Origin: an uncultured Actinomycetes bacterium
Lineage (GTDB): Bacteria > Actinomycetota > UBA4738 > HRBIN12
Assembly: GCA_963710985.1 (NCBI GenBank)
Contig: CAVQCI010000003.1
Span: 1,026,096-1,090,095, forward strand
DNA length: 64,000 nucleotides
Direction of reading: 5' to 3'
In this document: piece after piece, positions 1 through 64,000 of the stretch
Numbering within the stretch: position 1 is the first letter of the stretch
Layout of the letters: the number at the start of each line of letters is the position of its first letter
Notes under the pieces: generated by a model
What the model saw: the letters and a program-made list of their open reading frames with translations, nothing else
Databases searched by the model: none
Told to the model about the DNA's origin: nothing
Made by a program: the position numbers and the translations under genes

Positions 1-218
1 CCGTGGGGACCCGCCGTGGCAGCCAGCGTGATGTACGCCGAATCGCGCCGCTACATCTTTCGGGCGGTGGTCGAGTGCGCCACCGGGTTCTGCATCGCCC
101 AAATCGCGGGGCATCGATCATCGGCAAGTGATTTCACGTGTTGCACGTCTTCATCCGATGCATCCGTTTCGACCTCGACCAACCATCTTCGGGCTAGGGC
201 ACATCGAGGAGCTCAGAC

Positions 219-1163
219 TTGAGGGCTGTTGTTCTCCACCGGTCGGGAGGGCCGGACGAGCTGCGCCTTGAGGAGGTCGCCGATCCCGAGCCGGCGGCGG
301 GCGAGGTGCGCATCGCCGTGATCGCGGCGGGAACCAATCCCGTCGACGCCGGGAACCGGGCCGACGGATCATGGGCTCGGATCGAGTTCCCGTTCGTGCC
401 TGGCTACGACGTCGCGGGCGTGATCGATGCGGTCGGGGCGGGGGTCACAGGCGTGAGCGTCGGCGACACCGTGATGGCCATGACGAGCTTCCCTCGAGGG
501 GCTGGCGGGTACGCCGAACTTGTCGTGACCACCGCCGATCTCGTCGCGATCCTCGAACCTGGCGTCGACGTGGTCGCCGCTGCGGCCGTCCCGCTGGCCG
601 CAGGAACGGCGCTCGAGGTTCTCGAGCGACTGGCGCTCGACCGTGGGAGCACGCTGTTGGTGCTCGGTGCGAGCGGAGGTGTCGGACAGTTCCTCCTGCA
701 GCTCGCCCGTCACGAGGGCCTCCGAACCATCGCGGCGGGGGGCCGATCCTCGCACGAGCGGATGCGCGAAGATGGCGCTGCCGCGTGCATCGATTACACG
801 ACCGAGGAGGTCGCTCAACGGGCGCTGGAGTTGGCGGGCGGGCCCGTCGACGCCATCGCCGACCTCGTAGGGGGAGACCTACTGACCCGCTCGATGGATG
901 CGCTGAAGCCGAAGGGGTCGGCGGCCTCGATCGCCACCCCGGCGCTCGATCTGGACGCGGTGCTCGACAACAACATCTCCTTCCACGGCGTGTTGATCGG
1001 CGACGACGGGAGACGGACCCGACGCCTGGCCGACATGTTCGCTCGGGGTGCATTGCGCCCCCACGTGAGTCACGTACTGCCGCTTGACGAAGCGGCGCAG
1101 GCGCATCGGATCCTCGAGTCGGGCCACGCCGGCGGCAAGGTCGTCCTCACCGTTCGAGGTTGA
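219..1163 (+). CDS. NADPH:quinone oxidoreductase-like MDR-family oxidoreductase
   Basis: 314-aa ORF with a TTG start preceded by GAGGA. GroES-like N-domain (FVPGYDVAGVIDAVG), Rossmann motif LVLGASGGVGQFLLQLA and C-terminal GHAGGKVVL are typical of the zeta-crystallin/QOR family. Confidence 0.85.
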   Translation: MRAVVLHRSGGPDELRLEEVADPEPAAGEVRIAVIAAGTNPVDAGNRADGSWARIEFPFVPGYDVAGVIDAVGAGVTGVSVGDTVMAMTSFPRGAGGYAELVVTTADLVAILEPGVDVVAAAAVPLAAGTALEVLERLALDRGSTLLVLGASGGVGQFLLQLARHEGLRTIAAGGRSSHERMREDGAAACIDYTTEEVAQRALELAGGPVDAIADLVGGDLLTRSMDALKPKGSAASIATPALDLDAVLDNNISFHGVLIGDDGRRTRRLADMFARGALRPHVSHVLPLDEAAQAHRILESGHAGGKVVLTVRG

Positions 1164-1656
1164 CGTTTGTCAGTCGGTCGGTCGGCTGGCTGGTGGGGTG
1201 TTCTCAGAACCCGCTGACCACACGGTTTGCGTGCTCGATTGCGGAGTACCCACAGGTAAAGAGGGGTAGTACCCACACTTGGGCCGCAAGCGTTTGGCCG
1301 AAGGGCGGAGTCCGATTGGTCGATTCCGTAGCCGGGCCACGCCGCTCGAGGGACATCCCGCGAACCCTCGCCGAGCGGGCGTCCCATCGCCTCAGCAGCA
1401 TCCGTGGAACGCCTCGGTTGTGCCGCCGGTAGTGGATCGAGTCTGACACCCGCGAGGCGGCGCGCCGCACGATCATCGGCTGATGGCCAAGATCGACGTG
1501 GCGGCCGGGGAAGGGGCCGGAAGTCCACGTGTGCGGGATACGCGGGCGGATGGCCGAAGGTCGAAACCGCATCGTGGCTGAACTACTCGTCAACGCCTGG
1601 CGTCCCTGGGCAACGTGATGCTTGGGCTGGCCTACGAGAGAACGCTAGGGAGGCGT

Positions 1657-1897
1657 AGACGCACGAAGGCCCCCCGGCCGAAGCAGGAGGCCAACTGTGC
1701 CACGCGCGACCGGTTCATGACGGGTGCGACCCGTACGGTGCGTGCGTGCTGTGAGTCCTTGGCATACCCGGGATGCTCCCGGCTACCACCCGATCGATCT
1801 AGAGGAATCTTCGGCCCCGCAGCCTTGGACAGACACGGCCCACAAGTCGTGATGTTGGCTCGCCCGCTACCCGATCTCCGGTAAGGCTTTGGGACTC
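1657..1897 (+). repeat. Structured repeat, long copy A (conserved ~95-nt core 1657-1753 plus 3' extension)
   Basis: Starts AGACGCACGAAGG followed by a GC hairpin. Core CGCGCGACCGGTTCATGACGGGTGCGACCCGTACGGTGCGTGC is identical to 21346-21440 and, in reverse, to 26471-26554. The 3' extension is roughly 90 percent identical to 21455-21554 by hand alignment. Confidence 0.8.
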
Positions 1898-1937
1898 GCC
1901 GCTGGGACGACGAGGGCAGTTTGGGTCGTCGGTTCCC

Positions 1938-2471
1938 TCAGGAACTGAAGTGCACCATCGCGGTCGCACAGCCCACACCCTGCACCCAGACGTTCTGGAG
2001 CCCCGAGATGTCGGGAGCGATGTCATGCGCTGAGACGATGATGTTCGCGGTGAACGACTCGTCGTTGCCGTCCCCGGCCCGGTAGAAGTCGGCCTGGAGC
2101 ACGACGGTCTGCTCGTCGGTGCTGGCGGGCTTGAGGGCCTCACTCAACGAGCCCGTGCACTTGAACGACGTCCCCGCCAGGAGGCTCGCCGTATCCCAAC
2201 GGACGCCCTCTCCGGCAAGACAGCCGGCAAGCGGGCCCTGACTCACGTCCGAATCGCATCGGAAGCCACCCGCCGAATGGACGGATCCGGTTGAGGAGTT
2301 GAAGCTTCCGCCGCCCGTCAAGAAGACCTGGCCCGTGGGGAACCCGGAGACCTCCGAAGCGTTGAATCCGAAACCTGTGTTCGGCCCGGCCGCGACGGCG
2401 GCACTGGCCCCGAGCGAAACGACGAAGAGCGCTGCGGATGCAGCGATCAGCATGGAACGGATCGATCTCAT
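1938..2471 (-). CDS. Secreted hypothetical protein
   Basis: Internal ATG at 2471 is preceded by GGAGGAAGG. N-terminus MRSIRSMLIAASAALFVVSLGASAAVAA is a signal peptide. The upstream part of the 216-aa ORF looks non-coding. Confidence 0.6.
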   Translation of the reverse strand: MRSIRSMLIAASAALFVVSLGASAAVAAGPNTGFGFNASEVSGFPTGQVFLTGGGSFNSSTGSVHSAGGFRCDSDVSQGPLAGCLAGEGVRWDTASLLAGTSFKCTGSLSEALKPASTDEQTVVLQADFYRAGDGNDESFTANIIVSAHDIAPDISGLQNVWVQGVGCATAMVHFSS

Positions 2472-2514
2472 CCTTCCTCCTTCTGCTCGGAGACAGCCTG
2501 CGTTCCTCGGCTGA

Positions 2515-2679
2515 CTACGACGTGACGGCGAACCGTGTCCCACCGATCCCTTGACCGTTCGCCTGGCCGGGCTGGGGGTCGCCAGCACGGGTGTAGAGCG
2601 ACATCCCGTTGGACGTGATCTGCTCTTCGCCGTCGGGCCGCTGGATCGTCCCGAAGGTGCCCGTCTGTCGACCGTTCAT
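2515..2679 (-). pseudogene. C-terminal remnant of a COG4315-like secreted repeat protein
   Basis: GTFGTIQRPDGEEQITSNGMSLYTRAGDPQPGQANGQGIGG resembles the terminal repeat of Yx(FWY)xxD lipoproteins. I found no matching N-terminal part or signal peptide upstream in the same frame. Confidence 0.3.
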
Positions 2680-3166
2680 CTGCAGGTGTACGGGCGAGCG
2701 AGGTGCTTGGCTCAGCCGGTTCGACACTTCCACGCACCCGCCGAGCCTCTCGTCAGGTGGGTCATGAGACTCGAGGCGGGCACGAGCTCGCCGACCTTCG
2801 ACACCTAGCGTTGTGTCGTGGCAGCGCGACCAGCTCCCGAAGGCGATCCGCCAGCTCGTACTCGACGACCAGCGGCTGCGGAACGACATCTGCTGGTCGG
2901 TGTCCCACTGCTAGCGGCCGAGGCCGGTCCGGCTCCGCGCGACCGCGAGACGGTTCGACCATCGACATCACAAGGCGGACCTACAGCGATTGCCAACGGT
3001 TTACCGCCGAAGCAGCATCCGGGGAATCGGCGAGCCAACCCGTCTTCCCTCCCGAGAACCGTCGCCCAGGCTCGACACGGTGCGGGGGGGCCCGTCTCGG
3101 ATGAGGGGTTACGCGTGGCGGCTACCCACGCTAGGTTGAAGGGGTCCGTTCCGGAAGGGGGAACCG

Positions 3167-3562
3167 ATGGACAAGGTCGTGCACTTCGAGATCACGTACG
3201 ACGAACACGCGCGGGCCAAGGAGTTCTACGCGTCCGTGTTCGATTGGGAGCTGAACGACGTGCCGATGGGCGGTGACATGGTCTACACGACGGCCACGAC
3301 CGTGCCCGTGGACGACAAGATGATGCCCACGGAACCGGGGGCGATCAACGGCGGGTTCACCAGTAAGGGGGCCGAGACCCCAGCGCCGGTGATCACGATC
3401 GGCGTGGGCTCGATCGACGACACGATCAAGAAGATCGAGGCGAGCGGTGGGAGTGTCGTGACGCCCCGCACCCCGATCCCCGGCATGGGTGCCTTCGCGT
3501 ACTTCAAGGACAGCGAGGGCAACACGATGGGCCTGTTCGAGACCAATCCGGACGAACGCTAG
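3167..3562 (+). CDS. VOC/glyoxalase family protein
   Basis: 131-aa ORF; GGAAGGGGGA precedes the ATG. VHFEI...FYASVFDWE and C-terminal GAFAYFKDSEGNTMGLFE are typical VOC beta-alpha-beta modules. Confidence 0.85.
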   Translation: MDKVVHFEITYDEHARAKEFYASVFDWELNDVPMGGDMVYTTATTVPVDDKMMPTEPGAINGGFTSKGAETPAPVITIGVGSIDDTIKKIEASGGSVVTPRTPIPGMGAFAYFKDSEGNTMGLFETNPDER

Positions 3563-3949
3563 CCAACGGCGGCCTGCTGCATCCGGCCGGGCGTGCGGAC
3601 GCCGCAGCAGTGGAGTCCGTCGGCGCGCCGCGCATCAGAGCTGCTGAAGACCGGGGAGTCGTATCCGAGGGCGGCTCGAAGTCTCCCTATGCCAAGAGGT
3701 CAAGGACGACACGCATCAGGGTCGCACCGTGTGTCGCCTGCGCTGACTCCGATGTTCGCTCCTCTGTGGGCCCGGTCAGCGCTCCAGGTCCTCTTGGATG
3801 TGGGACGTCCCCAAACGCGGTCAGGAGCGTGCGACGCCTCGGGTGGGACGTGCGCTCGCGGCCCGCGTCGCCGATGTCGGATCGGGACACCACGCCGGTC
3901 ATCTCCTTAACAGGGTCGGTGAGACTGCGCTTCTCCTCGCCGATCCCCC

Positions 3950-4081
3950 ATGGGTGACAAGTTGTACGGGTGGCCGCAGACGTTCGTCGGGGCCAAGCCG
4001 CCTGGGCCCGTGGCCCCAAGGCCTGATGGTGAGTCCTGCGAGAACCAGGCCCTCAGGCCCCTGTGGGGGATGAAACCCTAG
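3950..4081 (+). pseudogene. Remnant (C-terminal tail) of the XRE-like HTH mini-gene family
   Basis: Encodes DKLYGWPQTFV, matching the tails at 4698-4754, 24315-24467, 46198-46226(-) and 46735-46800(-). No HTH part is present upstream. Confidence 0.4.
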
Positions 4082-4121
4082 ATCGAGGCTCACGGGTTGG
4101 GTCGACTGAGGGGGAACGTTC

Positions 4122-4559
4122 ATGGCGACTTCGACGGTTCATGCTACGGGCCACTCGACGCGAACAAGGCTCGCGGTCATCGCCGCTGCCGGGTTCATCG
4201 TGCTTGGTCTCTTCCAGATCGCCCTGGCCTTGGGCGCACCGCTCGGTGAGGCGGCCTATGGGGGGACGCGCACCGACCTGCCGGCCTCGCTGCAGATCAC
4301 GAGCGCCGTTGCCGCGGTCGTCTACGGCCTGGCGACGCTTGTCGTCCTCCGTCGCGTCGGGTACCACGTGCCCCTCATCAGCGGCCGGGTGTCTCGGGTA
4401 GGGACGTGGATACTCGCGGGCCTGATGCTGCTCGGCGCGCTGATGAACTTCGCATCCTCGAGCGGATGGGAACGCTTCGGGTGGGGTCCGTTCGCGCTGG
4501 TGCTCGCGATCCTGTGCTTCCTGATCGCCCGAGGGGACCGAGGGTCGAGTCGAGCCTGA
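4122..4559 (+). CDS. Hypothetical membrane protein (4 predicted TM helices)
   Basis: 145-aa ORF with GAGGGGGA before the ATG and four hydrophobic stretches. It is flanked on both sides by HTH-tail remnants. Confidence 0.6.
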   Translation: MATSTVHATGHSTRTRLAVIAAAGFIVLGLFQIALALGAPLGEAAYGGTRTDLPASLQITSAVAAVVYGLATLVVLRRVGYHVPLISGRVSRVGTWILAGLMLLGALMNFASSSGWERFGWGPFALVLAILCFLIARGDRGSSRA

Positions 4560-4697
4560 GCGGCCGTCGCGTCGGTCCTTGTTCGCTCCTCTCATGCGCT
4601 CGCTCCTTCGGCGGCTGATGCCTGAGGACGCTGGACGGAGGCGGACCGGTGGTTCAGGGTCCAACGTCGCCTTCTGATCGGCCACCGGTCCTACGTG

Positions 4698-4754
4698 GAC
4701 CGGATCTGCAAGCTGTACGGGTGGTCGCAGACGTTCGTCGCGGCGAACCGCTGA
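4698..4754 (+). pseudogene. Remnant (C-terminal tail) of the XRE-like HTH mini-gene family
   Basis: Encodes DRICKLYGWSQTFVAANR followed by a stop. The upstream frame no longer encodes the HTH. Confidence 0.4.
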
Positions 4755-4930
4755 ATTCCCGTTGGAGAAACGAGCTTCGGTCTCCAGAGCATGGACGGAC
4801 ACCTTCCGAAGGACTTCGCCGTAACGCCCGTGCAGCACGTCGACGTATCCTTACGCCAGGCAACCTGACCCTGCGGAGGCGTGCACCTGGTTCTTCTGCG
4901 CTTAGCGGAGCTCGTTCTCTATGCCACCGA

Positions 4931-7456
4931 TCACTCCGGCAGGCGGAGGCGTTTGAGCAGCAGCGCGTTGACGGCCACGAGCAGGCTCGACCCAGACATA
5001 GAGATCGCTGCGATCTCGGGGCGAAGGACGAGCCCGAAAGCGGGCTCGAAGACCCCGGCGGCGATCGGGAGCGCCACGGAGTTGTAGCCGATCGCCCAGC
5101 CGAGGTTCTGTCTCATCTTCCGAACGGTTCCCCTGCCGATGTCCAAAGCGATGGGCACGTCGAGCGGATCCGACCGCATCAAGACAACGTCAGCCGTCTC
5201 GATCGCGACATCGGTTCCGGCCCCGATCGCGATACCGAGATCCGCTCGCGCCAATGCTGGCGCGTCGTTGACGCCATCCCCGACCATAGCCACCCTTCGA
5301 CCTCCCTCCTGCAGGGCGTCTACCTGGTCGGCCTTGTCTCCGGGAAGGACCTCGGCGATGACCGTCTGCACCCCGAGCTCGTGGGCGATCCTCTCCGCGG
5401 TCGCTTGGTTGTCGCCCGTGAGCATCACCACTTCGATGCCGGCGTCCTTGAGCGCGGCGACGGCAGCCACCGACGTGTCCCGAGGGGCGTCGGCGATCCC
5501 GATGATCGCCGAGGCGACACCGTCGATGGCGACGCAGACGACCGTCCGTCCGCTGGAGGCGAGCTCCTCGCGTCGCTGCGCGAGTGGACCGAGTGATACG
5601 GCCTGCTGCTCCATGAGCCTGAGGTTCCCGACGGCCACGCGCCGGCCGTCGACGACGGCAAGCGCACCCTGACCTGGAACGTTCTCGAACGCCTCCGCGC
5701 GAGGGTTGTTCCTGCCGTCCAACTTCTCGGCGGCGAACGAAACGACGGCTTGCGCGAGGGGGTGCTCGGACTCGGTCTCGACGGCGGCGACGAGCGAAGG
5801 ACTTCGATCTTCGACATGCCGTCGACCACGAAGTCGGTAACCTCGGGCTCGCCCTTCGTCAAGGTGCCCGTCTTGTCCATCACGACGACGTCGATGGACG
5901 CAGCCGTCTCGAGCGCGATCGCGTTCTTGAACAAGATCCCGCGTTGGGCGCCCAGGCCCGTTCCGACCATGATCGCGGTGGGTGTCGCGAGCCCGAGGGC
6001 GTCGGGACACGTGATCACGACCACGGTGATCGCGAAGAGCATCGCCGTCGCGAAGTCCTTCCCGGCGAGCATCCACGCCACGAGGGTGAGGGCCCCGCCG
6101 ATCAGCGCGACGAAGACGAGCCAGAACGCAGCCCGGTCGGCCAGACGCTGGCCAGGTGCCTTCGAGTTCTGCGCTTCCTGGACCAGCTTCACGATCTGGG
6201 CGAGCGCCGTATCCGCTCCGACCTTCGTGGCCCGAACTCGGAGGGTGCCGTTCTCGTTGATCGTCGCACCGATCACTTCTGACCCGGGACCCTTCGAGAC
6301 CGGAAGGCTCTCACCCGTTACGACGGATTCGTCGACCTCGCTCTGACCTTCCTCGACGGTCCCGTCGACACCGATCTTGTCCCCGGGTCGCACGAGCATG
6401 AGGTCGCCGACCACCAAGTCTGCTGTGGGGATCTTGACCGAGACCCCGTCGCGGATCACCGTCGCCTTCGGAGGGGCGAGGTCGAGGAGCGTTCTGATCG
6501 CGTCGTTCGCCCCACCGCGGGCCCTCATCTCGAACCAGTGACCGAGGAGGACGAACGCGGCCAGCACCGACGCCGCTTCGTAGAACGTGTCACCTCCTCC
6601 GGTGAGCGTGACGCCCAGCGAATACAGCCAGCCGGCACCGATCGCGACCGCGACGAGGACCATCATGTCGAGCGTGCGGGCGCGAAGGGCGCGGACGGCC
6701 CCGTCGAAGAAGATCCACGACGAGTAGAAGACGACCGGAAGACTGAGCAGCAGCAGCCACACATCGTCTCGAAGGCCGAACGGCGCCGGCGCCGAGAAGT
6801 GAAGGACGTCCCGTCCGATGGGGGACCACAGGAGGATCGGGACGGACAGTATCGCGGCCACCAAGAAGCGGTTGCGCATGTCGCGCACCATCGCCTCCAT
6901 CGACGTGCCCGCGTGGCCGCCGTGGCCCATCATGTCGTGGGAAGAGGGCAGCGTCCTCTCGGCGGGCATCTCGTGGCCGGCGTTGATCCACGGGCATCGC
7001 GTGATCGCCGTGATCCACCGGCATCTCGTGCCCCGGGTGTTCCGTCTCCATCTCCTCATGCGTCTCGTGGCTGGCAGGCTCCGCATGCGTCGCGTGCCCC
7101 GCATGTCCGGGGGCGACGACCGTGGCGACATCCACCGGGTCCGGTTCGGACATGGCGTCGCAGATGTGGTGGGGTACCGATTGGCCGGCACAGTGGTAGC
7201 GGCACTCCTCGACCCACCGACGGAGCTCGGCGATCGACGTCGTGCCGGTGTCGTACGTCACGGTTGCCGTCTGCGACACGGGGTTCGCTTCCACGCGCTC
7301 GACCCCTGGTCGGCGTGCGAGGGCGCGTTCGACAACTACCTTCTCGCTCGCGAAGTTCAGACCCCAGACCTGAAGGACTACCGTCGCGAGCTTGCGGTCC
7401 CCGTTCTGATGCTCGCTCCCCACCAAGCTTGGGCCCACGTGGGCTGCGTGGTCCAT
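4931..7456 (-). pseudogene. P1B-type heavy-metal (copper-type) translocating ATPase, interrupted by two apparent frameshifts
   Basis: Three ORF pieces join into one ATPase. The N-terminus has a degenerate HMA domain, CRYHCAG and a His/Met-rich tract. The core has TGES, DKTGTLT, SEHPLA, GDGVNDAPAL and a TM6 motif that reads CPD. Frame changes lie near 6975-6995 and 5791-5794; restoring one nt at the latter gives the canonical [18 protein letters not shown]. Confidence 0.85.
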
Positions 7457-7479
7457 CGTTCCCTCACCTCACTCGTCCA

Positions 7480-8583
7480 CTATGAGCCCGTCGTTGGCGC
7501 TGAGCCGACGGGGAGCTCCACCTTCACGCCGCGTTCTGCCAGACGAGCGAAGAATCGAGCCGGGTCAACGACTTGCTCGGGCATCCAGGCGCCGGGCTCG
7601 GCGACCTCGCCGTCCAGCAGTGACCGCACGAGAACAGCCGTTCCGGCGGCGGTAGCGTCGGCCTGTGCCCCGCCGACCACCGTCGCATAGCTCGCGTTCC
7701 CGTCGCGCGTCACATCGACGCGCAACGCGAAATGCTCGTGGCGACGCGGAGCGCGATCGCGGCGGCGCTGCACCAGCGCGCGACGAACGCCCTCTCGCCC
7801 TACGACCCGTGTAGCCCGTGTCCGCACCAGGAGCGCTAGCAGCCGGGCCAGGCTCGGCGGGTCGAGCGCCAGCCGCGACAGCACGGTGCGGGCGCCCATC
7901 GTGCGCGGGTACAGCACCTGGTCGGAGAAGGGGAACAGATACGCCTGCCGCGACCCGATCGGCGCGGGGAAGTCGACGCGGCGTGGGTCGCTGAACGCGT
8001 GCCCGGGACGGTCGGCACCATCGACGTGCACGTCGAAGGGCATCGTCAGCTCCTGCAAGAAGTAGTTGAACGACGCTGGGCCTGCCGCGTCGCCCGCGTC
8101 GAGCAGTAACGACGTCTCGATGGTGTCCGACCCGCCGAGCGCGTTCGCGACGCCGCGCACCATCACGTTTGAGATCCCGGGCACGATCCCGGCGCCAAGC
8201 AGGACGCGCGAACCGGACGCTTTGGCCGCACCATCGATCCGTTCGTACGCGGCACCGCGCCCGAGCTCGCTCAGGTGCGGAGTGATGTCGGTGTAGCGCA
8301 ACCCGCGCTCGATCACGGCGTGCATCAGTCCGCGCTCGGGCTGGTCGATAGAGTTGATGGCGAGCGCGACATCATCGAGCGCCGCCCCGATCGACTCGGG
8401 GTCAGTCACGTCGAGGGCGCGGCCGCGAACCCCGTGGCCGATCGCTGCCGCAGTCGCGTCTGCGCGCTCGGCGTCTCGCCCGGAGACGATGAGGCGTCCC
8501 GGATAGTGGGGGGCGAGCTCAGCGGCGATCCGACGGCCGACGACGCCATAGCCGCCTGCGATCAGTATCGCTTGGCTGCTCAT
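7480..8583 (-). CDS. Saccharopine dehydrogenase-like NAD(P)-binding oxidoreductase
   Basis: Start taken at MSSQAILIAGGYGVVGRRIAAELA (Rossmann GxGxxG). The length and C-terminal domain fit the saccharopine dehydrogenase family. Confidence 0.75.
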   Translation of the reverse strand: MSSQAILIAGGYGVVGRRIAAELAPHYPGRLIVSGRDAERADATAAAIGHGVRGRALDVTDPESIGAALDDVALAINSIDQPERGLMHAVIERGLRYTDITPHLSELGRGAAYERIDGAAKASGSRVLLGAGIVPGISNVMVRGVANALGGSDTIETSLLLDAGDAAGPASFNYFLQELTMPFDVHVDGADRPGHAFSDPRRVDFPAPIGSRQAYLFPFSDQVLYPRTMGARTVLSRLALDPPSLARLLALLVRTRATRVVGREGVRRALVQRRRDRAPRRHEHFALRVDVTRDGNASYATVVGGAQADATAAGTAVLVRSLLDGEVAEPGAWMPEQVVDPARFFARLAERGVKVELPVGSAPTTGS

Positions 8584-8894
8584 CGCTATTCCTTTCAGGG
8601 GTGTCTCGCCCCCGAACATGGTGCGGTGAGATGAAGAACCGACGAAACGGTTGTGTACGTTCGACGATTCTCGCTGCCACGGGTAGAAGGTGACGATGGT
8701 CGCTGCTGGCTGACCAGCGTGAGAGGCTGGCCCGACTCAAGCCAGGTGCGCTACCGAGTCGGCACAAGGCTTCATCAGGGCCGCCTCCGAGCTCGACGGG
8801 GACCTCCGCCGCGGAATCCGTGCGGTTGCGGTGGTGGCTGGAAGGATCCGACGACATGATATGGGGCTGGAGCGACTCCTGGGCAGGGTGGGGG

Positions 8895-9356
8895 TCATGC
8901 GTGGGGCGACGTCGCGAAGAGGATCGGGCAGACAAGGAACGCCGCTCGGCACAAAGGCGAGCAGAACTTGTAACTCTCGCCATCCCAACGAGTAGTAAGC
9001 GGACGCTGGTTGGTGATCGGCATCCCACAGATGGGGTCGAATAGACCCAGCGTGCCGGGCCGATCGCCGAAGATGTAGTCCATCTCCTCTCGCCAGCGGT
9101 ACCGCTCGCGATCTCCTTCGACTTCCACATCCGTTATGCCTTGCTCCGCGAATCGCGACAAGACCGCCTCGGCCTCGCCGAGGCTAAGGTGACGATCTCT
9201 CGCGAGGTCCTCGGCAGAAACGGACTTCCTCTCGCCACCGACAAGCGCAAGGTAAGCGGACCGCTCTGCGGCCGTCCCTAGATGCGCTCTCGCGAACTGG
9301 GTCCAGGGGTCATAACGCTCAGTGATCGTTCCTGTGCTCGCTCCACTCGTTCCCAT
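8895..9356 (-). CDS. YHS (TRASH-type) domain protein with helical N-terminal domain
   Basis: C-terminus FDPICGMPI...YKFCSPLCRAAF is a YHS/TRASH metal-binding motif. The gene is divergent from the lgt-ccmF ORF. Confidence 0.7.
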   Translation of the reverse strand: MGTSGASTGTITERYDPWTQFARAHLGTAAERSAYLALVGGERKSVSAEDLARDRHLSLGEAEAVLSRFAEQGITDVEVEGDRERYRWREEMDYIFGDRPGTLGLFDPICGMPITNQRPLTTRWDGESYKFCSPLCRAAFLVCPILFATSPHA

Positions 9357-9553
9357 GCCTGTGAGTCTGGTCGCTCCGTTCGCCGCCTTGATGTGGAACG
9401 CGTGAACGTCATGTGAAGCCCGGCGTGAATCGGGAGAGCCGCCGGGAGGCGGCTAGGAGGGCCGGATCACGCCCCACAGCGGGTGCGGGAGCCGCACACC
9501 GCGTTCACAACCTCCGCACAGAGTGAGCATCGACCGTCCCTAGCTTCGGTCGC

Positions 9554-12409
9554 ATGGTGAGCGCCATCTCATGGCCGGTGGTGACGGAGCTCCACTTCGG
9601 ACCGATCCCGATCCGGCCGCACGGCATCCTGATCGCCGTTGGCTTCATCGCCGGCGGGCTCGTGATGCGCCGTTCGACTAGGCGCGCAGGGATCTCCGAC
9701 GACGATCTGTGGCGCGTCCTCGAGTGGGGGCTCATGGGCGGCGTGATCGGGATGCGCATGGCGTGGGACCTCGGACACATCCGCGACATGCACTCGATCG
9801 TCGATTACGTCGCCGTCTGGAACGGCGGGATGAGTCTGCTCGGCGGACTGATCGGGGCGGTCGTCCTGGGCGGAGCCGTTGCACGCCGCGCAGGGCTGCC
9901 GCCGCTCCCGATGCTCGATATGGCCGCGGCTGGGCTCGCGCTGGGGATCGCGATCGGGCGCCTGAGCGATCTGATCATCGGCGACCATCTCGGGAAGCCG
10001 ACCTCCCTGCCGTGGGGCTTCTCCTATCAAGGCGGGATGCATCCGCTCGCAGGCGTGCCGGCTATGGGCACGGTCGTCCATCCGGTCGCGCTCTACGACC
10101 TGCTGCTCACGACAGTGCTCTTCATCGTCCTTCTGAGGTTCGCGCGTCGGCCGCGCGCGGTGGGCTCCGCGATCGCACTCTTCGTCCTCTGGTACGGGGG
10201 GAGTCGGATCCTCACAGACTTCCTGCGGACCGATCCCCGCCGGATCCTCGGTCTCACCGGGAGCCAACTCACCGCGATCGTCCTGGTCGCGGTCGTAGTG
10301 GTCGCGCTGCTCGTGCGTGCCCGCGGCTCACGTTCCACCCCTCGTCTCGCACCGCTCCCTCGGCGGGGCGCCGACCGAGAGCGCCGCCGTCGGGGAGGAG
10401 GCCTCTGTATGAACACCATCGGCAGGTACGCGCTGCTCCTCGCGCTCGCGTGCACGACGAGCAGCGCCGTGCTCGGCTACATCGGCGGCCGACGGCGACG
10501 GCCCTCGGCGACCCGCGCCGCCGAAGGGGGGCTGCGCGCCTCTGCGCTCCTGCTATCTGTCGCAGGGTTCGCCCTCTTCTACGCGCTCGTCACACGCGAC
10601 TTCTCGCTCGAGTACGTCGCCTCGTACACGAGCCGGGACCTTTCGCTCTTCTACACGCTCGGCGCGTTCTGGGCGGGACAGGCCGGATCGCTCCTCCTGT
10701 GGGCCTGGGTGCTCGCGATCTATGCGGCGGTGGTCGTCCGGCAGAACCGGACGCGCAACCGGGACCTGATGCCCTGGGTCGTGACGGTGATCGCGACCGT
10801 GCTGGCCTTCTTCACGTTCCTCGTCGTGTTCCTTTCGAACCCGTTCAACACGGTGGCTGCCGTGCCGCCCGACGGGCAGGGGTTGAATCCGTTGTTGCAG
10901 AACTACGGGCAGTGGATCCACCCGGTCACGCTCTACATGGGATACGTCGGGTTCGCGGTGCCGTTCGCGTTCGCGGTGGCGGCGCTCGCGACGGGCAATG
11001 TCGGCGACACCTGGATCCGCACCGTGCGCAAGTGGTCCCTGTGGGCGTGGCTCCTGCTCACGGTCGGGATCATGTTCGGAGCCCGCTGGGCATACGTCGA
11101 GCTCGGCTGGGGTGGCTTCTGGGGCTGGGACCCGGTCGAGAACGCGAGCCTGCTGCCGTGGCTCACCGGAACCGCGTACCTGCACTCGGTGATGATCCAA
11201 GAGAAACGCGGGATGTTGAAGGTCTGGAACGTCTTCCTGATCACCGCGACGTTCGCACTCTCGATCTTCGGCACGTTCCTGACGCGGTCCGGCGTCGTGT
11301 CGTCGGTCCACGCCTTCTCCGAGTCGAGCATCGGCCCGTTCCTGATCCTGGCGGTGGCCACTGTGGTCGTCGGGATGGGAACGCTGATCATCTGGCGGCT
11401 CCCGCTCCTGCAGGGCGAGCACCGGATCGACGCCGTCGTCTCGCGCGAAACGTCGTTCCTCGTGAACAACCTCCTGCTGCTCGGGATGGCGTTCACGGTG
11501 TTCTGGGGCACCATGTTCCCGCTCGTCGCGGAGGCCGTCCGCGGCGTGAAGGTGTCCGTCGGCGGTCCCTTCTTCGAGGCGTTGATGACGCCTCTCGCCG
11601 TTGGCCTGCTCGTGCTCGCCGGCGTCTGTCCGCTGCTCGCATGGCGGAAGGCGACGGGGAGGAACCTGCGTCGTAACTTCACAGGCCCAGCGATCGCCGG
11701 CGCGGTGGGGTGGGCTGTGCTCCTCGCGTGGTCCCGGGCGCAGCACCTGGGAGCCGACGCGATCGTCGCCCTGTCGATCTTCGTCATGGCGACGATCGTG
11801 CAGGAGTTCTGGCGCGGGACGCGAGCGCGTCGGACGACGCGGGGCGAGGGCTGGGGGCGCTCCTTCATCAACCTGTTCTCGCGCAACCCGCGCCGCTACG
11901 GCGGGTACGTGATCCACCTCGGGATCGTGATCCTGTTGACCGGCGTCGCGATCAACGCCTCGTACAAGGTGGAGTCGCGCCTCGCCGGCGTGGCGGTCGG
12001 GCAGTCCTCGACGGTGGGTGGCTACACGGTGACCCTGCGATCGCTCAGGACCGAGACGACGGCGACGCGACAGACGATCGTCGGGACCTTCAGTCTCCGC
12101 GACCCGAGCGGGCGCGACCTGGGGACCGTCGACGCGGAGAAGTCGTTCTATCCCAACCAGGATCAGCCGGCGACGGAGGTCGGGATCCGCTCCACGCCGT
12201 GGGCCGATCTCTACATCATCCTGTCGGACCCCGATCCGGCGCGTCAGATCGCGGCCGTCTCGTACCTCGTGAACCCCGGCATGTATTGGATCTGGCTGGG
12301 GGCGCTGATCGTCGTGATCGGCGGCGTGATCGTCGGGTGGCCCAGCACGCGACGCCCGGAGACGAAGGAGGTGCCCGATGCGGCGGAGTTCGCGCGGGCC
12401 GAGGCGTAG
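9554..12409 (+). CDS. ccmF: Single 951-aa ORF: Lgt (prolipoprotein diacylglyceryl transferase) domain fused in frame to CcmF-type heme lyase
   Basis: Residues 1-270 carry Lgt motifs (HGILIAVGF, GGMSLLGGLIG, IGRLSDLIIGDHLGKPTSLPWGF, HPVALYD). From the ATG at 10409 (preceded by GGGGAGGAGG) the protein is CcmF, with WGGFWGWDPVENASLLPWL. There is no in-frame stop between the two parts. Confidence 0.8.
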   Translation: MVSAISWPVVTELHFGPIPIRPHGILIAVGFIAGGLVMRRSTRRAGISDDDLWRVLEWGLMGGVIGMRMAWDLGHIRDMHSIVDYVAVWNGGMSLLGGLIGAVVLGGAVARRAGLPPLPMLDMAAAGLALGIAIGRLSDLIIGDHLGKPTSLPWGFSYQGGMHPLAGVPAMGTVVHPVALYDLLLTTVLFIVLLRFARRPRAVGSAIALFVLWYGGSRILTDFLRTDPRRILGLTGSQLTAIVLVAVVVVALLVRARGSRSTPRLAPLPRRGADRERRRRGGGLCMNTIGRYALLLALACTTSSAVLGYIGGRRRRPSATRAAEGGLRASALLLSVAGFALFYALVTRDFSLEYVASYTSRDLSLFYTLGAFWAGQAGSLLLWAWVLAIYAAVVVRQNRTRNRDLMPWVVTVIATVLAFFTFLVVFLSNPFNTVAAVPPDGQGLNPLLQNYGQWIHPVTLYMGYVGFAVPFAFAVAALATGNVGDTWIRTVRKWSLWAWLLLTVGIMFGARWAYVELGWGGFWGWDPVENASLLPWLTGTAYLHSVMIQEKRGMLKVWNVFLITATFALSIFGTFLTRSGVVSSVHAFSESSIGPFLILAVATVVVGMGTLIIWRLPLLQGEHRIDAVVSRETSFLVNNLLLLGMAFTVFWGTMFPLVAEAVRGVKVSVGGPFFEALMTPLAVGLLVLAGVCPLLAWRKATGRNLRRNFTGPAIAGAVGWAVLLAWSRAQHLGADAIVALSIFVMATIVQEFWRGTRARRTTRGEGWGRSFINLFSRNPRRYGGYVIHLGIVILLTGVAINASYKVESRLAGVAVGQSSTVGGYTVTLRSLRTETTATRQTIVGTFSLRDPSGRDLGTVDAEKSFYPNQDQPATEVGIRSTPWADLYIILSDPDPARQIAAVSYLVNPGMYWIWLGALIVVIGGVIVGWPSTRRPETKEVPDAAEFARAEA

Positions 12410-12977
12410 GTATAGCCGGGTGGCTTCGGGGATCGCCGCCGCGGCGCTGGTCGGCGCCGTCGCCGCGATCGTCGTGTTCGGTGCGTTCCCGCACGTAGCG
12501 ATGGCGGGGACGATGTACGACGTCGCCCAGGTGTCGACCGCGCCGAGCATGGCTCCCCACGACGCCCAGGAGATCCCGGTCAGCGACGGGCTCAAGCGTG
12601 TGCTGCAGGGGCTCTTGTGCCAGTGCGGCTGCAACCTGGACGCCTACGGTTGCCAGCAGACGATGACCTGCAAGGTCTCGAGCGCGATGTGGCGTCAGGC
12701 CGCGCGGATGGTCGATCGCGACGGGAAGACGCCGACGGAGGCGCTGCAGTTGTTCGCCGCCGACTACGGCGAGTACGTCCTGGCCTCGCCAACGAAGGAG
12801 GGCTTCAACCTGACCGTGTGGGTTCTGCCGTTCGTCGCACTCCTGGTCGGAGGTGTGGTACTCGCCTTCGCTTTGCGCGGGTGGCGTCGCACGCCGCGAC
12901 CGATCGAGGCCGAAGCCCCAACCCTGGATCCCGCCCTCCGGGACCGGATCGAGCGTGAGCTGTTCGAGGAGGACTAG
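12378..12977 (+). CDS. ccmH: CcmH/NrfF-like cytochrome c biogenesis protein
   Basis: GAAGGAGG lies 6 nt before the ATG. The Cys motif LLCQCGC is followed by MWRQAARMVDRDGKTPTEALQLFAADYGEYVL and a C-terminal TM helix, matching CcmH architecture. Confidence 0.75.
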   Translation: MRRSSRGPRRRYSRVASGIAAAALVGAVAAIVVFGAFPHVAMAGTMYDVAQVSTAPSMAPHDAQEIPVSDGLKRVLQGLLCQCGCNLDAYGCQQTMTCKVSSAMWRQAARMVDRDGKTPTEALQLFAADYGEYVLASPTKEGFNLTVWVLPFVALLVGGVVLAFALRGWRRTPRPIEAEAPTLDPALRDRIERELFEED

Positions 12978-13442
12978 ATGCTGCTCGTAACGATCGTCTC
13001 GTTCGCGCTGTTCATAGCCGCGGTGACGATGATCGCAGCGCCGCTGTTGCGCCCCGACCCTGCAGATGTCCCCGATGAAGGCGACGACTTGTCTCCACGA
13101 CGGCAGCGCCTGCTCACGGACATCCGTGAGCTCGACCATGATCTGGCGACCGGCAAGCTCGACACCATCGATCACGAACGATTCCGGGCGACCGCCCTCG
13201 CCGAGCTCGCGAGCACGATCGAGGCGATGGATCAAGCCGGTCCGCCGATAGATGACGCTCGCGAGCCCGACGGCGAGGCGTTCGATGTTGATGCCTGGCT
13301 CGAATCCAAGATCGCCGAACGCAGGCAGACGCTGCAAGCCTCGCCCTGTTGCCCGGAGTGTGAGGCTCCGCGCGACCCGGGCGACGCGTTCTGCCGCCGG
13401 TGCGGCGCTCCCGCGTTCGCACGCGCGACGAAGGTGACGTAG
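12978..13442 (+). CDS. CcmI-like N-terminal module with C-terminal zinc ribbon
   Basis: The ATG directly follows the ccmH stop. An N-terminal TM helix is followed by RRQRLLTDIRELDHDLATGKLD (like the CcmI N-domain). The C-terminus is CPECEAPRDPGDAFCRRCG. Confidence 0.55.
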   Translation: MLLVTIVSFALFIAAVTMIAAPLLRPDPADVPDEGDDLSPRRQRLLTDIRELDHDLATGKLDTIDHERFRATALAELASTIEAMDQAGPPIDDAREPDGEAFDVDAWLESKIAERRQTLQASPCCPECEAPRDPGDAFCRRCGAPAFARATKVT

Positions 13443-13444
13443 CC

Positions 13445-14053
13445 GTGAGAACCGTCGATCAGCACCAAACAGCGCAGGATACGGACGAGCCGGGCGGAGA
13501 GACCGGCCGCGTCACGAAGCGCAGTGGCCGCTTCACCTCGATCGTCGTATCGATCGTGATCGGCGGTCTCATGCTTGGCGTCTTAGCGGCCGCAGCCAAG
13601 GTCAAAGGAGGTCCTCAGCTCGCCGCGAACCCCTCGGGCCCGGCCCCGGACTTCACCCGGCCGCTCCTGGAGGGCGAGGGTTCGATCACCCTGTCCGATC
13701 TTCGAGGACACCCCGTCCTGCTCAACTTCTGGGCGTCGTGGTGCGGGCCGTGCAGGGACGAGGCCCCCGTCCTCGCAGCGGGGTGGACGAAGTGGCGCGA
13801 CAGCGGCGTCATCTTCCTCGGAGTCGACACGCGAGACAGCAGGAGCGCTGCGATCGAGTTCGAGCGGCGCTACGGGGTGGAGTACCAGAGCGTCGTCGAC
13901 GAGAACGAGGAGGTCAACTACGCATACGGCGTGACCGGGTTCCCGGAGTCGTTCTTCATCGACGCTCGAGGTCAGATCGTCGCCAAGTACGTCGGGCCGA
14001 TGGATACGCCGACGCTCGATGCGTACGTCTCGATGCTGGTCAAGGGATCGTAA
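13445..14053 (+). CDS. TlpA/ResA/CcmG-like membrane-anchored thiol:disulfide oxidoreductase
   Basis: Contains FWASWCGPCRDEAP (a thioredoxin-type CxxC active site) after a TM anchor. GTG at 13445 was chosen because it follows the upstream stop; an ATG at 13400 is also possible. Confidence 0.85.
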   Translation: MRTVDQHQTAQDTDEPGGETGRVTKRSGRFTSIVVSIVIGGLMLGVLAAAAKVKGGPQLAANPSGPAPDFTRPLLEGEGSITLSDLRGHPVLLNFWASWCGPCRDEAPVLAAGWTKWRDSGVIFLGVDTRDSRSAAIEFERRYGVEYQSVVDENEEVNYAYGVTGFPESFFIDARGQIVAKYVGPMDTPTLDAYVSMLVKGS

Positions 14054-14065
14054 GGAGGCGTGACC

Positions 14066-14746
14066 GTGCAACGAGCCAACGTCGCGATCTTCCTCACGGC
14101 CGTCGCGTTGATCGGTCTCGCGCCGCTCATCCTTGCCGTGGCATCCGTCGCTCGTCGCCGCGCAGATGGCGGGGGCGCTGGACGACGTGGCCGGCGCCGG
14201 CTCGCCGTCGCCGGGATGGCGAGCCTACTGCTCGTTGGAGTCACGGTCCTGGCAGCGTGGGCACTCGCGGGCAGGACGCAACCGGGGGCCGGATCTGCGT
14301 CGGGCATGCGGGGGATGGGCGCCGGTTCCGGCGGGATGTCGACCCACGTGCGCGTACCTCGCACGCTCGCGGGGCTCAAGATCACGGCTCTCACGCGTGG
14401 TGATGATGCGATCGCCGAAGTCACCACACTCCACGGCTCGGCGTTCCCGCTCGTCGATGCCGCTGTCGCCCGGTACGGAGACCGGGTCGACGTGTGGGTG
14501 TCGTCTGCGCCCGACGTCGCGACCGCCCGGCGAGAGGTCGACGAGATGCGCATCCGGATCGCCGACGGGGGAACGCCGTTCGCCACACCGACCCTCGTCC
14601 GCACCGCAGGACGCGTGTTCACCACCTCGGGGATGGGGGAGCGGCACTTCTTCTTCTCGTCCGGTCGCGACGTCTGGTGGATCAGCGCTCCTGGGCCGTT
14701 CGCGGAGGCGGCGCTCCATGACCTCATGGGAGGAGCAGCGGCATGA
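14066..14746 (+). CDS. Hypothetical membrane protein (2 TM helices plus soluble domain)
   Basis: AGGAGG lies 7 nt before the GTG at 14066 (alternative GTG at 14060). The gene is translationally coupled to its neighbours. I recognised no family. Confidence 0.55.
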   Translation: MQRANVAIFLTAVALIGLAPLILAVASVARRRADGGGAGRRGRRRLAVAGMASLLLVGVTVLAAWALAGRTQPGAGSASGMRGMGAGSGGMSTHVRVPRTLAGLKITALTRGDDAIAEVTTLHGSAFPLVDAAVARYGDRVDVWVSSAPDVATARREVDEMRIRIADGGTPFATPTLVRTAGRVFTTSGMGERHFFFSSGRDVWWISAPGPFAEAALHDLMGGAAA

Positions 14747-15090
14747 TGACCATCCATCTCCTCGGCGGTGTGGGGCTTGCCGTGCTCGCGATCGCGACGG
14801 CGGCCGCGTTCCTCGTACGTCGAGCCGTTCCGCGCGCGACCCTCGCTGCCTGGGCGCTCGCCCTGCTCCTCGTGCAGGTGGCGACGGGCATGCTTCTGCT
14901 CACCGCGACGAACGAGGGTCCAGGCCCCGTCCACGTCGCGGTGCCGCTGGCCGCTCTCGCGGTCGCAGGCGCGGCGCGGTTCTTCTCGTCCATGCGAGGG
15001 CGGGGTGGCACAGCGGTGCTCAGCGCGGCATACGCCTTCGTGGCGTTCGCGGCGCTCGTCGCCCTCGCAACGGGTCTGGCAGGCGGGTGA
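14743..15090 (+). CDS. Hypothetical integral membrane protein
   Basis: ATGA overlap with the upstream gene; 115 aa with four hydrophobic helices. Confidence 0.55.
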   Translation: MMTIHLLGGVGLAVLAIATAAAFLVRRAVPRATLAAWALALLLVQVATGMLLLTATNEGPGPVHVAVPLAALAVAGAARFFSSMRGRGGTAVLSAAYAFVAFAALVALATGLAGG

Positions 15091-15159
15091 GAATCCGATG
15101 ACACGATCCTGGAACGAGGGTGGCGTACCCTGCCTTCGATGAGGATGGGTGTCTGAACC

Positions 15160-15861
15160 TTGGGCGCGGCGACGATCCTCGTGGTCGACGACGAGCAGAA
15201 GATCCGCGACACCGTCCGGCAGTACCTCGAGCACGACGGGTACTCGGTGCTGGTCGCGGACAGTGGTCAGCGCGCGCTCGAGATCTTCGCTCGCTCGGAG
15301 CCGGACCTGATCGTCTTGGATCTGATGCTGCCCGATCTGTCGGGGCAGGAGGTGGCCCGCGCTATCCGCGAGTTGGCGCCGACGCCCATCATCATGCTGA
15401 CCGCGAAGTCGACCGAGGACGACCGCGTACAGGGCCTGAAGCTCGGTGCTGACGACTACCTCGTGAAGCCGTTCTCGCCGCGCGAGCTGATGGCACGCAT
15501 CGAAGCGGTTCTGCGACGAACGTCGAACCACGGCGATCGGCCGGGGGCGATGTCGTTCGAAGGTGGCAAGCTCTCGATCGATCGCGAGGCGCGCGAGGTG
15601 ACCGTGGAGGGGGAGTTCGTGGAGCTCACCCGGAGCGAGTTCGACCTCCTCCTCGCCCTCGCGTCGCGGCCCGGTCGCGTGTTCTCTCGGTACGAGCTCG
15701 TCACGCGCGTCCAGGGTTACGACTACGAAGGCTATGAGCGCACGATCGATGCGCACGTGAAGAACGTCCGACGGAAGCTGCGCGATGACCCGAAGCACCC
15801 TCGCTACCTGGTCACCGTGACCGGCGTCGGCTACAAGCTCGGCGTGAAAGCCGATGGGTAG
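15160..15861 (+). CDS. OmpR-family response regulator
   Basis: Receiver motifs ILVVDDE, DLIVLDLMLPD and LTAK, followed by a winged-helix output domain (TVTGVGYKL). Confidence 0.9.
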   Translation: MGAATILVVDDEQKIRDTVRQYLEHDGYSVLVADSGQRALEIFARSEPDLIVLDLMLPDLSGQEVARAIRELAPTPIIMLTAKSTEDDRVQGLKLGADDYLVKPFSPRELMARIEAVLRRTSNHGDRPGAMSFEGGKLSIDREAREVTVEGEFVELTRSEFDLLLALASRPGRVFSRYELVTRVQGYDYEGYERTIDAHVKNVRRKLRDDPKHPRYLVTVTGVGYKLGVKADG

Positions 15862-17248
15862 GTCCTACCGGCTCCGGCTGGTCGCGGCCTTCGCCGGCGT
15901 CGGGATAGGGGCGGCGGCCCTGACCGCTCTGCTCGTGAACGCTGCCTTCAGTCCGAGGTTCGACCTGTACGTCCAGCAGCAGCGGCAGGTCCACGAGCAG
16001 CAGATGCAGGCGGCGCTGGCTGATTCCTACGCGAAGATGGGCGGATGGAACACCGCTGACCTCAACGGACTCGCCCCGTTGGCGTTGATGGACGGTGGGA
16101 CGCTCCGGCTCCTCGACGCGCAAGGGCGACAGGTGTGGGACGCGTCCGCCGGTCCAGGCTCGCGACTCGCTCAGATGCAGCACACGATGAGTGGGGGATC
16201 GACGCTCGGGCCTGAGGACCGGGTGCCGGTCACGGTCGGCCACAACACAGTCGGTACCGCCGTGATCAGGTTCCCGGTGTCCGGGCTGCTTCCGCAGGAC
16301 CAAGCGTTCCGCGCGTCGGTGAACCGGCTGCTCGTCCTCGGTGGCATCGCCGCCGCCGTGTTCGCCGTGATCGCCGGAGCCGTCCTCGCTCGTCGGGCCG
16401 TGCGTCCCGCCCTGGAACTGACCGAGGTCGCGAGGTCCGTCGCCGCCGGTGACCGGTCTCTTCGTGTGGTCCCCGACGCGACCGAGGAGTTCGCGGCGAT
16501 GGCGCGCGCGTTCAACCAGATGGCGGACACGGTCGCCGAGGAAGACGAGCTTCGCCGAACGTTCGCGGCCGACGTCGCCCATGAACTCCGTACCCCGCTG
16601 GCGGTCTTGCTCAGCCAGGTCGAAGGGATGCAGGACGGCGTGATCGGCGCCGACCCCGTTGCGCTTTCTTCGCTGCACGAGGAGACGCTCCGCATCGGGC
16701 GGCTGGTCGCCGACCTCGAGACCCTCGCGTCCGCCGACGCCGCCGGCTTCACCCTCGCACCCGTGCAAACCGACCTCGACGTCCTCCTCGGGGACGTCGC
16801 CGCCGAGTTCGCCGGCCTCGCGGATGCGCGCAACGTCGCGATCACCGTCGATACGGAGCCCCTTAGCCTCGTCCTCGACCCGAGTCGCATCAAGCAGGTG
16901 GTCGCCAACCTCGTCTCGAACGCGGTGAAGTTCACACCGGAGGGCGGCGCCGTCTCGCTATGGCTTCGCCGCGAGGGGGACGAGGCGTGCGTCGCTGTTA
17001 CCGACACGGGTCCGGGCATCCCCGAGGATGAGCTGCCCCATGTCTTCGAGCGGTTCTTCCGTGGACGCGATGTGCGCGCAGGTGGTTCCGGGATCGGTCT
17101 GAGCGTCGCGCGTGAGTTGGTAGTGGCGCACCACGGCTCGCTCAGCGTCACGAGCCGCGCCGGCCAGGGCGCTCGATTCGAGATGAGGCTGCCGGTGAGT
17201 ACGCCCGTCGCGGCGACCACGGCGCAGACGTCCGACCGCTCGAGCTGA
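15854..17248 (+). CDS. Sensor histidine kinase (TM, HAMP, HisKA, HATPase_c)
   Basis: H-box FAADVAHELRTPLAV, N-box NLVSNAVKFTP and G-boxes DTGPGI and GSGIGLSVA. Overlaps the response regulator stop. Confidence 0.9.
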   Translation: MGRSYRLRLVAAFAGVGIGAAALTALLVNAAFSPRFDLYVQQQRQVHEQQMQAALADSYAKMGGWNTADLNGLAPLALMDGGTLRLLDAQGRQVWDASAGPGSRLAQMQHTMSGGSTLGPEDRVPVTVGHNTVGTAVIRFPVSGLLPQDQAFRASVNRLLVLGGIAAAVFAVIAGAVLARRAVRPALELTEVARSVAAGDRSLRVVPDATEEFAAMARAFNQMADTVAEEDELRRTFAADVAHELRTPLAVLLSQVEGMQDGVIGADPVALSSLHEETLRIGRLVADLETLASADAAGFTLAPVQTDLDVLLGDVAAEFAGLADARNVAITVDTEPLSLVLDPSRIKQVVANLVSNAVKFTPEGGAVSLWLRREGDEACVAVTDTGPGIPEDELPHVFERFFRGRDVRAGGSGIGLSVARELVVAHHGSLSVTSRAGQGARFEMRLPVSTPVAATTAQTSDRSS

Positions 17249-17342
17249 CGGTTCCATCGCCGCGAAGGTCGCGTCGTTCGCGCACAGGCCCTTCACGGCG
17301 CGTTCACACGCTTGTCCGAAGTTGCATGGCGGAAGGTACGCC

Positions 17343-17699
17343 ATGAAGACCCGGACGCTGGTGATCGCAGGAACGCTCGCGGCGACGGTCCTCGTCTTGC
17401 TCGTCGTGCTCGGCTGGCCGAGGCCGGCGACCGAGACGCAACCACCTGCGGGATCGATCTCTGCACCCGAAGCCCAGTTGATCTGGTATGCGATGCAGTG
17501 GCACGACTCCGCAGTGAGCTCTGGCGACCGCGGAGGTGCGGCGACGCCGTGTCGTCTCCACCGGCTCGGGCTCAACGTGACGACCACCCTCCACCGAACC
17601 ATCCCTTCTCTCTCTGAGCTGGGCCCGGCGCGGCTGAGTGGCCACACCCGGTTCCAGACAGGGTGGGAGGCAGTGCCGAGCGAAAGGGCCGAGAGATGA
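17343..17699 (+). CDS. Small membrane-anchored hypothetical protein
   Basis: GGAAGG lies 8 nt before the ATG. N-terminal anchor is MKTRTLVIAGTLAATVLVLLVVL. The stop overlaps the next start (ATGA at 17696-17699). Confidence 0.45.
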   Translation: MKTRTLVIAGTLAATVLVLLVVLGWPRPATETQPPAGSISAPEAQLIWYAMQWHDSAVSSGDRGGAATPCRLHRLGLNVTTTLHRTIPSLSELGPARLSGHTRFQTGWEAVPSERAER

Positions 17700-18355
17700 C
17701 ATCGCGAACGGCATCGCACGCGACCGACCATCGCGCGAACCACAAGACCGCCGCCATCCGCAAGGCCGAGCGTCGCCGCGCGGCGGAGCGTCGAGCGGCG
17801 CGCAAGCGTGCGCTGCAGATCACGGGTGCGATCGTCGTCGTCGCCGCGCTCGGGTACCTCGCGACGCGGAGCTCGTCGGGGGAGAAGGCTCCGCCGGTCT
17901 CGCTGGCAGGTATCCGAGCGGTGTCGAACACCGAGTTCCCGGCGAGCGACGGCAAGTCGGTGACCCTGTCGCAGTTCGCGGGAAGCCCCCTCGTCCTCTA
18001 CTTCTACGAAGGGCAGTCCTGCGGCGCGTGTCAGACGCAATTGGCCGACATCCAGAAGGAGTTCCCGCAACTCCAGGCGACTGGTGCGCACGTGCTGGGC
18101 GTCACGACGGACCCCGTTGACGTCTCGGCCTCGGTCGCGTCGCAGCTCGGGCTCTCGTATCCGATCGTCGAGGACGTCGATCACCAACTCGGTTCGGCGA
18201 TGGGAACGTTCGAGGCGAGTGGCCACATGGGCCCGGCAGACCAGCACTCCGTCGTCGTGCTGGGCGCCGACGGATCCGTCGCGTGGCGCCAACTCGCGGG
18301 GACGACGATGTACGTGGCCCCGGACGCGATCTTGAGCGCCGTGAAGGGGGCATAG
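17696..18355 (+). CDS. Membrane-anchored AhpC/TSA-type redoxin
   Basis: A TM anchor is followed by a thioredoxin fold with LVLYFYEGQSCGACQTQL and VLGVTTDP. Confidence 0.75.
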   Translation: MTSRTASHATDHRANHKTAAIRKAERRRAAERRAARKRALQITGAIVVVAALGYLATRSSSGEKAPPVSLAGIRAVSNTEFPASDGKSVTLSQFAGSPLVLYFYEGQSCGACQTQLADIQKEFPQLQATGAHVLGVTTDPVDVSASVASQLGLSYPIVEDVDHQLGSAMGTFEASGHMGPADQHSVVVLGADGSVAWRQLAGTTMYVAPDAILSAVKGA

Positions 18356-18613
18356 ATGACCTCCTCACTCCGCTATCTGACGTCGCCGGACTGCCACCTG
18401 TGTGAGCGCGGGAGGGACATCGCCGAGAAGCTCGCCGACGAGGCTGGGATCGAGCTCGTCGAACTCACATGGACCGAGCCGTGGGCACGCGAGCGGATCG
18501 AGCGAGATGCCGTGGCCTTCCCCCCGGCGCTCTACCTCGAAGATAGGCTCCTCGGGTACGGCCGCCTCTCAGAGCGCCGCCTCCGCAAACTCGTGATGGC
18601 GGTGCCCGCATGA
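18356..18613 (+). CDS. Glutaredoxin-like small thioredoxin-fold protein (DUF836-like)
   Basis: 85 aa with CHLC near the N-terminus. The ATG directly follows the upstream TAG. Confidence 0.65.
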   Translation: MTSSLRYLTSPDCHLCERGRDIAEKLADEAGIELVELTWTEPWARERIERDAVAFPPALYLEDRLLGYGRLSERRLRKLVMAVPA

Positions 18614-19686
18614 ACGGGCTCGTCTACTCTGCGTCCCTCATCGCGGCGTTCCTCGGTGGCGTCCTCGCGTTGTTCGCGCCGTGCTGCGTGGTCACGCTCT
18701 TGCCGAACTTCGTTGCGACCGCGGTGCGCCGCGGCGTGCGTGCGTTGCCAGCCACGACGCTGCTCTTCTCCACGGGCTTGGCCCTCGTCCTGCTCCCGAT
18801 CGTGCTGGGCGTCGGGGCTCTCGGCCACACGATCGGGCGTTACCACGCCGCGGTCTTCACGACGATCGGCATCTTCCTGATCGCCCTCGGCACCTACATC
18901 CTGACCGGGAAGCGGTGGTCGTTGCCGCTGCCAATGATGTCGAAGCCGAGCGGCAACGGGGCCACCTCGACGTTCTTCCTCGGGACCGCTTCGGGAGTGG
19001 CCAGCTCCTGCTGTGCGCCGGTCGTCGCCGGGGTGGTCGCGATGTCTGCGCTGAGCGGGTCATGGATCGGGGCGCTCGGGCTCGGGCTCGCGTACATCTT
19101 CGGCATGGTCTTCCCGCTGCTGCTGTTCGCGATCGCGGCGGTTCGGCATGGGCAACGGTCGAACCGGCCGCTTCGGAAGGTCACGATGTTCGGGCGGGAG
19201 CTCCTCTGGACCGACGCTGTGTCGGGCTCGATGTTCGTTCTGTTCGGCGCGATCACGTTCTTCCTCGGCATCAGCGGTGAGGGAAGCGTGACGCCCGGCC
19301 CACTCGCGGTCTGGGATCGCGTCGTGACCCGCCGGTTCGCCGACCTCGCTGCCGCGCTCGGTAAGACGCCCCTCGTGCTGCAGGCCGGGTTCCTGGTGCT
19401 GCTCGCCGTCCTCGTCGCGGTCCCTCTCTGGCGCACGATGCGCGCCGACGATGGAGGTGGAACCGCGGGAGGCCGGGGTGCTCGTGGCACACGTGTGCGC
19501 ACTACGACGAACCGGGAACGCGATCCGGTGTGCGGGATGGTCGTGCTCGTCCGGCCCGACAGCTTGTCGGCAGACTGGGACGCGAAGACCTACCACTTCT
19601 GTGCGGCGGCGTGCCGCGAACGGTTCGTCGAGAGGCCCGAGGAGTTCGTGAGGCCAGCGACCGCGTCCAGTGCCTCGTCTCGTTGA
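18610..19686 (+). CDS. CcdA/DsbD-like transmembrane thiol-transfer protein fused to a C-terminal YHS domain
   Basis: Six hydrophobic helices carry FAPCCVV and SSCCAPV. The C-terminus DPVCGMVV...YHFCAAACRERF is a YHS/TRASH motif. ATGA overlap with the upstream gene. Confidence 0.8.
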   Translation: MNGLVYSASLIAAFLGGVLALFAPCCVVTLLPNFVATAVRRGVRALPATTLLFSTGLALVLLPIVLGVGALGHTIGRYHAAVFTTIGIFLIALGTYILTGKRWSLPLPMMSKPSGNGATSTFFLGTASGVASSCCAPVVAGVVAMSALSGSWIGALGLGLAYIFGMVFPLLLFAIAAVRHGQRSNRPLRKVTMFGRELLWTDAVSGSMFVLFGAITFFLGISGEGSVTPGPLAVWDRVVTRRFADLAAALGKTPLVLQAGFLVLLAVLVAVPLWRTMRADDGGGTAGGRGARGTRVRTTTNRERDPVCGMVVLVRPDSLSADWDAKTYHFCAAACRERFVERPEEFVRPATASSASSR

Positions 19687-19779
19687 GGGGCACTTTCCGC
19701 AGCTTCATCGCGACATGTCACGAGCTTCACGTGGCCTTCACACGCTGCGAGTAGCCTGGGGGTCGAAAGGAGATCACAC

Positions 19780-20031
19780 ATGATGTGGGGCAACGACTGG
19801 GGTTGGGGCGGATGGGCCCTCGGGTTCCTGATGATGCTCGTGTTCTGGGGAGGTCTCGCGGCGCTCATCGTGCTGCTGGTTCGAGGAACAGACCGCACGA
19901 GCGACCGACAGGAGCCGCGAGGCGATCCGCACGACGCGGACGCGATCCTGCGGGAGCGCCTGGCGCGCGGTGAGATCTCGGTCGAGGAGTATGAGGAGCG
20001 CAAGAAGGTGCTCCAGGACGCGGGCAGCTAG
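19780..20031 (+). CDS. SHOCT-domain small membrane protein
   Basis: AAAGGAG lies before the ATG. A Trp/Gly-rich N-terminus and TM helix are followed by LRERLARGEISVEEYEERKKVL (SHOCT). Confidence 0.8.
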   Translation: MMWGNDWGWGGWALGFLMMLVFWGGLAALIVLLVRGTDRTSDRQEPRGDPHDADAILRERLARGEISVEEYEERKKVLQDAGS

Positions 20032-20348
20032 CTGACCGGCGGCGACGCTACATCGACCAGTGCCGTGTCTCGCGTGCTGATGTCTCGCGGATCCGCTCCG
20101 GGGATATGTCTCAGTGCCCGAGCGTTGGACCAACGTGAGCGGTCGGACTTGTCCCGCGACGGTCGTCATGAGCCCCATCCCCCGCGCGGTGATGCATCGT
20201 GGCGAAGACAAGTGGCACGAATGACACGGCCTAGGGCGTTGGCGCTGGTCGTGGCCGCCGCACTCGCAACATCATCCTGCTCGTGATCGGGGCCGCCCTG
20301 CGGGGTGGTTCGATCGGGACTAGACGATGATCCCGTCCTCAGCGCGTC

Positions 20349-20852
20349 TCACGACCTGCTTCGCAAGTCCAAGATCGCTTTCCCGGTCATCAGCGCCCCC
20401 ACCACGAAGATCAACGTGGCTAGATAGATGAGCCCCAGGTGGCCGAGCGTGTCGAAGTGGTTCGCGTAGTGGGCAGGGAGAGCGATCGCAAGAGCCAGAA
20501 CAGGGGACACGACGGCACCGATCCATGCCCAGCCTTGACCCCGTCTCACGCCAAAGGCGACCAGGAACAGCACCGCCAGACCGGTTGCGGCGATGAACCC
20601 CGAGATGGCGATCTGCAGATGACTGATGTACTCGTAGAGCGAAGGGCTGAACTGCTGGATCTGGTCCTTCCCGACGTTCACCTCGTTCGGGCCGATGCCG
20701 AGCTCGAGGAAGGCGTCGGTGAAGTTGCGGATGAAGAAGAGCACCGCGTATCCGATGAACCCGACCGCTGCGAGGCCCATGAGCCAGGAGCCCCACCGAA
20801 GCCACGGCTCTTCCTGATCGACGGTTCGCGGAGCGACTCCTGCCGTTGCCAT
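20349..20852 (-). CDS. Hypothetical integral membrane protein
   Basis: 167 aa with four hydrophobic helices. No family recognised. Confidence 0.55.
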   Translation of the reverse strand: MATAGVAPRTVDQEEPWLRWGSWLMGLAAVGFIGYAVLFFIRNFTDAFLELGIGPNEVNVGKDQIQQFSPSLYEYISHLQIAISGFIAATGLAVLFLVAFGVRRGQGWAWIGAVVSPVLALAIALPAHYANHFDTLGHLGLIYLATLIFVVGALMTGKAILDLRSRS

Positions 20853-20994
20853 CTGGATACCCCCATCCCCTGGATGGCTCGCGACTCTAGGTCAGTCGCC
20901 GACGATCTGCCAGCCGGCCGGCCCGAGAGCCGCGGGAGGTCGGCACTGAGTTTCGTCGGGGCCGGGTGGCGCTAAGGAAGCGCTGGATCGGTCA

Positions 20995-21040
20995 ACCGTG
21001 TGTCGCGAGGATTGATCCGCAGCGGTGGTAACCGTGTGTC
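20995..21040 (+). repeat. Tandem pair of ACCGTGTGTC motifs (36-nt spacing)
   Basis: Exact 10-mers at 20995-21004 and 21031-21040. The second is followed by AGCAGCTTAGAAGTCGGGC, as at 29461-29497. Confidence 0.7.
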
Positions 21041-21345
21041 AACGGACGGAGCAGCTTAGAAGTCGGGCCATGCAGTGCGGCGACGACGTGGCGGTGGGGG
21101 CACACGTCATGACGGGCCGGGGCCCCTCTACCAATCGGGAAGGCGGTGCGTCGCCCGTCCGCCGGTCGTCGTGGGATCCGGGGACTCCGTCGGGTCCAGA
21201 TCGAGGCATGGGCCCCTCGCAACATGACTTGACTCGGCCGTCCCCGCGGGTGGAGAGAGCGACTCGAAGGACGAGATCCTGCAACTGCGCGAGGACATGG
21301 CTCGTATCGAGTCGAAGATCGACGCGCTCACGCCGCCTCAGACGA

Positions 21346-21554
21346 AGACGCACGAAGGCCCCCGGAAGAACCGGAGGCCAACTGTGCCACGCGCGACCGG
21401 TTCATGACGGGTGCGACCCGTACGGTGCGTGCGTGCTGTGGGTGACACGATCGACCTAGAAGAACCTTCGGCCCCGCAGCCTCGGACACACATGGCCCAC
21501 AAGTCCTGATGTTGGCTCGCCCGATACCCGATCTGCGGTACGGCTTTGGGAGTC
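21346..21554 (+). repeat. Structured repeat, long copy B
   Basis: Same start (AGACGCACGAAGG), GC hairpin GGCCCCCGG-AAGAA-CCGGAGGCC, identical core up to 21440, and a 3' extension matching 1800-1897. Confidence 0.8.
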
Positions 21555-21854
21555 ACGACGCGGGTGCGTTCCGCTTGTGGTGGGTGAAGCGCCGCGAGGG
21601 AACAGGCCATCCGTTGACTCCGCGTAACCGAGTACCCTCGGCCTATGACGCAGGTGGTAGCCGTTGAGGGCAGGGCTGGCTTCTGGCACTGGATGTACTC
21701 CTGCGGCGCGGGCAGCCGGCGCTGGTACTACACCCGCGACGAGGCCCTCGAAGCGGGCAGGTTGCACGCAGACACCCACGAAACCAACCCGTCGTTCACC
21801 ACTCGACTCGCCACAGGCACCGTGCTGGTCGGCTCCAACCCGTCGCCCCTCCCT

Positions 21855-21860
21855 TAGGCT
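21855..21860 (+). promoter_or_regulatory. TAGGCT, candidate -10 hexamer for a leaderless transcript
   Basis: Fits TANNNT and lies 6 nt upstream of the TTG start at 21867. The same hexamer sits 7 nt upstream of start codons at 47449 and 48018 on the minus strand. Confidence 0.35.
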
Positions 21861-21866
21861 CGGCCC

Positions 21867-22733
21867 TTGACCGACGACTTCCGCGCCGCGCTGGCGGCCC
21901 TTCCGCCGAAGTCCCGCGACCTGATGCGCCGCGTCCTGATCGGCGACCAGGCCGACCGCGACGCCGTGTCCTACCGCCTGCGCCGCTATCGGGACGAGGC
22001 CGGCGACGAGGTTTCGGACGTGATCGACCTCTGCAGAGCTGAACCTGGAAGCCCGCGGAGGCATCGACCCGGAAGGCGTCTGCTCCGCTTGGCTGTCGTC
22101 GCTGTCTCGGCGATGTACGCGATGGTGATCCGGCCGCGGATGCTCACCTGGGGGGCGACGACAGAGGAGAAGACCGGTACATATCCCGGCGACGAGCTCG
22201 TGCCAGATCCCGACGGCGGGGCAACGATGGCCACGACCCTGCCAGCGCCACCCGAGAAGGTCTGGTCCTGGCTAGTGCAGATGGGAGGCGAGCGGGCAGG
22301 CTGGTACAGCTGGGACTGGTTGGACAACGACCGGGAACCGAGCGCGGACCGCGTCGTTCGCGAATGGCAGAACCTAGAGGTGGGACAGCATCTGCAGCGG
22401 CCACCCAAGGGCCCGACGAACTGGTGGACCGTGGTGATCCTGGAGCCGAACCGCACCATGGTGCTGCAGGCGAGCTACGACTCGACCGGCCGATCCTTCG
22501 ATCGGCGGTCCGGTACGGTGCCTCGGGCATATACGGAGGGGATCTGGGGCTTCCACCTTAGCGCCGTTCCTGAGGGCGGCACCCGTTTGGTGGTCCGGAC
22601 GCGGAACCGTAGCCGCCCGAGACTGCTCCATTGGCCTTTCGGGGTGCTGGTTGGGGAGCCTGTGCATTTCATCATGCAGACTCGTCAATTCCACAACCTG
22701 CGCACTCGGGTGGATGCGAACGTGACGCGGTGA
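21867..22733 (+). CDS. SRPBCC-family protein, read as one ORF with an N-terminal module of the DDLRAAL mini-gene family
   Basis: Residues 1-56 (MTDDFRAALAALPPKSRDLMRRVLIGDQADRD...DVIDLC) match 45499-45735 and 37766-38053. The remainder (WGATTEEKTGTYPGDELVPD...VWSWLVQMGGERAGWYSWDWLDN) is SRPBCC-like and may have its own start near 22113. Confidence 0.55.
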   Translation: MTDDFRAALAALPPKSRDLMRRVLIGDQADRDAVSYRLRRYRDEAGDEVSDVIDLCRAEPGSPRRHRPGRRLLRLAVVAVSAMYAMVIRPRMLTWGATTEEKTGTYPGDELVPDPDGGATMATTLPAPPEKVWSWLVQMGGERAGWYSWDWLDNDREPSADRVVREWQNLEVGQHLQRPPKGPTNWWTVVILEPNRTMVLQASYDSTGRSFDRRSGTVPRAYTEGIWGFHLSAVPEGGTRLVVRTRNRSRPRLLHWPFGVLVGEPVHFIMQTRQFHNLRTRVDANVTR

Positions 22734-23051
22734 GGACGTCTTATGGAAGGGTCGTGCGGCGGCAGGCAAGTGGATGCGACGTCATCCGCTTTGTGGATCG
22801 CCTGGCGGCTCGCATCCTTGAACGGGATCGTGCGTAACACTTCGCGTAACAACGCACGGGCACGCCGAGGGACTGACAGGTACTGAGAGGTACAGCGAAA
22901 CGGCTGCTCAGGCCCCTGACCAGCACGTTTGCCTCTCCCTTACAGGGCGAAGGTCGGGTTCGAGCCCTCAGCGCCCGCTCCTGAAGATCCTTCAGTATGC
23001 GTCCGTAAGATTCTGCCTAGCGAGGAACCGCCCAAGTCATAGGGCGGAGGA

Positions 23052-23266
23052 TCACGAATCCAGGTTCCGATGTGGGCGTTTCTCCATGTTCCTGGGGCGG
23101 CGTTGACGGACGCCGTTTCTTCGGAGTCGGGCGTCGCACCGTGCGCATGAGCGCGGAGCACGGATGCCCTCGCTCTCTTCGACGAGCTTCCCGTCCGGCC
23201 CGGCCAACACACGATCCGAGTGGCCGGTTCGCCGCACACGAAGCACACGTCCCCTGTCTCATTCAC
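23052..23266 (-). pseudogene. Possible small zinc-ribbon protein with a frameshift
   Basis: A GTG-start frame gives NETGDVCFVCGEPATRIVCW. A second frame continues AGPDGKLVEESEGIRAPRSCARCDARL, supplying two CxxC pairs only if one nt is restored near 23200. Confidence 0.25.
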
Positions 23267-23358
23267 CCGGGAACCCCAACGCGTAGGTTCACCTGATCGA
23301 TCGCAAGGCTAGATGAGGAGTGGGGTTTGAACCCTAGACGCCGATCAGGGTGGAAGTC

Positions 23359-23472
23359 GTGGGCACCGAGCCTGCCTCAACGGCACCGCTCAGCCGCGGA
23401 CGAGGCCTCCGCGCCCCGCTGGCGGACCTGCCGCCGCGCTCCCGCGACGTGCTGCGCCGCGTCGAGTCATAG
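23359..23472 (+). pseudogene. N-terminal fragment of the DDLRAAL mini-gene family
   Basis: Encodes ...LRAPLADLPPRSRDVLRRVES then a stop. It breaks right after RRV and runs into the AGACGCACGAAGG hairpin element, as at 48179-48232(-). Confidence 0.6.
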
Positions 23473-23520
23473 ACGCACGAAGGCCCCAGACTGCGCCGGG
23501 GGCCGACGTGCCAACGAGTC
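23471..23520 (+). repeat. Partial (5' part only) copy of the structured repeat
   Basis: AGACGCACGAAGGCCCCAGACTGCGCCGGGGGCCGACGTGCCAACGAGTC. A near-identical copy lies at 48129-48179 on the minus strand. Confidence 0.75.
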
Positions 23521-23632
23521 AGTGGAGAGGGGGGACCCCACCACCACCGTTCCCCGGTGGCGAGCTCCTCCGGACGTGAAGGTGAGCGGTGGATGGGGCA
23601 GTATGTTCGCCTCGGACACGGGGAGGCATCTG

Positions 23633-24262
23633 ATGGCTCCGATCACACCCGAGCGGTTCCACGAGGTCCACTGGCGCGTCATGTCCTACGCCGCCGGGAC
23701 CCATTTCCGAACCCGCTCGTTCGCGGAAGGGGTTGCGCTGGTCGAGGCGATCGGGCGGGCCAGCGAGAACTCGAGCCGGCGGCCGGATGTCGACCTTCGG
23801 GCCGACGGCGTCACCGTCCGGCTGACGGTGAACGAGCAAGGTCAGCTCGGCGAGGACGACTTCGCGCTGGCTCGCGAAATCTCCGAGGTCGCTCGCGAGC
23901 GCGGCGTGGAGGTCGACCTGTCGGGGTTGCAGATGATCCAGATCGCGGTCGATGCGATGGTGATCGCCGATGTGATGCCGTTCTGGGCGGCCGTCCTCGG
24001 GTACCGGGAGTTCGGCGACATCGTGACGGATCCGCACTTCACCGCCCCCGTCTGGTTCCAGCAGATGGACGCTCCGCGTCCACAGCGGAACCGCATCCAC
24101 ATCGATCTGTATGTCCCTGAGGATCAGGCGGAGGCTCGGGTCGCCGCGGCCGTCGCAGCCGGCGGACGCATCGTGAACGACTCGAGGGCGCCGCTGTGGT
24201 GGACGCTCGCCGACCCCGAAGGGAACGAGGTCGACGTTGCCCCTTGGCCCGATCGTGGCTAG
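23633..24262 (+). CDS. Two-domain protein: pterin-4a-carbinolamine dehydratase-like N-domain plus glyoxalase-like (VOC) C-domain
   Basis: GGGGAGG lies 8 nt before the ATG at 23633. The C-terminal half (PFWAAVLGY, RIHIDLYVP, LADPEGNEVDV) is glyoxalase-like. The N-half assignment is weaker. Confidence 0.6.
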   Translation: MAPITPERFHEVHWRVMSYAAGTHFRTRSFAEGVALVEAIGRASENSSRRPDVDLRADGVTVRLTVNEQGQLGEDDFALAREISEVARERGVEVDLSGLQMIQIAVDAMVIADVMPFWAAVLGYREFGDIVTDPHFTAPVWFQQMDAPRPQRNRIHIDLYVPEDQAEARVAAAVAAGGRIVNDSRAPLWWTLADPEGNEVDVAPWPDRG

Positions 24263-24314
24263 CGGATCGGTGGTCGAAGAGACCTGAAGCCGCGTGCGAG
24301 CCCCTCAGAACGGC

Positions 24315-24467
24315 ATGACGGTCGCGCACAGGTGGCGTGGCGTCTCGGCGTCTCGCCGGTCGTCTACCGCGAGCTCGAGGTCGGCACGCGCCTCGCCCTC
24401 GTTCGACACCTTTGACCGGATCTGCAAGCTGCACGGGTGGCCCCAAACGTTCGTCAGAAGCCTCTAG
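24315..24467 (+). pseudogene. XRE-like HTH mini-gene, frameshifted
   Basis: One frame gives AQVAWRLGVSPVVYRELEVGTR. Another gives SPSFDTFDRICKLHGWPQTFVRSL then a stop. The two halves are out of frame. Confidence 0.6.
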
Positions 24468-24489
24468 CGGACGTCCGAAACTCGGGTGT

Positions 24490-24907
24490 ACCATCCGCGG
24501 CCGCGAGCAACGCCTGCAGCAGGCCCTCTGGCTCTCCGATCTCCCTCCCGACGACTTGGTCCGGGCGCTCATCCCCACCATGTTCTCGGCGTCCGTGCCG
24601 GCGGAGGTGGTCGATGGCTTCGCCGCGAGCTTGGCGGCATTCCATCCGGCTGGGCTCCTGGCGATGTCGCGGTCGTTCGCCGAAGCGGACCTACGGGATG
24701 TCCTTCCGCGGATCGACGTGCCGACACTACTGCTCTACGGCGACCAAGACGTCCGCGCTCCGCTGGACGTTGCCGAGGCCCTGCACGCTGCGATCACGAC
24801 GTCGACGCTCGTCGTCTTGCCGGGGGTTGGTCATGGGAGTCAACCTCGAGGCGCCAGACCGCTTCAACACCGAAGTTCGCAGCTTCCTCCGATCGCTGGC
24901 GAAGTGA
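24490..24907 (+). pseudogene. C-terminal fragment of an alpha/beta hydrolase, frameshifted near 24835
   Basis: DVPTLLLYGDQDVRAPL...VVLPGVGH is in one frame and VNLEAPDRFNTEVRSFLRSLAK in another. No N-terminal nucleophile region is present. Confidence 0.6.
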
Positions 24908-25023
24908 GCCGTGTGTACCCGGTGGCCGCCGCACGATCGTCGGGCTCTGGCCGAGGTCGACGCAGAGTCCTGATCTGCGCATTGACCCGGCTGAGCCGCC
25001 CGCCTAGCGTCGAGGTACTTCTC

Positions 25024-25485
25024 ATGAGCGGGAAGGAGGACGGATGGCTACCGACCCAGCCGCTGATCTGGAATCAAGTCATCGAGCACTACCACCTGGC
25101 GCTCGACGCCTTCATGAAGGGGGATCACGGGCCCGCCAAGGTGCTGTTCTCGCAGCGGGACGATGTGACCCTGGGGAACCCCTTCGGCCCCTTCGCACGG
25201 GGGTTCTCGGAGGTCGCAGACACGATGGCGCGTGCCGCGTCGCACTACCGAGATGGTGAGGCGACTGGCTTCGACGCCGTATCCAGATACGTCACGCCTG
25301 ACCTCGCCTGCATCGTGGAGGTGGAGCGGCTGAGCTCCAAGGTCGGCGAACGGGAAGACGTCGCGCCGTTGAACCTCCGCGTCACCACCGTGTTCCGCCC
25401 GGAGGACGGCCGCTGGAAGATCGTCCACCGGCACGCTGATCCGATAACCACCGCCCAACCAGCCGACTCGGTGCTCGAAGGGTAG
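25024..25485 (+). CDS. SnoaL-like / NTF2-fold (DUF4440-like) protein
   Basis: 153 aa. YHLALDAFMKGD, VTTVFRPEDGRWKIVHRHADP and the length fit the ketosteroid-isomerase-like fold. A decayed paralogue lies at 37256-37695(-). Confidence 0.7.
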   Translation: MSGKEDGWLPTQPLIWNQVIEHYHLALDAFMKGDHGPAKVLFSQRDDVTLGNPFGPFARGFSEVADTMARAASHYRDGEATGFDAVSRYVTPDLACIVEVERLSSKVGEREDVAPLNLRVTTVFRPEDGRWKIVHRHADPITTAQPADSVLEG

Positions 25486-25569
25486 GTCGAGCTCTGCACG
25501 CTGTACGCGGAGGCGCGACGCACGATCGTCCAGACGCTGGTCGAGATCGACGCTGCCGCAGCCGACTGA
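25486..25569 (+). pseudogene. C-terminal fragment of the DDLRAAL mini-gene family
   Basis: VELCTLYAEARRTIVQTLVEIDAAAAD then a stop, starting immediately after the SnoaL TAG. It matches IDLCTLYPEARRTMVRLLAEVDAAG in 45499-45735. Confidence 0.6.
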
Positions 25570-25593
25570 ACGTCCTTAGCGAAGGAGACGACC

Positions 25594-25887
25594 GTGCGAG
25601 TCCTCGCTTGGCATCAAACACCGACCCTCACGAGGGAGAGGTACGAAGAGGTCGTGCGCCGACTCACCGGCGGCAAGACGCGTATCGAGTCGCCCGCCGA
25701 CCTGCCGTTCGACGGCCTACTGGTGCACGCCGCCGGCGAGGGGCCCGACGGGTTCTGCGTGTTCGACGTTTTCGAGTCCGAATCTGCGGTCGAGAGCTTC
25801 CGCGCCGCGCTCGGGTCCATCCCTCAGGACGTTGGGATCATGGAGCCGCCGCGGTTCTTCCCAGCTCATACCGTCTTCGTCCAGTAG
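25594..25887 (+). CDS. Small hypothetical protein (possibly ABM/Dabb-like fold)
   Basis: GAAGGAGA lies 5 nt before the GTG. 97 aa, acidic, with ordinary codon usage. Confidence 0.55.
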   Translation: MRVLAWHQTPTLTRERYEEVVRRLTGGKTRIESPADLPFDGLLVHAAGEGPDGFCVFDVFESESAVESFRAALGSIPQDVGIMEPPRFFPAHTVFVQ

Positions 25888-26470
25888 GCGCGCGGACGGT
25901 CTCGTCACCGGGGCCTCCCGCCTCGAATCTTCGACCGTCGTGGGGTGAGGGCCATGCGGGGGCCGCGGTTTCCGAGCCGCGTCGGCATTGGGACGCCGGC
26001 AGGCGCACGTCGCGTGTCGGCGCGCTCGTCGAGCGCGTCACCACCGACCCGTACCACCAGTTCGGCACGGTGATTAGCTCCTTGCCGCGCCCGCCGCGAC
26101 GAGCGCCTGCGCGTTCGCCATCGTCGCCTCATAGCCCTCACCGGCGAGTGCCATCTGCGCAGGAATGGTCTGCGCGCCCGCGCCGCCGCGAAACGCGGAG
26201 AGCAGTACCAGCGCGGGCGTTTCTGGATGCTCTGCCCTTGCGCGACGCCGGGCATGCCGCCCTGATCGGCGACCCTGACGCCAGCTGGGCGTCGAAGCGC
26301 TCTACTTGCGGGTTCGGCACGTCTTGCACGTCGCCACGGTCAGCGTCTCCTCAGGTGTCTCGTGCCCTCGCGGTGGTGTGCGTGTGTGGTCGGATGTTTC
26401 ACCCAACGTTGACGAGCACCGGCACGTCTCTTAAGTCGGTCTGGCGTGTAATCGGAACCGCAGGAAGAAG

Positions 26471-26554
26471 GCACGCACCGTACGGGTCGCACCCGTCATG
26501 AACCGGTCGCGCGTCGGCACGGTGGGCTTGGGGTTCACCCGGGCCCTCCGTGCC
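26471..26554 (-). repeat. Structured repeat, short copy C (core only, reverse orientation)
   Basis: The reverse complement carries the identical 42-nt core. Its 5' hairpin has different bases but preserved pairing (GGGC...GCCC, versus GGCC...GGCC in copy B). Confidence 0.75.
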
Positions 26555-27550
26555 CAGAACAACGAGGATGGGCGAACGACGGCGCAGGCTAGTCAGGCCG
26601 TCGATACCCTCGAGCGGGGTCCCGAACGCAACGCCCGTCCAGAGGACAAGAGGGCGGCGGGAGTCATCGCCCAACCGACCTTGCTCCCGCCGCCCGTAGG
26701 TCACGTGGGAACCGATCACGTCGAAGGCCGAGGCCCCTGAGTTGGCCGACCGCCTCACCGACCGCTTCAACCTCCCCAAACGGGGCAGCCACATCCGGCG
26801 CGAGGTAAGAGCCTCACGGGGCGCCGCCGGCAGTGGATCGAGTCCGACACCGGCGAGGACGTCCTCAACGACCAGCCATCGAGCTGGACCGCGACCTCCA
26901 GGTAGGCGAGCACCCAGCCCAACGCACCTCTCGCGTCTGCCCGTCGTTGTAGAAACGACGGATGTCCGAGGAGGAACTCCCGGCGAAGTGCGCTGACGCG
27001 AGGATGCTCAAGGGAAGGAGAAGCACATACGCCAATCATCTGGGGGCGAGGCAGCCCGCGAGCCACGCGAGGGAAGCGGCTCTCGGCGTCCGAGGGCGGT
27101 CCGTACCCGGAGCGCGTAGGCGTCGGGTGGTCAGCTGCGGACACACGGTCGGGCGGCGCTCCGCCACTTCGCCCTCCCTTATCGCCCGGCGCCGGCAGCG
27201 GTAGCCGCAATCACCGAGGCCGCGCAGACACGCGGTGATGAGACCCGTGTATCGGTCGCCCGGTCCGCGGATGTGCATGACCGTGCGTCACGCCCGTGAG
27301 CGGGGTAGCTGGTGAACCGGATGGACCGGTGCATCAAGGGACGTGAGTGGGTCTTCTCTCCGGACGAGCGAGCGCGCTCGAGCAACGCCATATCAGCGGG
27401 CGTCGCGGATGGGTGGGGGACGAGTTGCGAGGAACCCGAGGGAGCGAGCAGAGTTCCGGGGTGGCGACCGGCACGACCTTCGGATACGCGCGTCCTGACG
27501 ACGGGGCGTAGATCGGGTACCGGGTCGACGGCGAGGGACCCATCGACATC

Positions 27551-28798
27551 GTGTGGCAGCCCGACTGGCCCGGGAACGTCGATCTCGACTGGCAGGATCC
27601 TCTCCTCGGACCCTGGCTGAGCGGTCTCGCGTCGGTCGCTCGCGTCATCACGCACGACCATCGTGGTGTCGGCCTTTCGAGCCGAGACGTGGACCTTCCC
27701 ACGCTCGAGGTACGAGTGTCCGATCTCCTCAGCGTGCTGCGGGCGACCGGTGCGCGACGGCCCGTCCTGATGGGCGTCTTCAGCACGGGCTCGGTGCACG
27801 TCTTGCTGGCGGCGATGCGCCCTACCTTGCCGCGTGCGTTGGTTTGGCTCGAGCCTACGGCCCGCTACGGCTGGGCGCCGGACTACCCGTGGGGTTTGAC
27901 CGACGAGCAGTGGCAACTGCAGCGGGAGTTCATCCACCTATGGGGGACCGTCGGGTACGGGAAGGCCTTCTGGGAGGAAGAGGAGGCGGCCGGCAATCCG
28001 ATGCCGATAGAAGCCATCGAGCACACGGCGTTCCAGACCAGGAACGCCTGCACGCCCGACGTCGCTGAGCGGCTCACGGACATCTGGTACGAGGCCGACG
28101 TTCGGTCGATCCTTCCGAGCGTGAAGACGCCCACCTTGCTCCTCGTTCATGAGGAGCGTGAGTCGAGCGTCGAAGAGGCGAACTACATCGCCTCGAAGAT
28201 GCCCGCTGCAGAGGTCCGGGTGATGCCGGGCTTGGCGTGGTCCGCCGAGGAGCATGCTGCGTGGGTCGAGGCGATCCGGGATTTCGTCGGCATCGCGCGC
28301 CCCCACCCGACGTTGGGGTCCGTCCTCTCGACCGTGCTGTTCACGGACATCGTGGGATCCACCGAGCGGCAAGCTGAGGTGGGCGATCGCAGCTGGACCA
28401 ACGTCTTGCAGCGGCACCATTCGATCGTTCGTGATGCGCTGAAGCGTTGGCAGGGAGAGGAGATCGACACCGCCGGGGACGGCTTCTACGCGACGTTCGA
28501 CGGTCCTGCTCGTGCGATCCGCTCTGCGTTCGAGGTCAGCGAGCGTGTCCGTGAGTTGGGGATCGAGATCCGTGCCGGGATCCACACAGGGGAGTGCGAG
28601 ATGGTGGACGGCAAACCCGGAGGTCTCGCCGTCTCGGTCGGCGCGCGGGTCGCGGCCGTCGCCGGCCCCTCCGAGGTGCTCGTCTCTGGAACCGTCAGGG
28701 ACCTCGTGGCAGGTTCGGGCCTCCGCTTCGAAGATGCTGGCGAACATGAACTCAAGGGTGTCCCCGGCAAGCCGCACCTCTACCGAGTGGTGGCGTGA
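27551..28798 (+). CDS. Class III adenylate/guanylate cyclase with N-terminal alpha/beta-hydrolase-like domain (N-terminus cut by an in-frame TAG)
   Basis: Cyclase motifs VLFTDIVGSTE, TAGDGFYATFD and IRAGIHTGECE. Homology continues upstream to a GTG at 27461 (TFGYARPDDGA-stop-IGYRVDGEGPIDIV) across a TAG at 27509-27511. Confidence 0.75.
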   Translation: MWQPDWPGNVDLDWQDPLLGPWLSGLASVARVITHDHRGVGLSSRDVDLPTLEVRVSDLLSVLRATGARRPVLMGVFSTGSVHVLLAAMRPTLPRALVWLEPTARYGWAPDYPWGLTDEQWQLQREFIHLWGTVGYGKAFWEEEEAAGNPMPIEAIEHTAFQTRNACTPDVAERLTDIWYEADVRSILPSVKTPTLLLVHEERESSVEEANYIASKMPAAEVRVMPGLAWSAEEHAAWVEAIRDFVGIARPHPTLGSVLSTVLFTDIVGSTERQAEVGDRSWTNVLQRHHSIVRDALKRWQGEEIDTAGDGFYATFDGPARAIRSAFEVSERVRELGIEIRAGIHTGECEMVDGKPGGLAVSVGARVAAVAGPSEVLVSGTVRDLVAGSGLRFEDAGEHELKGVPGKPHLYRVVA

Positions 28799-28980
28799 CA
28801 CCGTCGCCTGAGCGGGCGGACCGAGAGATGGAGTCATTGCGGTAGCCCTCGCCATGCGGTCGATCATCGTCCGACCCGCGAGAGGTCGGCACCGTGCGTC
28901 TTGAAAGGTAGGTGTGTCGATTCGCCTGAGTGGCGTTCGGTCCCAAGTTCGCTGAGGGCTTGCGGGGTGCGGCCTCGGGA

Positions 28981-29283
28981 TCATCCGGGAACGGAACCGA
29001 AGAGGAACGTCGCGACGATCAGTACGAACACGAGCGCGAAGCAGGCGACGACGACCCAGCCGATGACCATAGCCGCCGACGCGAGCCATCGTCCGCGCTG
29101 TCCGCTGATGGCGATCTCCTTCTTCGCCTGGTCTCCGAGGATCAGCGCCGGGACCGCCGCCAGGAGGTTCAGCGGGAAGACGAGGATCGCGAAGACGACC
29201 GACCACACAGCTTTGTGGTTCCAGGGCTGCGACGAGGAAGGCGTGACCGATGGCTTTGATAGACGCGGAGGTTGTGTCGTCAT
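28981..29283 (-). CDS. DUF4190-like small membrane protein
   Basis: 100 aa with two TM helices flanking LILGDQAKKEIAISGQRGRWLA, typical of DUF4190. Confidence 0.65.
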   Translation of the reverse strand: MTTQPPRLSKPSVTPSSSQPWNHKAVWSVVFAILVFPLNLLAAVPALILGDQAKKEIAISGQRGRWLASAAMVIGWVVVACFALVFVLIVATFLFGSVPG

Positions 29284-29602
29284 GGCTCCTCCTCGTCGCC
29301 TCTCCCGACGATCGTCGGGACTCGAGGAAGATCCTTCCAGTGGAGAACGGCCCGCTGCCCGCGGGACCGACGGGCGGCGATGGGGAGGTAACTAGGGAAC
29401 GAGGAACCGTTGGCGGATGGGGGTTAGTTGGTCATTGGGGCACGACATCCGTCGGCGGTAACCGTGTGTCTTCGGACATAGCAGCTTAGAAGTCGGGCGT
29501 GCGATACGGTGCCGCGACGACGCCCTCGTTCGACACCGACGTGGGAGCTCGTCGACCGGATCCTCCGCGAACCCCAGCGGTTCCTCGAGACGACGGTAGC
29601 GA

Positions 29603-31063
29603 TCACTTCGTGAAGTCGATCTCCGAGCGGGCCAGACATGCCGTTCTCGGCGGGGGCGAAGAGGGGTTGTTCAGCCACCGACTCCAGATGCGGACCTGGC
29701 ACCCACTGAGAAAGAGGGGGCGATGGTCGGCCGTGGGGACCTCGAGCGTGAAGGATCCGCGCAGGGACGAACGACTCAGCTCCGGGACGGAACGGGGAGG
29801 GCTGAAGGGGTCGAACCTCCCCGCCACGAGCAGCGTCGGGATCGCTGGCACGAGCTCGTCGCCCACCGCGGGCTCAGTCGCGCCGTCCGCCCATTCCGTG
29901 CACGCCGCTTCGTACGGGTCCGAGCCGAACGCTCGCCTGACCCCAGGGATCCGGACGACCGATCGCAGCCTCCCGGGGAGGCTGAGGGCGACGCCTCCTT
30001 CGGGGCAGAGGGCGGAGAGGTACGCTCCGAGGCTTCCTTCTTGGTCGCATCCGGCCCGGTAACCGGCACAGAGTGGCACGCGAGCCCGGTAGGCAGCGAG
30101 TAGATCGGGGTCGATCCTGCCGTGCGAGGCGGCAGTCACGATCTTCGGCACGTCCGGGATCGAGGCCAGATCCTCCGCCACGTAGGTTTCCAGACCACGG
30201 ACGAACGCATCCGCGCCGAACGCGAGCTCGACACCGCCCGAGCGAACGACGATCGGCTGTCCTTGCAGCCGATCGATCGTTCGTCGCCACGTGTCACGAA
30301 GCGCCGGATAGCGCCGATCGCACGCGGGTCGAGCCCGGCAGGTCTTGAAGATCATGCGCAGCACGAGGCTGGTGCCAACGGCCAGGTCGGCGCCCCGTGA
30401 CACGGAGAGCTGCGGTGAGTCCAGGAACACGGCTCGCAGGTGGTCCGGATACCGGCGCATCACTTCAATGGCGATGACTGCACCGGTCCCGGATGCGCCC
30501 AGGTCCCACGCATCGATGCCGAGGGCACGTCGGAGGTCCCCGACGTCTGCCGCCGTGGCAGCGAGATCGAAGTTTGCGGGGTCCGTGCCGGCGGAGACCA
30601 GGCGCGAGCGGCACGCGGAGACGGCCACGAGGAACGCGGCACGATCGTCGTCCGCAGTCTCCGTCTCGGGACAGGAGAGCGACGGACGTGAGTGGCCGCT
30701 CCCTCTCGGGTCGATGACGTAGACGACGCGGCGGAGCAACTGCGGGGCGGCCTGCAGACCGCCGTAGTCAGGGAGGCCACCCACCTCGCCCCCGACGATG
30801 ATCACGGGGTCCTGCCGCAGGGGATCGTCGGGTGGGTCCATGCGGGTGACGAAGACCTGGATCGTCGGACCCTGGGGACGGGTCCGATCCTCGAGCACGG
30901 TGATGAACCCGCACGAATGCGACACGAGCAGCAGCAGGTTGACGTCTCGAGGGCAGGGCGTGGGCCTGAAGCTGGGGTGGAAGGCGCGGGGTCCTCCTCC
31001 GCCGGTGCAAGCCACGAGCAGGATGGAGAGGGCAAGCGCGGCTCCGCGCCGGCTCGCCCGCAC
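29603..31063 (-). CDS. Secreted alpha/beta hydrolase, tripeptidyl-aminopeptidase (TAP)-like lipoprotein
   Basis: The GTG at 31063 follows the upstream stop. Lipobox LLVACTGG, and a C-terminal TAP-like region (PTLLVAGRFDPFSPP). Confidence 0.7.
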   Translation of the reverse strand: MRASRRGAALALSILLVACTGGGGPRAFHPSFRPTPCPRDVNLLLLVSHSCGFITVLEDRTRPQGPTIQVFVTRMDPPDDPLRQDPVIIVGGEVGGLPDYGGLQAAPQLLRRVVYVIDPRGSGHSRPSLSCPETETADDDRAAFLVAVSACRSRLVSAGTDPANFDLAATAADVGDLRRALGIDAWDLGASGTGAVIAIEVMRRYPDHLRAVFLDSPQLSVSRGADLAVGTSLVLRMIFKTCRARPACDRRYPALRDTWRRTIDRLQGQPIVVRSGGVELAFGADAFVRGLETYVAEDLASIPDVPKIVTAASHGRIDPDLLAAYRARVPLCAGYRAGCDQEGSLGAYLSALCPEGGVALSLPGRLRSVVRIPGVRRAFGSDPYEAACTEWADGATEPAVGDELVPAIPTLLVAGRFDPFSPPRSVPELSRSSLRGSFTLEVPTADHRPLFLSGCQVRIWSRWLNNPSSPPPRTACLARSEIDFTK

Positions 31064-31064
31064 G

Positions 31065-31697
31065 TCAGCCCACCCTGCGGAGCGGGAAGCTCGCGAACAG
31101 CGTGGTGTTGTACGGGCCGTCGTGGCGGTCACACTGCGCGATCACGTGAAGGCGCAATCCGGTGCCACTGACGGAGGAGGAGTACGTGCCGGTACACCGC
31201 GGGGAGCTGAGGGTGAGCGTCCCGTCCGGGGCGACCCGGGCCGTCGCCTCGTACCCCACGACCGGTGGCCCGCCGTCGCCGCTCTCGAACTCGACGAAGC
31301 GTGCCCCGGCGAAGCGGAGGGTGATGACGGCGTAGTCCTTCGACCCGTTGCCGAGCTGAGCGAAGAAGCCGCGCCCCTCGGCTCGCGTTCCGCCGGCTGC
31401 GACGAACGCCGCGACGGTCTGCGCCCGATCCAGCCTCGACGAGCGCCATGTCCCGTCCAGGGAAGGGACGGCGATCGTAGGTGATGCCCCGGGGATCGGA
31501 GTGGCCCCCCCGCCGAGCCCGTGCAGGGAGCCGACCAACACGGCCACGCCGACGGTGATCGCCAGCGCGACCACGACCGTCGCCACGCGCTGCCGTTGCT
31601 GGCGCCGCTGCTGGCGGTCGAGCATCCGCTCGAGGGCACCAGAGGGGAGATCGAAGCGCTCCCCCTCGTGCTCGAGGGCTCGCTTGAGGTCAGCCAT
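31065..31697 (-). CDS. Membrane-anchored putative anti-sigma factor
   Basis: The start overlaps the sigma gene stop (ATGGCTGA). It has a short cytoplasmic N-terminus, one TM helix and an extracytoplasmic domain. Confidence 0.5.
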   Translation of the reverse strand: MADLKRALEHEGERFDLPSGALERMLDRQQRRQQRQRVATVVVALAITVGVAVLVGSLHGLGGGATPIPGASPTIAVPSLDGTWRSSRLDRAQTVAAFVAAGGTRAEGRGFFAQLGNGSKDYAVITLRFAGARFVEFESGDGGPPVVGYEATARVAPDGTLTLSSPRCTGTYSSSVSGTGLRLHVIAQCDRHDGPYNTTLFASFPLRRVG

Positions 31698-32361
31698 CTC
31701 GATCCTCCAGGAGCCGCCGCATCACCGCACGTCCTTGTGAGGCGAGCACGCGGGCCGTCACCGCCCGCGTGCCCATCAGGCGTCCGGCCTCCTCCGAGCT
31801 GTAGCCGAGCAGCTCGGTGAGGACGATGGCCGTTCGCTGCCTCCTGCTCAGCATGCCCAGCGCTCGGCGTACGACCTCTCGGTCCTCGGCTGCCGCGAAC
31901 TCGTCTGCGGGGAGGGTGTTGGCGACCGGCTGCCGGAGGATCCTGGCCGCGCGCTTCCACCGCTTGTGCACGAGGCGGAACGCCGTGCGGTAGAGGTAGC
32001 CGGTGGGGTCGTCCATCTCGCTGACCCGGTCCCAGCGCTCCAGGACGCTGATGAACGCGTCCTGCATCACCTCCTCGGCTTCCTGGCGGTCGCCCGTGAT
32101 CAGGCACAGCCGTCGGTACAGGGTTCGGCTCTCCGCTTCGAAGAACTCCTCGAAGCTCTGGGCCTCGCTCACCGGCTCGGGTCTCGCGGCGCCGTCGCTG
32201 GCGACGATCCTCAACGGTTCTGGCATCTGTGAACGAGAAGGCGCCATGGGCTCGGATCGTTCAGGTGCGCGCATCGGATCGCCGGCAACCGGGTGCGGGA
32301 AGCCTACGGCCTGAACGTTCCGGGCCGATACCCCCTTCTTCTTCTGTGACGGCGAAGACAT
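31690..32361 (-). CDS. ECF-type RNA polymerase sigma factor
   Basis: Region 2 (LYRRLCLITGDRQEAEEVMQDAF, GYLYRTAF) and region 4 (LSRRQRTAIVLTELLGYSSEEAGRLMG). The start is uncertain (in-frame ATGs at 32361, 32274, 32247 and 32226). Confidence 0.85.
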   Translation of the reverse strand: MSSPSQKKKGVSARNVQAVGFPHPVAGDPMRAPERSEPMAPSRSQMPEPLRIVASDGAARPEPVSEAQSFEEFFEAESRTLYRRLCLITGDRQEAEEVMQDAFISVLERWDRVSEMDDPTGYLYRTAFRLVHKRWKRAARILRQPVANTLPADEFAAAEDREVVRRALGMLSRRQRTAIVLTELLGYSSEEAGRLMGTRAVTARVLASQGRAVMRRLLEDRDG

Positions 32362-32384
32362 CGCTGGCGATGGGAGGGGGTCTC

Positions 32385-33344
32385 ATGTCCCGTTTCAAGG
32401 AACCGGTCGTGCTGTTGATGACGGTGACGACGCTGCTCGCGGTGGTACCACAGGCGGCGTCGGCGAAGGTTGCCGGTCAGAACGGGAGGATCACGTTCGG
32501 CCGGTTCAACGACAGTATCGGTGACTTCGAGATCTTCACGGCCGCCTCGGACGGCTCGGATCAGGTGCAGCTCCTGCCCGGGGCGGCGGAATGTCCGCGG
32601 TGGTCACCGGACGGGACGAGCGTGCTCGTGTGCGCGGCGGACCCAGCGGGACTGATCCGACCCGCGACCGTCAAGCCCGATGGCACTGATTTCACCCTGC
32701 TGGATACGCCTGATCCGACCCTGAACCTGGGATGTTGGGCATGGGGCGCGTACGGCTACCGGGTCGCGTGCGAGGGCTGGGACGACATCCACCCAGAGAG
32801 AGCTGCCGGGATCTTCACCGTGCGAGCGTCAGACGGGGGAGGGTTGACCCGTGTGACCACGAACCCCTTCGGAGGACACGACATCCCGGGTGACTACGCA
32901 CCGAACGGGGGCCGGATCGTCTTCGCTCGGAACAACGACCCGCTGCAGGATCCGGACAACGAGAGCGCCGCCCTCTTCGTCGTGAACACCGATGGCAGCG
33001 GTCTGCGACGGATCACGCCGTGGAACTTCGCGGAGGATTGGGGAACCTGGTCCCCCGACGGGCGATGGATCGCCTTCACGAACACGAAGGGGAAGCTGTT
33101 CTTCGTGCGCCCGGACGGATCGGGGCTGCACCAGGTGCCCATCGCCATCGAGGCGGGTCGTGCGTACGCATCCCAGCCGGCGTGGGCGCCCGACGGCACT
33201 CGCCTCGTGCTTCGCGCGTACCTCACGGTGACCGGTGAGGTGCATCTGTTCACGGTCAAGGCCGACGGCACGGATCTGCAGGAGGTGGCGGGCACCGTGG
33301 GCAACGAGGAGTTCCCGGATTGGGGGCCGGCTGCGGCCGCTTAG
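32385..33344 (+). CDS. Secreted TolB-like beta-propeller (PD40 repeat) protein
   Basis: GGGAGGGGG precedes the ATG; signal peptide ends ...AVVPQAASA. SPDG/APDG/ADGT repeat units recur. Confidence 0.75.
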   Translation: MSRFKEPVVLLMTVTTLLAVVPQAASAKVAGQNGRITFGRFNDSIGDFEIFTAASDGSDQVQLLPGAAECPRWSPDGTSVLVCAADPAGLIRPATVKPDGTDFTLLDTPDPTLNLGCWAWGAYGYRVACEGWDDIHPERAAGIFTVRASDGGGLTRVTTNPFGGHDIPGDYAPNGGRIVFARNNDPLQDPDNESAALFVVNTDGSGLRRITPWNFAEDWGTWSPDGRWIAFTNTKGKLFFVRPDGSGLHQVPIAIEAGRAYASQPAWAPDGTRLVLRAYLTVTGEVHLFTVKADGTDLQEVAGTVGNEEFPDWGPAAAA

Positions 33345-33487
33345 CCGCTCACTCTGCAGGGGGGGATCTGGCCCTGGCGCCGCGGGAGCTGCGCCGGGCC
33401 CGTGGCGATCTCGCGTCGTGACGGCCGAGGTCGTGTACGAGGTTGAGGATGCCGGCCGCGACCGGTTTGCGAGAACGGTCGGGTAGG

Positions 33488-33608
33488 CCGTGTGTCGAGG
33501 CGCACGACACTCGGGGTGCATGACCGTGTGTCAGGACGACCTCCCTGCGGCGCAACCCTCGCAGCGTGCGATCTGTCAGCGAGCCACGGGACCGGCCGAC
33601 CGTGTGTC
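33488..33608 (+). repeat. Cluster of CCGTGTGTC motifs, two with short inverted partners
   Basis: Motifs at 33488, 33524 and 33600. Two form local hairpins (CCGTGTGTCG...CGACACTCGG and GTGTGTC-TACG-GACACAC). The cluster lies between convergent gene ends. Confidence 0.65.
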
Positions 33609-33679
33609 TACGGACACACCGTGGAGCAGGTCGACGACGTACGTGCGCCCATGGGCCGCCGACGTCGATGGGGGAACGA

Positions 33680-34894
33680 CTATCTGAGCCGGTGACTCTG
33701 TGCCGTGACGGCGTCCACGCTCCGGTTCGCGAGATCCTTCTCGAGCGGGGTGCGAAAGCGTGGGATCGCGCGCACGTTCCCGAGCCACTCCTGGACGCGG
33801 TCGCGCTCCCGGCGCACGCGCCTCACGGTTCCGGGGTCGACCTTCTCCAGGAGCTCCACGGCGACGGTGCCGTCCGCCCGTTGCGCCCATCCGCCGATCG
33901 CCCGACCGTCCGCGAACACCGTCGGCCCCGCGTTGCCGTTCCTATCGAACAACATCGGGCCGTGCTCGCCGAGGTACCACCCCCGGAGCTTCCAGCCCAT
34001 GACCGTCGGGTCGAGACCGGGCAGCAAACGGACCCATGGAGCCGGCGTGGGGGCGAGTTGCGTATCGCGCGGCAGGACGTAGCCGCGCTCGCCGCCGTCG
34101 AGCTCGACGTCGACCGCGCGAACCGCTTGCAGAGCCGCCATGGTCTGCTTGAGGGTCCAGCCCGTCCACCAGCGGAGGTCTGCCTCCGTCACCGGCCCGA
34201 ACGCCTTCAGATAGCGACGGACGAGCTCAGCACTCGCATCCGCACGGTCGGTCACCTGCAGGGGTTCGCCGAGCCAGGTCGCGAGCTCCGCCCACCGGTA
34301 CTGGCCGGAGATCCACGAACCGCGCGGGCGCGTCCGCACGATCTTCCCCTCGGTGGCCAGCAGGAACAGGATGCGTGTCGACATCCCGACATCACGCGCC
34401 CAGGTCGAGTTGGTGTCGAACCGCAGCTTGAGTGCGAGCTCGGGGACATCCTTCGACAGGTCGACGGCCGCGGCCTCGCCCCGGTCGCGGAGTGCCGCGA
34501 GCGTCCGGTCGCTGACGCGATCGATCCAGCGAGCGCCATCCCTCGTGATGCCTTGCTCTTCGATCCACCGGATCAGGCGTCGGCGTTGCTGCGGAGCGAG
34601 GAGCTTCGTACATGCCTCGTCGACCACGGCCGCCACGTCACGCGAGACGACGAACAACGTGCGGCGCATGCCCAACATCCGCACGAGCGTCTTGTCCTCG
34701 TAGAGCGCGCGCTCGAGATCGGCGTGCCGGAACCGGCGCACGCGCGCGAGCGCGGACAGGTACACGGTCGAGGGGTCGCTCGAGTGCAGCGCGACCAACC
34801 GGTCCACCGCGCGCTCGACCGTCGGCACGGATACCTCGAGGGCGTGACGCTGCCCGAGACGGGCACGGCGTTCCTCGACGCTGATCCTGGCCAC
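33680..34894 (-). CDS. Winged-helix DNA-binding protein of the YcaQ/AlkZ (DUF1006) family
   Basis: 404 aa. N-terminal EERRARLGQRHAL, and the length and C-terminal pattern (DRNGNAGPTVFADGRAIGGW) fit crosslink-repair glycosylase-like proteins. Confidence 0.7.
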   Translation of the reverse strand: MARISVEERRARLGQRHALEVSVPTVERAVDRLVALHSSDPSTVYLSALARVRRFRHADLERALYEDKTLVRMLGMRRTLFVVSRDVAAVVDEACTKLLAPQQRRRLIRWIEEQGITRDGARWIDRVSDRTLAALRDRGEAAAVDLSKDVPELALKLRFDTNSTWARDVGMSTRILFLLATEGKIVRTRPRGSWISGQYRWAELATWLGEPLQVTDRADASAELVRRYLKAFGPVTEADLRWWTGWTLKQTMAALQAVRAVDVELDGGERGYVLPRDTQLAPTPAPWVRLLPGLDPTVMGWKLRGWYLGEHGPMLFDRNGNAGPTVFADGRAIGGWAQRADGTVAVELLEKVDPGTVRRVRRERDRVQEWLGNVRAIPRFRTPLEKDLANRSVDAVTAQSHRLR

Positions 34895-34939
34895 CGCAGG
34901 TTCACCGCATGACCGAGCGCGCGACGCTCTCCAGGTGCG

Positions 34940-35461
34940 TCATGTCGCCGTGAACGGCTGCCCGAACGTCTCCGTCGACGCGACCTCGCCGAGCGGCTTC
35001 CGGCTCTTGCGGCCCCGGCTCGCCGGACGCCGCGGATACCCGAACGGCACGACGGCGATCACGTCGTACGTGTCGGGGATACCTGCGAGCTCCCCCACGT
35101 CGCGCAAGCCCGCGAATCCGGTCCAGTTGGAGCCGACCCCTTCCGCCCACGCCGTGAGCATCATCGACTGGATCGCCCGACTCGCGTCGGAGAGCGCGAA
35201 CCGGCTGTCTCGCTCGGCGGCGACGATCACCGCCAGCGCTGACCCCGAGACGTAAGGGCCGGTCTTCACCAGACGTCCGAGCTCCTGCAACCGCGATCGA
35301 TCGCGCACGACGACGAAGTGCCACGGTTGGCCGTTCATCGAGCTCGCGCTGAGGTGCGCCGCCTCGATGATCCTCGTGATGAGGTCGTCGGGGATCGGCT
35401 CCTCCTTGTACTCCCGGACCGCTACTATCGTCCGCACCGCATCGAAGACCGCGTTGTCCAT
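34940..35461 (-). CDS. Nitroreductase family protein
   Basis: RTIVAVREYKEEPIPDD, SASSMNGQPWHFVVV and GIPDTYDVIAVVPFGYP. Confidence 0.85.
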   Translation of the reverse strand: MDNAVFDAVRTIVAVREYKEEPIPDDLITRIIEAAHLSASSMNGQPWHFVVVRDRSRLQELGRLVKTGPYVSGSALAVIVAAERDSRFALSDASRAIQSMMLTAWAEGVGSNWTGFAGLRDVGELAGIPDTYDVIAVVPFGYPRRPASRGRKSRKPLGEVASTETFGQPFTAT

Positions 35462-35663
35462 GCCTCGATCGTAGTTGCAGGACGTGGATACGCGGACCCG
35501 TCCGCCCCTCGGAGGGGTTACCCGTCCGCCGACCCGCGCCAGGTTGATGGAATCTCGACGTTGTCACGAGGGTGCCTCGCAGGCCGTTGCCATCCTTCGG
35601 CTCATCTTCGAGTAGGACCACAGCGCGCTTGCCCCCTTTCGTGTCGACATCCTGTCTTCGGAG

Positions 35664-35800
35664 CCGTGTGTCGAACTCCGGCTGGCGCAACGGAGCGTCT
35701 GCCATCCTCAGTGGTGGGGCGCCGTGTGTCATGGATGACACGCGCTTGTGCATGACCGTGTGTACTTCAAGCGACCAACGGCCGGCGGTAACCGCGTGCC
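35664..35800 (+). repeat. Cluster of four CCGTGTGTC-type motifs in a divergent intergenic region
   Basis: Exact copies at 35664 and 35722, and variants at 35754 (ACCGTGTGTA) and 35791 (ACCGCGTGCC). Spacings are 58, 32 and 37 nt. Confidence 0.6.
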
Positions 35801-36079
35801 TTCTTCGATGCGAGAGGACGCATGCACCAACGGAGTTTCTCTCGCGTCGGCGGGAGGTTGGCCGATCTTCCTCGTGCTTCGTGGGTGAGAAGCCTCGGCG
35901 TCGGCTCCGGTGGTCTGCAGCAGGTGAACACCTGGCTCGCTCCGGTCCCGTCCGATTGGGGTCCGTCGCCCCTGCGGCCACCCCTAGGGCCCTGCATAGG
36001 GTGAATGGACTACAGCACCGGGAGAGCATGCACCTCAGGGTGAGGAGCGCGCCTCCCGGCGGAGGGAGGAGATTCCGAG

Positions 36080-37012
36080 ATGCGGAGGACCATAGCGTTA
36101 CTCGTGTCAGGGCTGACGGCGTTGGCGTTCATGATGGCGCCGACGGCCGCCGGCGCAGCGGCGACCCCACAGGGCCTTTGGGGGCCACCTACCGTACCCC
36201 CGTGCGTCGCGGTTTCAGGTGATCCATGCGGGATCGCTGACACGGCGAGTTATGAGCTGGGCGTCAAGTTCCAGACATCGGCTCCGATCTACGTGGTCGG
36301 AGTGCGGTTCTATCGAACCGACGGTGGGATGTCGTCCGGCAGCCTCTGGAACTACGGGGTCACAACACCGCTTCGGACCGGCACCGTTTCCAACGCCGTC
36401 ATAGGCTGGGAGGACGTGACCTTCAACACTCCGATGGCGATGGCGCCGGGCGACACGTTCATCGCGTCTTACGCCGCACCTAATGGCGGATACGCCTACG
36501 AGCACAACTACTTCTCCAGTAGCGGGTTCACCGTGGGACCGGTGACCGCCCTGCAATCAGGCGTGATCGGCCCCAACGGTGTGTACAACAACGACCCGGG
36601 CGCCCTCCCGGCGGATAGCTTCATGGACTCGAACTACTGGGTGACGCCCCTGTGGATCCCCCAGTACACGCTCAGCGGCTTCTACTCACCGGTGGACATG
36701 AGCGGGGTGTTCAACACGGTGAAGGGCGGTTCGACCGTCCCGCTGAAGTTCGAGGTCTTCTGGGGTGGTGACGAGCAGACCGATGTTGCCGTCGTCGACA
36801 GTTTCAAGGCCACGCCGATTACCTGCCCCAGCGGTAGCGTGACGACCGATCAGATCGAGGTCACCACGACCGGAGGGACGAGCCTCCGCTACGACCCTAC
36901 GGCAGGCCAGTTCGTCCAGAACTGGAAGACGCCGAAGAAGGCCGGGTGCTACGAGGTCACGATGTTCACCGCGGACGGCTCCTCTCTCAGTGCCAACTTC
37001 CAGCTGAAGTAG
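36080..37012 (+). CDS. Secreted DUF4082-domain protein with a C-terminal PxKF-like domain
   Basis: Signal peptide; YELGVKF...VGVRFYR (DUF4082); GFYSPVDMSGVFNTVKGGSTVPLKFEV. Confidence 0.7.
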   Translation: MRRTIALLVSGLTALAFMMAPTAAGAAATPQGLWGPPTVPPCVAVSGDPCGIADTASYELGVKFQTSAPIYVVGVRFYRTDGGMSSGSLWNYGVTTPLRTGTVSNAVIGWEDVTFNTPMAMAPGDTFIASYAAPNGGYAYEHNYFSSSGFTVGPVTALQSGVIGPNGVYNNDPGALPADSFMDSNYWVTPLWIPQYTLSGFYSPVDMSGVFNTVKGGSTVPLKFEVFWGGDEQTDVAVVDSFKATPITCPSGSVTTDQIEVTTTGGTSLRYDPTAGQFVQNWKTPKKAGCYEVTMFTADGSSLSANFQLK

Positions 37013-37036
37013 AGGACCTGGGAGCTCCGATCATTT

Positions 37037-37064
37037 GGAGGGCCGGTCTTCGGACCGGCCCTCC
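37037..37064 (+). terminator. Intrinsic-terminator-like hairpin after the DUF4082 gene
   Basis: Perfect 12-bp stem GGAGGGCCGGTC / GACCGGCCCTCC with a TTCG loop, 25 nt after the stop. The T-tail is weak. Confidence 0.55.
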
Positions 37065-37081
37065 CGGTTCTCCGCAGTGAG

Positions 37082-37106
37082 CCACGGAAGGTCGGCACCG
37101 TGTTTC
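37082..37106 (+). repeat. att-like hairpin motif (variant)
   Basis: CCACGGAAGGTCGGCACCGTGTTTC followed by ATGCAGA, as at 49906-49936. It abuts a putative integrase 3' remnant. Confidence 0.5.
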
Positions 37107-37200
37107 ATGCAGAGAACTGCGGCGATTGGCGGTGGGCGCATCCGGGTCTCGTTGTGTAGAGGACGTAGTCGCGCTGAACTGTGTCGGGGATGGCAACGGG
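37105..37200 (-). pseudogene. Possible 3'-terminal remnant of a second tyrosine recombinase
   Basis: Translates to ...IPDTVQRDYVLYTTRPGCAHRQSPQFSA then a stop. This resembles, at both nt and aa level, the end of the 49928-50600 integrase (LPDQYDYIASRLNLVHTDATRASRSA, stop). The similarity is weak. Confidence 0.3.
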
Positions 37201-37255
37201 CCAGCATCCGCAGGGTCGTGCTGCGCGCCTCTGGGCGCAGGGTGCAGAGCTCGAC

Positions 37256-37695
37256 CTAACCCTTGAGCACCGAATCGGCTGGTTGGGCGGTGGTTATCGG
37301 ATCGGCGTGCCGATGGACGACCTTCCAGCGGCCGTCCTCCGAGCGGAACACGGTGGTGACGCGGAGGTTCAACGGCGCCACGTCATCCCGTTCGCCGACC
37401 TTGGACTTCAGCCGCTCGACCTCCACGATGTAGGCGAGGTCAGGCGTGACGCACCTGGATACGGCGTCGAAGCCAATGGCCTCTCCATCTTGGTAGTGCG
37501 ACGCGGCACGCGCCATCGCGTCGACGACCTCCGGGAACCCCCGTGCGAAGGGGCCGAAGGGGTTCCCTAGGTCACATCGTCCCGCTGAGAGAACAGCACC
37601 TTGGCGGGCTCGTGATCCCCCTTCATGAAGGCGTCGAGCGCCAGGTGGTAGCGCCCGATGACTTGATCCAAATCAGCGGCCGGGTCGGTAGCCAT
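37256..37695 (-). pseudogene. Decayed paralogue of the SnoaL-like gene
   Basis: High nt identity to 25044-25485. ACCCTGGGGAAC in the intact copy reads ACCTAGGGAAC here, which introduces both a TAG and a 1-nt deletion. Confidence 0.8.
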
Positions 37696-37765
37696 CCGTC
37701 ATCCTTCCCGCTCTTCAGAGGTACCTCGACGCTAGGCGGGCGGCTCCGCCAGGTCAACGCGCAGA

Positions 37766-38053
37766 TCAGACCGCGTCGATCTCGGCCAGGAGCCGGACAA
37801 CCTTCCGGCGCTCCTCGGGGTCAAGCGTGAGGAAGTCGATCATGCCCGCGAGCTCGTCGCCGGCGGTTTCTCGGTATGGAAGCAATGCCGCGACGACGGC
37901 GGCTCGGTCGCCCACATCGCCCATAAGCACGCGACTCAGCAGGTGTCGGGCCTTCGGCGGGAGGTCCGCCAGGGCGGCCCGGAGATCGTCGCTGTCGCGT
38001 GGGTCTCTCACGCCGAGGACGTGTGGATCGCCGTCGTAGGCGTTCATGGCCAT
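37766..38053 (-). CDS. DDLRAAL-family mini-protein (intact copy, 95 aa)
   Basis: DDLRAALADLPPKARHLLSRVLMGDVGDR...IDFLTLDPEERRKVVRLLAEIDAV. Paralogue of 45499-45735. Confidence 0.55.
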   Translation of the reverse strand: MAMNAYDGDPHVLGVRDPRDSDDLRAALADLPPKARHLLSRVLMGDVGDRAAVVAALLPYRETAGDELAGMIDFLTLDPEERRKVVRLLAEIDAV

Positions 38054-38411
38054 CTGGTGGGTATCGGCACGAACGGCCTGTGCTTTCGGGGATCGGGAGG
38101 GTTACCGGGAGCGACTCGCCCACGGTGGACCGAGGGGCCAGCATCGCCATCAGCGATGTCATCGTCTTCGTCCTGAGCTGGGTCGTCGGGCTGATCTTCC
38201 CCCGGAACACTCGTCTCACGACGTGGGCTACCCAACGACGATCCAGGCCACCTTGGTATCCTTCGGGGCCTGCTCGTTCAGGTCGATTGTGGATCCGGCG
38301 GAGGGCACCGCCGCAAGGACGAACACGCCTGCCCGAGCTGCTGGGCTACGGCAATCACACGCTGGTCTTCAACATCCGCACCTTCAACGCGACGGCTACG
38401 ACCCCGACGAG

Positions 38412-38499
38412 CCACGGGAGGGTCGCACCGTGTGTCGCGAGCAGAGGCCGCGACCACCTTGACCGCGTCCCGATTGGTCACCCGGCGCCCGCCGTCTGG
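38412..38499 (+). repeat. att-like hairpin (38412-38436) plus B element (38468-38499)
   Basis: CCACGGGAGGGTCGCACCGTGTGTC, then TCCCGATTGGTCACCCGGCGCCCGCCGTCTGG. The second element is the reverse complement of 49843-49874. Confidence 0.65.
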
Positions 38500-38796
38500 G
38501 GTCCACAGCGGCGGCGCGCGCCCCGGCGCGAGCGGCCGTTTGCTCCAAACCTGGAGCGTCTCGAAAGCTCGAGCCGCCGCCGGTTCTCAAGTTGGGGGGG
38601 CGCGCCTCCGAGACCTAAGGCTCGACGCTCGACAGCTGAAGGCGTGTGAGGTCTGACCGGCCCGTCAGCGTGCAAGACCTCCGGCACTGGCCGGGAGCGC
38701 GGGCGAGAGCTGACGCCGAAACGCTGAGCGGGAGGCGATCGGCTTACGCTCGTTCCGGAGACGCCCGACGCGGAGATCCGTTCCGCGCGCTGAGCG

Positions 38797-39615
38797 CTAC
38801 CGACCCGAAACCGCGTACCGCGCCGGCGTGATCCCCACGTGTCTCCGGAACTGACGCGTGAAGTGCGGTTGGTCGTGGAATCCGACCGCGGCGGCGACCG
38901 ACGCCACCGGCTCGCCGCCGAGCAAGCGCGGCCTCGCCGCGTCGATCCGCCTCGCCGTCAGATAGCGGTGGGGCGCGATGCCGTACGCGCGGCTGAAGCC
39001 CCGGACCAGGTGGGCCGGCGACGCATGGAGCACGCTGCCGGCCTCCGCGAGGGTGACCGTCCCGAACAGATGGTCGTCGAGGAAGTCGCGGAGCTCGGCG
39101 GCGAGGATCGCCTCGGGCCGGTCGTCGCTCGTTCGCGGCGGCGCTCCAAGGTGCCGCAGGATCGACGCGCACGCCGTGGTGACGAGCGACTCCGCCTCGA
39201 GCGGATCGTGCGGGCCCGACAGTACGGTGTGGATCGACCGGATCCCCCTGACGACGCCACTGTCCTCCACATCCGGACGGTCCACCGCGCGCCCGGTCCA
39301 CCGCTCGTCGAGCAACTCGGTCCCCACGTAGAGCACGCGCTTCCGATAGCCGCTCGTGCCCGCGGCGCGCCCGTCGTGCACGACGTGGGGTGGTAGGAGC
39401 GTCACACGTGCGCCGGCGGCACCCCGATGCGAACGCTCAAGGTCGTAGCGGATCGCGCCCTCGTCGACGATGAACACCGTCCACGCGTCGTGGGTGTGCG
39501 ACGGATACGCATGATCCACGAATCGGGCGTGGAACACCTCACGGATCCCCGGAACGTCCGGCCGCCACGCGCGGACCCACTCGCGCTGCCCACTCACCAC
39601 GCAAAGAACGTACAA
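38797..39615 (-). CDS. AraC-family transcriptional regulator with cupin-like N-domain
   Basis: C-terminal HTH pair (TLAEAGSVLHASPAHLVRGFSRAYGIAPHRYL...GFHDQPHFTRQFRRHVGITPARY). Confidence 0.85.
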   Translation of the reverse strand: MYVLCVVSGQREWVRAWRPDVPGIREVFHARFVDHAYPSHTHDAWTVFIVDEGAIRYDLERSHRGAAGARVTLLPPHVVHDGRAAGTSGYRKRVLYVGTELLDERWTGRAVDRPDVEDSGVVRGIRSIHTVLSGPHDPLEAESLVTTACASILRHLGAPPRTSDDRPEAILAAELRDFLDDHLFGTVTLAEAGSVLHASPAHLVRGFSRAYGIAPHRYLTARRIDAARPRLLGGEPVASVAAAVGFHDQPHFTRQFRRHVGITPARYAVSGR

Positions 39616-39648
39616 GACCTCGCACGACTTCTGCGGTTCGATCGTGGC

Positions 39649-40230
39649 GTGACGGACCTCGTGGCGGTGGTGACGTTCGCCTTCGCTGGCTCCGCGTCGC
39701 CCGGGCCTAACAACACCGTGCTGTGGGCCTCAGGCATGCGCTTCGGGTTCGCCCGCACGATCCCGCACGTGGTCGGCACCGTCGTCGGCATCGGGGCTCT
39801 GCTGGTCGCCGTCTCGCTCGGACTCGGCGCCCTGCTGCAAGCGGCGCCGCAGGTGGAGGTGGCGCTCAAGGTCGGAGGCTCGGTGTACCTCCTCTACGTG
39901 GCCTATCTCGTGGCGGGCAGTGGCGCGATCGGACAGGGCGATGCCACCCGGCCCCTCGGGTCGCGTCGAGCCGTCGTCTTTCAATGGAGCAACCCGAAGG
40001 CGTGGGTGTTCGCGATCGCCGCCGTCGGCTCGTTCGTGCCTGTCACGACGGTCCAAGGGGTGACCGTCTTCGTGGTCGTCGTCTCCGCGGTCGTCGCGGT
40101 GTCATCGGCCATCTGGGCGGCTGGGGGCACGGCGCTCGGCCGCGTGGTGAACGACGATCGCGGGCGCCGGATAGCGAGCATCGTCCTGGCCCTGCTACTG
40201 GTCGCGTCCGTCGTGCTCATCTGGGTCTGA
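39649..40230 (+). CDS. LysE/RhtB-family amino-acid exporter
   Basis: GSASPGPNNTVLWASG, NPKAWVF and six hydrophobic helices. A GTG start was chosen, divergent from the AraC gene. Confidence 0.75.
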   Translation: MTDLVAVVTFAFAGSASPGPNNTVLWASGMRFGFARTIPHVVGTVVGIGALLVAVSLGLGALLQAAPQVEVALKVGGSVYLLYVAYLVAGSGAIGQGDATRPLGSRRAVVFQWSNPKAWVFAIAAVGSFVPVTTVQGVTVFVVVVSAVVAVSSAIWAAGGTALGRVVNDDRGRRIASIVLALLLVASVVLIWV

Positions 40231-40365
40231 GTCGGCGGCGACCCCTAGGCGAGGGCGGAGACCCCTGCACGCCACGCGGCGTCGAGGTTCGCCCCGGCGC
40301 GGCACGCTAGAGGGCCAAACTGTTCACGCGCCCCAGCGTCCGCGGCTGCTCTGAGTCGTCTACGT

Positions 40366-40455
40366 GGAGCTTTGTCGGCGGCTCGAGAAGGAGGCGGACC
40401 CGGCTATTCGAGGGGGAGGAGTCGGTCCACCATTTGACGGGCTGGGGTGGGGTGG
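40366..40455 (+). repeat. Repeat family 3, copy 1
   Basis: GGCGGACCCGGCTATTCGAGGGGGAGGAGTCGGTCCAC plus GGGCTGGGGTGGGG, shared with 41231-41306 and 45389-45488(-). Confidence 0.7.
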
Positions 40456-40490
40456 TGGGCGTCGGGCGGCCGTTTCGTGGTCCAGTGAGC

Positions 40491-41171
40491 TTATTCACTG
40501 TGCGTCCGCCTGCGGCGGCGCTGCAAGACCTCGTGGAATGGGATGAGCAGATACAGCGCGATCGCGAGGTAGAGGAAGACCGCCAGCCGGGGCGCGAGCA
40601 AGCCGATCGCGATCGCCGCCGCGTAGAACCCGAGACTGGGGGTCAGCTTCTTTGTGACCTCCTGCACCTCGTCTTGGGGATGCTCGCCCGAGAGCATCCC
40701 TTCGCCGACCGCGTGGCGCCACACGACGCTCGTCATGGCCGACATCGCAAGCAGGTTGATCCCGTAGATCGTGACCGCGATTCGCTCGGGCCCGAAGTCC
40801 CCCATGAACTCCGCGAGCATCTTCGTGGGGAACGGGAGAACCGAGACGAAGAAGAGCAGGAGAAGGTTGAGCCGCAGCAGGACGGAGTCCACCCGCTCGA
40901 GATGGTTCGTGATGATCGAGTGAGCGATCCACACTGCGCCAACCGATGCAAAGCTCACGAAGTAGGCCACGTAGACTGGCCACTGATCGAGGAGCGCGTG
41001 CCCAACCCCGCTGCCGGGTTCGGGGACGGCAAGGTCGAGCACGAGCAGCGTGATCGCGATAGCGAAGACGCCATCGCTGAACGCCTCCATCCGACCGGGA
41101 CGGAGCCACCGGCTGCCACTCTCGGGCGATGGGTCGTTGCTCACAGGCCGAAGATAGCGGTCCTCGGACAA
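40491..41171 (-). CDS. TMEM175/DUF1211-family putative potassium channel
   Basis: RMEAFSDGVFAIAITLLVLDL, with a second RxxxFSD-like repeat region and six TM helices. Confidence 0.75.
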   Translation of the reverse strand: MSEDRYLRPVSNDPSPESGSRWLRPGRMEAFSDGVFAIAITLLVLDLAVPEPGSGVGHALLDQWPVYVAYFVSFASVGAVWIAHSIITNHLERVDSVLLRLNLLLLFFVSVLPFPTKMLAEFMGDFGPERIAVTIYGINLLAMSAMTSVVWRHAVGEGMLSGEHPQDEVQEVTKKLTPSLGFYAAAIAIGLLAPRLAVFLYLAIALYLLIPFHEVLQRRRRRTHSE

Positions 41172-41230
41172 GGGCGTTGCCGACAGGCGAGGCTTGCCTC
41201 CCTGGCCGAACTGTTGGTCGTCCCCTCGTT

Positions 41231-41306
41231 GTGTACAGATAAGGAACGTTGTCCGCGGCTCGATAGGGTGGCGGACCGGCTATTCGAGGGGGAGGAGTCG
41301 GTCCAC
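41231..41306 (+). repeat. Repeat family 3, copy 2
   Basis: GTGTACAGATAAGGAACGTTGTCCGCGGCTCGATAGGGTGGCGGACCGGCTATTCGAGGGGGAGGAGTCGGTCCAC, 173 nt upstream of the ECF sigma gene. Confidence 0.75.
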
Positions 41307-41478
41307 TATCTGATGGGAAGGGATAGGCCTTCGGAATCGGAGTTCGTGTCCCTTCACTTGCTGCGGGTGACCAACTCTGGAGACCCCAGGCGGCTGGGCA
41401 CCGGGCGATTCCAGGTCTGGGTGTGACGCTGAAGCACCTTCCAAGCACATCTAGAGGAAGGAAGGATGATGTCGTCAC

Positions 41479-41943
41479 GTGGAGCTCGAGGATGTCTTCA
41501 GGACCTATCAGCGTCCCGTCTTCACGTACTTCTATCGGGTGGTGGGAAGGCGTGATGCCGCCGAGGAGCTCACGCAGGAGACCTTCGCCCGCGCGTGCTC
41601 GGCGGTTGTGCGCTACCGCGGTGATGGCCCGATCTCGCACTGGCTGTTCGCGATCGCGCGCCGGGTGCTGCTGGAGGCATCACGGAAGGGGCTCTTCGAC
41701 CGCCCGCTCGAGCTCGACCCCGACGTCCCCGCCCAGGAGATCGATCATGCCGCCCGCTTGGATCTTGAAGCGGCCTTCGCGATGCTCCGCCCCCTTGATC
41801 GCGAGGCGCTCATTCTCGTCGATTACCTTGGGTACGAGCCGATCGAGGCGGCGCGGCTCACCGGCGTGGAGGGGTCGGCGTTCCGCATGCGCCTGCTCCG
41901 CGCGCGCACTCGTTTGCGCGAGCTCGTGGAGGATGGCGGATGA
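41479..41943 (+). CDS. ECF-type RNA polymerase sigma factor
   Basis: GTG start. Region 2 (FTYFYRVVGRRDAAEELTQETF, HWLFAIA) and region 4 (LRPLDREALILVDYLGYEPIEAARLTG). Confidence 0.85.
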   Translation: MELEDVFRTYQRPVFTYFYRVVGRRDAAEELTQETFARACSAVVRYRGDGPISHWLFAIARRVLLEASRKGLFDRPLELDPDVPAQEIDHAARLDLEAAFAMLRPLDREALILVDYLGYEPIEAARLTGVEGSAFRMRLLRARTRLRELVEDGG

Positions 41944-42464
41944 GTGATGAGCGTGCGATCGATCTGCGCGGGCTCGATGCCGCGACCCCCGAGGTGGCTC
42001 GTGCCGCGATCGAGCGGTTCCGTCGGCGCATCGTCGTGTTCATCGCGTGGCTGGTCGTGTTCGCCCTGGCAGGAACGGCTATCGTCGCCGACACGATCCA
42101 TAAGCGCACCCACGACCCAGCCGTGCTCGTCGCGACCGGCGCGTCGATCAACACCCATGTCGGTGACTATCGGGTCGGCGTGATCGACGTTGGCCTCCTG
42201 AAGGTGGTCGAGGAAGTAGACGACCATTTCGGTGTATCCCTCGGGTTCCAGTTCGTCTTCCACTCTGACGAGCCGCTGCCCGGACGATGCTGCAACCTCT
42301 ATCCGAGGCAGGCGCAGAACACCAGAGATGTCGTTGCCGAGCCCGGCGCGAGGTTCGCGCAGCAGATCGTCGATCTTGCCAGCGTCGTACACGAGTCCGA
42401 CCGGCACGATCGACATGCTCTTGACGGACGGAGCTGGGCACAAGCTCGGCAGATTCACCGTTGA
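41940..42464 (+). CDS. Single-pass membrane protein, putative anti-sigma factor
   Basis: ATGA overlap with the sigma gene. One TM helix (IVVFIAWLVVFALAGTAIV). The C-terminal part is unassigned. Confidence 0.5.
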   Translation: MSDERAIDLRGLDAATPEVARAAIERFRRRIVVFIAWLVVFALAGTAIVADTIHKRTHDPAVLVATGASINTHVGDYRVGVIDVGLLKVVEEVDDHFGVSLGFQFVFHSDEPLPGRCCNLYPRQAQNTRDVVAEPGARFAQQIVDLASVVHESDRHDRHALDGRSWAQARQIHR

Positions 42465-42503
42465 TCTGCCCGCGTTGGGCATCAGAGGGTTCATGGGGGG
42501 CTG

Positions 42504-42947
42504 ATGGACGACTCGCTCCGCGGTACCGACCGGGTAACCCTGCGGGCATGGCACCTGCTCAACGTGCTCGGGTGGTCGGTGCTTGCGATCCTGTTGGCCA
42601 CGTTCCTGCGGATCGGCTTCGAGTCCGCCGCGGACCTTTTCGGCTCGCGTTCGCTGATGGACGTGAGCGACTGGCTCACCTACTGGGAGTATGCCGCTCT
42701 GGTGCTCGTGCCCTCCTCTGTCGTGTGCGGCCTGTTCATCGGCTCTTTGATCGGTGCGAAGGTCGCCTGGAGACCGATCTGGGTAAGCGTGGCCGCGGCC
42801 GGCATCTTCGCCGCCTGGAACTGGTACGTGATGAGCGTCGAGCCCATCCCGCACGGTGGAGCGATCAAGTTCATCGATGCCGTGCTGGTGTCGTTGACCG
42901 TGATCGTCGCTGTGGTCGTGGCAGCGCAACGTGCTGGACGCATCTGA
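42504..42947 (+). CDS. Hypothetical integral membrane protein
   Basis: 147 aa with four hydrophobic helices. Confidence 0.55.
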   Translation: MDDSLRGTDRVTLRAWHLLNVLGWSVLAILLATFLRIGFESAADLFGSRSLMDVSDWLTYWEYAALVLVPSSVVCGLFIGSLIGAKVAWRPIWVSVAAAGIFAAWNWYVMSVEPIPHGGAIKFIDAVLVSLTVIVAVVVAAQRAGRI

Positions 42948-43138
42948 ATCGGAGTCCGGTGCGGTGTTGTTCGCGCGTGATTCCTGCCCCTTACGGAGCC
43001 GGTGTGAATCCGGAGGGCGGTTGCCGCTCCGCCGGCGGGACGCGGCGCCGAGCGGCGCCTCGCGAACCCGCTGACACGGCCATGGGTCGCCTTGAAGCAC
43101 GAATCGGGCAACCGTGTGTCCCCCGATGGTCTTCGCGC

Positions 43139-44125
43139 TCAGGCTTCAGCGACCGTGACCACGACCTTCCCCTTGGGGTGGCCGTCCTCCAGATAGCGCA
43201 TCGCCTCGGGCGTCTGGCTCAGGGGATACGTGCGATCGATCACCGGAATCAGCTCACCCTTCTCGATCATGGTTGCGAGGGTCTCGAGATCGGGGCCGTT
43301 CGAGTGGCTCCCAACCGAGCGCAACCGCTGCCCAACGAACGGTGAGACGAGGACTCCGCGAGTGCCGATGCTGCCGGGACCGAGCAGCCCGCCGTGCTGC
43401 GAGCCTCCGACCGCCGCCAGGGTCCCTTGGCGGTTGAGCGTCCGCCGAAGCTTGCCCAAGGAGTGCGTTCCTCCGATGTTCACGACGAGGTCATAGGTGC
43501 GCCCCGCATCGATCGGATCATCGACGGTGTAGTCGATGACCTCATCTGCGCCGAGGGACCGGACCAGCTCGACGGCGCCCGGGCTACAGGAGGCGGTGAC
43601 CTTCCCGCCGAGCGCATGAGCGATCTGCACGGCGAAGGTCCCCACGCCGCCGGAGGCGCCGTTGATCAGCACGGTCTGGCCCCCCTGGAGGCGGCCGTCG
43701 TCGCGAACCGCCACCAGTGCGGTCACACCAGCCATCGGCACGGCGGCGGCCTGCTCGAACGTGAGCCCGGAGGGCATAGCCCCGGCTCGATCCTCGGGGA
43801 CCACGACGAGTTCCGCGCACCCACCCTTCATCATCGATTCGGCATACACCGAGTCATCGGGTGAGAAGCGGGAGACCTCGTCGCCCACGCTTTCGACGAT
43901 GCCAGCGACGTCCGAGCCGATGATCATCGGGTGACGGGGTTTGCGCAGCCCCGTGGCGATCCGAGCGAGGAACGGGTCCGCGCGCATGATGTGCCAGTCG
44001 GCCGCGTTGAGGCTGCTCGCTCGAACCCGGATCGCGATGTCCTTCGGGCCAGGAACCTTCGCCTCGATCTCCTCGTACGCCAGCACGTCCGGCGATCCAT
44101 AGCGCCGATAGACCCAAGCCTTCAT
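43139..44125 (-). CDS. NAD(P)-dependent MDR-family alcohol dehydrogenase/quinone oxidoreductase
   Basis: IIGSDVAGIVESVG, LINGASGGVGTFAVQIA and C-terminal GHPKGKVVV. Confidence 0.85.
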   Translation of the reverse strand: MKAWVYRRYGSPDVLAYEEIEAKVPGPKDIAIRVRASSLNAADWHIMRADPFLARIATGLRKPRHPMIIGSDVAGIVESVGDEVSRFSPDDSVYAESMMKGGCAELVVVPEDRAGAMPSGLTFEQAAAVPMAGVTALVAVRDDGRLQGGQTVLINGASGGVGTFAVQIAHALGGKVTASCSPGAVELVRSLGADEVIDYTVDDPIDAGRTYDLVVNIGGTHSLGKLRRTLNRQGTLAAVGGSQHGGLLGPGSIGTRGVLVSPFVGQRLRSVGSHSNGPDLETLATMIEKGELIPVIDRTYPLSQTPEAMRYLEDGHPKGKVVVTVAEA

Positions 44126-44171
44126 CCGTCACTCCTCGTGGCCATGCCAGGACCCTAGCCTGGTGTCGTCC

Positions 44172-44708
44172 TCACAGGGAGACCTGCTCCTGTCTCCGAG
44201 CGCCTCCACCCGAGGCCTGTCGGTTGACGTGCCGCACCCGCAGGCACCGATCGACGCGGAAGCGGCGGAGCCTCACCTGCTCGTCGGCCGGGAGTGCGTC
44301 AGCCACCTCGGCGGTCCGGACGAGCTCCGGTCGATCGACCTCGTAGGTCTGCCCTTCCGTGACGAGCGTGGCGGAACCGCTCGCGAGCACGTTCTTGAGC
44401 CAGTCCGTCTCGGTGCCGTAGGGGAGCGCGATCACGAAGCCGTCGTCGGTGGGGAACGGCCCGACGGGTGTCTCGTACGCCCTTCCCGAGGTCCGGCCCG
44501 TGTGGCGGATCACGCCCGCGAACGCACCGGGCGTGCCCGCCGATCGCATCTGTCGAGGGTTCATCACGGCTAGGTTCATCCGGCGGACCGCGTTGAGCAC
44601 CGGCGGGAACTTCGTCCGCATCCCCAGCAGGAACGCGAGTGCGAGCACCCCCAGAACGACGACCAACGCCCCCACGACCGTCAAGAGTCCGATCCCACGA
44701 TCGGCCAC
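44172..44708 (-). CDS. Deazaflavin-dependent nitroreductase-family protein (DUF385-like) with an N-terminal TM helix
   Basis: IRHTGRTSGRAYETPVGPF, YGTETDWLKNVLASG. The start is uncertain (GTG at 44708 after GGAGGAGG, or ATG at 44621). Confidence 0.65.
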   Translation of the reverse strand: MADRGIGLLTVVGALVVVLGVLALAFLLGMRTKFPPVLNAVRRMNLAVMNPRQMRSAGTPGAFAGVIRHTGRTSGRAYETPVGPFPTDDGFVIALPYGTETDWLKNVLASGSATLVTEGQTYEVDRPELVRTAEVADALPADEQVRLRRFRVDRCLRVRHVNRQASGGGARRQEQVSL

Positions 44709-44837
44709 CTCCTCCTCTGTCCTCAACCTCGCAGACCTCGGCGGGTTCCAGGGCGGCCAACCGCCCTTCGGGACGAGGGTCCTCCTGACCCTCGCTTCGC
44801 GTCCGGCCCTGCGCCCGGTCGAGCCGAGGCCCTCCCC

Positions 44838-44867
44838 GTCCGCGGACAACGCTCCTTATCCGTATAC
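44838..44867 (-). repeat. Repeat family 3, partial copy 4
   Basis: The reverse complement GTATACGGATAAGGAGCGTTGTCCGCGGAC matches the 5' part of 41231-41260. It lies upstream of the DUF385 gene. Confidence 0.55.
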
Positions 44868-44872
44868 CGACA

Positions 44873-45439
44873 GTGCCTAGGGCTACGAGCCCGTTCGTTG
44901 TCAGGGGGCCCCATCTCTATGCTTCGAGCGTGGCTCTAAGCATCGGCGTGTATCGCGTCTCAGACCGGGAGTTCGTTAGGCGTGCACCCCCTGTGAACTC
45001 AGCCGAGTTCGACGCATGGTTTGCTCGATGCGTGGAACTGGAGCTCTTCGACGCACCACTCGGCGGGTCCGCCGCGATCCACAAGTATTGGGCTAGTCCC
45101 TCGACCATGCTCGGACTTCGGCTGTTGGCCTCCCTATCCGACGAGTTCCTCGAAGTAGAGGGCCCCGATCTCGCCGAGCTCCTCCAAGAGACGCACCAGC
45201 TCGAGCAGTACTGGGTCGAATCGGTCGATCCCACGGCCGGGGTGACCCTGACGATCTACGGTCACAACCTTCAGGTGCCAATGCTCCACCATCTGTCCGA
45301 TCGAGCGGAGTCCCTTCGGGCAGCGATTCCGCGTCGCCCGAACCTGCGGAGGCTTCCTGACAATCTCCTAAGCGTGCAGCCCGAGCGCCGCCCCACCCCA
45401 GCCCATCAAGATGCAGGTCGGCTCCTCCCCCTCGAATAG
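44873..45439 (+). CDS. Hypothetical protein (orphan ORF, no family recognised)
   Basis: 188-aa ORF with a GTG start. The acidic helical segment LSDEFLEVEGPDLAELLQETHQLEQYWVESVDP looks protein-like. Its 3' end runs into a repeat copy. Confidence 0.35.
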   Translation: MPRATSPFVVRGPHLYASSVALSIGVYRVSDREFVRRAPPVNSAEFDAWFARCVELELFDAPLGGSAAIHKYWASPSTMLGLRLLASLSDEFLEVEGPDLAELLQETHQLEQYWVESVDPTAGVTLTIYGHNLQVPMLHHLSDRAESLRAAIPRRPNLRRLPDNLLSVQPERRPTPAHQDAGRLLPLE

Positions 45440-45488
45440 CCGGTCCGCCACCTTTTCGAGCCGCGGATAACGTTCCTTATCTGTACAC
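45389..45488 (-). repeat. Repeat family 3, copy 3 (inverted relative to copy 2)
   Basis: The reverse complement reads GTGTACAGATAAGGAACGTTATCCGCGGCTCGAAAAGGTGGCGGACCGGCTATTCGAGGGGGAGGAGCCGACC...GGGCTGGGGTGGGG. Confidence 0.75.
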
Positions 45489-45498
45489 AGGTGAAGCG

Positions 45499-45735
45499 CT
45501 AACCCGCCGCGTCCACCTCGGCCAGCAGCCGTACCATCGTGCGGCGAGCCTCGGGGTACAGCGTGCAGAGGTCGATCACGTCCGAGAGTCCGTCGCCGGC
45601 CTCGTCGCGGTAGCGGCGCAGCCGGTAGGAGACCTCGTCACGGTCGGCCTGGTCGCCGACCAGGACGCGGCGCAGCAGGTCGCGGGACTTCGGCGGCAGT
45701 GTCTTCGCCAGCGCGGCGCGGAGGTCGTCGGTCAT
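45499..45735 (-). CDS. DDLRAAL-family mini-protein (intact copy, 78 aa)
   Basis: MTDDLRAALAKTLPPKSRDLLRRVLVGDQADRDEVSYRLRRYRDEAGDGLSDVIDLCTLYPEARRTMVRLLAEVDAAG. This is the reference copy for the N- and C-fragments elsewhere. Confidence 0.6.
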   Translation of the reverse strand: MTDDLRAALAKTLPPKSRDLLRRVLVGDQADRDEVSYRLRRYRDEAGDGLSDVIDLCTLYPEARRTMVRLLAEVDAAG

Positions 45736-45794
45736 CGAAGGCCGCTGAGATCTTGCTCGCCAGGCTTCCCGGAACCAACTGACGGAGCGCGGCA

Positions 45795-46136
45795 TCAAGA
45801 GTCCCGCGAGGATGACACAGCCGGGAACGACGCTGGACCGGGCGAGGACGCTCCCGGCCCAGCGGTCCTCCAAGTCAGGAGGTACCACGCGGTGGACACA
45901 ACAAGGGGCCAGCGAGGGCGAGGCCCAGGAGGTATCCCGAGGCGATCCCCTTCCCACAACGCCCAGCCGGCAACACACATCGCGGCCGTCAGCGCGAGTG
46001 CACGGAGCACGAAGGTGAGCGAATAGCCAGAACAACTGACGGTGATGAGGAAGAGCCACACCCGCCAGACCGTGAGGAGGAAGAGCACGCCCGCGACGAG
46101 CTGCACGTACCACGGCTTCTCGTACCGCATGGACAC
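45795..46136 (-). CDS. Hypothetical membrane protein (possibly truncated or frameshifted)
   Basis: The N-terminus has three hydrophobic helices. Further hydrophobic segments continue in another frame. Confidence 0.35.
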   Translation of the reverse strand: MSMRYEKPWYVQLVAGVLFLLTVWRVWLFLITVSCSGYSLTFVLRALALTAAMCVAGWALWEGDRLGIPPGPRPRWPLVVSTAWYLLTWRTAGPGASSPGPASFPAVSSSRDS

Positions 46137-46347
46137 ACTCTAGGCCGGGCGGGAGTCCTCCTGTGTGGGATGGGCAGAGGCCTGCTGTCCGCGCGACCCA
46201 CGAACGTCTGCGGCCACCCGTTCAGTCTCAGCCAGCATCCTCAACTGGACGAGGGCGAGCCGCTCCGCCGGTCCTGGCCGGTGTGGGCGTGCGACTCTCG
46301 ACGCCAGGGCTGTGCCTCACAAGCATGGGCGCCGGGAGGTGGGCAAC

Positions 46348-46741
46348 GTGCGTAAGACGATTCCGCTGGTTCTCGTGGTCGCCCTCGCGGTCCTCGTGGC
46401 ACCGCACGCGAGTGCCAGTGTGCCCGAGAAGGGGTGTCCTGGCCCTACGGCATCGGTCTGGAACGAGGTCGACTACGTCACGTCGGGTGACTACACGACG
46501 ACGTCGTTCTTCGACTGGTACTGGCACGTCGGCGAAGGTGCGGCGATCGACGCGTTCAGGGCACTCGAACCCGATTGGACCGACGCGCAGAATCTACTTC
46601 TACGGCGCGCAAGGCCTCACGGCGATCGACAACAACGCCGATCACCTCGTTTGCGTGACGTGGGAACACATCGGCGGGAACCCTGGTCGACCCGACCAGT
46701 GGATCTCCGTCGTCGATAACAACTCCGCGACGTCTCAGTAG
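46348..46741 (+). pseudogene. Small secreted protein, frameshifted near 46590
   Basis: GGGAGG lies 8 nt before the GTG. Signal peptide VRKTIPLVLVVALAVLVAPHASA. The reading continues in another frame as IYFYGAQGLTAIDNNADHLVCVTWEH. Confidence 0.55.
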
Positions 46742-46922
46742 CGCCGCGATCCCACGAACGTCTGGGGCCACCCGTACAGCTTGCAGGACCGGTCCGAGAC
46801 GTCGAACGTCGGCGACCGCGTGCCGGCCTCGAGCTCGCGGGTAGATGGCCCGGGCTGACGCCGATCCGCCACGCGACCTGACCGACGGTGAACCCGGCCT
46901 GCTGCCGGCCCTCCGCGAGCAT
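46735..46922 (-). pseudogene. XRE-like HTH mini-gene, frameshifted
   Basis: MLAEGRQQAGFTVGQVAWRIGVSPG is in one frame and TRELEAGTRSPTFDVSDRSCKLYGWPQTFVGSRRY in another. TAGGCT lies upstream at 46947-46952. Confidence 0.65.
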
Positions 46923-46934
46923 GTCCGGGAACGC

Positions 46935-47449
46935 CGAGATGAGGCGAGCCTAGCGCGTGTGGGGCCAGCCCTGCTGCTCCGCGAAGTCCCAGACATCGAT
47001 CGAGGGTGGCTCCACCCCGATCGAGCTGAGGGCTGATAGATCTCGGTCCTCCGGTGGCATCGGTGCCGTGGTGAAGGGCCTGGGCGAGGCGGATCCCCGT
47101 CGGCCACCAGACCTCCGTGCCGTCGTCGGCCTTCCCCATCACGGGTGCTGCGGGATCGGGTCGGCGGCGAGTATCCGCGGCCAGGCCTTGGTCCGCCTCC
47201 TGCATCGCCGCGCTGAGCTGGGTGAGACCATCTCCTCCTCGTCGAGGAACCCGGAGGGCCGGCTTTCGAGTCTGTACCGGTACTAAGCGTCCGCGCCGAC
47301 GAGATGTCGAAGCGTGTCTGAGGATTCGAGCCATACGTGCCGGGCATAGTCGTCTCGAGCTGGCTCGGGTCGAGCGACGCGCATGCGTCGATCGTTCGCC
47401 TGGTTGCCCAGACGTGGTGGGCGAACGCGTCGTCCAACAACGTGACCAT
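46935..47449 (-). pseudogene. DinB-family protein, decayed
   Basis: MVTLLDDAFAHHVWATRRTIDACASLDPSQLETTMPGTYGS. The homology then continues in another frame (DTLRHLVGADA-stop-YRYRL) with an in-frame TAG and further frame changes. Confidence 0.7.
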
Positions 47450-47456
47450 TGGGCTG

Positions 47457-47462
47457 AGCCTA
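47457..47462 (-). promoter_or_regulatory. TAGGCT, candidate -10 hexamer for a leaderless DinB transcript
   Basis: On the minus strand, TAGGCT, then 7 nt, then the ATG at 47449. Confidence 0.35.
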
Positions 47463-47627
47463 GCTCGTAGCGCATTGAGGGCCAGGCCTCGTGTTGGAGA
47501 TTCCGGGAGCCTGGCCTTCGGACACGCGGTAGAGGGCTGGGCTGACGCCGAGATGCCACGCGACCTGACCGGCGGTGAACCCGGCCCGCTGCCGATCCTC
47601 CGCGAGCATGTCCGGGAACGCCGCCAC
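47460..47627 (-). CDS. XRE-like HTH mini-gene with a divergent C-terminus (55 aa)
   Basis: GTG start. VAAFPDMLAEDRQRAGFTAGQVAWHLGVSPALYRVSEGQ..., with the family tail (GWPQTFV) replaced. Confidence 0.45.
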   Translation of the reverse strand: MAAFPDMLAEDRQRAGFTAGQVAWHLGVSPALYRVSEGQAPGISNTRPGPQCATS

Positions 47628-47701
47628 GGGAAGCAGGGCAGTCCGACGCGCGGACGGACGTTGTGCCGCGTCGAAGGTCCGCGCGTTCTCTCCGAGTCTT
47701 C

Positions 47702-47968
47702 CTATGACAGGACGCGCCCTCGGTGCTCGACGATCTTCGTCAGCACGTCCGCGAGCGCCTCGACCTGGTACCAGTCGAGCGGAATCGCGACTTCCGCGCC
47801 GTCGTCCGTGCGGAAGAGCAGCCGCGCCGTCTTCGTGTCTCGGGTGCATCCTTGTCCGTCGAAAGTCGATCGACTCCGTACCAGTGGTAGTCCAGTGACT
47901 GCGTCACGTATGTCCCCTCTCTGAAGTTCCAACGTCGGTATCGGCAGCTTGTGCACATGCCTCCACAA
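47702..47968 (-). CDS. Small hypothetical protein (88 aa)
   Basis: LLFRTDDGAEVAIPLDWYQVEALADVLTKIVEHRG looks protein-like, with locally lower GC. It sits between two HTH mini-gene copies. Confidence 0.4.
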   Translation of the reverse strand: MWRHVHKLPIPTLELQRGDIRDAVTGLPLVRSRSTFDGQGCTRDTKTARLLFRTDDGAEVAIPLDWYQVEALADVLTKIVEHRGRVLS

Positions 47969-48025
47969 GGCGACCTGCGCCGCCGATCGCGGGCGAGCAT
48001 GTCCGGGAACGACGCCACGAACGCG

Positions 48026-48031
48026 AGCCTA
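48026..48031 (-). promoter_or_regulatory. TAGGCT, candidate -10 hexamer before a truncated HTH mini-gene
   Basis: On the minus strand, TAGGCT, then 7 nt, then the GTG at 48018 (VASFPDMLARDRR...). Confidence 0.35.
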
Positions 48032-48128
48032 GCGCCGGACAGCGGACGGGGCCTCCTGGCATCGGGTTGACCGCTCACGGCGAGTTGCTTACCCTGCTGC
48101 CCGCCGGTGGGGTTCCCCCTCTTCCGGC

Positions 48129-48232
48129 GACTCGTTGGCACGTCGGCCCCCGGCGCAGCCTGGGGGCCTTCGTGCGTCTCATCCGACCCGGCGCAGCAGG
48201 TCGCGGGACTCCGGCAGCGGGTCCGTCTCCGT
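48129..48232 (-). repeat. N-terminal DDLRAAL fragment (48179-48232) joined to a partial structured-repeat copy (48129-48179)
   Basis: The reverse complement encodes DPLPESRDLLRRVG then a stop, followed by AGACGCACGAAGGCCCCCAGGCTGCGCCGGGGGCCGACGTGCCAACGAGTC. This is the same junction as at 23359-23520. Confidence 0.7.
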
Positions 48233-48237
48233 GCAGG

Positions 48238-49361
48238 TCAGATGTTGCTCGTACAGAAGTTGTTGTGGATCCACACGTTCCCGCGTCCGGCGTCGCCGTC
48301 AAGGTATCCGTCGAGGTCTCCGTCGTTGCACGCGGTGTTCAAGAAGATCTTGTTCCTGCCCGAGCCCGCCAGCACTGCGAACCCGTCGCCCTGGTTCCCA
48401 CTAGCAATGTTGGCGCCGACCGAGTTGAAGTCCGAGCCGACGAACACGAAGCCGGCTCCGCCGTTACCCGTCGCCTGGTTCCCGCTGAACCTGTTCGAAT
48501 CTCGACGCGTACGCGTTCAAGCGAAGGCGCCCTCGCCCAGGCACGAACAGATACCAGGATCCGTCGCGGTAGCGACGGTCGCGAAGCGGAGTGATGGCTC
48601 GTCTTCGATAACCGACGACGTAGACCCTCGCCCCACCTGGGGCGGCCGCGAGCGCCCGAGGGAAGCCCTGCTCATCGAGGGGGCCCCGATACAGGTCCGT
48701 CCACCGTTGCTTCCCGCCTCGCGCTGCTGTATGGGACCAGCCGCCAACTGGTGACCGGCCACCCGCCGGTCATGGCGACGCGGGCGCGAAGGTACCCACG
48801 TCAAGTCGATCCCTTGTCCCAGCGCCTTCGTCGAATCCGGTAGAACAGATCTCGCGTCCGTTCCGCATCTCGAGGAAGCGGGAACATGTCGGAGCAGGAC
48901 ACGCCGGCCCGTTCGGTGTTCCCGGTGAAGAAGACCCTGCTCCCACGCCGGTCGGCGGTGACGTCGCGGATCATGCCCTTCCAGGCGGGGTCGAGGTGGT
49001 CGATGTGTGTCCTCGCTCCCGACGTCGTGTCGTACTCTATAACCCGCCAGCCCGATTGGTCCAGGATCTTGGTGTCCGTCATGCTTGAACTACCGGCGTT
49101 CGTTCCATCGCGCGAGCGACGGAACGTGTCACCCCACTCGAGAGCTCCGTCGGCCGCGGCGTACGCGACCGTTCGTGCCGCCGACGAGATGCGGGTGTCC
49201 ACGTATCCGCTCACGAGTACGCGACCGTCACGGATGACGACGCTCCCCGCCGCCGCGTCGCCCGGTGGAGTGTCCGATCGGACGGTCCACAAGACGGTTC
49301 CGACGTGCGGGAGCAGCGCCAGGAAGAACCAGTCGCCGTCCGTCGGCGGCAGGGCCGGCAT
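48238..49361 (-). pseudogene. Decayed secreted beta-propeller / parallel beta-helix repeat protein
   Basis: The C-terminus NRFSGNQATGNGGAGFVFVGSDFNSVGANIASGNQGDGFAVLAGSGRNKIFLN is beta-helix-like. The upstream pieces (GARVYVVGY..., GSRVFFTGN...) are scattered over three frames. Confidence 0.5.
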
Positions 49362-49842
49362 GGCGACGAGGCGGGTAGGTCGCGAGATGATCGGTAGCCG
49401 ACATGTCGTCGATCCAGGCCCGGGCGATATCGAGCGTCCCGGCGGCGAGGAAGTACACGGCCGCCTGAAGCACGGTCGCCAGCAGGACGGTCGCGATGCG
49501 CAGGACGCCGGATCGGCGAGAGCTTCGGCTCCGGGTGGGCCGCGCCCGCGTTCCCTACATGGTCGGTCATCACCGTCGGCTGCGGCGTCTCTCTACATCC
49601 TAGGCCTCGGCCCGCTCCCGGGAGTCGGCGGTGGCATCGTTGAGCTGGGGCGCGAGGAGGCTGCGCCTTCATATGGGACCCCTCACCTCCTGGGTCACGA
49701 GCCCCGACAAAGCTCCACGTAGACGTCTCGTAGTGCAGGCCGCGGACGCTGGGGGCGCGCCACAGCTGTGGACCCCGAAGGCCCGCAATCGGGCTGAAGG
49801 TGTGTCGTCCTGGCGTGTTGAGTTGCCCTGGACGCCGGGGCG

Positions 49843-49929
49843 CCAGACGGCGGGCGCCGGGTGACCAATCGGGATGACCTTCAAGTCCTCTGGCGTCGTG
49901 GTGATCCACGGGAGGTCGCACCGTGTGTC
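49843..49929 (+). repeat. B element (49843-49874) plus att-like hairpin (49906-49929) abutting the integrase stop
   Basis: CCAGACGGCGGGCGCCGGGTGACCAATCGGGA ... CCACGGGAGGTCGCACCGTGTGTC. The integrase TGA (49928-49930, minus strand) overlaps the motif. Confidence 0.65.
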
Positions 49930-50600
49930 ATGCAGACCTCGAGGCCCGGGTCGCGTCGGTGTGCACCAGATTCAGCCGTGAGGCTATGTAGTCGTACTGG
50001 TCGGGGAGGAGGTGCGCGTAGCGATCCATGTGATCTGGATGCTCGAGTGGCCGAGGTGGAGCTGGATCGCCTCGCGTGCACACCTTCACGGATCAGCAAG
50101 CTCGCACACGTGTGGCGCAGGTCGTGGATCCGGATGGACCGGGGGAGACCGGCCGCGTGGAGCGCAGGCCACCATCGCGCTGCCGGAAGTTCGCGATCCT
50201 GAGCGGGCCTCCTGTCGGTGCGGTGAACAGCAGGGGGTCGGGCGCGGCATCCACCCTTTCGAGGTGCGCGCGGAGCTCCCCGACGAGGAAGTCGGCGAGC
50301 CGCGTCTTGCGCACGCGGTAGGTCTTGGTCCTCCCGAACATGAGGTGACGTCGCCAGTTCTGCCCTTAGACCACCCCGAGGCCTGGTCCAGACTCCCTTT
50401 GACCTGGATGGAGACCCAAGTCAGGCCGGTCTCGGGCTTCAGCGCGCGCGCGAGGCCAGTCCGTCCGAGGAGGTCGAGCCTTGGGTCACTCCGTTACTCA
50501 CCGAGCCTGACCTGTTGTCACACGGTCGGAGGAGTGCATCCGGTCGCCGAGCTCCAGCGTATCGATGACCGCAGGCCCCTCGCCCGCGGTTGTCTGGGCG
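49928..50600 (-). mobile_element. Tyrosine recombinase (phage-integrase family) pseudogene with multiple frameshifts
   Basis: Catalytic-domain pieces lie in three frames: TGLARALKPETGLTWVSIQVKGSL, KTYRVRKTRLADFLVGELRAHL...PLLFTAPTGGPL, RIHDLRHTCASLLIREGVHA, AIQLHLGHSSIQIT and MDRYAHLLPDQYDYIASRL. Confidence 0.75.
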
Positions 50601-50604
50601 CTGC

Positions 50605-52117
50605 TCAAGATCGAGTGAACGAGTCGACCGCGAACGAACGTGTGGTCCGGGGAGAGAGCCCGGACATCATCAACCAAGAAGGATCGTCAGGCAGGTCTTG
50701 GAGATTGGCATCGAAGCCGGGGAATAGGCGGCCGTTCCGGACCTTCCCGGGGGACAGTCCGCGCGGCCCTCCATGTGAAGACGTCCAGCGCCCTCGCGCG
50801 CGTCCACCGCTGGGAGTGGTCGTGCGGGTGCTCCAGCGCCCAGACGCCGGCCATCGGATCGAACGGGGACATCGGGGTGTCTGAGCCGCCCCCAAGCTCG
50901 ACGCCGCTGTTCTCCATCTCGAGGAAGGCATTCATCTGGGCTGCGGTCTCTCCGCCGCAGACGCTGGAAGTACATCTGCCCGGGATGGCCCCACAGCGTG
51001 TCGAAGGCCGGCTGAACGGAGGCCCTGATCCCGAGACGAGCGGCCTCCCGCATCTGTGTGGGCGTCGCCATCTCGAAGTGCTCGAGGCGATGTTTGCGCT
51101 CGCGGAACGCTCTCGCGCTCTCCTCGTCTAGAGTCGCGTAGACCGCTCCGAAGCCCCCGAGAGCCTGCTCGATCGCGCGCTGGCCGATCACATGTAGGGC
51201 AACCTGGAACCCACGATGGTGGGCTTCATGGAGGAACTCCCGGATCTCCCGGTCCTCGTACGTCAGCACGCCGAGCCCCTCCCCGTCCGCGTATGGTTTG
51301 TTGATCGCGGCGGTCCGAGCCCCGATGGAGCCGTCGAGGAAGAGATCGCCGCCGATCTGCGGAAGCCCCAGCGCCGCCACGCGGTCGATGTCGAAGATCG
51401 GCGACGTACAGCACGACGTCGGGCGAGAGCTCCTCCATGACCTCGAGAGAGGATCCCGGCGTCGCGCCGGCCACGCTTGTCGGGCATCGACATCTCGTGA
51501 ACGCTCGTTAATCCTTGCCCGACGGCCTGCTCGGCTGCGCGTCGCAGCGCATCGACAATCTTGCGCTCAGGCACGGACTCGAGGTAGGTGCGGTGTGCGT
51601 CCGCTGCCGCCTCGGTCCGGAGCGCCCCTGTCGCATAGCCACTTTGATCGCGGTCGATGCCTCGTTGCTCGTCGATGTTCGCTGCCCGCATCGCCGCGGT
51701 GTTCGCGACGCACATGTAGGTGTGCATCCTAGGGAGCACGAGCGGCTCGGAGGGAGCGAGCTGATCGAGCTCTTGCAGCGTCGGTAGGCGGCGATCATCC
51801 CACCGCGTCTCATCGAACCCCAGCCCGACGACTTCGCCCTCGAGCAGTCGGCGTGCCAGGGCCAACAGCTCTTCGCGCGAGGTGGCGGAAGACAGGTCAA
51901 GGCCCGCTGTGGCGAGACCCGTCCACGACAGGTGCACGTGAGCATCCGTGAATCCGGGGAAGATCACCTTCCCGTCGAACGACAGCGTCTCGTCGGCCTC
52001 GGGGGCGTCACCGTCGCCCACGGCGACGACTCTTCCCTGCCTCACGACCAGCCAGGACCGGGGCGCTTCACCCGGCGTGGTGTAGACACGCTCGGCCGCG
52101 AAGACGGTCTCCCTCAT
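50605..52117 (-). pseudogene. Amidohydrolase (Amidohydro_3-like), decayed paralogue of 53738-55393
   Basis: GFTDAHVHLSW...SVHEMSMPDKRG, then LGLPQIGGDLFLDGSIGARTAA...HVIGQRAIEQAL, then GGGSDTPMSPFDPMAGVW, spread over at least four frames. Confidence 0.75.
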
Positions 52118-52260
52118 CGTGTCGGCTTTGGATCGATCGTGAGGAGCGTTCGGGGGTAGACGACGAGGAGCTGCTCGATCTCGCCTCGGCTCACCCCGTT
52201 ACGGCGCATCATCGGGACGACGCGGACGAGCAGGTGGCTGTCCCATCCAGGCCCAGTCGC
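52114..52260 (-). pseudogene. 3' remnant of a phosphotriesterase-like gene
   Basis: HLLVRVVPMMRRNGVSRGEIEQLLVVYPRTLLTIDP matches the C-termini of 52585-53631 and 59425-60499. Its stop overlaps the decayed amidohydrolase start. Confidence 0.6.
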
Positions 52261-52584
52261 ATGTTGGTCTCTTTCCGGCACGGACCTTCGGGCTCTTCTG
52301 GGGCATTGCCGAATATAGTGCCCGTGTTCGCTTCGCTCACTCGCGACTGCTCCTTCGGCGGCTGGTGTCTCCGAACTCGACGCTAGACGGCAGCCTGATA
52401 CAGGGTCAACTGTCCTTCCTATCGCAGTCCTGCCCAGCTGTGGGCCGGACTTCGAGCTGCACGGAGCCCGACCGGTTCCTAGGAGGTGTGGCGGTCCGAT
52501 AGAAGGAGAGAATCGATCGGAACACACGCATGATCGTCCCATTACACCTGCGAGGGTGGGGTGTACCTGCGCAGGCTGGACTCC

Positions 52585-53631
52585 TCAGGGGCTGTCGATC
52601 GTCAGGAGTCGTGCCGGATTCGCGACCAGCAGTTCGTCTATCTCTGATTCGCTCACACCTTTGCGGCGCATGAGAGGGACGACTCTGGAGAGAAGGTGAC
52701 CGTACCCTTCGCCGCCGAAGCGCTGGAGATGAGCCTTGCGGCAGACATCTTGCGACACGAGCAGCTGCCTTCCGAACCCCAGTTCCATCAGACTGAGGAT
52801 CAATTCGATCCTTCGTGCATCGTTCGGCATATCGATCGGCGATAGGTCGTAATAGGACGACTCCTGTCCGAAGAGGTCGAACTCGACGTAGCACTCGTGT
52901 CGTGCGAGCTCCACGATGTCAGCTAGCTCGAACAACGTGCGATCGATATGGCCAACGACCGTATTCGTCGGGTCGCCGCCGGCACGTTCAACAGCTTCGA
53001 TAGCAGCGGTGGGAGCCTCCGTGTGGCGGCCAGGGTGGACCGAAATGGCAGCTCCGGTCGAAACCTGTGCCCGAACCGCCGCCCGAAGGACTTTTTCCTC
53101 GTCGGGGTGCACCGGCCACGTCAAGCCCACCTCTCCGATGATCCCCGCTCGAACACCATCCCTTGTCCCGTCAGTCAGGTCGCCGATGAAGACATCCGCA
53201 ACTTCTGCCTCGTTCATGTCGGTGAGTTCCGCCGGGTGAAAGGCGTGGACGTAGAAGGAAGTGCCCATGACGATGTGGATTCCTGCCGCGTGGGAAATCG
53301 CCTGAAGTGCTCGGGGGTCACGGCCGAGGTCGATTGTCGTCAGATCGACTATCGAGGAGCCACCCGCACGAGCGAATGCGCCGAGTTCCTCTATGGCGTC
53401 GTTGACGTTCGTGAGCTGAAGGTTCTCTCGGAACAGGTGGATGAATCGTCGAACCTCGTAGTAGTTGCCGAGCGTGATTGGCTCGTTCCATCGGCTGAGG
53501 TCCTGCGGAGTCTGCGCCGCAGGCTCTGTCGGGCCGACGAGGTCGATAAGCAGATGCTCGTGCGGTTGCGTGATACGCAGCTCGCTCGGCTTGATGTCGC
53601 CACGAACCGTCCGTACCAGCCCAGCGGCCAT
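52585..53631 (-). CDS. Phosphotriesterase-related (PTER/PHP-family) metal hydrolase
   Basis: A G-rich SD precedes the ATG at 53631. ITQPHEHLLIDL, IVDLTTIDLGRD, GIIGEVG and VSQDVCRK. Confidence 0.85.
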   Translation of the reverse strand: MAAGLVRTVRGDIKPSELRITQPHEHLLIDLVGPTEPAAQTPQDLSRWNEPITLGNYYEVRRFIHLFRENLQLTNVNDAIEELGAFARAGGSSIVDLTTIDLGRDPRALQAISHAAGIHIVMGTSFYVHAFHPAELTDMNEAEVADVFIGDLTDGTRDGVRAGIIGEVGLTWPVHPDEEKVLRAAVRAQVSTGAAISVHPGRHTEAPTAAIEAVERAGGDPTNTVVGHIDRTLFELADIVELARHECYVEFDLFGQESSYYDLSPIDMPNDARRIELILSLMELGFGRQLLVSQDVCRKAHLQRFGGEGYGHLLSRVVPLMRRKGVSESEIDELLVANPARLLTIDSP

Positions 53632-53737
53632 TCCCCACCCCCCTTGCCAACTGCGCCGAGCATAGCCACCGGCCCGGGTACTCATAGCGACGTGAGAGTC
53701 ATTTCTCCGGGTCGACACGGGTCACTATCATCAGCGG

Positions 53738-55393
53738 GTGACCCGATCCCGCCACGAGACCCAATCGCGGTTGAACGGCGCGCTCGCGCTCACGAACGCG
53801 CGGTTACTCGTGTATGACGAAGCACGTCAGCGGCTCGTTCTCGCAACAGCCACAAGCGTGCTGATCGAGGATGGCATCATCACTCGGATAGGCGACGACC
53901 GCACCGTGCTCGGAGCAGCGGGCATGAGGGCAGCTGCCGTTGATCTGCGTGGTGCCACGCTGGCACCTGGGTTTGTCGATGCCCACGTTCACGCGTTCGG
54001 TTGCGCGATGACCTCGCTGACCGTGTCCTGCCTACCCCCCGCCGTGGACAGCCTCCTCACGCTGAAGAGCCGGCTGAGAGAGCGTGCGGCAGCGCTAAGC
54101 CCCGGCTCGTGGGTAGTCGGGACTGGGTACGACGATTCCAGGCTCCTTGAACAGCGGCACCCCTCTCTTTGGGATCTGGATGAGGCTGCTCCGGATCACC
54201 CCGTCCTCGTTACACGAGTGTGCGGTCACATGAGTGTTGCGAACACCCGCGCACTCGAGCTCGCGGGCATCGACCGGGCCACATCGGATCCACCTGGGGG
54301 AGCTGTCGTGCGAGACCAAGGGGGAGAGCCGACGGGGCTTCTTCTCGAGCGAGCACAAGAGCTCGTGCAGAGGATCGTCCCGGTTCCAGGTAACGTCGAG
54401 ATCGCTCGAGCGCTGCATTCCACGGGAGAAGCGATGCTCGCTCACGGGATCACAACGATCTGTGAGGCGCTACTTGGTGTGTTCCATCCACGCGAGTCAG
54501 CGATCTGGGAGCGAGTGCTTAGCGACGGCTGGCGCGGGCCGGATGTACGGTTCCTCCAGGATTCCGGCACCGTGGGCGATGCGGCTGCTTCACAACTCCC
54601 GGTTGTCGGCACGAAGCTCTTTGCCGACGGCGTCGTCACGGGGGGAACCGCTGCGCTCAGCGAACCGTTTGAGGGCGCTAACGGGATAGGGATGTTGATC
54701 CACTCGCCCGATGACCTCACTGCGCTTGTTACTGAGTCGAGTGCTCGCGGACTCCCCGTTGGGATCCATGCTATGGGGGACCGAGGGATCGCGGCGGCGA
54801 TCGATGCGATTGAGCACGCTGAGAAGACCCGTGTGAATGAAGCTGACGCTTCATTCACCCCGCGTCCGGGACATCGCATCGAGCACTGCGCCGTCCCGAC
54901 TGTCGACTCCCTTCGCAGGATGAAGAAGTTGGGGATCTCACCCGTCCCGCAGCCCGTATTCCTCTTCGCAGAGGGCGAAGCGTATCTGACCGCCATCGGT
55001 CGTGAGCGGTGTAGCCGCGCATATCCCCTCCGGACCATGATTGACGTCGGTCTTCGGCCAGCGCTCAGCTCGGACGCACCCGCGACCTCGTGGCAGGATC
55101 CGCTGAACCCCTGGCTCGGAGTAGTGACGGCTGCCAAACGGAAGACATGGGCGGGGACGGTACTCGGCGAACGAGAGGCGATCTCGATCGCAGAGGCGTT
55201 GGCCGCATACACAGCGAACGGGGCATCGGCATTGGGGATCGAGGATCGAACGGGGTCGATCAAGGAGGGGAAGGTGGCGGACCTGATCGTGTTGCCCGAG
55301 GACCCGCTCACCTTGCCTGTCGACGAGCTGCCCTCTCTTCGGCCAACCGCCGTCCTGGTCGGCGGCAAGGTCGCTTGGGGTGCTCTCCCCTGA
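53738..55393 (+). CDS. Amidohydrolase (Amidohydro_3 family)
   Basis: GFVDAHVHAFG, IHAMGDRGIAAAIDA, HRIEHCAV and SSDAPATS; 551 aa. Confidence 0.85.
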   Translation: MTRSRHETQSRLNGALALTNARLLVYDEARQRLVLATATSVLIEDGIITRIGDDRTVLGAAGMRAAAVDLRGATLAPGFVDAHVHAFGCAMTSLTVSCLPPAVDSLLTLKSRLRERAAALSPGSWVVGTGYDDSRLLEQRHPSLWDLDEAAPDHPVLVTRVCGHMSVANTRALELAGIDRATSDPPGGAVVRDQGGEPTGLLLERAQELVQRIVPVPGNVEIARALHSTGEAMLAHGITTICEALLGVFHPRESAIWERVLSDGWRGPDVRFLQDSGTVGDAAASQLPVVGTKLFADGVVTGGTAALSEPFEGANGIGMLIHSPDDLTALVTESSARGLPVGIHAMGDRGIAAAIDAIEHAEKTRVNEADASFTPRPGHRIEHCAVPTVDSLRRMKKLGISPVPQPVFLFAEGEAYLTAIGRERCSRAYPLRTMIDVGLRPALSSDAPATSWQDPLNPWLGVVTAAKRKTWAGTVLGEREAISIAEALAAYTANGASALGIEDRTGSIKEGKVADLIVLPEDPLTLPVDELPSLRPTAVLVGGKVAWGALP

Positions 55394-55423
55394 GGATGCA
55401 CACCGAGACGTAGCTGGATCGAG

Positions 55424-56215
55424 TCATCGACCGCTAATCAAGCGGGACGTCACGAGAGACGCAGTCTCACGCACATGGGGCAGTATCTCGTTGCGGAAGC
55501 GCTGCACCGAGACCTTCGAAGAGTACGACCAGACACCGATTGCCGCGACGACTCGGTCATTCCCGTCGCGGATCGGCGCCGCGATTGACCGTATCCCTTC
55601 CTCGAATTCCTCATCGACGAGCGCCCAGCCTCGCTCTGCAGCCTCGTCGAGCGCCTGTTCCAGTCGAGAACGGTTCCGGATCGTTCTAGTGGTGTAGCCC
55701 TTCAACGGTTCGAGCCGGTCAAGTAGCGAACTCCTTTCTTCGACAGGCAGAGACGCGATGAGAAGCCTGCCCGCGGGGGTAACGTGTGCTGGGAATCGCG
55801 ACCGCAATGCAAGTGCGACCGGCGAGCTGCGGTCGAATGGGACGTTCGCGACCTCGATCACGTCTAGCCCATCCAGAAGCGAGAGCACGCATGACTCGCG
55901 TACCTGATCGACGAGCGAAACCATGTAGGGGATCGCGATCTCTCGGAGTGGCACAGAGGCGATGAGACTGTAGCCGAGCCTCAAGGCTCCGGTCGCCAGT
56001 GAGAACCGTGTGCCAACTTGGTCGACGTAGCCCAGCTCCCGCAGCGTGTGGAGTACTCGTCGCGTGGTGGGCTTTGGGAGGCTCGTGCGCTTCGACAGAT
56101 CGCTTATCGTCAAGGCACGGCTCTCTCGTGTCAGCTCCTCCATCACAGTCAAGCCACGTTCAAGCGACTGAACGAAGTTGGCGTTCCGCTCGCCCTTTGC
56201 ATGTTGGCTTGACAA
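55424..56215 (-). CDS. IclR-family transcriptional regulator
   Basis: N-terminal wHTH (SLERGLTVMEELTRESRALTISDLSKRTSLPKPTTRRVLHTLRELGYV) plus an IclR effector domain. Confidence 0.9.
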   Translation of the reverse strand: MSSQHAKGERNANFVQSLERGLTVMEELTRESRALTISDLSKRTSLPKPTTRRVLHTLRELGYVDQVGTRFSLATGALRLGYSLIASVPLREIAIPYMVSLVDQVRESCVLSLLDGLDVIEVANVPFDRSSPVALALRSRFPAHVTPAGRLLIASLPVEERSSLLDRLEPLKGYTTRTIRNRSRLEQALDEAAERGWALVDEEFEEGIRSIAAPIRDGNDRVVAAIGVWSYSSKVSVQRFRNEILPHVRETASLVTSRLISGR

Positions 56216-56374
56216 GCGTCTCCTCCCAGACTATGACAGCAGCATCATATCGTACGTAGGTACGCATTGCGGACGTCGGGGGGATATGGGGGAGCCAGAC
56301 CGGAGCCTTTGGGGGATGTTGGGAGTGCGCGGCGCCGACCGCGTCGTCGGGAAGCGGCCCAGAAGGGGGCGACG

Positions 56375-57496
56375 TTGAAGAAGATCCGTGTCGTCGGGTG
56401 GTTGATTCCTATTGCTGTCTTCGTCCTCGTTGCGGGCGCTTGCTCGAGCGGGAAGAGCTCAGGAAGTGGAGGTAGCGGGACGTCCGGCACGATATACCCG
56501 AGCAGTCCCCCAGCTAGTCAGGACACGGGAACCCTGAAGGTCCTGACGTTCTCCGGCGACGATGACCCGAAATTCGACCAGGCGTTCAAGCAGCAGTACC
56601 CGAACGCGACGGTTCAATACGCGACCGGCGACAGTAACGACGACTTCTTCTCGAAGATCAGCACCGGGTCGGTGAATGCGGACGTCATCTACGGGGCGTG
56701 TGTGAACTACCTCCCCAACTGGCAGAAGGCCAACCTGATCGCGCCGATCGACACGAGTCAGATGAGCAACTGGGGTGATCTGAACCCTGACGTCGAGAAA
56801 CTCGGTCAGATTGGCGGTCAGCAGTGGGAGGCCGTTTCGTACTACGGGTACGACTCCATCGTCGCGGCGTCCAATGCCGGCCCACTGCCGACTTCGTGGA
56901 GCGATCTTTGGAACCCTGAATTCAAGGATCAATTCTCGATGATCAACTACGCGGAGAACGGCGTGCAGATGACGGCAGTCGCGCTTGGCTTGCCCTATCC
57001 CGATCTCTCTGACCAACAGCTGAACCAGATCAAGGAGAAGCTCCTCCAGCTCAAGCCCAACATCAAGAGCTTCTGGACGAACCTATCCGACCCCATCCAG
57101 CAACTCAGCAATGGTGACGTGAGGATGTTCTACGGATGGCCATCTCAGTTTGCAACGTTGCAGCAGTCTGGGAAGGCAGTCCAGTACCTCGATCCTTCTG
57201 AAGGTCGCCTAAGCTGGTCCTGTGGGGCGATCGTGAACAAGGATACCCAGCATTACAACCTGGCTCTCGCGTGGATCAACGGGCGGCTTTCGGCTCAGTC
57301 AGGCGCCCTGCTCGTCAACACGGAGGACGTCGGATCCGCGAACACTCTGGCGATCAAGCAGGCTAACCAGGACGTCGTAAAGGGTCTCTCCCTCGACGAT
57401 CCCAGCGTCTTCGCCACTAGCCACCCTGCGGAGGCGCTGACGGATGCGCAGCGTCAGCAGTTCAACCAGTTGTGGAGTGAGGTTGTCGGGAGCTGA
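56375..57496 (+). CDS. ABC transporter substrate-binding lipoprotein (PotD/PotF-like)
   Basis: A TTG start follows AAGGGGG; lipobox LVAGACSSG. The fold-family assignment rests on length and motifs (KVLTFSGDD, FYGWPSQ). Confidence 0.75.
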   Translation: MKKIRVVGWLIPIAVFVLVAGACSSGKSSGSGGSGTSGTIYPSSPPASQDTGTLKVLTFSGDDDPKFDQAFKQQYPNATVQYATGDSNDDFFSKISTGSVNADVIYGACVNYLPNWQKANLIAPIDTSQMSNWGDLNPDVEKLGQIGGQQWEAVSYYGYDSIVAASNAGPLPTSWSDLWNPEFKDQFSMINYAENGVQMTAVALGLPYPDLSDQQLNQIKEKLLQLKPNIKSFWTNLSDPIQQLSNGDVRMFYGWPSQFATLQQSGKAVQYLDPSEGRLSWSCGAIVNKDTQHYNLALAWINGRLSAQSGALLVNTEDVGSANTLAIKQANQDVVKGLSLDDPSVFATSHPAEALTDAQRQQFNQLWSEVVGS

Positions 57497-57521
57497 TCCA
57501 GCGCGAGCGATCCGATAGATC

Positions 57522-58469
57522 GTGGCCAGAAGAAGTGAAGCACGAGCGCCCCTGGATGAAAGGCGCGGCCGCCTATCACGCATCTCGAACAAGCGGTCGG
57601 TAGCCGACCCGACAGGACGGCGAAGGTTCGGGCTCCTGATTGCTGCCATCCCTTCGCTGTGGCTAGTTCTCTTCCTGGTCGCGCCGCTGATCCTACTGGT
57701 CGCCTGGTCGTTCCAGGCTCCCTCGATCGGCATCTTCTTCCGCAGCCAATACAGCCTGGGTTCGTATCGGCTCGGGCTTGGGACTCCCCAGTACTGGACG
57801 GTGCTCTGGAAGACTGTCTTCACGGCGTTCGCGGTCGCGGTGATCAGCATCCTTCTCGGCTACCCGATCGCCTACGTCCTCGCCGTGATCGCCTCCCCGT
57901 CCCGTCGGTACACGCTCATGGTCATCGTCATGTTGCCCTTCCTGACCAGCTACCTCTTGCGGATCTACGCCTGGCGCCTGATCCTCGGCACCGACGGTGT
58001 GCTGAATCGCTTCCTCGCGATTACCGGCATCAGTCACAGCTCATTCAGCTACTTCCTCTTCACGCGGATTGCCGTCGTCATCGTCCTGGTCTACGTCTGG
58101 GCCCCCTGGGCAGCGTTGCCGATCTTCGTCCGTCTTGAGCAGATCGAGTTAGCGCTCAGGGAAGCGGCTGCCGATCTTGGAGCGAGCCCATGGGGTGCGT
58201 TCGTCCGCGTCGTGCTGCCTCTGTCCTTCTCTGGCGTGCTCGCGGCCTTCTTCTTCGTCTTCATCCCGACTTTGGGTGATTTCGCGACGGCGGACCTAGT
58301 CGGAGGGTCGGGAGGCGTCATGCTCGGGAACTTGATAGACGGACTCCTTCGGGTGTTGTCCTATCCATCTGGTGCCGTCCTGGCTGTGATGCTCATGGTC
58401 GTCGCGTTAGCGTTCATGTTCCTGGGCGGACGTTTCATCAGGCAGGGAACGGCCTTCCGTGAGCAATAG
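57522..58469 (+). CDS. ABC transporter permease (PotB-like)
   Basis: Six TM helices and an EAA-type loop (REAAADLGASPWGAFVRVVLP). Confidence 0.85.
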   Translation: MARRSEARAPLDERRGRLSRISNKRSVADPTGRRRFGLLIAAIPSLWLVLFLVAPLILLVAWSFQAPSIGIFFRSQYSLGSYRLGLGTPQYWTVLWKTVFTAFAVAVISILLGYPIAYVLAVIASPSRRYTLMVIVMLPFLTSYLLRIYAWRLILGTDGVLNRFLAITGISHSSFSYFLFTRIAVVIVLVYVWAPWAALPIFVRLEQIELALREAAADLGASPWGAFVRVVLPLSFSGVLAAFFFVFIPTLGDFATADLVGGSGGVMLGNLIDGLLRVLSYPSGAVLAVMLMVVALAFMFLGGRFIRQGTAFREQ

Positions 58470-59280
58470 CCGCCTGAAGGGCCTTGGCTTCTGGTTCTAC
58501 TTCTGGGCGTACGTTGCCCTGCTCTACCTCCCACTGGTCGTGCTCGCGCTCTTCTCATTCAACAACTCGCCGATCCTCTCGCTGCCGTGGCGAGGTTTTA
58601 CGATCCGCTGGTACTCAGCGATAGATGCGTCGCCCGCCCTGCTCAGGTCGCTAAGGACCAGCTTCGTTGTAGCCTTAGTCAGCAGCGTCTTTGCCGTAGT
58701 TCTGGGCGGAGCTGCCGGCGTGGCGGTGGCCCGTTTTCGCTTCCCTGGCCGCGGAATCCTTCTCGTCCTCGCTCTCGCGCCTCTCGTGATTCCATTCCTC
58801 GGCCTCGCGGTCGCACTCCTGTTGACGCTGCTCGCCATTGGGGTCCGACCTTCGACCCTCACCGTCTCGATGGCGCATGCGACCGTCGCAATCCCGGCCG
58901 TCTTGTTGCTCGTCGCGACGCGGATGCTCGGTCTCGATAAGGGGCTAGAAGAGGCTGCGATGGACCTTGGCGCGAGGTGGAGCCGGATCGTGTGGCGCGT
59001 CTACATCCCCCTGATGATGCCTGCGCTCGTGGCGGGGTTCCTAGCGTCGTTCGTCTCATCCTTCAACGAGTTCTACCTCGCGCTGTATCTCTCCGGTCCG
59101 AACGTGACGCTGCCCGTCTATTTCTTCTCCGCGTTCCGTAACCCGAACCTGCTGCCGCCCACGGTTGCCCTGAATAGCCTCGTAACGATCGTGATCCTTG
59201 CGCTCGTGGTCGGGGGGTTGCTGGTGCGGCTCATTCGCTCGCGATCTTCGGCCTTGAGCATGGAGCAGGAGATAGCGTGA
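58459..59280 (+). CDS. ABC transporter permease (PotC-like)
   Basis: Overlaps the upstream permease. EAA loop (EEAAMDLGARWSRIVWRVYIP). Confidence 0.85.
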   Translation: MSNSRLKGLGFWFYFWAYVALLYLPLVVLALFSFNNSPILSLPWRGFTIRWYSAIDASPALLRSLRTSFVVALVSSVFAVVLGGAAGVAVARFRFPGRGILLVLALAPLVIPFLGLAVALLLTLLAIGVRPSTLTVSMAHATVAIPAVLLLVATRMLGLDKGLEEAAMDLGARWSRIVWRVYIPLMMPALVAGFLASFVSSFNEFYLALYLSGPNVTLPVYFFSAFRNPNLLPPTVALNSLVTIVILALVVGGLLVRLIRSRSSALSMEQEIA

Positions 59281-59424
59281 GACGGCGAATGACCAGTTGC
59301 GCCTCATCGGTGCGGGCAGGCTGTCACAGAACGCCTGGTCTGCTGCCTTCGTCGTGTGAGCAGCTATGTACCGGGATCGGCGCGGTACCCGCGATTCACG
59401 ACCACTGACCCAGGAGCGAACGGA

Positions 59425-60499
59425 ATGTCCGACGGGATGACAGGCAGGACTCATACAGTCCTAGGAACCGTACCAAGCGACGCACTTGGTACGGTCCTGC
59501 CGCACGAGCACGTTCTCATCGCGCTTACGAATTGGCACGTGAAGACAGGGGATCCAGCCGATTCGGCTCCTGTCTCGCTTGAGAATCTGGCGCGCGTTCG
59601 GCGTCGTCCGTACGAGAATCTGGACAATCTCCTACTCTCCGACCTCCAGATGCAGCAGCAGGAGGTTGAGCTGTTCCGGGAGGCCGGTGGAAAGACGATC
59701 GATCGATCTGTCGCTCCCGGCCATCGGCCGCGACGTGAGAGGTCTAGCGCAGATCTCGGAAGCCACTGGTATCAACATCATCGCCGGCTGCGGCTACTAC
59801 GTCCACACTGCCCACCCGCCTGAGATCGAGAACATGACCGCGTCTGATGTCGCCGATGTTCTGATCCGAGACTTGACCGAGGGGATCGATGGGACCGAGA
59901 TCAGGGCCGGTGTCATTGGCGAGATAGGGACATGGAATCCGATCCAACCGAATGAGGAGAAGGTGCTACGTGGAGCGGCCAAGGCACACTTGGCTACAGG
60001 TGCTCCGGTCATCGTGCATACGTATCTCTTCGCTAAGTGGGGACCTCGTGTACTCGACATACTGGTGGAGGAAGGGATGAGCGCAGAGCGCGTGGCTCTC
60101 GCGCACGTCGACTCGATCGTCAACGATCTCGATTACCACAGAGCGATGGCGGACCGCGGTGCGTATATCGAGTACGACCTGTTTGGTGCGGAGGGCACGA
60201 ACGAAGACTGGCGAGACCAGGAGAGAGGCCAGAGGCTGATCCCTCCAATCCCATGTGATATGGAGCGGATCCTCGCGGTGAAGCAGCTGATCGATGCTGG
60301 CTACGGGGATCGCTTGCTTGCGTCACAGGATGTGTGCATGAAGGTGTCGCTCACTTCGTACGGGGGCTATGGCTATGCGCACATCCTCGAGAGTGTCGTT
60401 CCGCTGATGCGTGACGTCGGGATCTCTGACGCTGCCATTCGTGATCTGATCGAGGGCAACCCGCAGAGGTTCCTAGGCTGGAGCCCTCCGCTCGCCTAA
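59425..60499 (+). pseudogene. Phosphotriesterase-related hydrolase with one frameshift inside a GATC tract
   Basis: AGGAG precedes the ATG at 59425. LPHEHVLIAL...REAGGKTID is in one frame and DLSLPAIGRDVRGL...GVIGEIG...ASQDVCMK in the next. The switch lies within ACGATCGATCGATCTG (59695-59710). Confidence 0.8.
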
Positions 60500-60520
60500 G
60501 CCTCACGTGGAGGCGTCCTC

Positions 60521-61798
60521 ATGGCAAGAAGCCGAACCCGCTACCGGACGACGAAGGGCGAAGTGATGACGGCCAGCAACAAGGAGCAGTTCCTTGCGAC
60601 CCACGAGGTTGACTCACAGAAGGCATTCCCCGCCGACGAGTATCGACACCGACTCGATCGCATCCGTGCCTCGATGCGAGACCACAACATCGATGTTCTG
60701 TTTCTCTCGGCGCCCGAGAGCATCTGCTACGTGAGTGGCTACGCGGCGGACTGGTACCGGTCCCAGAGCTCAACTGACTGGAGCCCTGCGAGCGGGATAG
60801 CCATCTGCGTCGACTCCGATGAGTACGTCCACTTCGACGAGGAGGACGAGCAGCTTCTGATAGAAACGGTTGCGGTCTCCCGAGATGTCGATATTCACCG
60901 ACACTCCGACCCACCGATGAAGGACGTGATCGCTGCCGAACTTGAACGGAGGGGCTGGCTCGCAGGAACCGTCGGCCTCGAGATGTGGAGCTACCGACCG
61001 CACCGAGGCTACAGCGAACTATTCCAGGCTGCGCTTGAAGCCAAGGGTGCTCGGGTCGTCGATGCGACGAGGCTCGTGCGGGGGTTGCGCAACATCAAGT
61101 CGAAGCGTGAGCTGAACCACATCGCCGAGGCAGCGCGCTTGGCTGACATCGGTATGAGGGCCGCCAAGGAGGCGCTGCGACCGGGCGTGACGGAGCTCGA
61201 GGTGTACGCGGAGATCGTGACTGCGATGGCGCGTTCGGGTGGCGAGAGCCCGTTGGTGACAGTCGGCGCGGGGAAGGGGAATGCTTCCGTCCACGCTTTG
61301 CCCTCCAGGCGCAAGGTATCTGCGGGCGATATCGTCAATGTCGATATCTGTGGCGTCTTCAACCGGTATCACGCGACACTCGGACGATGCTTCTCCATCG
61401 GCCGGCCGACTCTAGACGTGGTGGAGTATGCGAGCAAGGTCGCCGGCGCCGTTGATGTGGTCGTTGGAACGATCCGCCCGAACCTACCAGTCGCCGATTT
61501 GCTGGCCCCACTGAAGCGGTACTGTCAAGAGACTGGGATTTGGGACGACCAATGGTGGATAGGTGGGTACGAGATTGGGATCGCATTTCCTCCCGATACG
61601 GTCGGCGAGTTCTACTTCGACATCAGTGACGAGCCTGACGGTGCGGTCTTCGCTCCTGGAACAGTGACAACGTTCGAGAGCAACTTCTACCTACCAGAAG
61701 CGGTTGGCCTCCTGCTACAGATCAGCACAATGGCGTTTGGAAGCGAGCAAGCGACGCTCCTGCATGATGTACCTGCGGGCCTCGATGTCATCGAATAG
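60521..61798 (+). CDS. M24-family metallopeptidase (Xaa-Pro peptidase/creatinase-like)
   Basis: GGAGG lies 8 nt before the ATG. A creatinase-like N-domain is followed by a pita-bread domain (IVNVDICGVFNRYHATLGRCF, GGYEIGIAF, TFESNFY). Confidence 0.8.
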   Translation: MARSRTRYRTTKGEVMTASNKEQFLATHEVDSQKAFPADEYRHRLDRIRASMRDHNIDVLFLSAPESICYVSGYAADWYRSQSSTDWSPASGIAICVDSDEYVHFDEEDEQLLIETVAVSRDVDIHRHSDPPMKDVIAAELERRGWLAGTVGLEMWSYRPHRGYSELFQAALEAKGARVVDATRLVRGLRNIKSKRELNHIAEAARLADIGMRAAKEALRPGVTELEVYAEIVTAMARSGGESPLVTVGAGKGNASVHALPSRRKVSAGDIVNVDICGVFNRYHATLGRCFSIGRPTLDVVEYASKVAGAVDVVVGTIRPNLPVADLLAPLKRYCQETGIWDDQWWIGGYEIGIAFPPDTVGEFYFDISDEPDGAVFAPGTVTTFESNFYLPEAVGLLLQISTMAFGSEQATLLHDVPAGLDVIE

Positions 61799-61811
61799 AG
61801 GCGGAGAATCC

Positions 61812-62933
61812 ATGGGTCTCGTCGGAAGTCCGTGCCGTGAGCTCGGGATCCGGATAGGGGAACTGAGGCCTGGTCCGAACGACGCGATCACCGACGTCCC
61901 CGGCGTGCGGGTGGGTCACGCGACCGTGATCGCTGGAGAAGGCCCGCTCATCGTCGGGCAAGGGCCGGTCCGGACAGGGGTCACGGTGATCATGCCGCAC
62001 GACGGTTCTGTCGGTGAGGAGCCGCTGTTCGCCGGATGTCATCGCTTGAATGGCAATGGCGAACTTACAGGCCTCGAATGGGTGCGTGAGTCGGGGATGT
62101 TGATGTCACCGATTGCGATCACGAACACGCACAGCGTCGGAACGGTTAGGGACGCGCTCATCGCACACCAGGTCGGTCAGCGCCCGAAGGGGCCGATCTT
62201 CTGGAGCCTGCCCGTCGTGGGTGAGACCTGGGACGGCACGCTGAATGACATCAACGGGTTCCACGTGAAGGCAGAACACGTCGATGCCGCCCTAAGCCAT
62301 GCCTCTGACGGCCTCGTGGAGCAGGGCAACGTCGGCGGCGGTACAGGGATGATCTGTCACGATTTCAAAGGCGGGATCGGTACAGCCTCACGCGTTCTGA
62401 CCGAGGCTGACGGCGGCTACACGGTCGGCGTGCTCGTCCAGGCGAATCACGGGCGTCGGCATCGTCTCACCATCAACGGTGTCGCCGTTGGCCGCCGCAT
62501 CGATACGAATGAGGCGCCGGCGCCGCGCCTTCCTGAGCCAGAGAGGAGCCATTCCGCGACTAGCTCGATCATCATCGTCGTCGCAACGGACGCACCTTTG
62601 CTACCCCACCAGTGCGATCGTCTCGCTCAGCGCGCAGGCTTGGGAGTGGCGCGAACCGGCGGGGTCGGAGAACATTCAAGCGGGGACCTGTTCTTCTGCT
62701 TCTCGGTCGCGAACAGGGGCATGTCGCCGAGCAAGCGGGTCGGCGGCGCGAAGCTAACGAGCAGTGTCGAAGTGCTCTCGGACCTCTACATCACTCCGCT
62801 GTTCGACGCCGTCGTCGAGGCGACGGAAGAGGCGATTGTGAATGCCCTCCTGGCTGCAGAAACGATGGTGGGAAGGGATGGTGTTACGGCACATGCGTTG
62901 AAAGGGGGGCGTCTCCTCGAGCTCTTGTCCTAA
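61812..62933 (+). CDS. P1/S58-family aminopeptidase (DmpA-like)
   Basis: NDAITDVPGVRVGHATV, VVGETWDG, GNVGGGTGM and VVATDAPL. Confidence 0.8.
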   Translation: MGLVGSPCRELGIRIGELRPGPNDAITDVPGVRVGHATVIAGEGPLIVGQGPVRTGVTVIMPHDGSVGEEPLFAGCHRLNGNGELTGLEWVRESGMLMSPIAITNTHSVGTVRDALIAHQVGQRPKGPIFWSLPVVGETWDGTLNDINGFHVKAEHVDAALSHASDGLVEQGNVGGGTGMICHDFKGGIGTASRVLTEADGGYTVGVLVQANHGRRHRLTINGVAVGRRIDTNEAPAPRLPEPERSHSATSSIIIVVATDAPLLPHQCDRLAQRAGLGVARTGGVGEHSSGDLFFCFSVANRGMSPSKRVGGAKLTSSVEVLSDLYITPLFDAVVEATEEAIVNALLAAETMVGRDGVTAHALKGGRLLELLS

Positions 62934-63022
62934 CACGGGCAGAGCTCCACGGAAACGGCGGTTGGCCCGGCCCACGGTCTTGATCACATAGTCGACCCTG
63001 CGCGTCTCCGATCACCAAGTCC

Positions 63023-63634
63023 TCACTCATCGCCGACATCACGCGGCGATATGGATCGGGCCTTCCCGCCAGTGACGTTCGTTCGGCCTTCCGCACGATG
63101 CCTGTCCGGTTCCACGACGACATGGAGCGGCTCAACGATCGCCGCAACCAAGTGATACCAGCCAACCAACACTCCGAGCTCGATCGCGCCGGCTGGCCCC
63201 AACGCCTCGAGGACGCCGTTGAAGATTGCGTCGTCCACACTTCGGGTTGATGTCACCTGATGCGCGTAGGAGATCACATACCGCTCGGGCGCCGCGAACC
63301 CGCCCAGGTCCCACGTGGACAGGCGGGCGATCTCTTCCCTCGTGACTCCGGCACGCTCTGCGTCCAGCAGATGGTGCGCGGTCTCGTACTCGCTTCCTAT
63401 CGTGAATGCGGTCGCCAGGATTGCGAGTTGGGACAGTCGAGCGGGCAACGTTGATTCGTCTCGTACCCGGCGCGACAGTCCGAAGAAGGCGGGAAGCAAG
63501 GTCGGTTCGTTCGCCACTACCCGGAACAGATTCGTGACCTCGCCGCGAACACTGCGAATCTCCCCGAAGACCTCGGCGGTGAGTTCATCTCGAACGTCGA
63601 GGCCCACCAGAGGAAGTCGCATGCCGTTAGTCAT
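63023..63634 (-). CDS. Carboxymuconolactone decarboxylase (AhpD-like) family protein
   Basis: 203 aa. NLFRVVANEPTLLPAFF and SEYETAHHLL are typical of the CMD/AhpD-like fold. Confidence 0.7.
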   Translation of the reverse strand: MTNGMRLPLVGLDVRDELTAEVFGEIRSVRGEVTNLFRVVANEPTLLPAFFGLSRRVRDESTLPARLSQLAILATAFTIGSEYETAHHLLDAERAGVTREEIARLSTWDLGGFAAPERYVISYAHQVTSTRSVDDAIFNGVLEALGPAGAIELGVLVGWYHLVAAIVEPLHVVVEPDRHRAEGRTNVTGGKARSISPRDVGDE

Positions 63635-63913
63635 GGAATGACCTTTCGCTACTTGGGAAGCCCCTACCTCGTATGCCTCAAACTCCGTCGCCGTGTCCTC
63701 CTCGATCAGCAGCTCCTTGGCATGGCAGAAGTACGTGGTCGCGCCCAGCTATGTGTTGCGGGTACGGCCCAAGTATCGTCATGACCCGACGACCAGGGCA
63801 ATGCCCTATCGTGCATATCGCATCCGTACTCGAACTCTGGGCTCAGCCCGTGACTACTAGAACTTACCTGGAGCCGCATGGGACAGCGTTCACGTCTCCG
63901 AGCGCTGGGCGAG

Positions 63914-63938
63914 GCACGGGAGGTCGGCTCCGTGTCTC
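63914..63938 (+). repeat. att-like hairpin motif (degenerate copy)
   Basis: GCACGGGAGGTCGGCTCCGTGTCTC; compare CCACGGGAGGTCGCACCGTGTGTC at 49906-49929. Confidence 0.45.
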
Positions 63939-64000
63939 GAGGCGACTCCATCAACCCAAGACGGCTGTCGTCTGCTGACGAAGCCGCGACGAAGCACGGT

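Follow-up and report, generated by a model that had tools for sequence, protein, structure and literature searches.

Archaeal CopR/CopT regulators, in which an HTH domain is joined to a TRASH domain, and the TRASH/YHS domain family to which they belong were reportedly described by Ettema et al. in 2003. In P. aeruginosa, the copper-sensing DsbRS system switches on dsbDEG (bioRxiv 10.1101/2020.08.17.255257), and in C. glutamicum CopRS raises the expression of a tlpA-like gene by a factor of over 200 and ccsA and ccsB are also copper-induced (PMC3140484). YHS is the probable copper sensor module of a mycobacterial adenylyl cyclase (PMC4626032), and a cysteine pair in a transmembrane (TM) helix has a documented role in Mer transporters (PMC5715351).

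The window, i.e. the whole stretch of 64,000 nucleotides that was analysed, comes from an uncultured soil actinobacterium and contains a gene island whose content points to copper defence (Table 1). As the best joint explanation, to which we give slightly better than an even chance, we suggest a copper-stress island built of separable units: a redox operon, a winged-helix/TRASH regulator, an OmpR/histidine kinase (HK) pair, and a cytochrome c maturation block. To a first-pass annotation, the combination had suggested a metal-sensing, envelope thiol-reducing pathway rather than plain cytochrome maturation. For the redox operon (17343–19686) this stands in that the best reading is a copper-induced envelope thiol-reducing relay, with copper transfer by its cysteines possible; it does not extend to the 153-aa protein, a probable regulator outside the redox pathway, or to the ccm block.

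Gene content and probable regulators of the island

The genes that the first-pass annotation had grouped together are present: the ResA/TlpA-like and AhpC/TSA-fold redoxins, the OmpR/HK pair, and the SHOCT protein were recovered by Pfam, the glutaredoxin (Grx)-like protein by its motif and relatives, and the P1B ATPase in frame-broken form. The ATGA and TAG-ATG junctions are also as it had described, with an extra ATGA upstream of the redoxin gene.

Table 1 Features of the island, by position in the window
Feature	Position	Strand	Evidence and remarks
Direct repeat bracketing island, left copy	1686–1897	+	Repeat search families D3 and D1; 99% and 89% identity to right copy; spacing ~19.7 kb
P1B-type ATPase	4931–7456	-	Pfam HMA, E1-E2_ATPase, Hydrolase on three overlapping ORFs; two frame shifts in assembly
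153-aa winged-helix + YHS/TRASH protein, probable Cu-responsive transcription regulator	8895–9356	-	Winged helix ~9069–9308; YHS 8913–9038
TTCAC-N6-TTCAC box 1	9402–9417	-	Exact match; 46 nt upstream of 153-aa regulator start; divergent promoter region common to lgt
lgt, prolipoprotein diacylglyceryl transferase	9554–10412	+	Pfam LGT 149 bits; 1-nt frame break near codon 260, reads through into ccmF
CcmF/NrfE-family heme lyase subunit	10409–12409	+	Pfam Cytochrom_C_asm, CcmF_C; TIGR00353 429 bits
CcmH-like protein, lineage-typical motif LLCQCGCNLDAYGC	12378–12977	+	Pfam CcmH 50 bits
Membrane-anchored CcmI-like partner, C-terminal zinc ribbon	12978–13442	+	Pfam Zn_Ribbon_1, weak; conserved 3' of CcmH in relatives L013 and L014
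ResA/TlpA/DsbE-like membrane-anchored thioredoxin, WCGPC	13400–14053	+	Pfam AhpC-TSA, Redoxin, Thioredoxin; NCBIfam ResA, DsbE; start codon uncertain
Two conserved membrane proteins, 228 aa and 115 aa, ATGA-joined	14060–15090	+	Orthologues in L013; accompany ResA-like genes in lineage
OmpR-family response regulator + HAMP/HisKA histidine kinase	15160–17248 (regulator 15160–15861; kinase 15854–17248)	+	Pfam
TTCAC-N6-TTCAC box 2	17292–17307	+	Exact match; 36 nt upstream of four-gene redox operon
118-aa ORF, signal anchor, ATGA junction to redoxin gene	17343–17699	+	No homologue in relatives
Membrane-anchored peroxiredoxin-fold redoxin (N-in, C-out), CGAC	17696–18355	+	Pfam AhpC-TSA 78 bits
85-aa cytoplasmic glutaredoxin-like protein, CHLC active site	18356–18613	+	Motif, relatives, RefSeq name
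Four-cysteine CcdA variant, seventh TM helix, predicted cytoplasmic C-terminal YHS/TRASH	18610–19686	+	PCC 18679–18687; SCCAP 19006–19020; YHS/TRASH 19522–19653
TTCAC-N6-TTCAC box 3	19726–19741	+	Exact match; 39 nt upstream of SHOCT gene
Small membrane protein with SHOCT domain	19780–20031	+	Pfam SHOCT 33.9 bits, cut-off 27
Direct repeat bracketing island, right copy	21373–21554	+	Repeat search

The N-terminal part of the 153-aa protein, originally described as a helical domain, is a winged-helix DNA-binding domain: family members match the HTH families TrmB, MarR, HTH_20, and Rrf2, the AF2 model (pLDDT 85.7) has an H-H-H-beta-beta wing, and Foldseek returns ArsR/SmtB/CadC/MarR/Fur matches at probability 1.0. 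Residues 107–148 match Pfam YHS (E 6.1e-7; 29.8 bits against a gathering cut-off of 30.3; 31.8 bits in the whole-genome scan) and carry the TRASH signature C-x21-C-x3-C, while residues 305–348 of the 358-aa membrane protein do so with E 1.1e-5 and 25.7 bits (29.7 in the whole-genome scan and 30.4 including neighbouring matches) and C-x22-C-x3-C. Both hits are statistically significant, yet borderline, lying at or just under the curated Pfam threshold. Failure of the profile thresholds had been named beforehand as grounds for abandoning the assignment, and by gathering scores taken strictly both segments fall narrowly short; this is outweighed by the E-values, the cysteine spacing, and the homologues of both proteins that have a precomputed PF04945 hit, and we regard both segments as genuine. 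Judged by its sequence and predicted fold, the 153-aa protein probably regulates transcription in response to Cu(I), in the manner of archaeal CopR/CopT, and would head the minus-strand ATPase operon. It is rare, with only one strong full-length match beyond its own genome among 400 other sampled genomes of the phylum.

The periplasmic domain of the kinase has the Met/His motif AQMQHTMSGG, and M-H-R-x-M-M-G is conserved in kinases of this type. Exact TTCAC-N6-TTCAC boxes occur three times in the window, all in island promoters, against 0.04 expected; the whole 3.7-Mb genome has seven, including these three. The position of box 2 is kept in the relatives L005, L006, L007, and L026, and that of box 3 is also occupied in L023 and L026. 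The common box argues for co-regulation of the island genes, and the OmpR/HK pair would probably drive the island through it.

In the ATPase, the HMA domain is degenerate, with no CxxC cysteines, the linker is rich in His, and TM6 has the motif CPD, which is conserved in intact orthologues. Reading its pieces as separate ORFs was rejected: tblastn with intact orthologues (76–82% identity) requires frames -1/-2/-1, pointing to single-base frame breaks, one of them a 1-nt deletion near 5795. An apparent Lgt-CcmF fusion was also rejected as a single-base frame break. The two genes are separate in all relatives, CcmF has 79% identity to 670-aa CcmF proteins that are not fused, and the tail homologous to the Lgt of L013 is encoded in a different frame, where the TGA of the ATGA is its stop codon.

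Each gene of the CcmF/CcmH/CcmI-like/ResA block has a homologue in the canonical System I operons of this lineage, and the block contains the only CcmH found in the genome (tblastn, single copy); most simply, it represents ordinary cytochrome c maturation. The CcmH motif recurs in the canonical ccmEABCDFH operon of L014. The 228-aa and 115-aa membrane proteins, for which there was no Pfam match, have a paralogue beside a ResA-like gene in the ccm locus on contig C1. The unit from lgt to resA may have been placed in the island by chance and is perhaps regulated with it.

The four-cysteine CcdA variant and its partners

The 358-aa membrane protein is a CcdA homologue by sequence profile and structure model. 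Its family profile matches the solved CcdA (PDB 5VKV) with E 1.9e-12, and the same structure is the top Foldseek match of its model (probability 1.0). Pfam DsbD_TM gives 22.2 bits, under the cut-off of 27.1, and DsbD_2 is absent among the Pfam families listed at E ≤ 0.01. In the profile alignment C25 and C134 correspond to the CcdA redox cysteines and both are doubled: C25 in TM1 is followed by C26 (APCC, residues 23–26) and C134 in TM4 by C135 (SSCCAP, residues 132–137). The vicinal pairs are invariant in 110 homologues, which together with the 5VKV match bears out the initial description of a CcdA/DsbD-like protein with vicinal cysteines. No paper describing this module was found in a literature search, and the four-cysteine variant is an unstudied form of the membrane electron carrier CcdA. 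Because a canonical single-cysteine CcdA is also encoded in ~20 of 80 islands, the four-cysteine form is probably not redundant with ordinary electron transfer.

Because basic residues cluster, as judged by eye, in loops 1, 3, and 5 and in the C-terminal linker, and because the model contains a seventh helix, the YHS domain is predicted to be cytoplasmic. There, it would bind Cu(I) and tune or protect the carrier, as a lineage-specific substitute for the short Cys-His tail (...SCHxT, HCH, or CHEC) present in most actinomycete members. Independent assemblies yielded ~22 protein clusters with the YHS fusion; the members from Chloroflexota and Dormibacterota are without a tail. This variability fits an accessory, regulatory role of the YHS domain.

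The translationally coupled operon encodes, in order, a small secreted protein, the CxxC redoxin, the CHxC Grx-like protein, and the CcdA-YHS fusion. The first has no homologue in relatives, where a Met-rich 126-aa protein occupies its position. The redoxin has BCP/PrxQ as its nearest solved structures (E 7e-12); its N-terminal anchor is preceded by a basic stretch, and across 77 aligned orthologues the CxxC is conserved and a conserved His replaces the Prx arginine. The 85-aa protein has no TM segment and no Pfam match of its own; its relatives weakly match PF05768 (Glrx-like), RefSeq calls an orthologue 'glutaredoxin', and CHxC and an FPPAL-type (cis-Pro-like) loop occur in nearly all of 72 aligned orthologues. 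A Grx-like protein inside and an anchored CxxC redoxin outside are the partners that a CcdA relay requires, which supports the relay reading.

Our working hypothesis is therefore that the operon is induced by copper and forms a reductive relay of the Scs/DsbDEG kind through the cytoplasmic membrane. Specifically, the dedicated cytoplasmic Grx-like protein would reduce the membrane carrier, and the carrier, through its doubled cysteines, would reduce the extracytoplasmic redoxin, which in turn would repair copper-catalysed disulfides or sulfenates at the cell surface or, alternatively, keep copper-handling or cytochrome thiols reduced there.

The redoxin/Grx-like/CcdA-variant triad is adjacent in ~78–80 of 80 related loci, is carried by ~400 species, and also occurs on plasmids of Cellulomonas, Streptomyces, and Burkholderia; on annotated plasmids CueR, an ATPase, Lgt, and Lnt lie beside it. 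The co-occurrence expected at the outset is thus found, and copper-resistance surroundings recur. Usual neighbours are two-component systems, SHOCT, P1B ATPases, CopCD, CopY-like regulators, and Lgt. A P1B ATPase lies within 10 kb in 41 of 80 loci, SHOCT nearby in 42 (within 3 kb in 29), YHS in 22, BlaI/M56 (CopY-like) in 18–19, and CopCD in 15; a response regulator lies within 3 kb in 42 and a kinase in 38.

Alternative readings of the operon and the island

Several observations run against our main reading. The doubled cysteines are invariant, though a plain electron relay needs none; Cys is paired with His in every component (CHxC, the Cys-His tail, and CxxC with a conserved His), resembling Cu(I) ligation; the Pfam DsbD_TM and YHS scores are under gathering cut-offs; the kinase sensor is without the cysteine critical in DsbS; and the island ATPase and lgt are frame-broken.

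We also considered that the operon relays Cu(I) or another soft metal, which we judge unlikely, although more probable than the other alternatives. The four membrane-embedded cysteines would form a thiolate site moving Cu(I) across the membrane like the Cys-Cys helices of MerT/MerF/MerE. The YHS or Cys-His tail and the CHxC protein could be cytoplasmic metal donors or acceptors and the redoxin a Sco-like extracytoplasmic acceptor, and the cycle could be redox-driven, with Cu bound in a reduced, inward-facing state and released on oxidation in an outward-facing state. The invariant vicinal cysteines, the metal-binding tails of most actinomycete members, the co-occurring canonical CcdA, and the documented role of the Mer pair favour this, as do the His inside the Grx-like CxxC in ~90% of orthologues and, in the redoxin, a conserved His and Met near the active site and a faint SCO1/SenC match (E 0.006). 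However, no MerT, MerC, MerE, or MerF homology was detectable (no Pfam match at E ≤ 0.01), the homology is to an electron carrier with both canonical redox cysteines retained, and the two partners are thioredoxin-fold proteins with a cis-Pro-type loop, not chaperones of the HMA, CusF, or CopC type. Moreover, importing copper would defeat the purpose of a resistance island, export is without an obvious energy source, and a metal-binding tail is missing from the members in Chloroflexota and Dormibacterota.

That the whole island is a decaying, non-functional remnant, with real frame breaks in ATPase and lgt and physiologically irrelevant YHS fusions, appears improbable. The three breaks (~5795, ~6960, and ~10330) fall within ~6 kb whereas rpoB and rpoC are intact, repeats bracket the island, and another copper-type ATPase, accompanied by a YHS gene of its own, is encoded on contig C1. 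Yet the redox operon, the regulator, the two-component system, and SHOCT are intact with motifs and coupled junctions preserved, and assembly indels are indicated by genome-wide frame-switch events 2.3–2.7 times commoner than in isolate loci and by a marker completeness of only 81.6% for the 8-contig assembly; ccmF on contig C1 is also split. The broken ATPase and lgt may reflect partial decay in the organism or assembly errors.

Least probable of all, and in our view very unlikely, is that the triad serves cytochrome c maturation in a maturation locus with added copper genes, reducing the neighbouring ResA-like protein and CcmH as Bacillus CcdA does: the triad lies near lgt-ccmF-ccmH-resA here, CcdA normally feeds ResA or CcmG, ccs genes are copper-induced in C. 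glutamicum (PMC3140484), and a few loci (L033, L083, L084, and L090) have CcmF or CcmH no more than 10 kb away. Against this, such loci number only 3–4 of 80, the triad includes a redoxin of its own, a canonical CcdA is encoded next to a CcsBA-type gene on contig C6 of this genome, and in the closest CcmF relatives the ccm block is the same but the flanks examined contain no triad.

Comparison with described systems

The thiol-reducing relay that we favour is closest to CcdA (T. thermophilus 5VKV; B. subtilis CcdA-ResA/StoA; DsbD superfamily), with which the 358-aa protein shares six TM helices in sequence and predicted fold, active-site cysteines of TM1 and TM4 at aligned positions, and a thioredoxin-fold acceptor outside the membrane. 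In contrast to CcdA, the variant has a second cysteine after each active one (that of TM1 being an insertion), SCCAP instead of TPCIGP in TM4, a seventh helix with a cytoplasmic tail (YHS in the window protein), and a dedicated CHxC Grx-like gene where CcdA uses general thioredoxin; it scores under the DsbD_TM gathering cut-off and lies in a copper island rather than in a cytochrome or sporulation context.

With ScsABCD (Salmonella, Proteus, Caulobacter ScsB-TlpA-PprX) and P. aeruginosa DsbRS-DsbDEG, the island shares a DsbD-family carrier and extracytoplasmic proteins of thioredoxin fold that are linked to copper tolerance, conferring or accompanying it, and a two-component system beside the operon, often divergent. 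However, the cysteines of ScsB and DsbD are single, and these proteins also have alpha (and gamma) domains in the periplasm. Organisms with the triad are mostly monoderm, and the triad acceptor is a CxxC protein of peroxiredoxin fold; Met/His motifs are found in the kinase sensor, which lacks the DsbS cysteine, and the box is TTCAC-N6-TTCAC rather than TAA-N7-TTAAT.

In MerT/MerF/MerE, too, a TM helix contains a vicinal Cys-Cys pair with Pro after it, and soluble partners with cysteines are present on either side of the membrane, but there is no detectable homology, the fold and TM number are different, and the context is mercury rather than copper. As in the Mycobacterium phlei adenylyl cyclase (PMC4626032), a presumed copper-responsive YHS sits on a short linker at the C-terminus of an enzyme or carrier, although here a membrane thiol carrier takes the place of the cyclase. 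Finally, the 153-aa protein shares with archaeal CopR/CopT an N-terminal winged helix, a C-terminal TRASH domain with C-x19-22-C-x3-C, and a gene position upstream of a copper-type ATPase; it differs in being bacterial, in a winged helix nearer to TrmB, MarR, and ArsR than to the Lrp-type domain, and in the one unrelated gene that separates it from the ATPase.

The four-cysteine CcdA variant and its redox partners

The first-pass annotation had described the 358-aa protein as a CcdA/DsbD-like membrane protein with vicinal cysteine pairs. Both the kinship with CcdA and the pairs were borne out: a profile of its family matches Thermus CcdA in the PDB (5VKV; E 1.9e-12, residues 7-240), and P24-C25-C26 and C134-C135-A136-P137 are invariant in 110 aligned members. 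Assignment to the corresponding Pfam families was not: the protein scores 22.2 bits against a gathering score of 27.1 for DsbD_TM (PF02683), a scan of the source genome with this model picks up nothing but the canonical CcdA on contig C6, and the Pfam search found no DsbD_2 homology. C25 and C134 align with the two redox cysteines of CcdA in TM1 and TM4; C26 is an insertion relative to CcdA, and C135 stands in for the Ile of TPCIGP. The AlphaFold model (pLDDT 72; 89-95 in the YHS domain) has 5VKV as its top Foldseek match (probability 1.0, target-normalised TM-score 0.49) and, compared with CcdA, contains an additional amphipathic segment and a seventh helix. Because basic residues, read by eye, concentrate in the C-terminal linker as well as in loops 1, 3 and 5, the N-terminus is predicted to lie outside and the YHS domain to be cytoplasmic.

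The family comprises 1353 proteins at E <= 0.001 among the candidates scored, and the patterns LALFAPCC or AYVFGMVFP mark 401 loci in species-representative genomes. Fusion to YHS is limited to a small subclade (~22 protein clusters at 54-72% identity; loci L023-L026), and because its members stem from independent assemblies, the fusion is real rather than an artefact. At locus L044, a YHS reading frame begins 9 nt after the CcdA variant, an arrangement that plausibly represents the pre-fusion state. The C-terminus of most actinomycete variants is an acidic tail containing a Cys-His dyad (..PSCHAT.., ..SCHD.., ..HCH); variants of Chloroflexota and Dormibacterota have short tails that lack both residues. 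Since a canonical single-cysteine CcdA, often fused to thioredoxin, is also encoded in ~20 of 80 islands, and the source genome has its own beside a CcsBA-type gene on C6, the four-cysteine form is probably an accessory, non-redundant paralogue. Many such islands (L028-L030, L037 and others) encode ~400-aa canonical CcdA-thioredoxin fusions (DipZ-like), and in some canonical CcdA genes only the TM1 cysteine is doubled (SPCCLPLLP). Neither a vicinal-cysteine CcdA nor a CcdA-YHS fusion is described in the literature searched.

To define the neighbourhood of the variant, six-frame ORFs of 80 loci were scanned with seed proteins by phmmer and then jackhmmer. The co-localisation with redoxins proposed from the window holds across genomes: within 3 kb of the CcdA variant lie a thioredoxin-fold redoxin in 78 and the 85-aa Grx-like protein in 79 of the 80 loci, with the Grx-like gene and an anchored redoxin gene adjacent to it in ~78-80. 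On this gene context, the variant would pass electrons from a thioredoxin-fold protein in the cytoplasm to one outside it. The order is Rdx-Grx-CcdA in the window, Chloroflexota, Dormibacterota and Bacillota, and Grx-CcdA-Rdx in Cellulomonas, Sanguibacter, Demequina and other Actinomycetes. In the Grx-like protein, C-H-x-C is kept in ~90% of 72 orthologues, which also carry an FPPAL or MNPLVL loop and a GRLS/GRLP motif; a search of solved structures gave no significant match for it. The triad redoxin is membrane-anchored, and its closest solved relatives are BCP/PrxQ (E 7e-12). Despite this fold-family match, it lacks the PxxxT/SxxC motif and conserved arginine of peroxiredoxins. Because EG(A/Q)(G/S)CxxC takes the place of PxxxTxxC (FYEGQSCGAC in the window) and a conserved His that of the catalytic Arg, the protein is predicted to be a CxxC oxidoreductase on a peroxiredoxin scaffold.

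Within 10 kb of the triad, we detected a response regulator in 52 and a kinase in 49 of the 80 loci, SHOCT in 42, a P1B ATPase in 41, YHS in 22, BlaI/M56 (CopY family) in 18-19, Lgt in 16 and CopCD in 15; metagenomic loci give the same picture. Two RefSeq plasmids, on both of which the carrier is named "cytochrome c biogenesis protein CcdA", illustrate the arrangement: that of Cellulomonas sp. C5510 encodes Lgt, regulator and kinase, glutaredoxin, CcdA, redoxin, DUF305, ATPase and Lnt, and that of Burkholderia contaminans CueR, DUF2933, CcdA, a peroxiredoxin-family and a thioredoxin-family protein, ICMT and ATPase. Additional lgt copies recur in copper islands (L005, L008, L012, L013, L143 and L146 among them), lnt likewise in that of the Cellulomonas plasmid, and three lgt paralogues occur in the source genome; the response may include copper-induced processing of lipoproteins. 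In relatives (L005 8572-8952; L026; L143 6-452), the kinase gene is followed by one for a secreted Met/His-rich 126-aa protein (GGMMGG...HGAHHG) that has no homologue within the window. Its place is taken there by an unrelated, signal-anchored 118-aa ORF (17343-17699), which overlaps the likely true redoxin start (17696) by ATGA and has no homologue among the loci examined. On the Cellulomonas plasmid, the redoxin is followed by a Cys-rich peptide of 45 aa (SCCQ...HECCGGTRC; L146 8549-8686).

YHS domains, a winged-helix protein and a shared promoter box

YHS domains had been proposed in both the 153-aa and the 358-aa protein. E-values support this (6e-7 and 1e-5, respectively), although hmmscan scores of 29.8 and 25.7 bits stay below the Pfam cut-off of 30.3. 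In a genome-wide scan with the YHS model (PF04945), the 153-aa protein reached 31.8 bits and the 358-aa protein 29.7, or 30.4 with its neighbours, against the same gathering score. The TRASH spacings read from the sequences, C-x21-C-x3-C and C-x22-C-x3-C, both fit the family signature C-x19-22-C-x3-C, homologues with the same YHS domain exist for both proteins, and the cysteine signature is kept in them. We judge both segments to be statistically solid; from the family, the domain would bind Cu(I) or another metal (PMC4626032). Contig C1 of the source genome carries two more YHS genes, one of them directly in front of a second copper-type ATPase.

What had been annotated as a helical N-domain of the 153-aa protein is better described as a winged helix, because three lines of evidence agree. 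Among 48 aligned family members, 29 match YHS and 10 TrmB, and others match MarR, HTH_20, Rrf2, IclR or Crp-type HTH families; the AlphaFold (AF2) model (pLDDT 85.7) consists of helices, a beta-hairpin wing and the YHS fold in turn; and Foldseek retrieves ArsR/SmtB, CadC, AntR, MarR, Fur and TrmB-like regulators with probability 1.0. A word-indexed search returned only three clusters and an exhaustive profile search 158 proteins at E <= 1e-10, with ~60 of the 150 listed spanning the full length. A strong full-length match occurs in only one of 400 other sampled genomes of the phylum (G170, from another genus; E 8e-39), where the CcdA variant, redoxin, lgt, wHTH-YHS, regulator, kinase and Met-rich protein form one string. 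We interpret the 153-aa protein as a probable copper-responsive regulator akin to archaeal CopR and CopT: like these, it has an N-terminal DNA-binding winged helix and is associated with a copper ATPase, its gene lying upstream of the ATPase gene on the same strand with one gene between. On this reading, it carries an archaeal type of copper regulator over to bacteria.

The window contains three exact matches to TTCAC-N6-TTCAC, a direct repeat with the 11-bp spacing used by OmpR/PhoB-type regulators, against 0.04 expected; there are only seven copies genome-wide. They lie 46 nt upstream of the wHTH-YHS gene (box 1), 36 nt upstream of the redox operon (box 2) and 39 nt upstream of SHOCT (box 3). 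In relatives, the box is present at the homologous promoters of the redoxin operon, SHOCT, lgt, the Met-rich gene and the regulator itself; we observed it at island promoters in L005, L006, L007, L023, L026 and L143. We propose the box as a candidate operator for the OmpR-type regulator encoded alongside; it provides a testable regulon. Copper would be the signal for the OmpR-type regulator and its kinase. Window-type kinases share a periplasmic motif, (A/S)xM(H/N/Q)RxMMG, and Cellulomonas-type kinases an FHEHM motif; both are plausible copper ligands. In contrast to DsbS, for which Cys82 is critical (bioRxiv 10.1101/2020.08.17.255257), the periplasmic domain of the window kinase has no cysteine and carries conserved Met/His motifs instead.

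Genomic setting, the ccm block and frame breaks

The window covers C3:1026096-1090095 of the source genome, which is 3.7 Mb in 8 contigs with 67% G+C; the best relatives are uncultured soil Actinomycetota. ATGA junctions reported in the first pass were seen at lgt/ccmF, 228/115 and grx/ccdA, and TAG-ATG junctions at ccmH/next gene and rdx/grx. Direct repeats at 1686-1897 and 21373-21554 (99% and 89% identical) flank ~19.7 kb including the whole island; we do not take them as proof of mobility.

Gene map of the island and positions of the promoter boxes in the window
Feature	Position	Strand
P1B ATPase	4931-7456	-
Saccharopine-dehydrogenase-like gene	7480-8619	-
153-aa YHS protein	8895-9356	-
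Box 1	9402-9417	
lgt, ccmF, ccmH, CcmI-like zinc-ribbon protein, ResA-like thioredoxin, two membrane proteins without known function	9554-15090	+
OmpR-type regulator and histidine kinase	15160-17248	+
Box 2	17292-17307	
Four-gene redox operon	17343-19686	+
CcdA-YHS fusion (358 aa)	18610-19686	+
Box 3	19726-19741	
SHOCT gene	19780-20031	+

CcmF and CcmH match the Pfam models Cytochrom_C_asm, CcmF_C and CcmH, and the WWD motif is present as WGWDPVENAS; CcmF scores 429 bits against an NCBIfam subfamily cut-off of 569. Its closest relatives are 670-aa proteins at 79% identity, and at locus L013 the order is as in the window (lgt, ccmF, ccmH and genes for 153-aa, redoxin, 235-aa and 115-aa proteins). 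A relative at 71% lies in a complete ccmE-A-B-C-D-F-H operon amid multihaem cytochromes, and the unusual CcmH motif LLCQCGCxLxAYxC is common to the window and the canonical ccmEABCDFH operon. Contig C1 carries ccmE, ccmC, a second, split ccmF, and CcmI-like, ResA-like and 228-like genes; no second ccmH was found in the genome, leaving the window's as the sole copy. The split ccmF, in the canonical ccmE/ccmC locus (C1:72253-74281), is in two frames with no ccmH after it. Because gene order and CcmH motif match those of canonical relatives and the only ccmH of the genome is here, the simplest view of the block is that it belongs to ordinary System I maturation. Apart from its position and box 1, which lies in the shared divergent promoter, nothing links it to copper. 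Co-regulation is plausible, given that in C. glutamicum copper induces genes of cytochrome c maturation (PMC3140484).

Two genes in the window have frame breaks. Compared with intact orthologues, the ATPase requires frames -1/-2/-1, with a single-base deletion near 5795 and the other break in the His-rich linker near 6960. The body of lgt and its conserved tail are in different frames, giving an apparent 951-codon Lgt-CcmF ORF (9554-12409). We rejected a genuine fusion: none of the 120 best matches is fused, and at the closest locus lgt and ccmF overlap by ATGA. The conserved lgt tail of the window lies in another frame, where it runs on to the same TGA as in that overlap; the read-through therefore results from a single-base indel near 10330. 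Same-strand frame switches in the source genome are 2.3-2.7 times as frequent as in isolate loci (GC3-based count; 245 kb, similar or higher G+C), and marker completeness (81.6%) is low for an 8-contig assembly. With rpoB and rpoC intact, the raised count does not establish a uniformly error-ridden assembly. Assembly error is somewhat favoured over real decay, and disruption may affect many gene calls of this genome. The ATPase is a member of a conserved subgroup with T-C-P-D-A-L-G in TM6, an HMA fold without CxxC cysteines (GLNFASEK), a His-rich linker and the motif C(G)(Y/L)HCAG(R/Q)SVPNH(I/V)CD. Because intact orthologues (L006, L012, L144) retain all these features, it may be a distinct P1B subtype.

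Proposed thiol reduction and possible copper handling by the carrier

The best-supported model, towards which we lean by a modest degree, is a copper-induced reductive relay in which the Grx-like protein in the cytoplasm would pass electrons through the four-cysteine CcdA to the anchored CxxC redoxin outside, with the YHS domain serving as an accessory that would bind Cu(I) in the cytoplasm. The main alternative, that the cysteines and their Cys/His partners carry copper itself, we consider unlikely: the cysteine doubling is invariant, the Cys-His and YHS tails have sequences suggestive of metal binding and canonical CcdA genes co-occur, all of which fit it, but both partners have a thioredoxin fold, passive copper movement would have no physiological rationale, and the 358-aa protein is without homology to Mer transporters (no match to MerT, MerF, MerE or MerC in Pfam at E <= 0.01). 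A copper-handling member of the DsbD superfamily, rather than a plain electron carrier, could take either of two forms, and we give this reading roughly one chance in a handful. As a redox-driven Cu(I) translocator, it would load copper from cytoplasmic YHS or CHxC donors onto a tetrathiolate site and release it outside upon oxidation; as a Cu(I)-gated carrier, its electron flux would be gated directly by Cu(I) on the YHS domain or Cys-His tail. If copper handling were true, the YHS fusion would be Rosetta-stone evidence for a direct YHS-CcdA interaction, which would extend to separate neighbouring genes. The YHS fusion, Cys-His tails and CHxC donor offer mutable residues for asking whether a DsbD-family protein senses or carries copper.

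Part of the lethal effect of copper on bacteria comes from scrambled cysteine chemistry at the cell surface, and the known counter-measures, Scs and DsbDEG, stem from Gram-negative bacteria. The three-gene module around the four-cysteine CcdA is widespread, occurring in ~400 species and on plasmids of cultured Cellulomonas, Streptomyces, Rhodococcus and Burkholderia, and the literature searched contains no account of it. The reductive relay that we propose for it would be functionally alike to ScsB-ScsC/TlpA and DsbDEG.

Follow-up and report, generated by a model that had tools for sequence, protein, structure and literature searches.

An uninterrupted Lgt-CcmF reading frame probably represents two overlapping genes joined by a one-base frameshift

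A 951-codon open reading frame (ORF) on the forward strand of the 64-kb stretch of DNA analyzed here (the window) runs without interruption from an ATG at 9554 to position 12409 and joins an Lgt-family prolipoprotein diacylglyceryl transferase to the heme lyase CcmF, raising the question of whether a single Lgt-CcmF protein is encoded or whether two genes have been joined by a change of reading frame. Pfam matches along the 951-aa product are LGT (aa 13–253), Cytochrom_C_asm (aa 373–579) and CcmF_C (aa 603–926). Between the two halves, a second ATG at 10409–10411 is in frame with the start at 9554 (10409 − 9554 = 855, or 285 codons), a Shine-Dalgarno sequence (GGGGAGGAGG, 10392–10401) lies 7 nt upstream of this ATG, and a TGA at 10410–10412 sits in the +1 frame and overlaps the ATG as ATGA. 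The sequence-only reading had described this ORF together with its internal ATG, Shine-Dalgarno and TGA, and the raw sequence confirms all of these positions. The junction peptide reads ..RRGGGLCMNTIGR.. in the fused frame and the +1-frame tail reads ..ESAAVGEEASV. The G+C content of the window is 66%, so that out-of-frame runs of 25–35 codons often lack a stop, and the stop-free junction is statistically unremarkable. With the stop and start codons overlapping as ATGA, a net gain of one nucleotide anywhere in the lgt tail necessarily brings lgt into the ccmF frame.

Both halves are recognizable members of their families. The Lgt half belongs to PF01790, with 149.2 bits (cut-off 24.9) over profile positions 4–239 of 240, and its TIGR00544 score (105.3 bits) is below the cut-off of 118.9. 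The Lgt proteins of loci L001 (283 aa) and L002 (282 aa) are 71–72% identical to it and have the same start and synteny. Alignment to the E. coli Lgt structure (PDB 5AZB) shows that R143, Y235 and R239 are retained and that H103, N146 and E151 are replaced by L, D and D, respectively; these are residues that we take to be functionally important in the E. coli enzyme. In every locus examined, this Lgt paralogue has cytochrome-c, thiol-redox and copper genes as neighbors, and because of this maturation setting, the lgt-ccmF pair may already be functionally linked. The CcmF half (ccmF, 10409–12409, forward strand, 666 aa from its own start codon) matches PF01578 at 136 bits and PF16327 at 197 bits, placing it in the CcmF/NrfE family, with a TIGR00353 score of 429 bits that falls below the 569-bit cut-off for the subfamily (CcmF versus NrfE). 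It carries the WWD motif WGGFWGWDPVEN at ORF aa 519, and the four conserved histidines, in its IHPV, YLHS, SVHAF and VIHLG segments, line up with those of PDB 6ZMQ. Stand-alone CcmF proteins of 670 aa that are 79% identical to it begin MT(S/G)IGRLAL, which aligns to MNTIGRYAL at the internal ATG of the window. The next gene of the operon, ccmH (12378–12977, forward strand; Pfam CcmH, 50 bits), overlaps the 3′ end of ccmF, as it does in L001 and L002.

Relatives of the two halves are separate proteins. The best 120 CcmF matches (identity up to 79%) are all stand-alone proteins of 603–746 aa with PF16327 and PF01578 only, covering 59–70% of the 951-aa query, which is its CcmF part; the best 120 Lgt matches (52–80% identity) are all stand-alone proteins of 191–337 aa with PF01790 only. 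Of 1.84 billion cluster representatives, the 150 that score best all lack an N-terminal Lgt and an N-terminal extension of ~285 aa, and in 150 of 150 the highest-scoring aligned segment starts no earlier than query aa 284. The fused state is absent from both sets of 120 best matches and from these 150 representatives. A literature search found no report of an Lgt-CcmF fusion, the matching papers using LGT for lateral gene transfer. Scans of the protein collection, genome contigs and metagenome contigs gave no relative above about 80% identity; the genome-contig scan with the Lgt part returned three distant loci only (28–41% identity), and the metagenome-contig scan with an Lgt alignment returned four, two of them usable (L007 and L008).

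Comparison of orthologues, which the sequence-only reading had named as one means of overturning a fusion, went against the fusion: in five syntenic relatives (L001, L002, L007, L008 and L013; 73–79% identity), lgt is followed by ccmF as a separate gene, and the lgt stop is a TGA that shares bases with the ccmF start codon, ATG or GTG, in a 4-nt (A/G)TGA overlap, in the same relative position as TGA 10410–10412 of the window. Lgt proteins of relatives are 282–287 aa long. The lgt tails of these loci finish ..VEEAAR*, ..VEEAIR*, ..TTEVPG* or ..VDEEVAT*, and many more Lgt tails in the clade finish ..EE[AV]xx. Their lgt reads through the ccmF Shine-Dalgarno as ..V-x-E-E-x-x-x-stop, and GGAGGAGG is found 7–9 nt upstream of the ccmF start in L001, L002, L007 and L013. 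The +1 frame of the window reads ..AAVGEEASV*, ending at 10412, and reproduces this lgt ending.

The position at which the lgt tail leaves its frame can be bracketed from several directions. A TAG at 10296–10298 leaves the +1 frame open only from 10299; frame 0 keeps its match to the relatives' RARxSRxxP until about 10344; and the +1 frame is in codon-by-codon register with the V-x-E-E tail of the relatives from GTC 10389 on. The net +1-nt change is accordingly bracketed within 10299–10392 (forward strand), by the open +1 frame, tail alignment and composition. Allowing a change-point at which the frame switches from 0 to +1 raises lnL by 14.6, against a maximum gain of 4.25 in 596 control windows inside ccmF; the 2-lnL support interval is 10304–10342. 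By hand count, 22 of 22 +1-frame codons between ~10340 and 10405 end in G or C, compared with 14 of 22 in frame 0, and the GC3 of these genes is 0.86–0.92. Codon-position composition of the linker favors the +1 frame, not the fused one, and shows that the final ~70–100 nt ahead of 10410 evolved in the +1 frame. Deletion of any single base in 10299–10407 yields a 285-aa Lgt, and scoring every 1-nt repair by homology gave no localization of the indel, the score being flat across 10344–10389. The joint best estimate for the frame change is probably about 10330–10365; C4 at 10338–10341 and G4 at 10364–10367 are candidate homopolymers, the indel not being attributable to either one. In the Pfam matches and the alignments to 5AZB and 6ZMQ, Lgt shows no damage to its catalytic core and CcmF none along its entire length, with the frame change touching the unconserved tail only.

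Beyond lgt, the window has at least four other frameshifts, located in two otherwise well-conserved genes by split Pfam matches and by tblastn against homologues. A CopA-like P-type ATPase on the reverse strand lies in three pieces (7423–6995, 6996–5797 and 5875–4934), with its frameshift sites at about 6995 and 5797–5812; the two main pieces are 69–80% identical to one intact homologue and the short N-terminal piece is 56% identical, and the motifs CP(D), DKTGT and GDGVNDAP are intact. An Amidohydro_3 gene is broken across three reading frames, its pieces matching profile positions 6–222, 233–340 and 347–422, with frameshift sites at about 51350 and 50980; it adjoins an integrase fragment. 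No frameshift is seen in those neighboring genes that have homologues in the comparison loci (ccmH, thioredoxin, response regulator and kinase). When all ORFs of the comparison loci were compared with the window by tblastn, the ATPase frameshift was recovered and no new one appeared, the other signals being antisense shadow ORFs. A six-hypothesis GC-frame plot over the whole window was too noisy, with poor strand discrimination, and was not relied on.

In our view, the ORF consists of two ordinary genes, lgt and ccmF, that overlap and have been joined by a net +1 nt, most likely a sequencing or assembly indel; we assign this reading a probability of roughly 0.7. In its ancestral extent, lgt (9554–10412, forward strand; 285 aa when repaired) would stop at TGA 10410–10412, and ccmF would be translated from its own Shine-Dalgarno and ATG 10409, coupled to lgt as in the relatives; a net +1 nt in the cytoplasmic lgt tail would shift lgt into the ccmF frame and remove its stop. 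The data establish the ancestral arrangement as two genes, the reading frame in which the lgt tail evolved and the additional frameshifts. Because at least four other frameshifts, which the sequence-only reading had not noticed, fall in two conserved genes of the same window, error is the most likely source of the extra base, and we infer that it is not a mutation in the organism. The frameshift-free neighboring genes indicate that errors are not everywhere in the window. The frameshifts in the ATPase and amidohydrolase genes could be real pseudogenes, in which case the shift in lgt could be real too. Of the two alternatives proposed from the sequence alone, a recent indel joining two translationally coupled genes is supported, and a genuine Lgt-CcmF polyprotein of the lineage is not.

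The topology of the two proteins bears on what a fused product would look like. In the homologous structure, the Lgt chain begins in the periplasmic head and then crosses the membrane in seven helices, which places the Lgt C-terminus in the cytoplasm; the WxWD loop between helices VI and VII of CcmF is periplasmic, which places the CcmF N-terminus in the periplasm. In the fused ORF, the first CcmF transmembrane helix is preceded by a linker with 12 K+R and followed by a loop with 6 K+R (a simple Kyte-Doolittle scan, which misses several transmembrane helices, was used for these junction charge counts only). From the homologous structures and the positive-inside rule, the fused halves are predicted to be incompatible at the junction, with the first CcmF helix topologically frustrated.

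A genuine recent frameshift mutation, giving an accidental 951-aa chimera that is tolerated or degraded beside normal CcmF made from its own Shine-Dalgarno and ATG, is less likely but is the main rival account. The sequence as deposited does encode the chimera, the signals for independent CcmF synthesis are intact, both functional parts are spared, and the shift is confined to the part of lgt where it would be least harmful; set against this, the additional frameshifts in conserved, otherwise functional-looking genes fit error better than five independent recent mutations, and the first CcmF helix would be frustrated in the chimera. If real, the mutation would have to be very young, since the lgt tail has no codon adaptation to frame 0. 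It is improbable, in our judgment, that the base is real and that the strain expresses such a young chimera beside normal CcmF, with the first CcmF helix on the cytoplasmic side and the protein tolerated or even functional; were it so, the locus would be a snapshot of a membrane-protein fusion born from an ATGA-overlapping gene pair.

An evolved bifunctional protein or polyprotein, in which lipoprotein lipidation and cytochrome c maturation are coupled, would account for the uninterrupted ORF; lgt-ccmF adjacency is kept in part of the clade, and the cytochrome-c, thiol-redox and copper setting of the Lgt paralogue makes a functional link plausible. We regard it as very improbable, as no fused homologue occurs among the 240 close cluster matches or the 150 best representatives, the five syntenic relatives have separate overlapping genes, the linker, by its composition, evolved in the other frame, the internal Shine-Dalgarno and start codon are kept, a cytoplasmic Lgt C-terminus would be joined straight to a CcmF needing a periplasmic N-terminus, and the literature search was negative. 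A regulatory device, in which ribosomes would undergo programmed +1 frameshifting within the lgt tail and regain the stop at TGA 10410, deserves almost no credence. The only point in its favor is that a +1 slip anywhere in 10299–10407 restores the 285-aa Lgt; it was rejected on the grounds that lgt in the relatives lies in a single frame and needs no frameshift, and that the site, in the least conserved part of lgt, has no conserved slippery or stimulatory element shared with them. We know of no programmed-frameshift family involving lgt.

The two-gene reading, which is supported by comparison, composition and topology, carries a caution for annotation: where genes overlap as ATGA in a high-G+C genome, one base inserted in the tail of the upstream gene is enough to create a long and apparently clean fusion ORF, and gene callers will label it a novel bifunctional protein. 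With at least five frameshifts in 64 kb, the assembly needs polishing, and an Lgt-CcmF architecture should not be carried into annotations on the strength of the 951-aa product. Only if the extra base is real would the locus be a modestly interesting incipient membrane-protein fusion.

Known systems provide counterparts for each half and for the arrangement as a whole. The Lgt half aligns over essentially the full length of E. coli Lgt (PDB 5AZB, E = 3e-20), a separate polypeptide from which it differs as a divergent paralogue that scores too low for TIGR00544 and has other residues in place of H103, N146 and E151; the CcmF half aligns over essentially the full length of T. thermophilus CcmF (PDB 6ZMQ, E = 1e-105), which is also a separate polypeptide, unlike the fused ORF. 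CcmF does occur within multi-domain proteins of some lineages, as in representatives of 800–1081 aa with putative C-terminal partners, but in these the match starts at or near target residue 1 and the extra length is C-terminal, none having an N-terminal Lgt. The locus resembles the artefactual or pseudo gene fusions that single-base indels create in draft or long-read assemblies: its net +1 nt lies in a G+C-rich, unconserved tail with C4 and G4 runs, and several other frameshifts in conserved genes are nearby, with error here being a likelihood. It also has the DNA layout of translationally coupled ATGA/GTGA pairs with a Shine-Dalgarno inside the upstream gene (GGAGGAGG 7 nt before the ATG, and an overlapping TGA). 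Unlike in such pairs, the upstream gene is one base out of phase with the TGA and so without a stop of its own, and it is only after a 1-nt correction of the lgt frame that the Shine-Dalgarno, ATG and TGA of the window form a coupled pair of this kind.

The region 9554–12409 (+) is one ATG-initiated ORF of 951 aa in the ORF listing, with Pfam matches to LGT (residues 13–253), Cytochrom_C_asm (373–579) and CcmF_C (603–926). NCBIfam concurs, naming Lgt and the heme lyase CcmF/NrfE family, and both halves appear to be ordinary members of their respective families. The raw sequence contains an ATG in frame with 9554 at 10409–10411 (+), a TGA in the +1 frame at 10410–10412 (+), and the SD GGGGAGGAGG at 10392–10401 (+); the sequence-only reading had placed the ORF and all three signals correctly. 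At 66% G+C for the window, it is no surprise that about 30 codons stay free of stops outside the native frame, and, because stop and start overlap as ATGA, a frameshift in the tail of the upstream gene joins the two genes in frame automatically if it goes in one of the two possible directions. We consider it probable (about 0.72) that lgt and ccmF form a translationally coupled pair of separate genes and that the 951-codon ORF results from a single spurious base in the tail of lgt, in which case CcmF would be translated from the SD and ATG of its own gene.

Searches with the whole ORF gave CcmF matches of 603–746 aa (best, 79% identity), and all 120 listed carry PF16327 and PF01578 only and cover the CcmF part alone (59–70% of the query). 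The 120 matches listed for the Lgt part (191–337 aa, 52–80% identity) all carry PF01790 only. An exhaustive HMMER pass covered 1.84 billion cluster representatives, and in every one of the best 150 the best-scoring matched stretch starts at query residue 284 or later, while an N-terminal Lgt is present in none of these 150. Among them, targets longer than about 700 aa are matched from at or near their N-terminus, so that their extra length is C-terminal. A literature search on fusion of CcmF with lgt found nothing relevant. The orthologue check by BLASTP or HMMER proposed in the sequence-only reading thus finds lgt and ccmF separate, not fused, in the relatives listed.

Contigs were fetched for the closest CcmF and Lgt proteins, and five of these loci (L001, L002, L007, L008 and L013) share the order Glrx-like gene (minus strand), lgt, ccmF, ccmH, with an lgt of 282–287 aa in the three for which a length was called (L001, L002 and L013) and a ccmF of about 670 aa; lgt is not paired with ccmF in L011, L014 and L016. 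The lgt-ccmF-ccmH order is also found in the window, with a YHS-domain gene upstream where the relatives have the Glrx-like gene. In all five loci lgt terminates at (A/G)TGA, the first three bases of which are the ccmF start codon. The ccmF SD GGAGGAGG sits within the lgt tail, where it is translated as Glu-Glu. The tails read ..VEEAAR* (L001 and L002), ..VEEAIR* (L007), ..TTEVPG* (L008) and ..VDEEVAT* (L013), and an ..EE[AV]xx ending recurs in many further Lgt proteins of the clade. The window reads ..RRRRGGGLC-M before the CcmF Met in frame 0, that of the fused ORF, and ..AAVGEEASV*, ending at 10412, in the +1 frame, which from GTC 10389 onward is a codon-for-codon, indel-free match to GTC GAC GAG GAG GTC GCG ACG TGA of L013. 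The ccmF starts are orthologous (MNTIGRYALLLAL in the window, MT(S/G)IGRLAL(I/L/V)LAL in the relatives), and in a DNA alignment the window carries a net +1 nt compared with L002, located in the unconserved lgt tail. An orthologous lgt tail ending at a TGA that overlaps the ccmF start, which the sequence-only reading had taken as the mark of an indel between two ordinary genes, is therefore what five syntenic relatives display.

Because a TAG interrupts the +1 frame at 10296–10298, the shift can lie no earlier than 10299, and homology of the +1 frame to the L013 tail from 10389 onward places it before that point. Frame 0 still matches the RARxSRxxP of the relatives to about 10344. Composition by codon position supplies an independent signal: the lgt core has a GC of 0.70/0.48/0.86 at positions 1/2/3 and ccmF has 0.62/0.50/0.92, and over 10335–10409 the GC maximum (0.90–0.95) shifts to the phase occupied by third positions of the +1 frame; by hand count, between about 10340 and 10405 all 22 codons of the +1 frame finish with G or C, versus 14 of 22 in frame 0. 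A change-point likelihood model from frame 0 to +1 gains 14.6 lnL (support interval 10304–10342), against a largest gain of 4.25 lnL over 596 control windows inside ccmF. Changing to +2 instead still yields a gain of 10.7 lnL, so the signal is partly just that frame 0 is not coding-like there; +1 is the best-scoring frame and the sole one with homology support. Scoring every possible 1-nt repair against the tails of 81 relatives excluded sites before about 10330 and gave a level score over 10344–10389. With all lines taken together, the site is best estimated at about 10330–10365, within which fall a C4 run (10338–10341) and a G4 run (10364–10367), and Lgt is 285 aa after any 1-nt repair.

Two further genes of the window are split. 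A CopA-like P-type ATPase (4934–7423, minus strand) lies in three consecutive pieces in alternating frames, 7423–6995 (N-terminal; frame -1), 6996–5797 (frame -2) and 5875–4934 (frame -1), which are 56%, 80% and 69% identical, respectively, to one intact homologue, the ATPase adjoining the same Lgt paralogue in L014. The breaks fall near 6995 and 5797–5812, the CP(D), DKTGT and GDGVNDAP catalytic motifs are undamaged, and the gene looks otherwise functional apart from two apparent frameshifts. On the minus strand, from 52198 to about 50500, profile positions 6–222, 233–340 and 347–422 of an Amidohydro_3 gene fall in three different frames. The gene thus appears to carry at least two frameshifts, although degradation of a mobile region could be involved besides sequence error. 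A weak phage-integrase fragment (49884–50420, minus strand) adjoins the gene. No comparable splits were found in genes near lgt with homologues in the fetched loci.

The window Lgt (9554–10412) scores 105 bits against the TIGR00544 equivalog, below the cut-off of 118.9, and has replacements at E. coli H103, N146 and E151; it appears to be a divergent paralogue. In several relatives (L001, L002, L013, L014 and L016) this paralogue lies among copper, thiol-redox and cytochrome-c maturation genes (Glrx-like, AhpC/TSA redoxins, YHS, HMA/P-type ATPases, cupredoxin and CcmF/H); its substrates may be a dedicated set of maturation lipoproteins. Directly upstream of the window lgt and divergent from it, 8895–9356 (minus strand) encodes a protein of 153 aa that carries a YHS domain at its C-terminus; L001, L002 and L013 have the Glrx-like gene at this position. 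Between ccmH and a thioredoxin-like gene, 12978–13442 (+) encodes a conserved 154-aa protein whose sole match is a weak zinc-ribbon at its C-terminus, and L001 and L002 have a 153-aa gene with no recorded Pfam family at the equivalent position. A two-component plus redox module at 15157–20031 (+) comprises a response regulator (15157–15861), a histidine kinase (15848–17248), an AhpC/TSA redoxin (17618–18355), a DsbD_TM-like membrane protein with a C-terminal YHS/TRASH domain (18547–19686) and a SHOCT-domain protein (19687–20031), all on the plus strand; modules of the same kind lie beside the Lgt paralogue in L011, L012 and L013.

Since the lgt tail is without adaptation to frame 0, the event is either very recent or non-biological. 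A genuine young frameshift mutation, with read-through yielding some Lgt-CcmF chimera beside normal CcmF, is possible but rather unlikely: five frameshifts in 64 kb, in genes otherwise undamaged, form the pattern of an indel-prone assembly, which would be a likelier source than independent recent mutations. Under the preferred reading of coupled genes joined by a spurious base, the assembly is in need of polishing. Programmed frameshifting has no support at all and is the least credible explanation.

The genuine polyprotein offered as the other option in the sequence-only reading, an evolved bifunctional Lgt-CcmF fusion, is highly improbable, failing every test applied: conservation (none fused among the 120 CcmF and 120 Lgt matches listed and the best 150 representatives), linker frame, topology and retention of the internal start. 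The topology argument draws on homologous structures and the positive-inside rule. In E. coli Lgt, an N-terminal strand that is part of the periplasmic head domain is followed by seven TM helices, which would leave the C-terminus cytoplasmic, and the cytoplasmic face is strongly positive; the WxWD loop of CcmF, between helices VI and VII, is periplasmic, which would place the CcmF N-terminus in the periplasm. The first CcmF TM helix of the fused ORF (residues 293–311) is preceded by a 38-residue segment with 12 K+R and followed by a 17-residue loop with 6 K+R, and would thus be frustrated, with positive charge at either end. A chimera need not be inactive for that reason, as this helix could remain cytoplasmic. 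Its predicted topology is nonetheless unlike that expected of an adapted fusion, and annotation of the 951-codon ORF as a new architecture is not warranted.

Follow-up and report, generated by a model that had tools for sequence, protein, structure and literature searches.

An accessory CcmF/CcmH operon with an Lgt paralogue in a candidate metal/thiol stress island of an uncultured Actinomycetes bacterium

A cluster of genes for late steps of cytochrome c maturation in a 64,000 nt stretch of DNA (the window) from an uncultured Actinomycetes bacterium raises the question of what such a cluster does when the genes for the earlier steps are not beside it. A previous interpretation made from the DNA alone (the sequence-only reading) described an orphan haem lyase module with two coupled membrane proteins of unfamiliar family and an adjoining two-component system, and suggested an NrfEFG-style lyase or a non-cytochrome use of the CcmF/CcmH scaffold. 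Its description of the surroundings was borne out: the window contains no ccmABCDE genes and no credible ORF with a CXXCH, CXXCK or CX3-4CH motif, the sole matches in a motif scan lying in frames with a third-position G+C of 0.58-0.71, and genes for a response regulator and a histidine kinase are found directly downstream. The explanation that we favour, with a probability of about one half, is that these genes form an accessory operon for the late stages of System I, which has spread laterally, lies in a stress-regulated metal/thiol island and relies on CcmE encoded elsewhere in the genome.

Table 1. Features of the operon and the surrounding island, numbered from the first letter of the window
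Feature	Position	Strand	Remarks
Left direct repeat copy	1686..1897	.	1686-1756 vs 21373-21443, 99%; 1788-1897 vs 21445-21554, 89%
P1B-type heavy-metal ATPase, best match copper type, TM6 motif CPD	4931..7456	-	Three frames
YHS/TRASH-domain protein, candidate metal-sensing regulator	8895..9356	-	Divergent from lgt; YHS 6.1e-07
Three GTGAA half-sites, 11-12 bp spacing, candidate OmpR-type operator	9402..9429	+	lgt starts 125 bp downstream
Lgt paralogue (prolipoprotein diacylglyceryl transferase)	9554..10408	+	Stop codon missing, in frame with ccmF
CcmF/NrfE-family haem lyase, 666 aa	10409..12409	+	Pfam domains, alignment, tree
CcmH-like protein, CQCGC-x6-C-x6-C subfamily	12378..12977	+	PF03918; sole CcmH of the genome
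ZnR, N-terminal transmembrane helix, helical region, C-terminal zinc ribbon	12978..13442	+	
TlpA/ResA/DsbE-like thioredoxin, membrane-anchored, WCGPC	13400..14053	+	
Y, two transmembrane helices, Met-rich GMxGM linker, 130-aa alpha/beta domain	14060..14746 (start 14060/14066)	+	Family not described
Z, four-helix membrane protein, two invariant His (H5, H64)	14743..15090	+	Family not described
OmpR-family response regulator	15160..15861	+	Orthologue at 73% identity next to the L023/L051 module
Sensor histidine kinase, BaeS/heavy-metal-sensor architecture	15854..17248	+	Every match under cut-offs
AhpC/TSA-fold redoxin, membrane-anchored, SCGAC	17663..18355	+	Kept in L023, L029, L030, L052, L053
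Glutaredoxin-like protein, CHLC	18356..18613	+	
Putative CcdA/DsbD-type thiol-electron transporter with C-terminal YHS domain (fusion)	18610..19686	+	Both domains under Pfam cut-offs
Right direct repeat copy	21373..21554	.	Matches left copy

The region from 9554 to 15090 is a tightly coupled plus-strand operon in which the gene calls held up, with seven genes in the order Lgt, CcmF, CcmH-like, ZnR, TlpA/ResA-like redoxin, Y and Z (Table 1) and a third-position G+C of 0.78-0.89. Though the first ORF, of 951 aa, had been called CcmF and does include one, its first 285 codons are an Lgt paralogue, residues 1-285 forming a complete Lgt (PF01790, 1.6e-43; 149 bits, cut-off 24.9), and the ATG of ccmF at 10409 has its own ribosome-binding site, GGAGGAGG, ahead of it. 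The Lgt aligns over its full length to residues 18-280 of E. coli Lgt (5AZB), including the GR-L motif (R143), scores slightly under the cut-off of TIGR00544 (105 vs 118.9), and shares 73% identity with the Lgt of the related locus L021 and 34-36% with the two other Lgt genes of this genome. A 989-aa ORF in L023 was considered as a second Lgt-CcmF fusion and rejected, being an out-of-frame read-through upstream of CcmF.

The CcmF portion exceeds the Pfam cut-offs for both Cytochrom_C_asm (1.4e-39; 136.4 bits vs 29.9) and CcmF_C (7.2e-58; 196.8 bits vs 28.7), and falls under the trusted cut-off of the NCBIfam model TIGR00353 (429 vs 569 bits), yet aligns with it over the full length. The WWD motif (WGGFWGWDPVEN) and all four conserved histidines, which sit at IHPV, YLHS, SVHAF and VIHLG, align to Thermus CcmF (6ZMQ); by analogy with E. 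coli CcmF, two are presumably periplasmic and two transmembrane haem-b ligands. In a phylogenetic tree, the CcmFs of this and related modules form a clade with 100/100 support that is sister to the canonical CcmFs accompanied by CcmH and lies apart from the canonical clade of the genus studied here. On these sequence comparisons, the island CcmF is a divergent lineage of the CcmF/NrfE haem lyases.

The CcmH-like protein (LLCQCGCNLDAYGCQQTMTC; PF03918, 50.3 bits vs cut-off 25) has a periplasmic domain and, after it, a single transmembrane helix. Its LLCQCGC motif had been singled out as atypical and, indeed, the redox CXXC pair of LRCxxC is replaced by LLCQCGC-x6-C-x6-C, in which C81, C83, C85, C92 and C98 are invariant. 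However, the pattern C-x-C-x-C...C...C is common to 110 of the 120 homologues listed and recurs in the canonical ccm operons of L022, L063 and L064. Judged from sequence, CQCGC is thus the mark of a large CcmH subfamily and not a peculiarity of this cluster. The five cysteines in place of CXXC, together with the absence of a nearby cytochrome gene, are what could suggest a use of the CcmF/CcmH scaffold outside cytochrome maturation, for example as a haem-dependent reductase for metals or thiols. We consider this extremely improbable, given the same motif in canonical operons, the retention in CcmF of every haem-handling residue, and the presence of CcmE in all five of the related CcmH-bearing genomes tested. 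Single-sequence and profile searches of the PDB with the island CcmH did not find the solved CcmH structures. A low Pfam score was also tried as a marker of module-type CcmH and failed: G148 and G259 carry such CcmHs in apparently single canonical systems, that of G148 sharing a contig with its CcmE and CcmF and that of G259 adjoining its only CcmF.

The description of the module as an orphan holds inside the window only. Elsewhere in the genome, contig C1 carries ccmE-A-B-C-F, with a CcmE of the Cys type (Cys for His, CPSKF) and no CcmH, contig C6 encodes a CcsBA fusion (System II), and there are about ten multihaem cytochromes with ordinary CXXCH motifs. The sequence-only reading had allowed that such a system elsewhere might make the cluster merely its standard ccmFGH part. 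Though ccmEABC and the cytochromes are there, the cluster does not have that standing in relatives, because CcmH is found in just 1 of 37 other genomes of the same genus (g1) and a CcmF is already encoded in the resident operon. In the resident operons of L047 and L048, CcmF is followed directly by ZnR and CcmH is missing, and some relatives (L022) join Cys-type CcmE and CcmH in a single operon. Compared with the intact orthologues in G076 and G018, the C1 ccmF has three single-base indels in a stretch of 52 nt that split it into ORFs of 373 and 283 aa, and if it were a pseudogene the island would supply the only working System I lyase. We regard this as unlikely, since G160 keeps one CcmF of each clade, an intact canonical one alongside that of the module, and the frame breaks in the ATPase gene and the missing lgt stop codon in the same assembly make long-read indel errors an equally likely cause.

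A second CcmF and a CcmH lying apart from ccmEABC is also the NrfEFG arrangement (PMC12285233), raising the question of whether the pair is a dedicated lyase, like NrfEFG or SirEFG, for one special cytochrome or a non-standard haem motif. In E. coli, NrfEFG serves NrfA alone as the System I lyase for its CXXCK haem: a paralogous CcmF (NrfE) and a CcmH-like thiol protein (NrfF) are encoded apart from ccmABCDE and CcmE comes from elsewhere. The distinct clade of the module CcmFs would fit such a role, and this half of the earlier proposal has some footing, whereas nothing points to its other half, the non-cytochrome use. However, a substrate with a special motif was not found: neither the window nor the examined parts of related module loci yielded a cytochrome gene, and the ten ORFs in which CXXCH occurs two or more times include no CXXCK or CX11-17CH and a single CX4CH, in a genome that is 82% complete, such that a substrate could be missing. 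The module also has no NrfG/CcmI-type TPR recognition subunit, its equivalog scores are far under the cut-offs (NrfE, 424 vs 927 bits; NrfF, 18.6 vs 159), and it includes in addition Lgt, TlpA, Y, Z and ZnR, with regulators of its own. On balance, we consider a dedicated lyase unlikely.

The fourth gene product, ZnR (154 aa), had been described as a CcmI-like protein ending in a zinc ribbon. The ribbon stands (CPEC...CRRC; Zn_Ribbon_1, 22.1 bits, just below the cut-off of 25), but neither a periplasmic TPR domain nor a CcmI/CycH model was matched in Pfam or NCBIfam. Its architecture is compatible with the N-terminal membrane helix and helical segment of CcmI/CycH, and its sequence may resemble the CcmI N-terminus. 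The redoxin that follows passes the cut-offs for the Redoxin and AhpC-TSA domains and falls under those of the ResA and DsbE subfamilies. Y and Z, whose genes overlap in ATGA, match no Pfam or NCBIfam model, in agreement with the earlier view of them as coupled proteins of unfamiliar family, and Pfam scans of other Y-family members were also without match. For Z, the predicted model has a pLDDT of 59 and sequence and profile searches of the PDB found nothing. The confident domain of the Y model gave weak Foldseek matches to TiME- and PknH-type sensor domains in the PDB (best E 5e-3, TM 0.36-0.48), and a function based on this likeness was dropped as the matches were too weak. Y and Z are not confined to the module: relatives of both, and of ZnR, are also found next to canonical ccm operons in four or more Actinomycetota families, making the three proteins candidate new System I accessory proteins from their gene neighbourhoods.

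In uncultured Actinomycetota, all seven genes recur in L021, L023/L051, L029 and L030; all but Lgt recur in L032 and L033. Full-length module-type Y (E <= 1e-80) is present in only 4 of 294 genomes of the class, in three genera. As the component families equal those of the canonical operons in L022, L063 and L064, the module could be a plain redundant paralogue, a recent ccmFH-tlpA transfer with no distinct role and with the regulators and metal genes as passengers. This is very unlikely, in our view, because the genes for the response regulator, Prx-like redoxin, CcdA and glutaredoxin are found alongside it in three or more further loci (L023/L051, L029 and L030), in differing order, an operator-like repeat is conserved, and the GMxGM linker, invariant in module-type Y, is absent from the canonical Y-like proteins. 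In L023/L051 and L029 the neighbours of the module also include a YHS protein, and in L023/L051 an island-type kinase; the regulatory set was not seen beside the module in the DNA available for L021, L032 and L033.

The accessory operon lies in an island of ~19.7 kb bracketed by a direct repeat of ~210 bp. The separate CcmF clade, the patchy occurrence of Y, the lower G+C of the island (0.66-0.69 vs 0.70-0.71) and the bracketing repeats argue for paralogy and lateral spread; a search for an empty site with the island flanks in the 37 same-genus genomes gave no clean answer, short multicopy repeats dominating. With 0.14 matches expected in the window, the GTGAA repeat has four, all within the island. 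It also precedes lgt in L023/L051, L029, L030 and L053, as it does in L021 with one mismatch. This enrichment, restriction to the island and conservation in five other loci make it a candidate regulatory site. The island kinase and regulator score under every NCBIfam cut-off, and the kinase has orthologues of 56-58% identity in L023/L051 and L053.

A link to metals is suggested by the P1B ATPase and two YHS domains of the island, the GMxGM linker of Y, and L053, where a cupredoxin lipoprotein and Met-rich proteins adjoin lgt and the two-component system. The metal of the ATPase is uncertain because of its unusual CPD motif, a score under the copper-family cut-off (TIGR01511, 2.4e-98 and 9.6e-74 on two pieces) and its broken frame, be it genuine (two breaks) or produced by indels in the assembly. 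The divergent YHS protein, at 29.8 bits, is just under the cut-off of 30.3 and has a homologue in L023/L051 and L029. In the CcdA-YHS fusion, the DsbD_TM domain scores 22.2 bits (cut-off 27.1) and contains FAPCC and SSCCAP.

From this setting, we infer that the module may serve as a backup CcmFH lyase that is supported by thiol reduction and induced, probably under copper or thiol stress. The resident ccmEABC would load haem onto the Cys-type CcmE, and the island CcmF would take haem from holo-CcmE and, with the island CcmH, attach it to CXXCH apocytochromes. CcdA would move reducing power outwards; TlpA and the second redoxin would receive it and hand it on to CcmH and to the thiols of the apocytochromes. 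Y, Z and ZnR may act as lineage-specific Ccm accessory proteins, and the island OmpR-type regulator would turn the operon on via the GTGAA direct repeats. Judged from the neighbouring genes, the signal would most likely be copper (or another thiophilic metal) or thiol-oxidative stress. A point against a backup lyase is that cytochrome maturation in the family does without CcmH in the majority of genomes.

Haem attachment and lipidation by Lgt both make thioether bonds on exported cysteines. Copper impairs both lipoprotein acylation (PMC6538781) and c-type cytochrome biogenesis (bioRxiv 10.64898/2026.10.17.759849), and this shared chemistry and sensitivity would explain the coupling of lgt to ccmF. 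We tentatively entertain a bolder possibility, that Y, Z and ZnR are unrecognised System I components in Actinomycetota and the island a metal-inducible "thioether rescue" unit, in which Lgt and CcmFH are co-expressed with the source of their reducing power and with a Y that is rich in Met and buffers Cu(I). The idea that Lgt serves lipoprotein cytochromes gained nothing from a crude scan of 28 CXXCH ORFs, in which no lipobox signal peptide was credible, and no specific lipoprotein was found linked to Lgt in this genome.

Among known systems, Archaea and Desulfovibrio have a streamlined System I of the Cys type, made up of CcmABCEF with a CXXXY CcmE and lacking CcmH (PMC9084895). The resident C1 operon of the genus is of the same type, whereas the island restores CcmH and adds a second CcmF. 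Thiol systems with a part in copper tolerance include Scs (Salmonella, Caulobacter) and the E. coli cut genes dsbD/dipZ, cutE (lnt) and cutF (nlpE). Going by domain content and general knowledge of these systems, the island resembles them in its DsbD/CcdA-type importer, TlpA-like thioredoxins, metal-binding domains, link to lipoprotein maturation and stress regulation, but they have neither a CcmF/CcmH haem lyase nor Lgt. The passage of reductant from CcdA via a membrane-anchored ResA/TlpA-like WCGPC thioredoxin to apocytochrome thiols recalls Gram-positive System II, except that here thio-reduction would serve a System I lyase and the System II of the genome is the separate CcsBA fusion.

To our knowledge, work on System I has been almost wholly confined to Proteobacteria, plant mitochondria and one archaeon. 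Here, an actinobacterial lineage has a Cys-type CcmE system from which CcmH is usually missing, and a CcmFH unit that is mobile and predicted to be separately regulated. If the stress interpretation is correct, the island would be a natural way of shielding cytochrome c maturation, which recent work has found to be a conserved target of copper toxicity (bioRxiv 10.64898/2026.10.17.759849), and would offer a genetic handle on the contribution of CcmH where it is optional. Y, Z and ZnR represent three conserved families beside ccm genes with no function described, and in P0398 ZnR is fused to CcmH.

The locus is an accessory, probably regulated CcmFH module, and most of what had been observed in the sequence-only reading was correct, but two of its labels, "orphan" and "atypical", were not. 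When the genome that holds the window (G000; eight contigs, 82 % complete) was searched, the remainder of System I was found on contig C1 in the order ccmE-ccmA-ccmB-ccmC-ccmF, followed by a paralogue of the gene for ZnR, a zinc-ribbon membrane protein of the module. A CcsBA fusion, with ResB-like and CcsA-like domains in one 865-aa open frame, lies on contig C6. The genome thus combines Systems I and II and, as it also encodes about ten multihaem CXXCH proteins, most of them close to the C1 operon, the module is not an orphan. A dedicated NrfEFG-like lyase is a weakened alternative, since the stretches examined around the module yielded no cytochrome gene, the CXXCK and CX11-17CH motifs are absent from the multihaem ORFs of the genome, and there is no TPR subunit.

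Positions of the features discussed in the text
Feature	Sequence	Position	Strand
Module, seven genes	window	9554-15090	+
ATG of ccmF	window	10409	
Y	window	14060-14746	+
Z	window	14743-15090	+
P1B ATPase	window	4931-7456	-
Direct repeats	window	1686-1897 and 21373-21554	
Two more GTGAA-N6-GTGAA sites	window	17292-17307 and 19726-19741 (-)	
Duplicated DNA right of island	window	21560-21935 and 23408-24300	
Its 96-99 % identical copies	G000:C3	1002992-1004203	
Broken resident ccmF	G000:C1	72253-74275 (L008 8254-10276)	-
tlpA, Y-like and radical-SAM genes	L008	13319-15504	+
CcsBA fusion	G000:C6 (L001, L006)	293058-295550	
lgt-ccm neighbourhood	L065 (G376:C11)	1228-9959	
Cupredoxin; Met-rich and SHOCT proteins	L053	7468-8031 (-) and 598-981 (-)	

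The C1 CcmE is of the Cys type (…FAKCPSKF), a variant described for Archaea and Desulfovibrio, both of which do without CcmH (PMC9084895), and the only CcmH of the genome is the window copy. The resident C1 ccmF is broken into ORFs of 373 and 283 aa by one 1-nt deletion and two 1-nt insertions relative to the intact orthologues in two same-genus genomes (G076 and G018). As these three indels fall within 52 nt, it is possible that the module CcmF replaces a decayed resident one, but there are other frame breaks in the same assembly and the indels may therefore be assembly errors. Beyond the ZnR paralogue lie Rrf2, hemA, NapC/NirT cytochrome, Rieske and cytochrome b genes. Reading away from ccmE are tlpA and a Y-like gene, together with a radical-SAM/SPASM gene that matches TIGR04053 (475 bits; cut-off 395) and is related to NirJ and the haem-b synthase AhbD. 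This arrangement is conserved in the equivalent stretches of four further loci (L047-L050). Together with the surrounding hemA/ccm region, these genes form a haem/cytochrome supercluster.

The ORF listing and domain scans resolved the module into seven closely coupled genes. The 951-codon ORF earlier assigned to CcmF comprises two genes sharing one frame, and the assignment holds for residues 286-951, while residues 1-285 are a complete Lgt (Pfam LGT, 1.6e-43; alignment to Escherichia coli Lgt 5AZB over residues 18-280). CcmF domains alone are present in each of the 120 listed CcmF homologues, most of which are approximately 660-680 aa long. The ccmF gene has its own ATG start preceded by GGAGGAGG as ribosome-binding site, which is kept in four related loci, and in the two relatives with translated junctions lgt is not in frame with ccmF. 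In one related locus (L021), the end of lgt overlaps ccmF as ATGA. The window junction retains this ATGA and its +1 frame shows a "GEEASV*" ending. The missing stop codon is therefore due either to a one-base indel in the assembly or to a very recent frameshift. The alignment of the CcmF with Thermus CcmF 6ZMQ spans the full length (1.2e-105), with the WWD motif and four conserved histidines retained.

The gene following ccmF encodes a CcmH-like protein (PF03918, 50 bits) whose motif had been thought atypical. However, C-Q-C-G-C-x6-C-x6-C is invariant across seven aligned CcmHs, including that of a canonical operon (L022), and the CQCGC-type motif is shared by 110 of 120 listed homologues, which are labelled as coming from, among others, Actinomycetota, KSB1, Chloroflexi/Dehalococcoidia and Acidobacteria. 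The motif thus marks a large, unstudied CcmH subfamily and not a peculiarity of this cluster. The solved proteobacterial CcmHs are distant from the subfamily; sequence and profile searches with the CQCGC-type CcmH both failed to find them. ZnR (154 aa; N-terminal membrane helix, C-terminal zinc ribbon) had been called CcmI-like, but it contains no TPR domain and so cannot be counted as a CcmI, though it may fill that place. All canonical operons examined have a ZnR paralogue immediately 3' of ccmF or ccmH. In a 339-aa JGI metagenome protein (P0398), a CQCGC-type CcmH is naturally fused to a membrane helix, a helical segment and double zinc ribbons, which links ZnR to CcmH. ZnR is followed by a WCGPC thioredoxin of the TlpA/ResA/DsbE type.

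The seven genes occur in the same order in four metagenome and MAG loci (L021, L023/L051 from genome G160, L029 and L030), and without lgt in L032 and L033. All but L021 of the four also have orthologues of the response regulator (63-73 % identity), the CxxC AhpC/TSA-fold redoxin, CcdA and the glutaredoxin-like protein; the YHS-domain protein is shared with L023/L051 and L029 and the histidine kinase (56-58 % identity) with L023/L051. In those relatives, these accessory genes are divergent from lgt and not downstream of Z. Because the set is kept together despite rearrangement, it is a functional unit bigger than the module that was first delimited. GTGAA half-sites with 11-12 bp spacing lie upstream of lgt, and the repeat pattern occurs four times in the window (0.14 expected), always inside the island, the approximately 19.7 kb around the module. 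A site is also found 5' of lgt in L023/L051, L029, L030 and L053 and, with one mismatch, in L021, and a second is near the YHS gene. This layout is as expected of an OmpR-family operator, making it a candidate site, and the operon is thus probably regulated rather than housekeeping. Further GTGAA-N6-GTGAA sites lie between the kinase and redoxin genes and within a SHOCT gene.

In the family, 47 of 223 genomes have a PF03918 match, but among 37 other same-genus genomes a single one does, and in the operons of G076 and G018 ccmEABCF leads directly into ZnR with no CcmH. Full-length Y with the Met linker is present in four genomes from three genera (G000, G160, G153 and G118; E <= 1e-80), and G160 and G118, like G000, have at least two CcmF loci. 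Maximum-likelihood analysis placed the module CcmFs in a clade of their own (100/100 support), sister to canonical CcmFs followed by CcmH (L022) and apart from the CcmH-less canonical clade of their own genus; G160 has one CcmF in each. The G+C content of the island is also slightly below that of the genome, and direct repeats of ~210 bp flank it. Together, these features suggest that a paralogous module was acquired laterally. The DNA immediately right of the island has copies ~23 kb upstream of the window, a segmental duplication within a variable region rich in repeats.

The products of the last two genes of the module, Y (228 aa) and Z (115 aa), matched no Pfam or NCBIfam model in the domain scans. 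Full-length Y is rare (ten matches in a word-indexed search of 5.8 billion clusters), and the family of its C-terminal domain has 864 representatives at E up to 1e-3. The AlphaFold model of Y includes a confident alpha/beta domain (pLDDT >90 at residues 100-225) with weak fold matches only. The island Y is distinguished from canonical Y by a second membrane helix and by a Met-rich linker with an invariant GMxGM, and two histidines of Z, in helices 1 and 3, are invariant. Y-family genes lie beside ccm genes in the C1 operon and in five other same-family genomes, and elsewhere as tlpA-Y-Z with ZnR-ccmH-ccmF-CBAE (G345, G331), lgt-Y-ccmE-ccmE-ccmF-ZnR-ccmABC (G376) and ccmABC-Y (G353); a single match (G296) lacks a neighbouring ccm gene. 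In L022, L052, L063 and L064, Z-like genes are present beside the Y-family genes. These neighbourhoods make Y, Z and ZnR candidates for accessory proteins of System I in actinobacteria, adding three uncharacterised Ccm-associated families. The G376 locus, which belongs to a different family of the phylum, provides an independent second case of lgt near ccm genes, with the Lgt homologue 1.7 kb upstream of Y and ccmE duplicated.

Lipidation and haem attachment both form thioethers on exported cysteines, which would provide a rationale for coupling lgt to ccmF. Copper or thiol stress would be our preferred inducing signal, because the island encodes a P1B ATPase (best match a copper family, score below the cut-off) and two YHS domains, Y carries the Met-rich linker, and in L053 lgt, CcdA, redoxin, TlpA, Y and the two-component set, without ccmF, lie beside a lipobox cupredoxin and Met-rich proteins. 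Furthermore, copper is reported to impair both lipoprotein acylation (PMC6538781) and c-type cytochrome biogenesis (bioRxiv 10.64898/2026.10.17.759849). This reading is weakened by the CPD motif, broken frame and sub-cut-off score of the ATPase and by the unclassified kinase. The ATPase is readable only across three joined frames, being either a pseudogene or affected by assembly indels, and has CPD instead of CPC in TM6 and an HMA domain without the CxxC pair. In L053, the cupredoxin (lipobox LLSACGN) is convergent with an island-type lgt, and the small Met-rich proteins and a SHOCT protein adjoin a two-component system of the island type.
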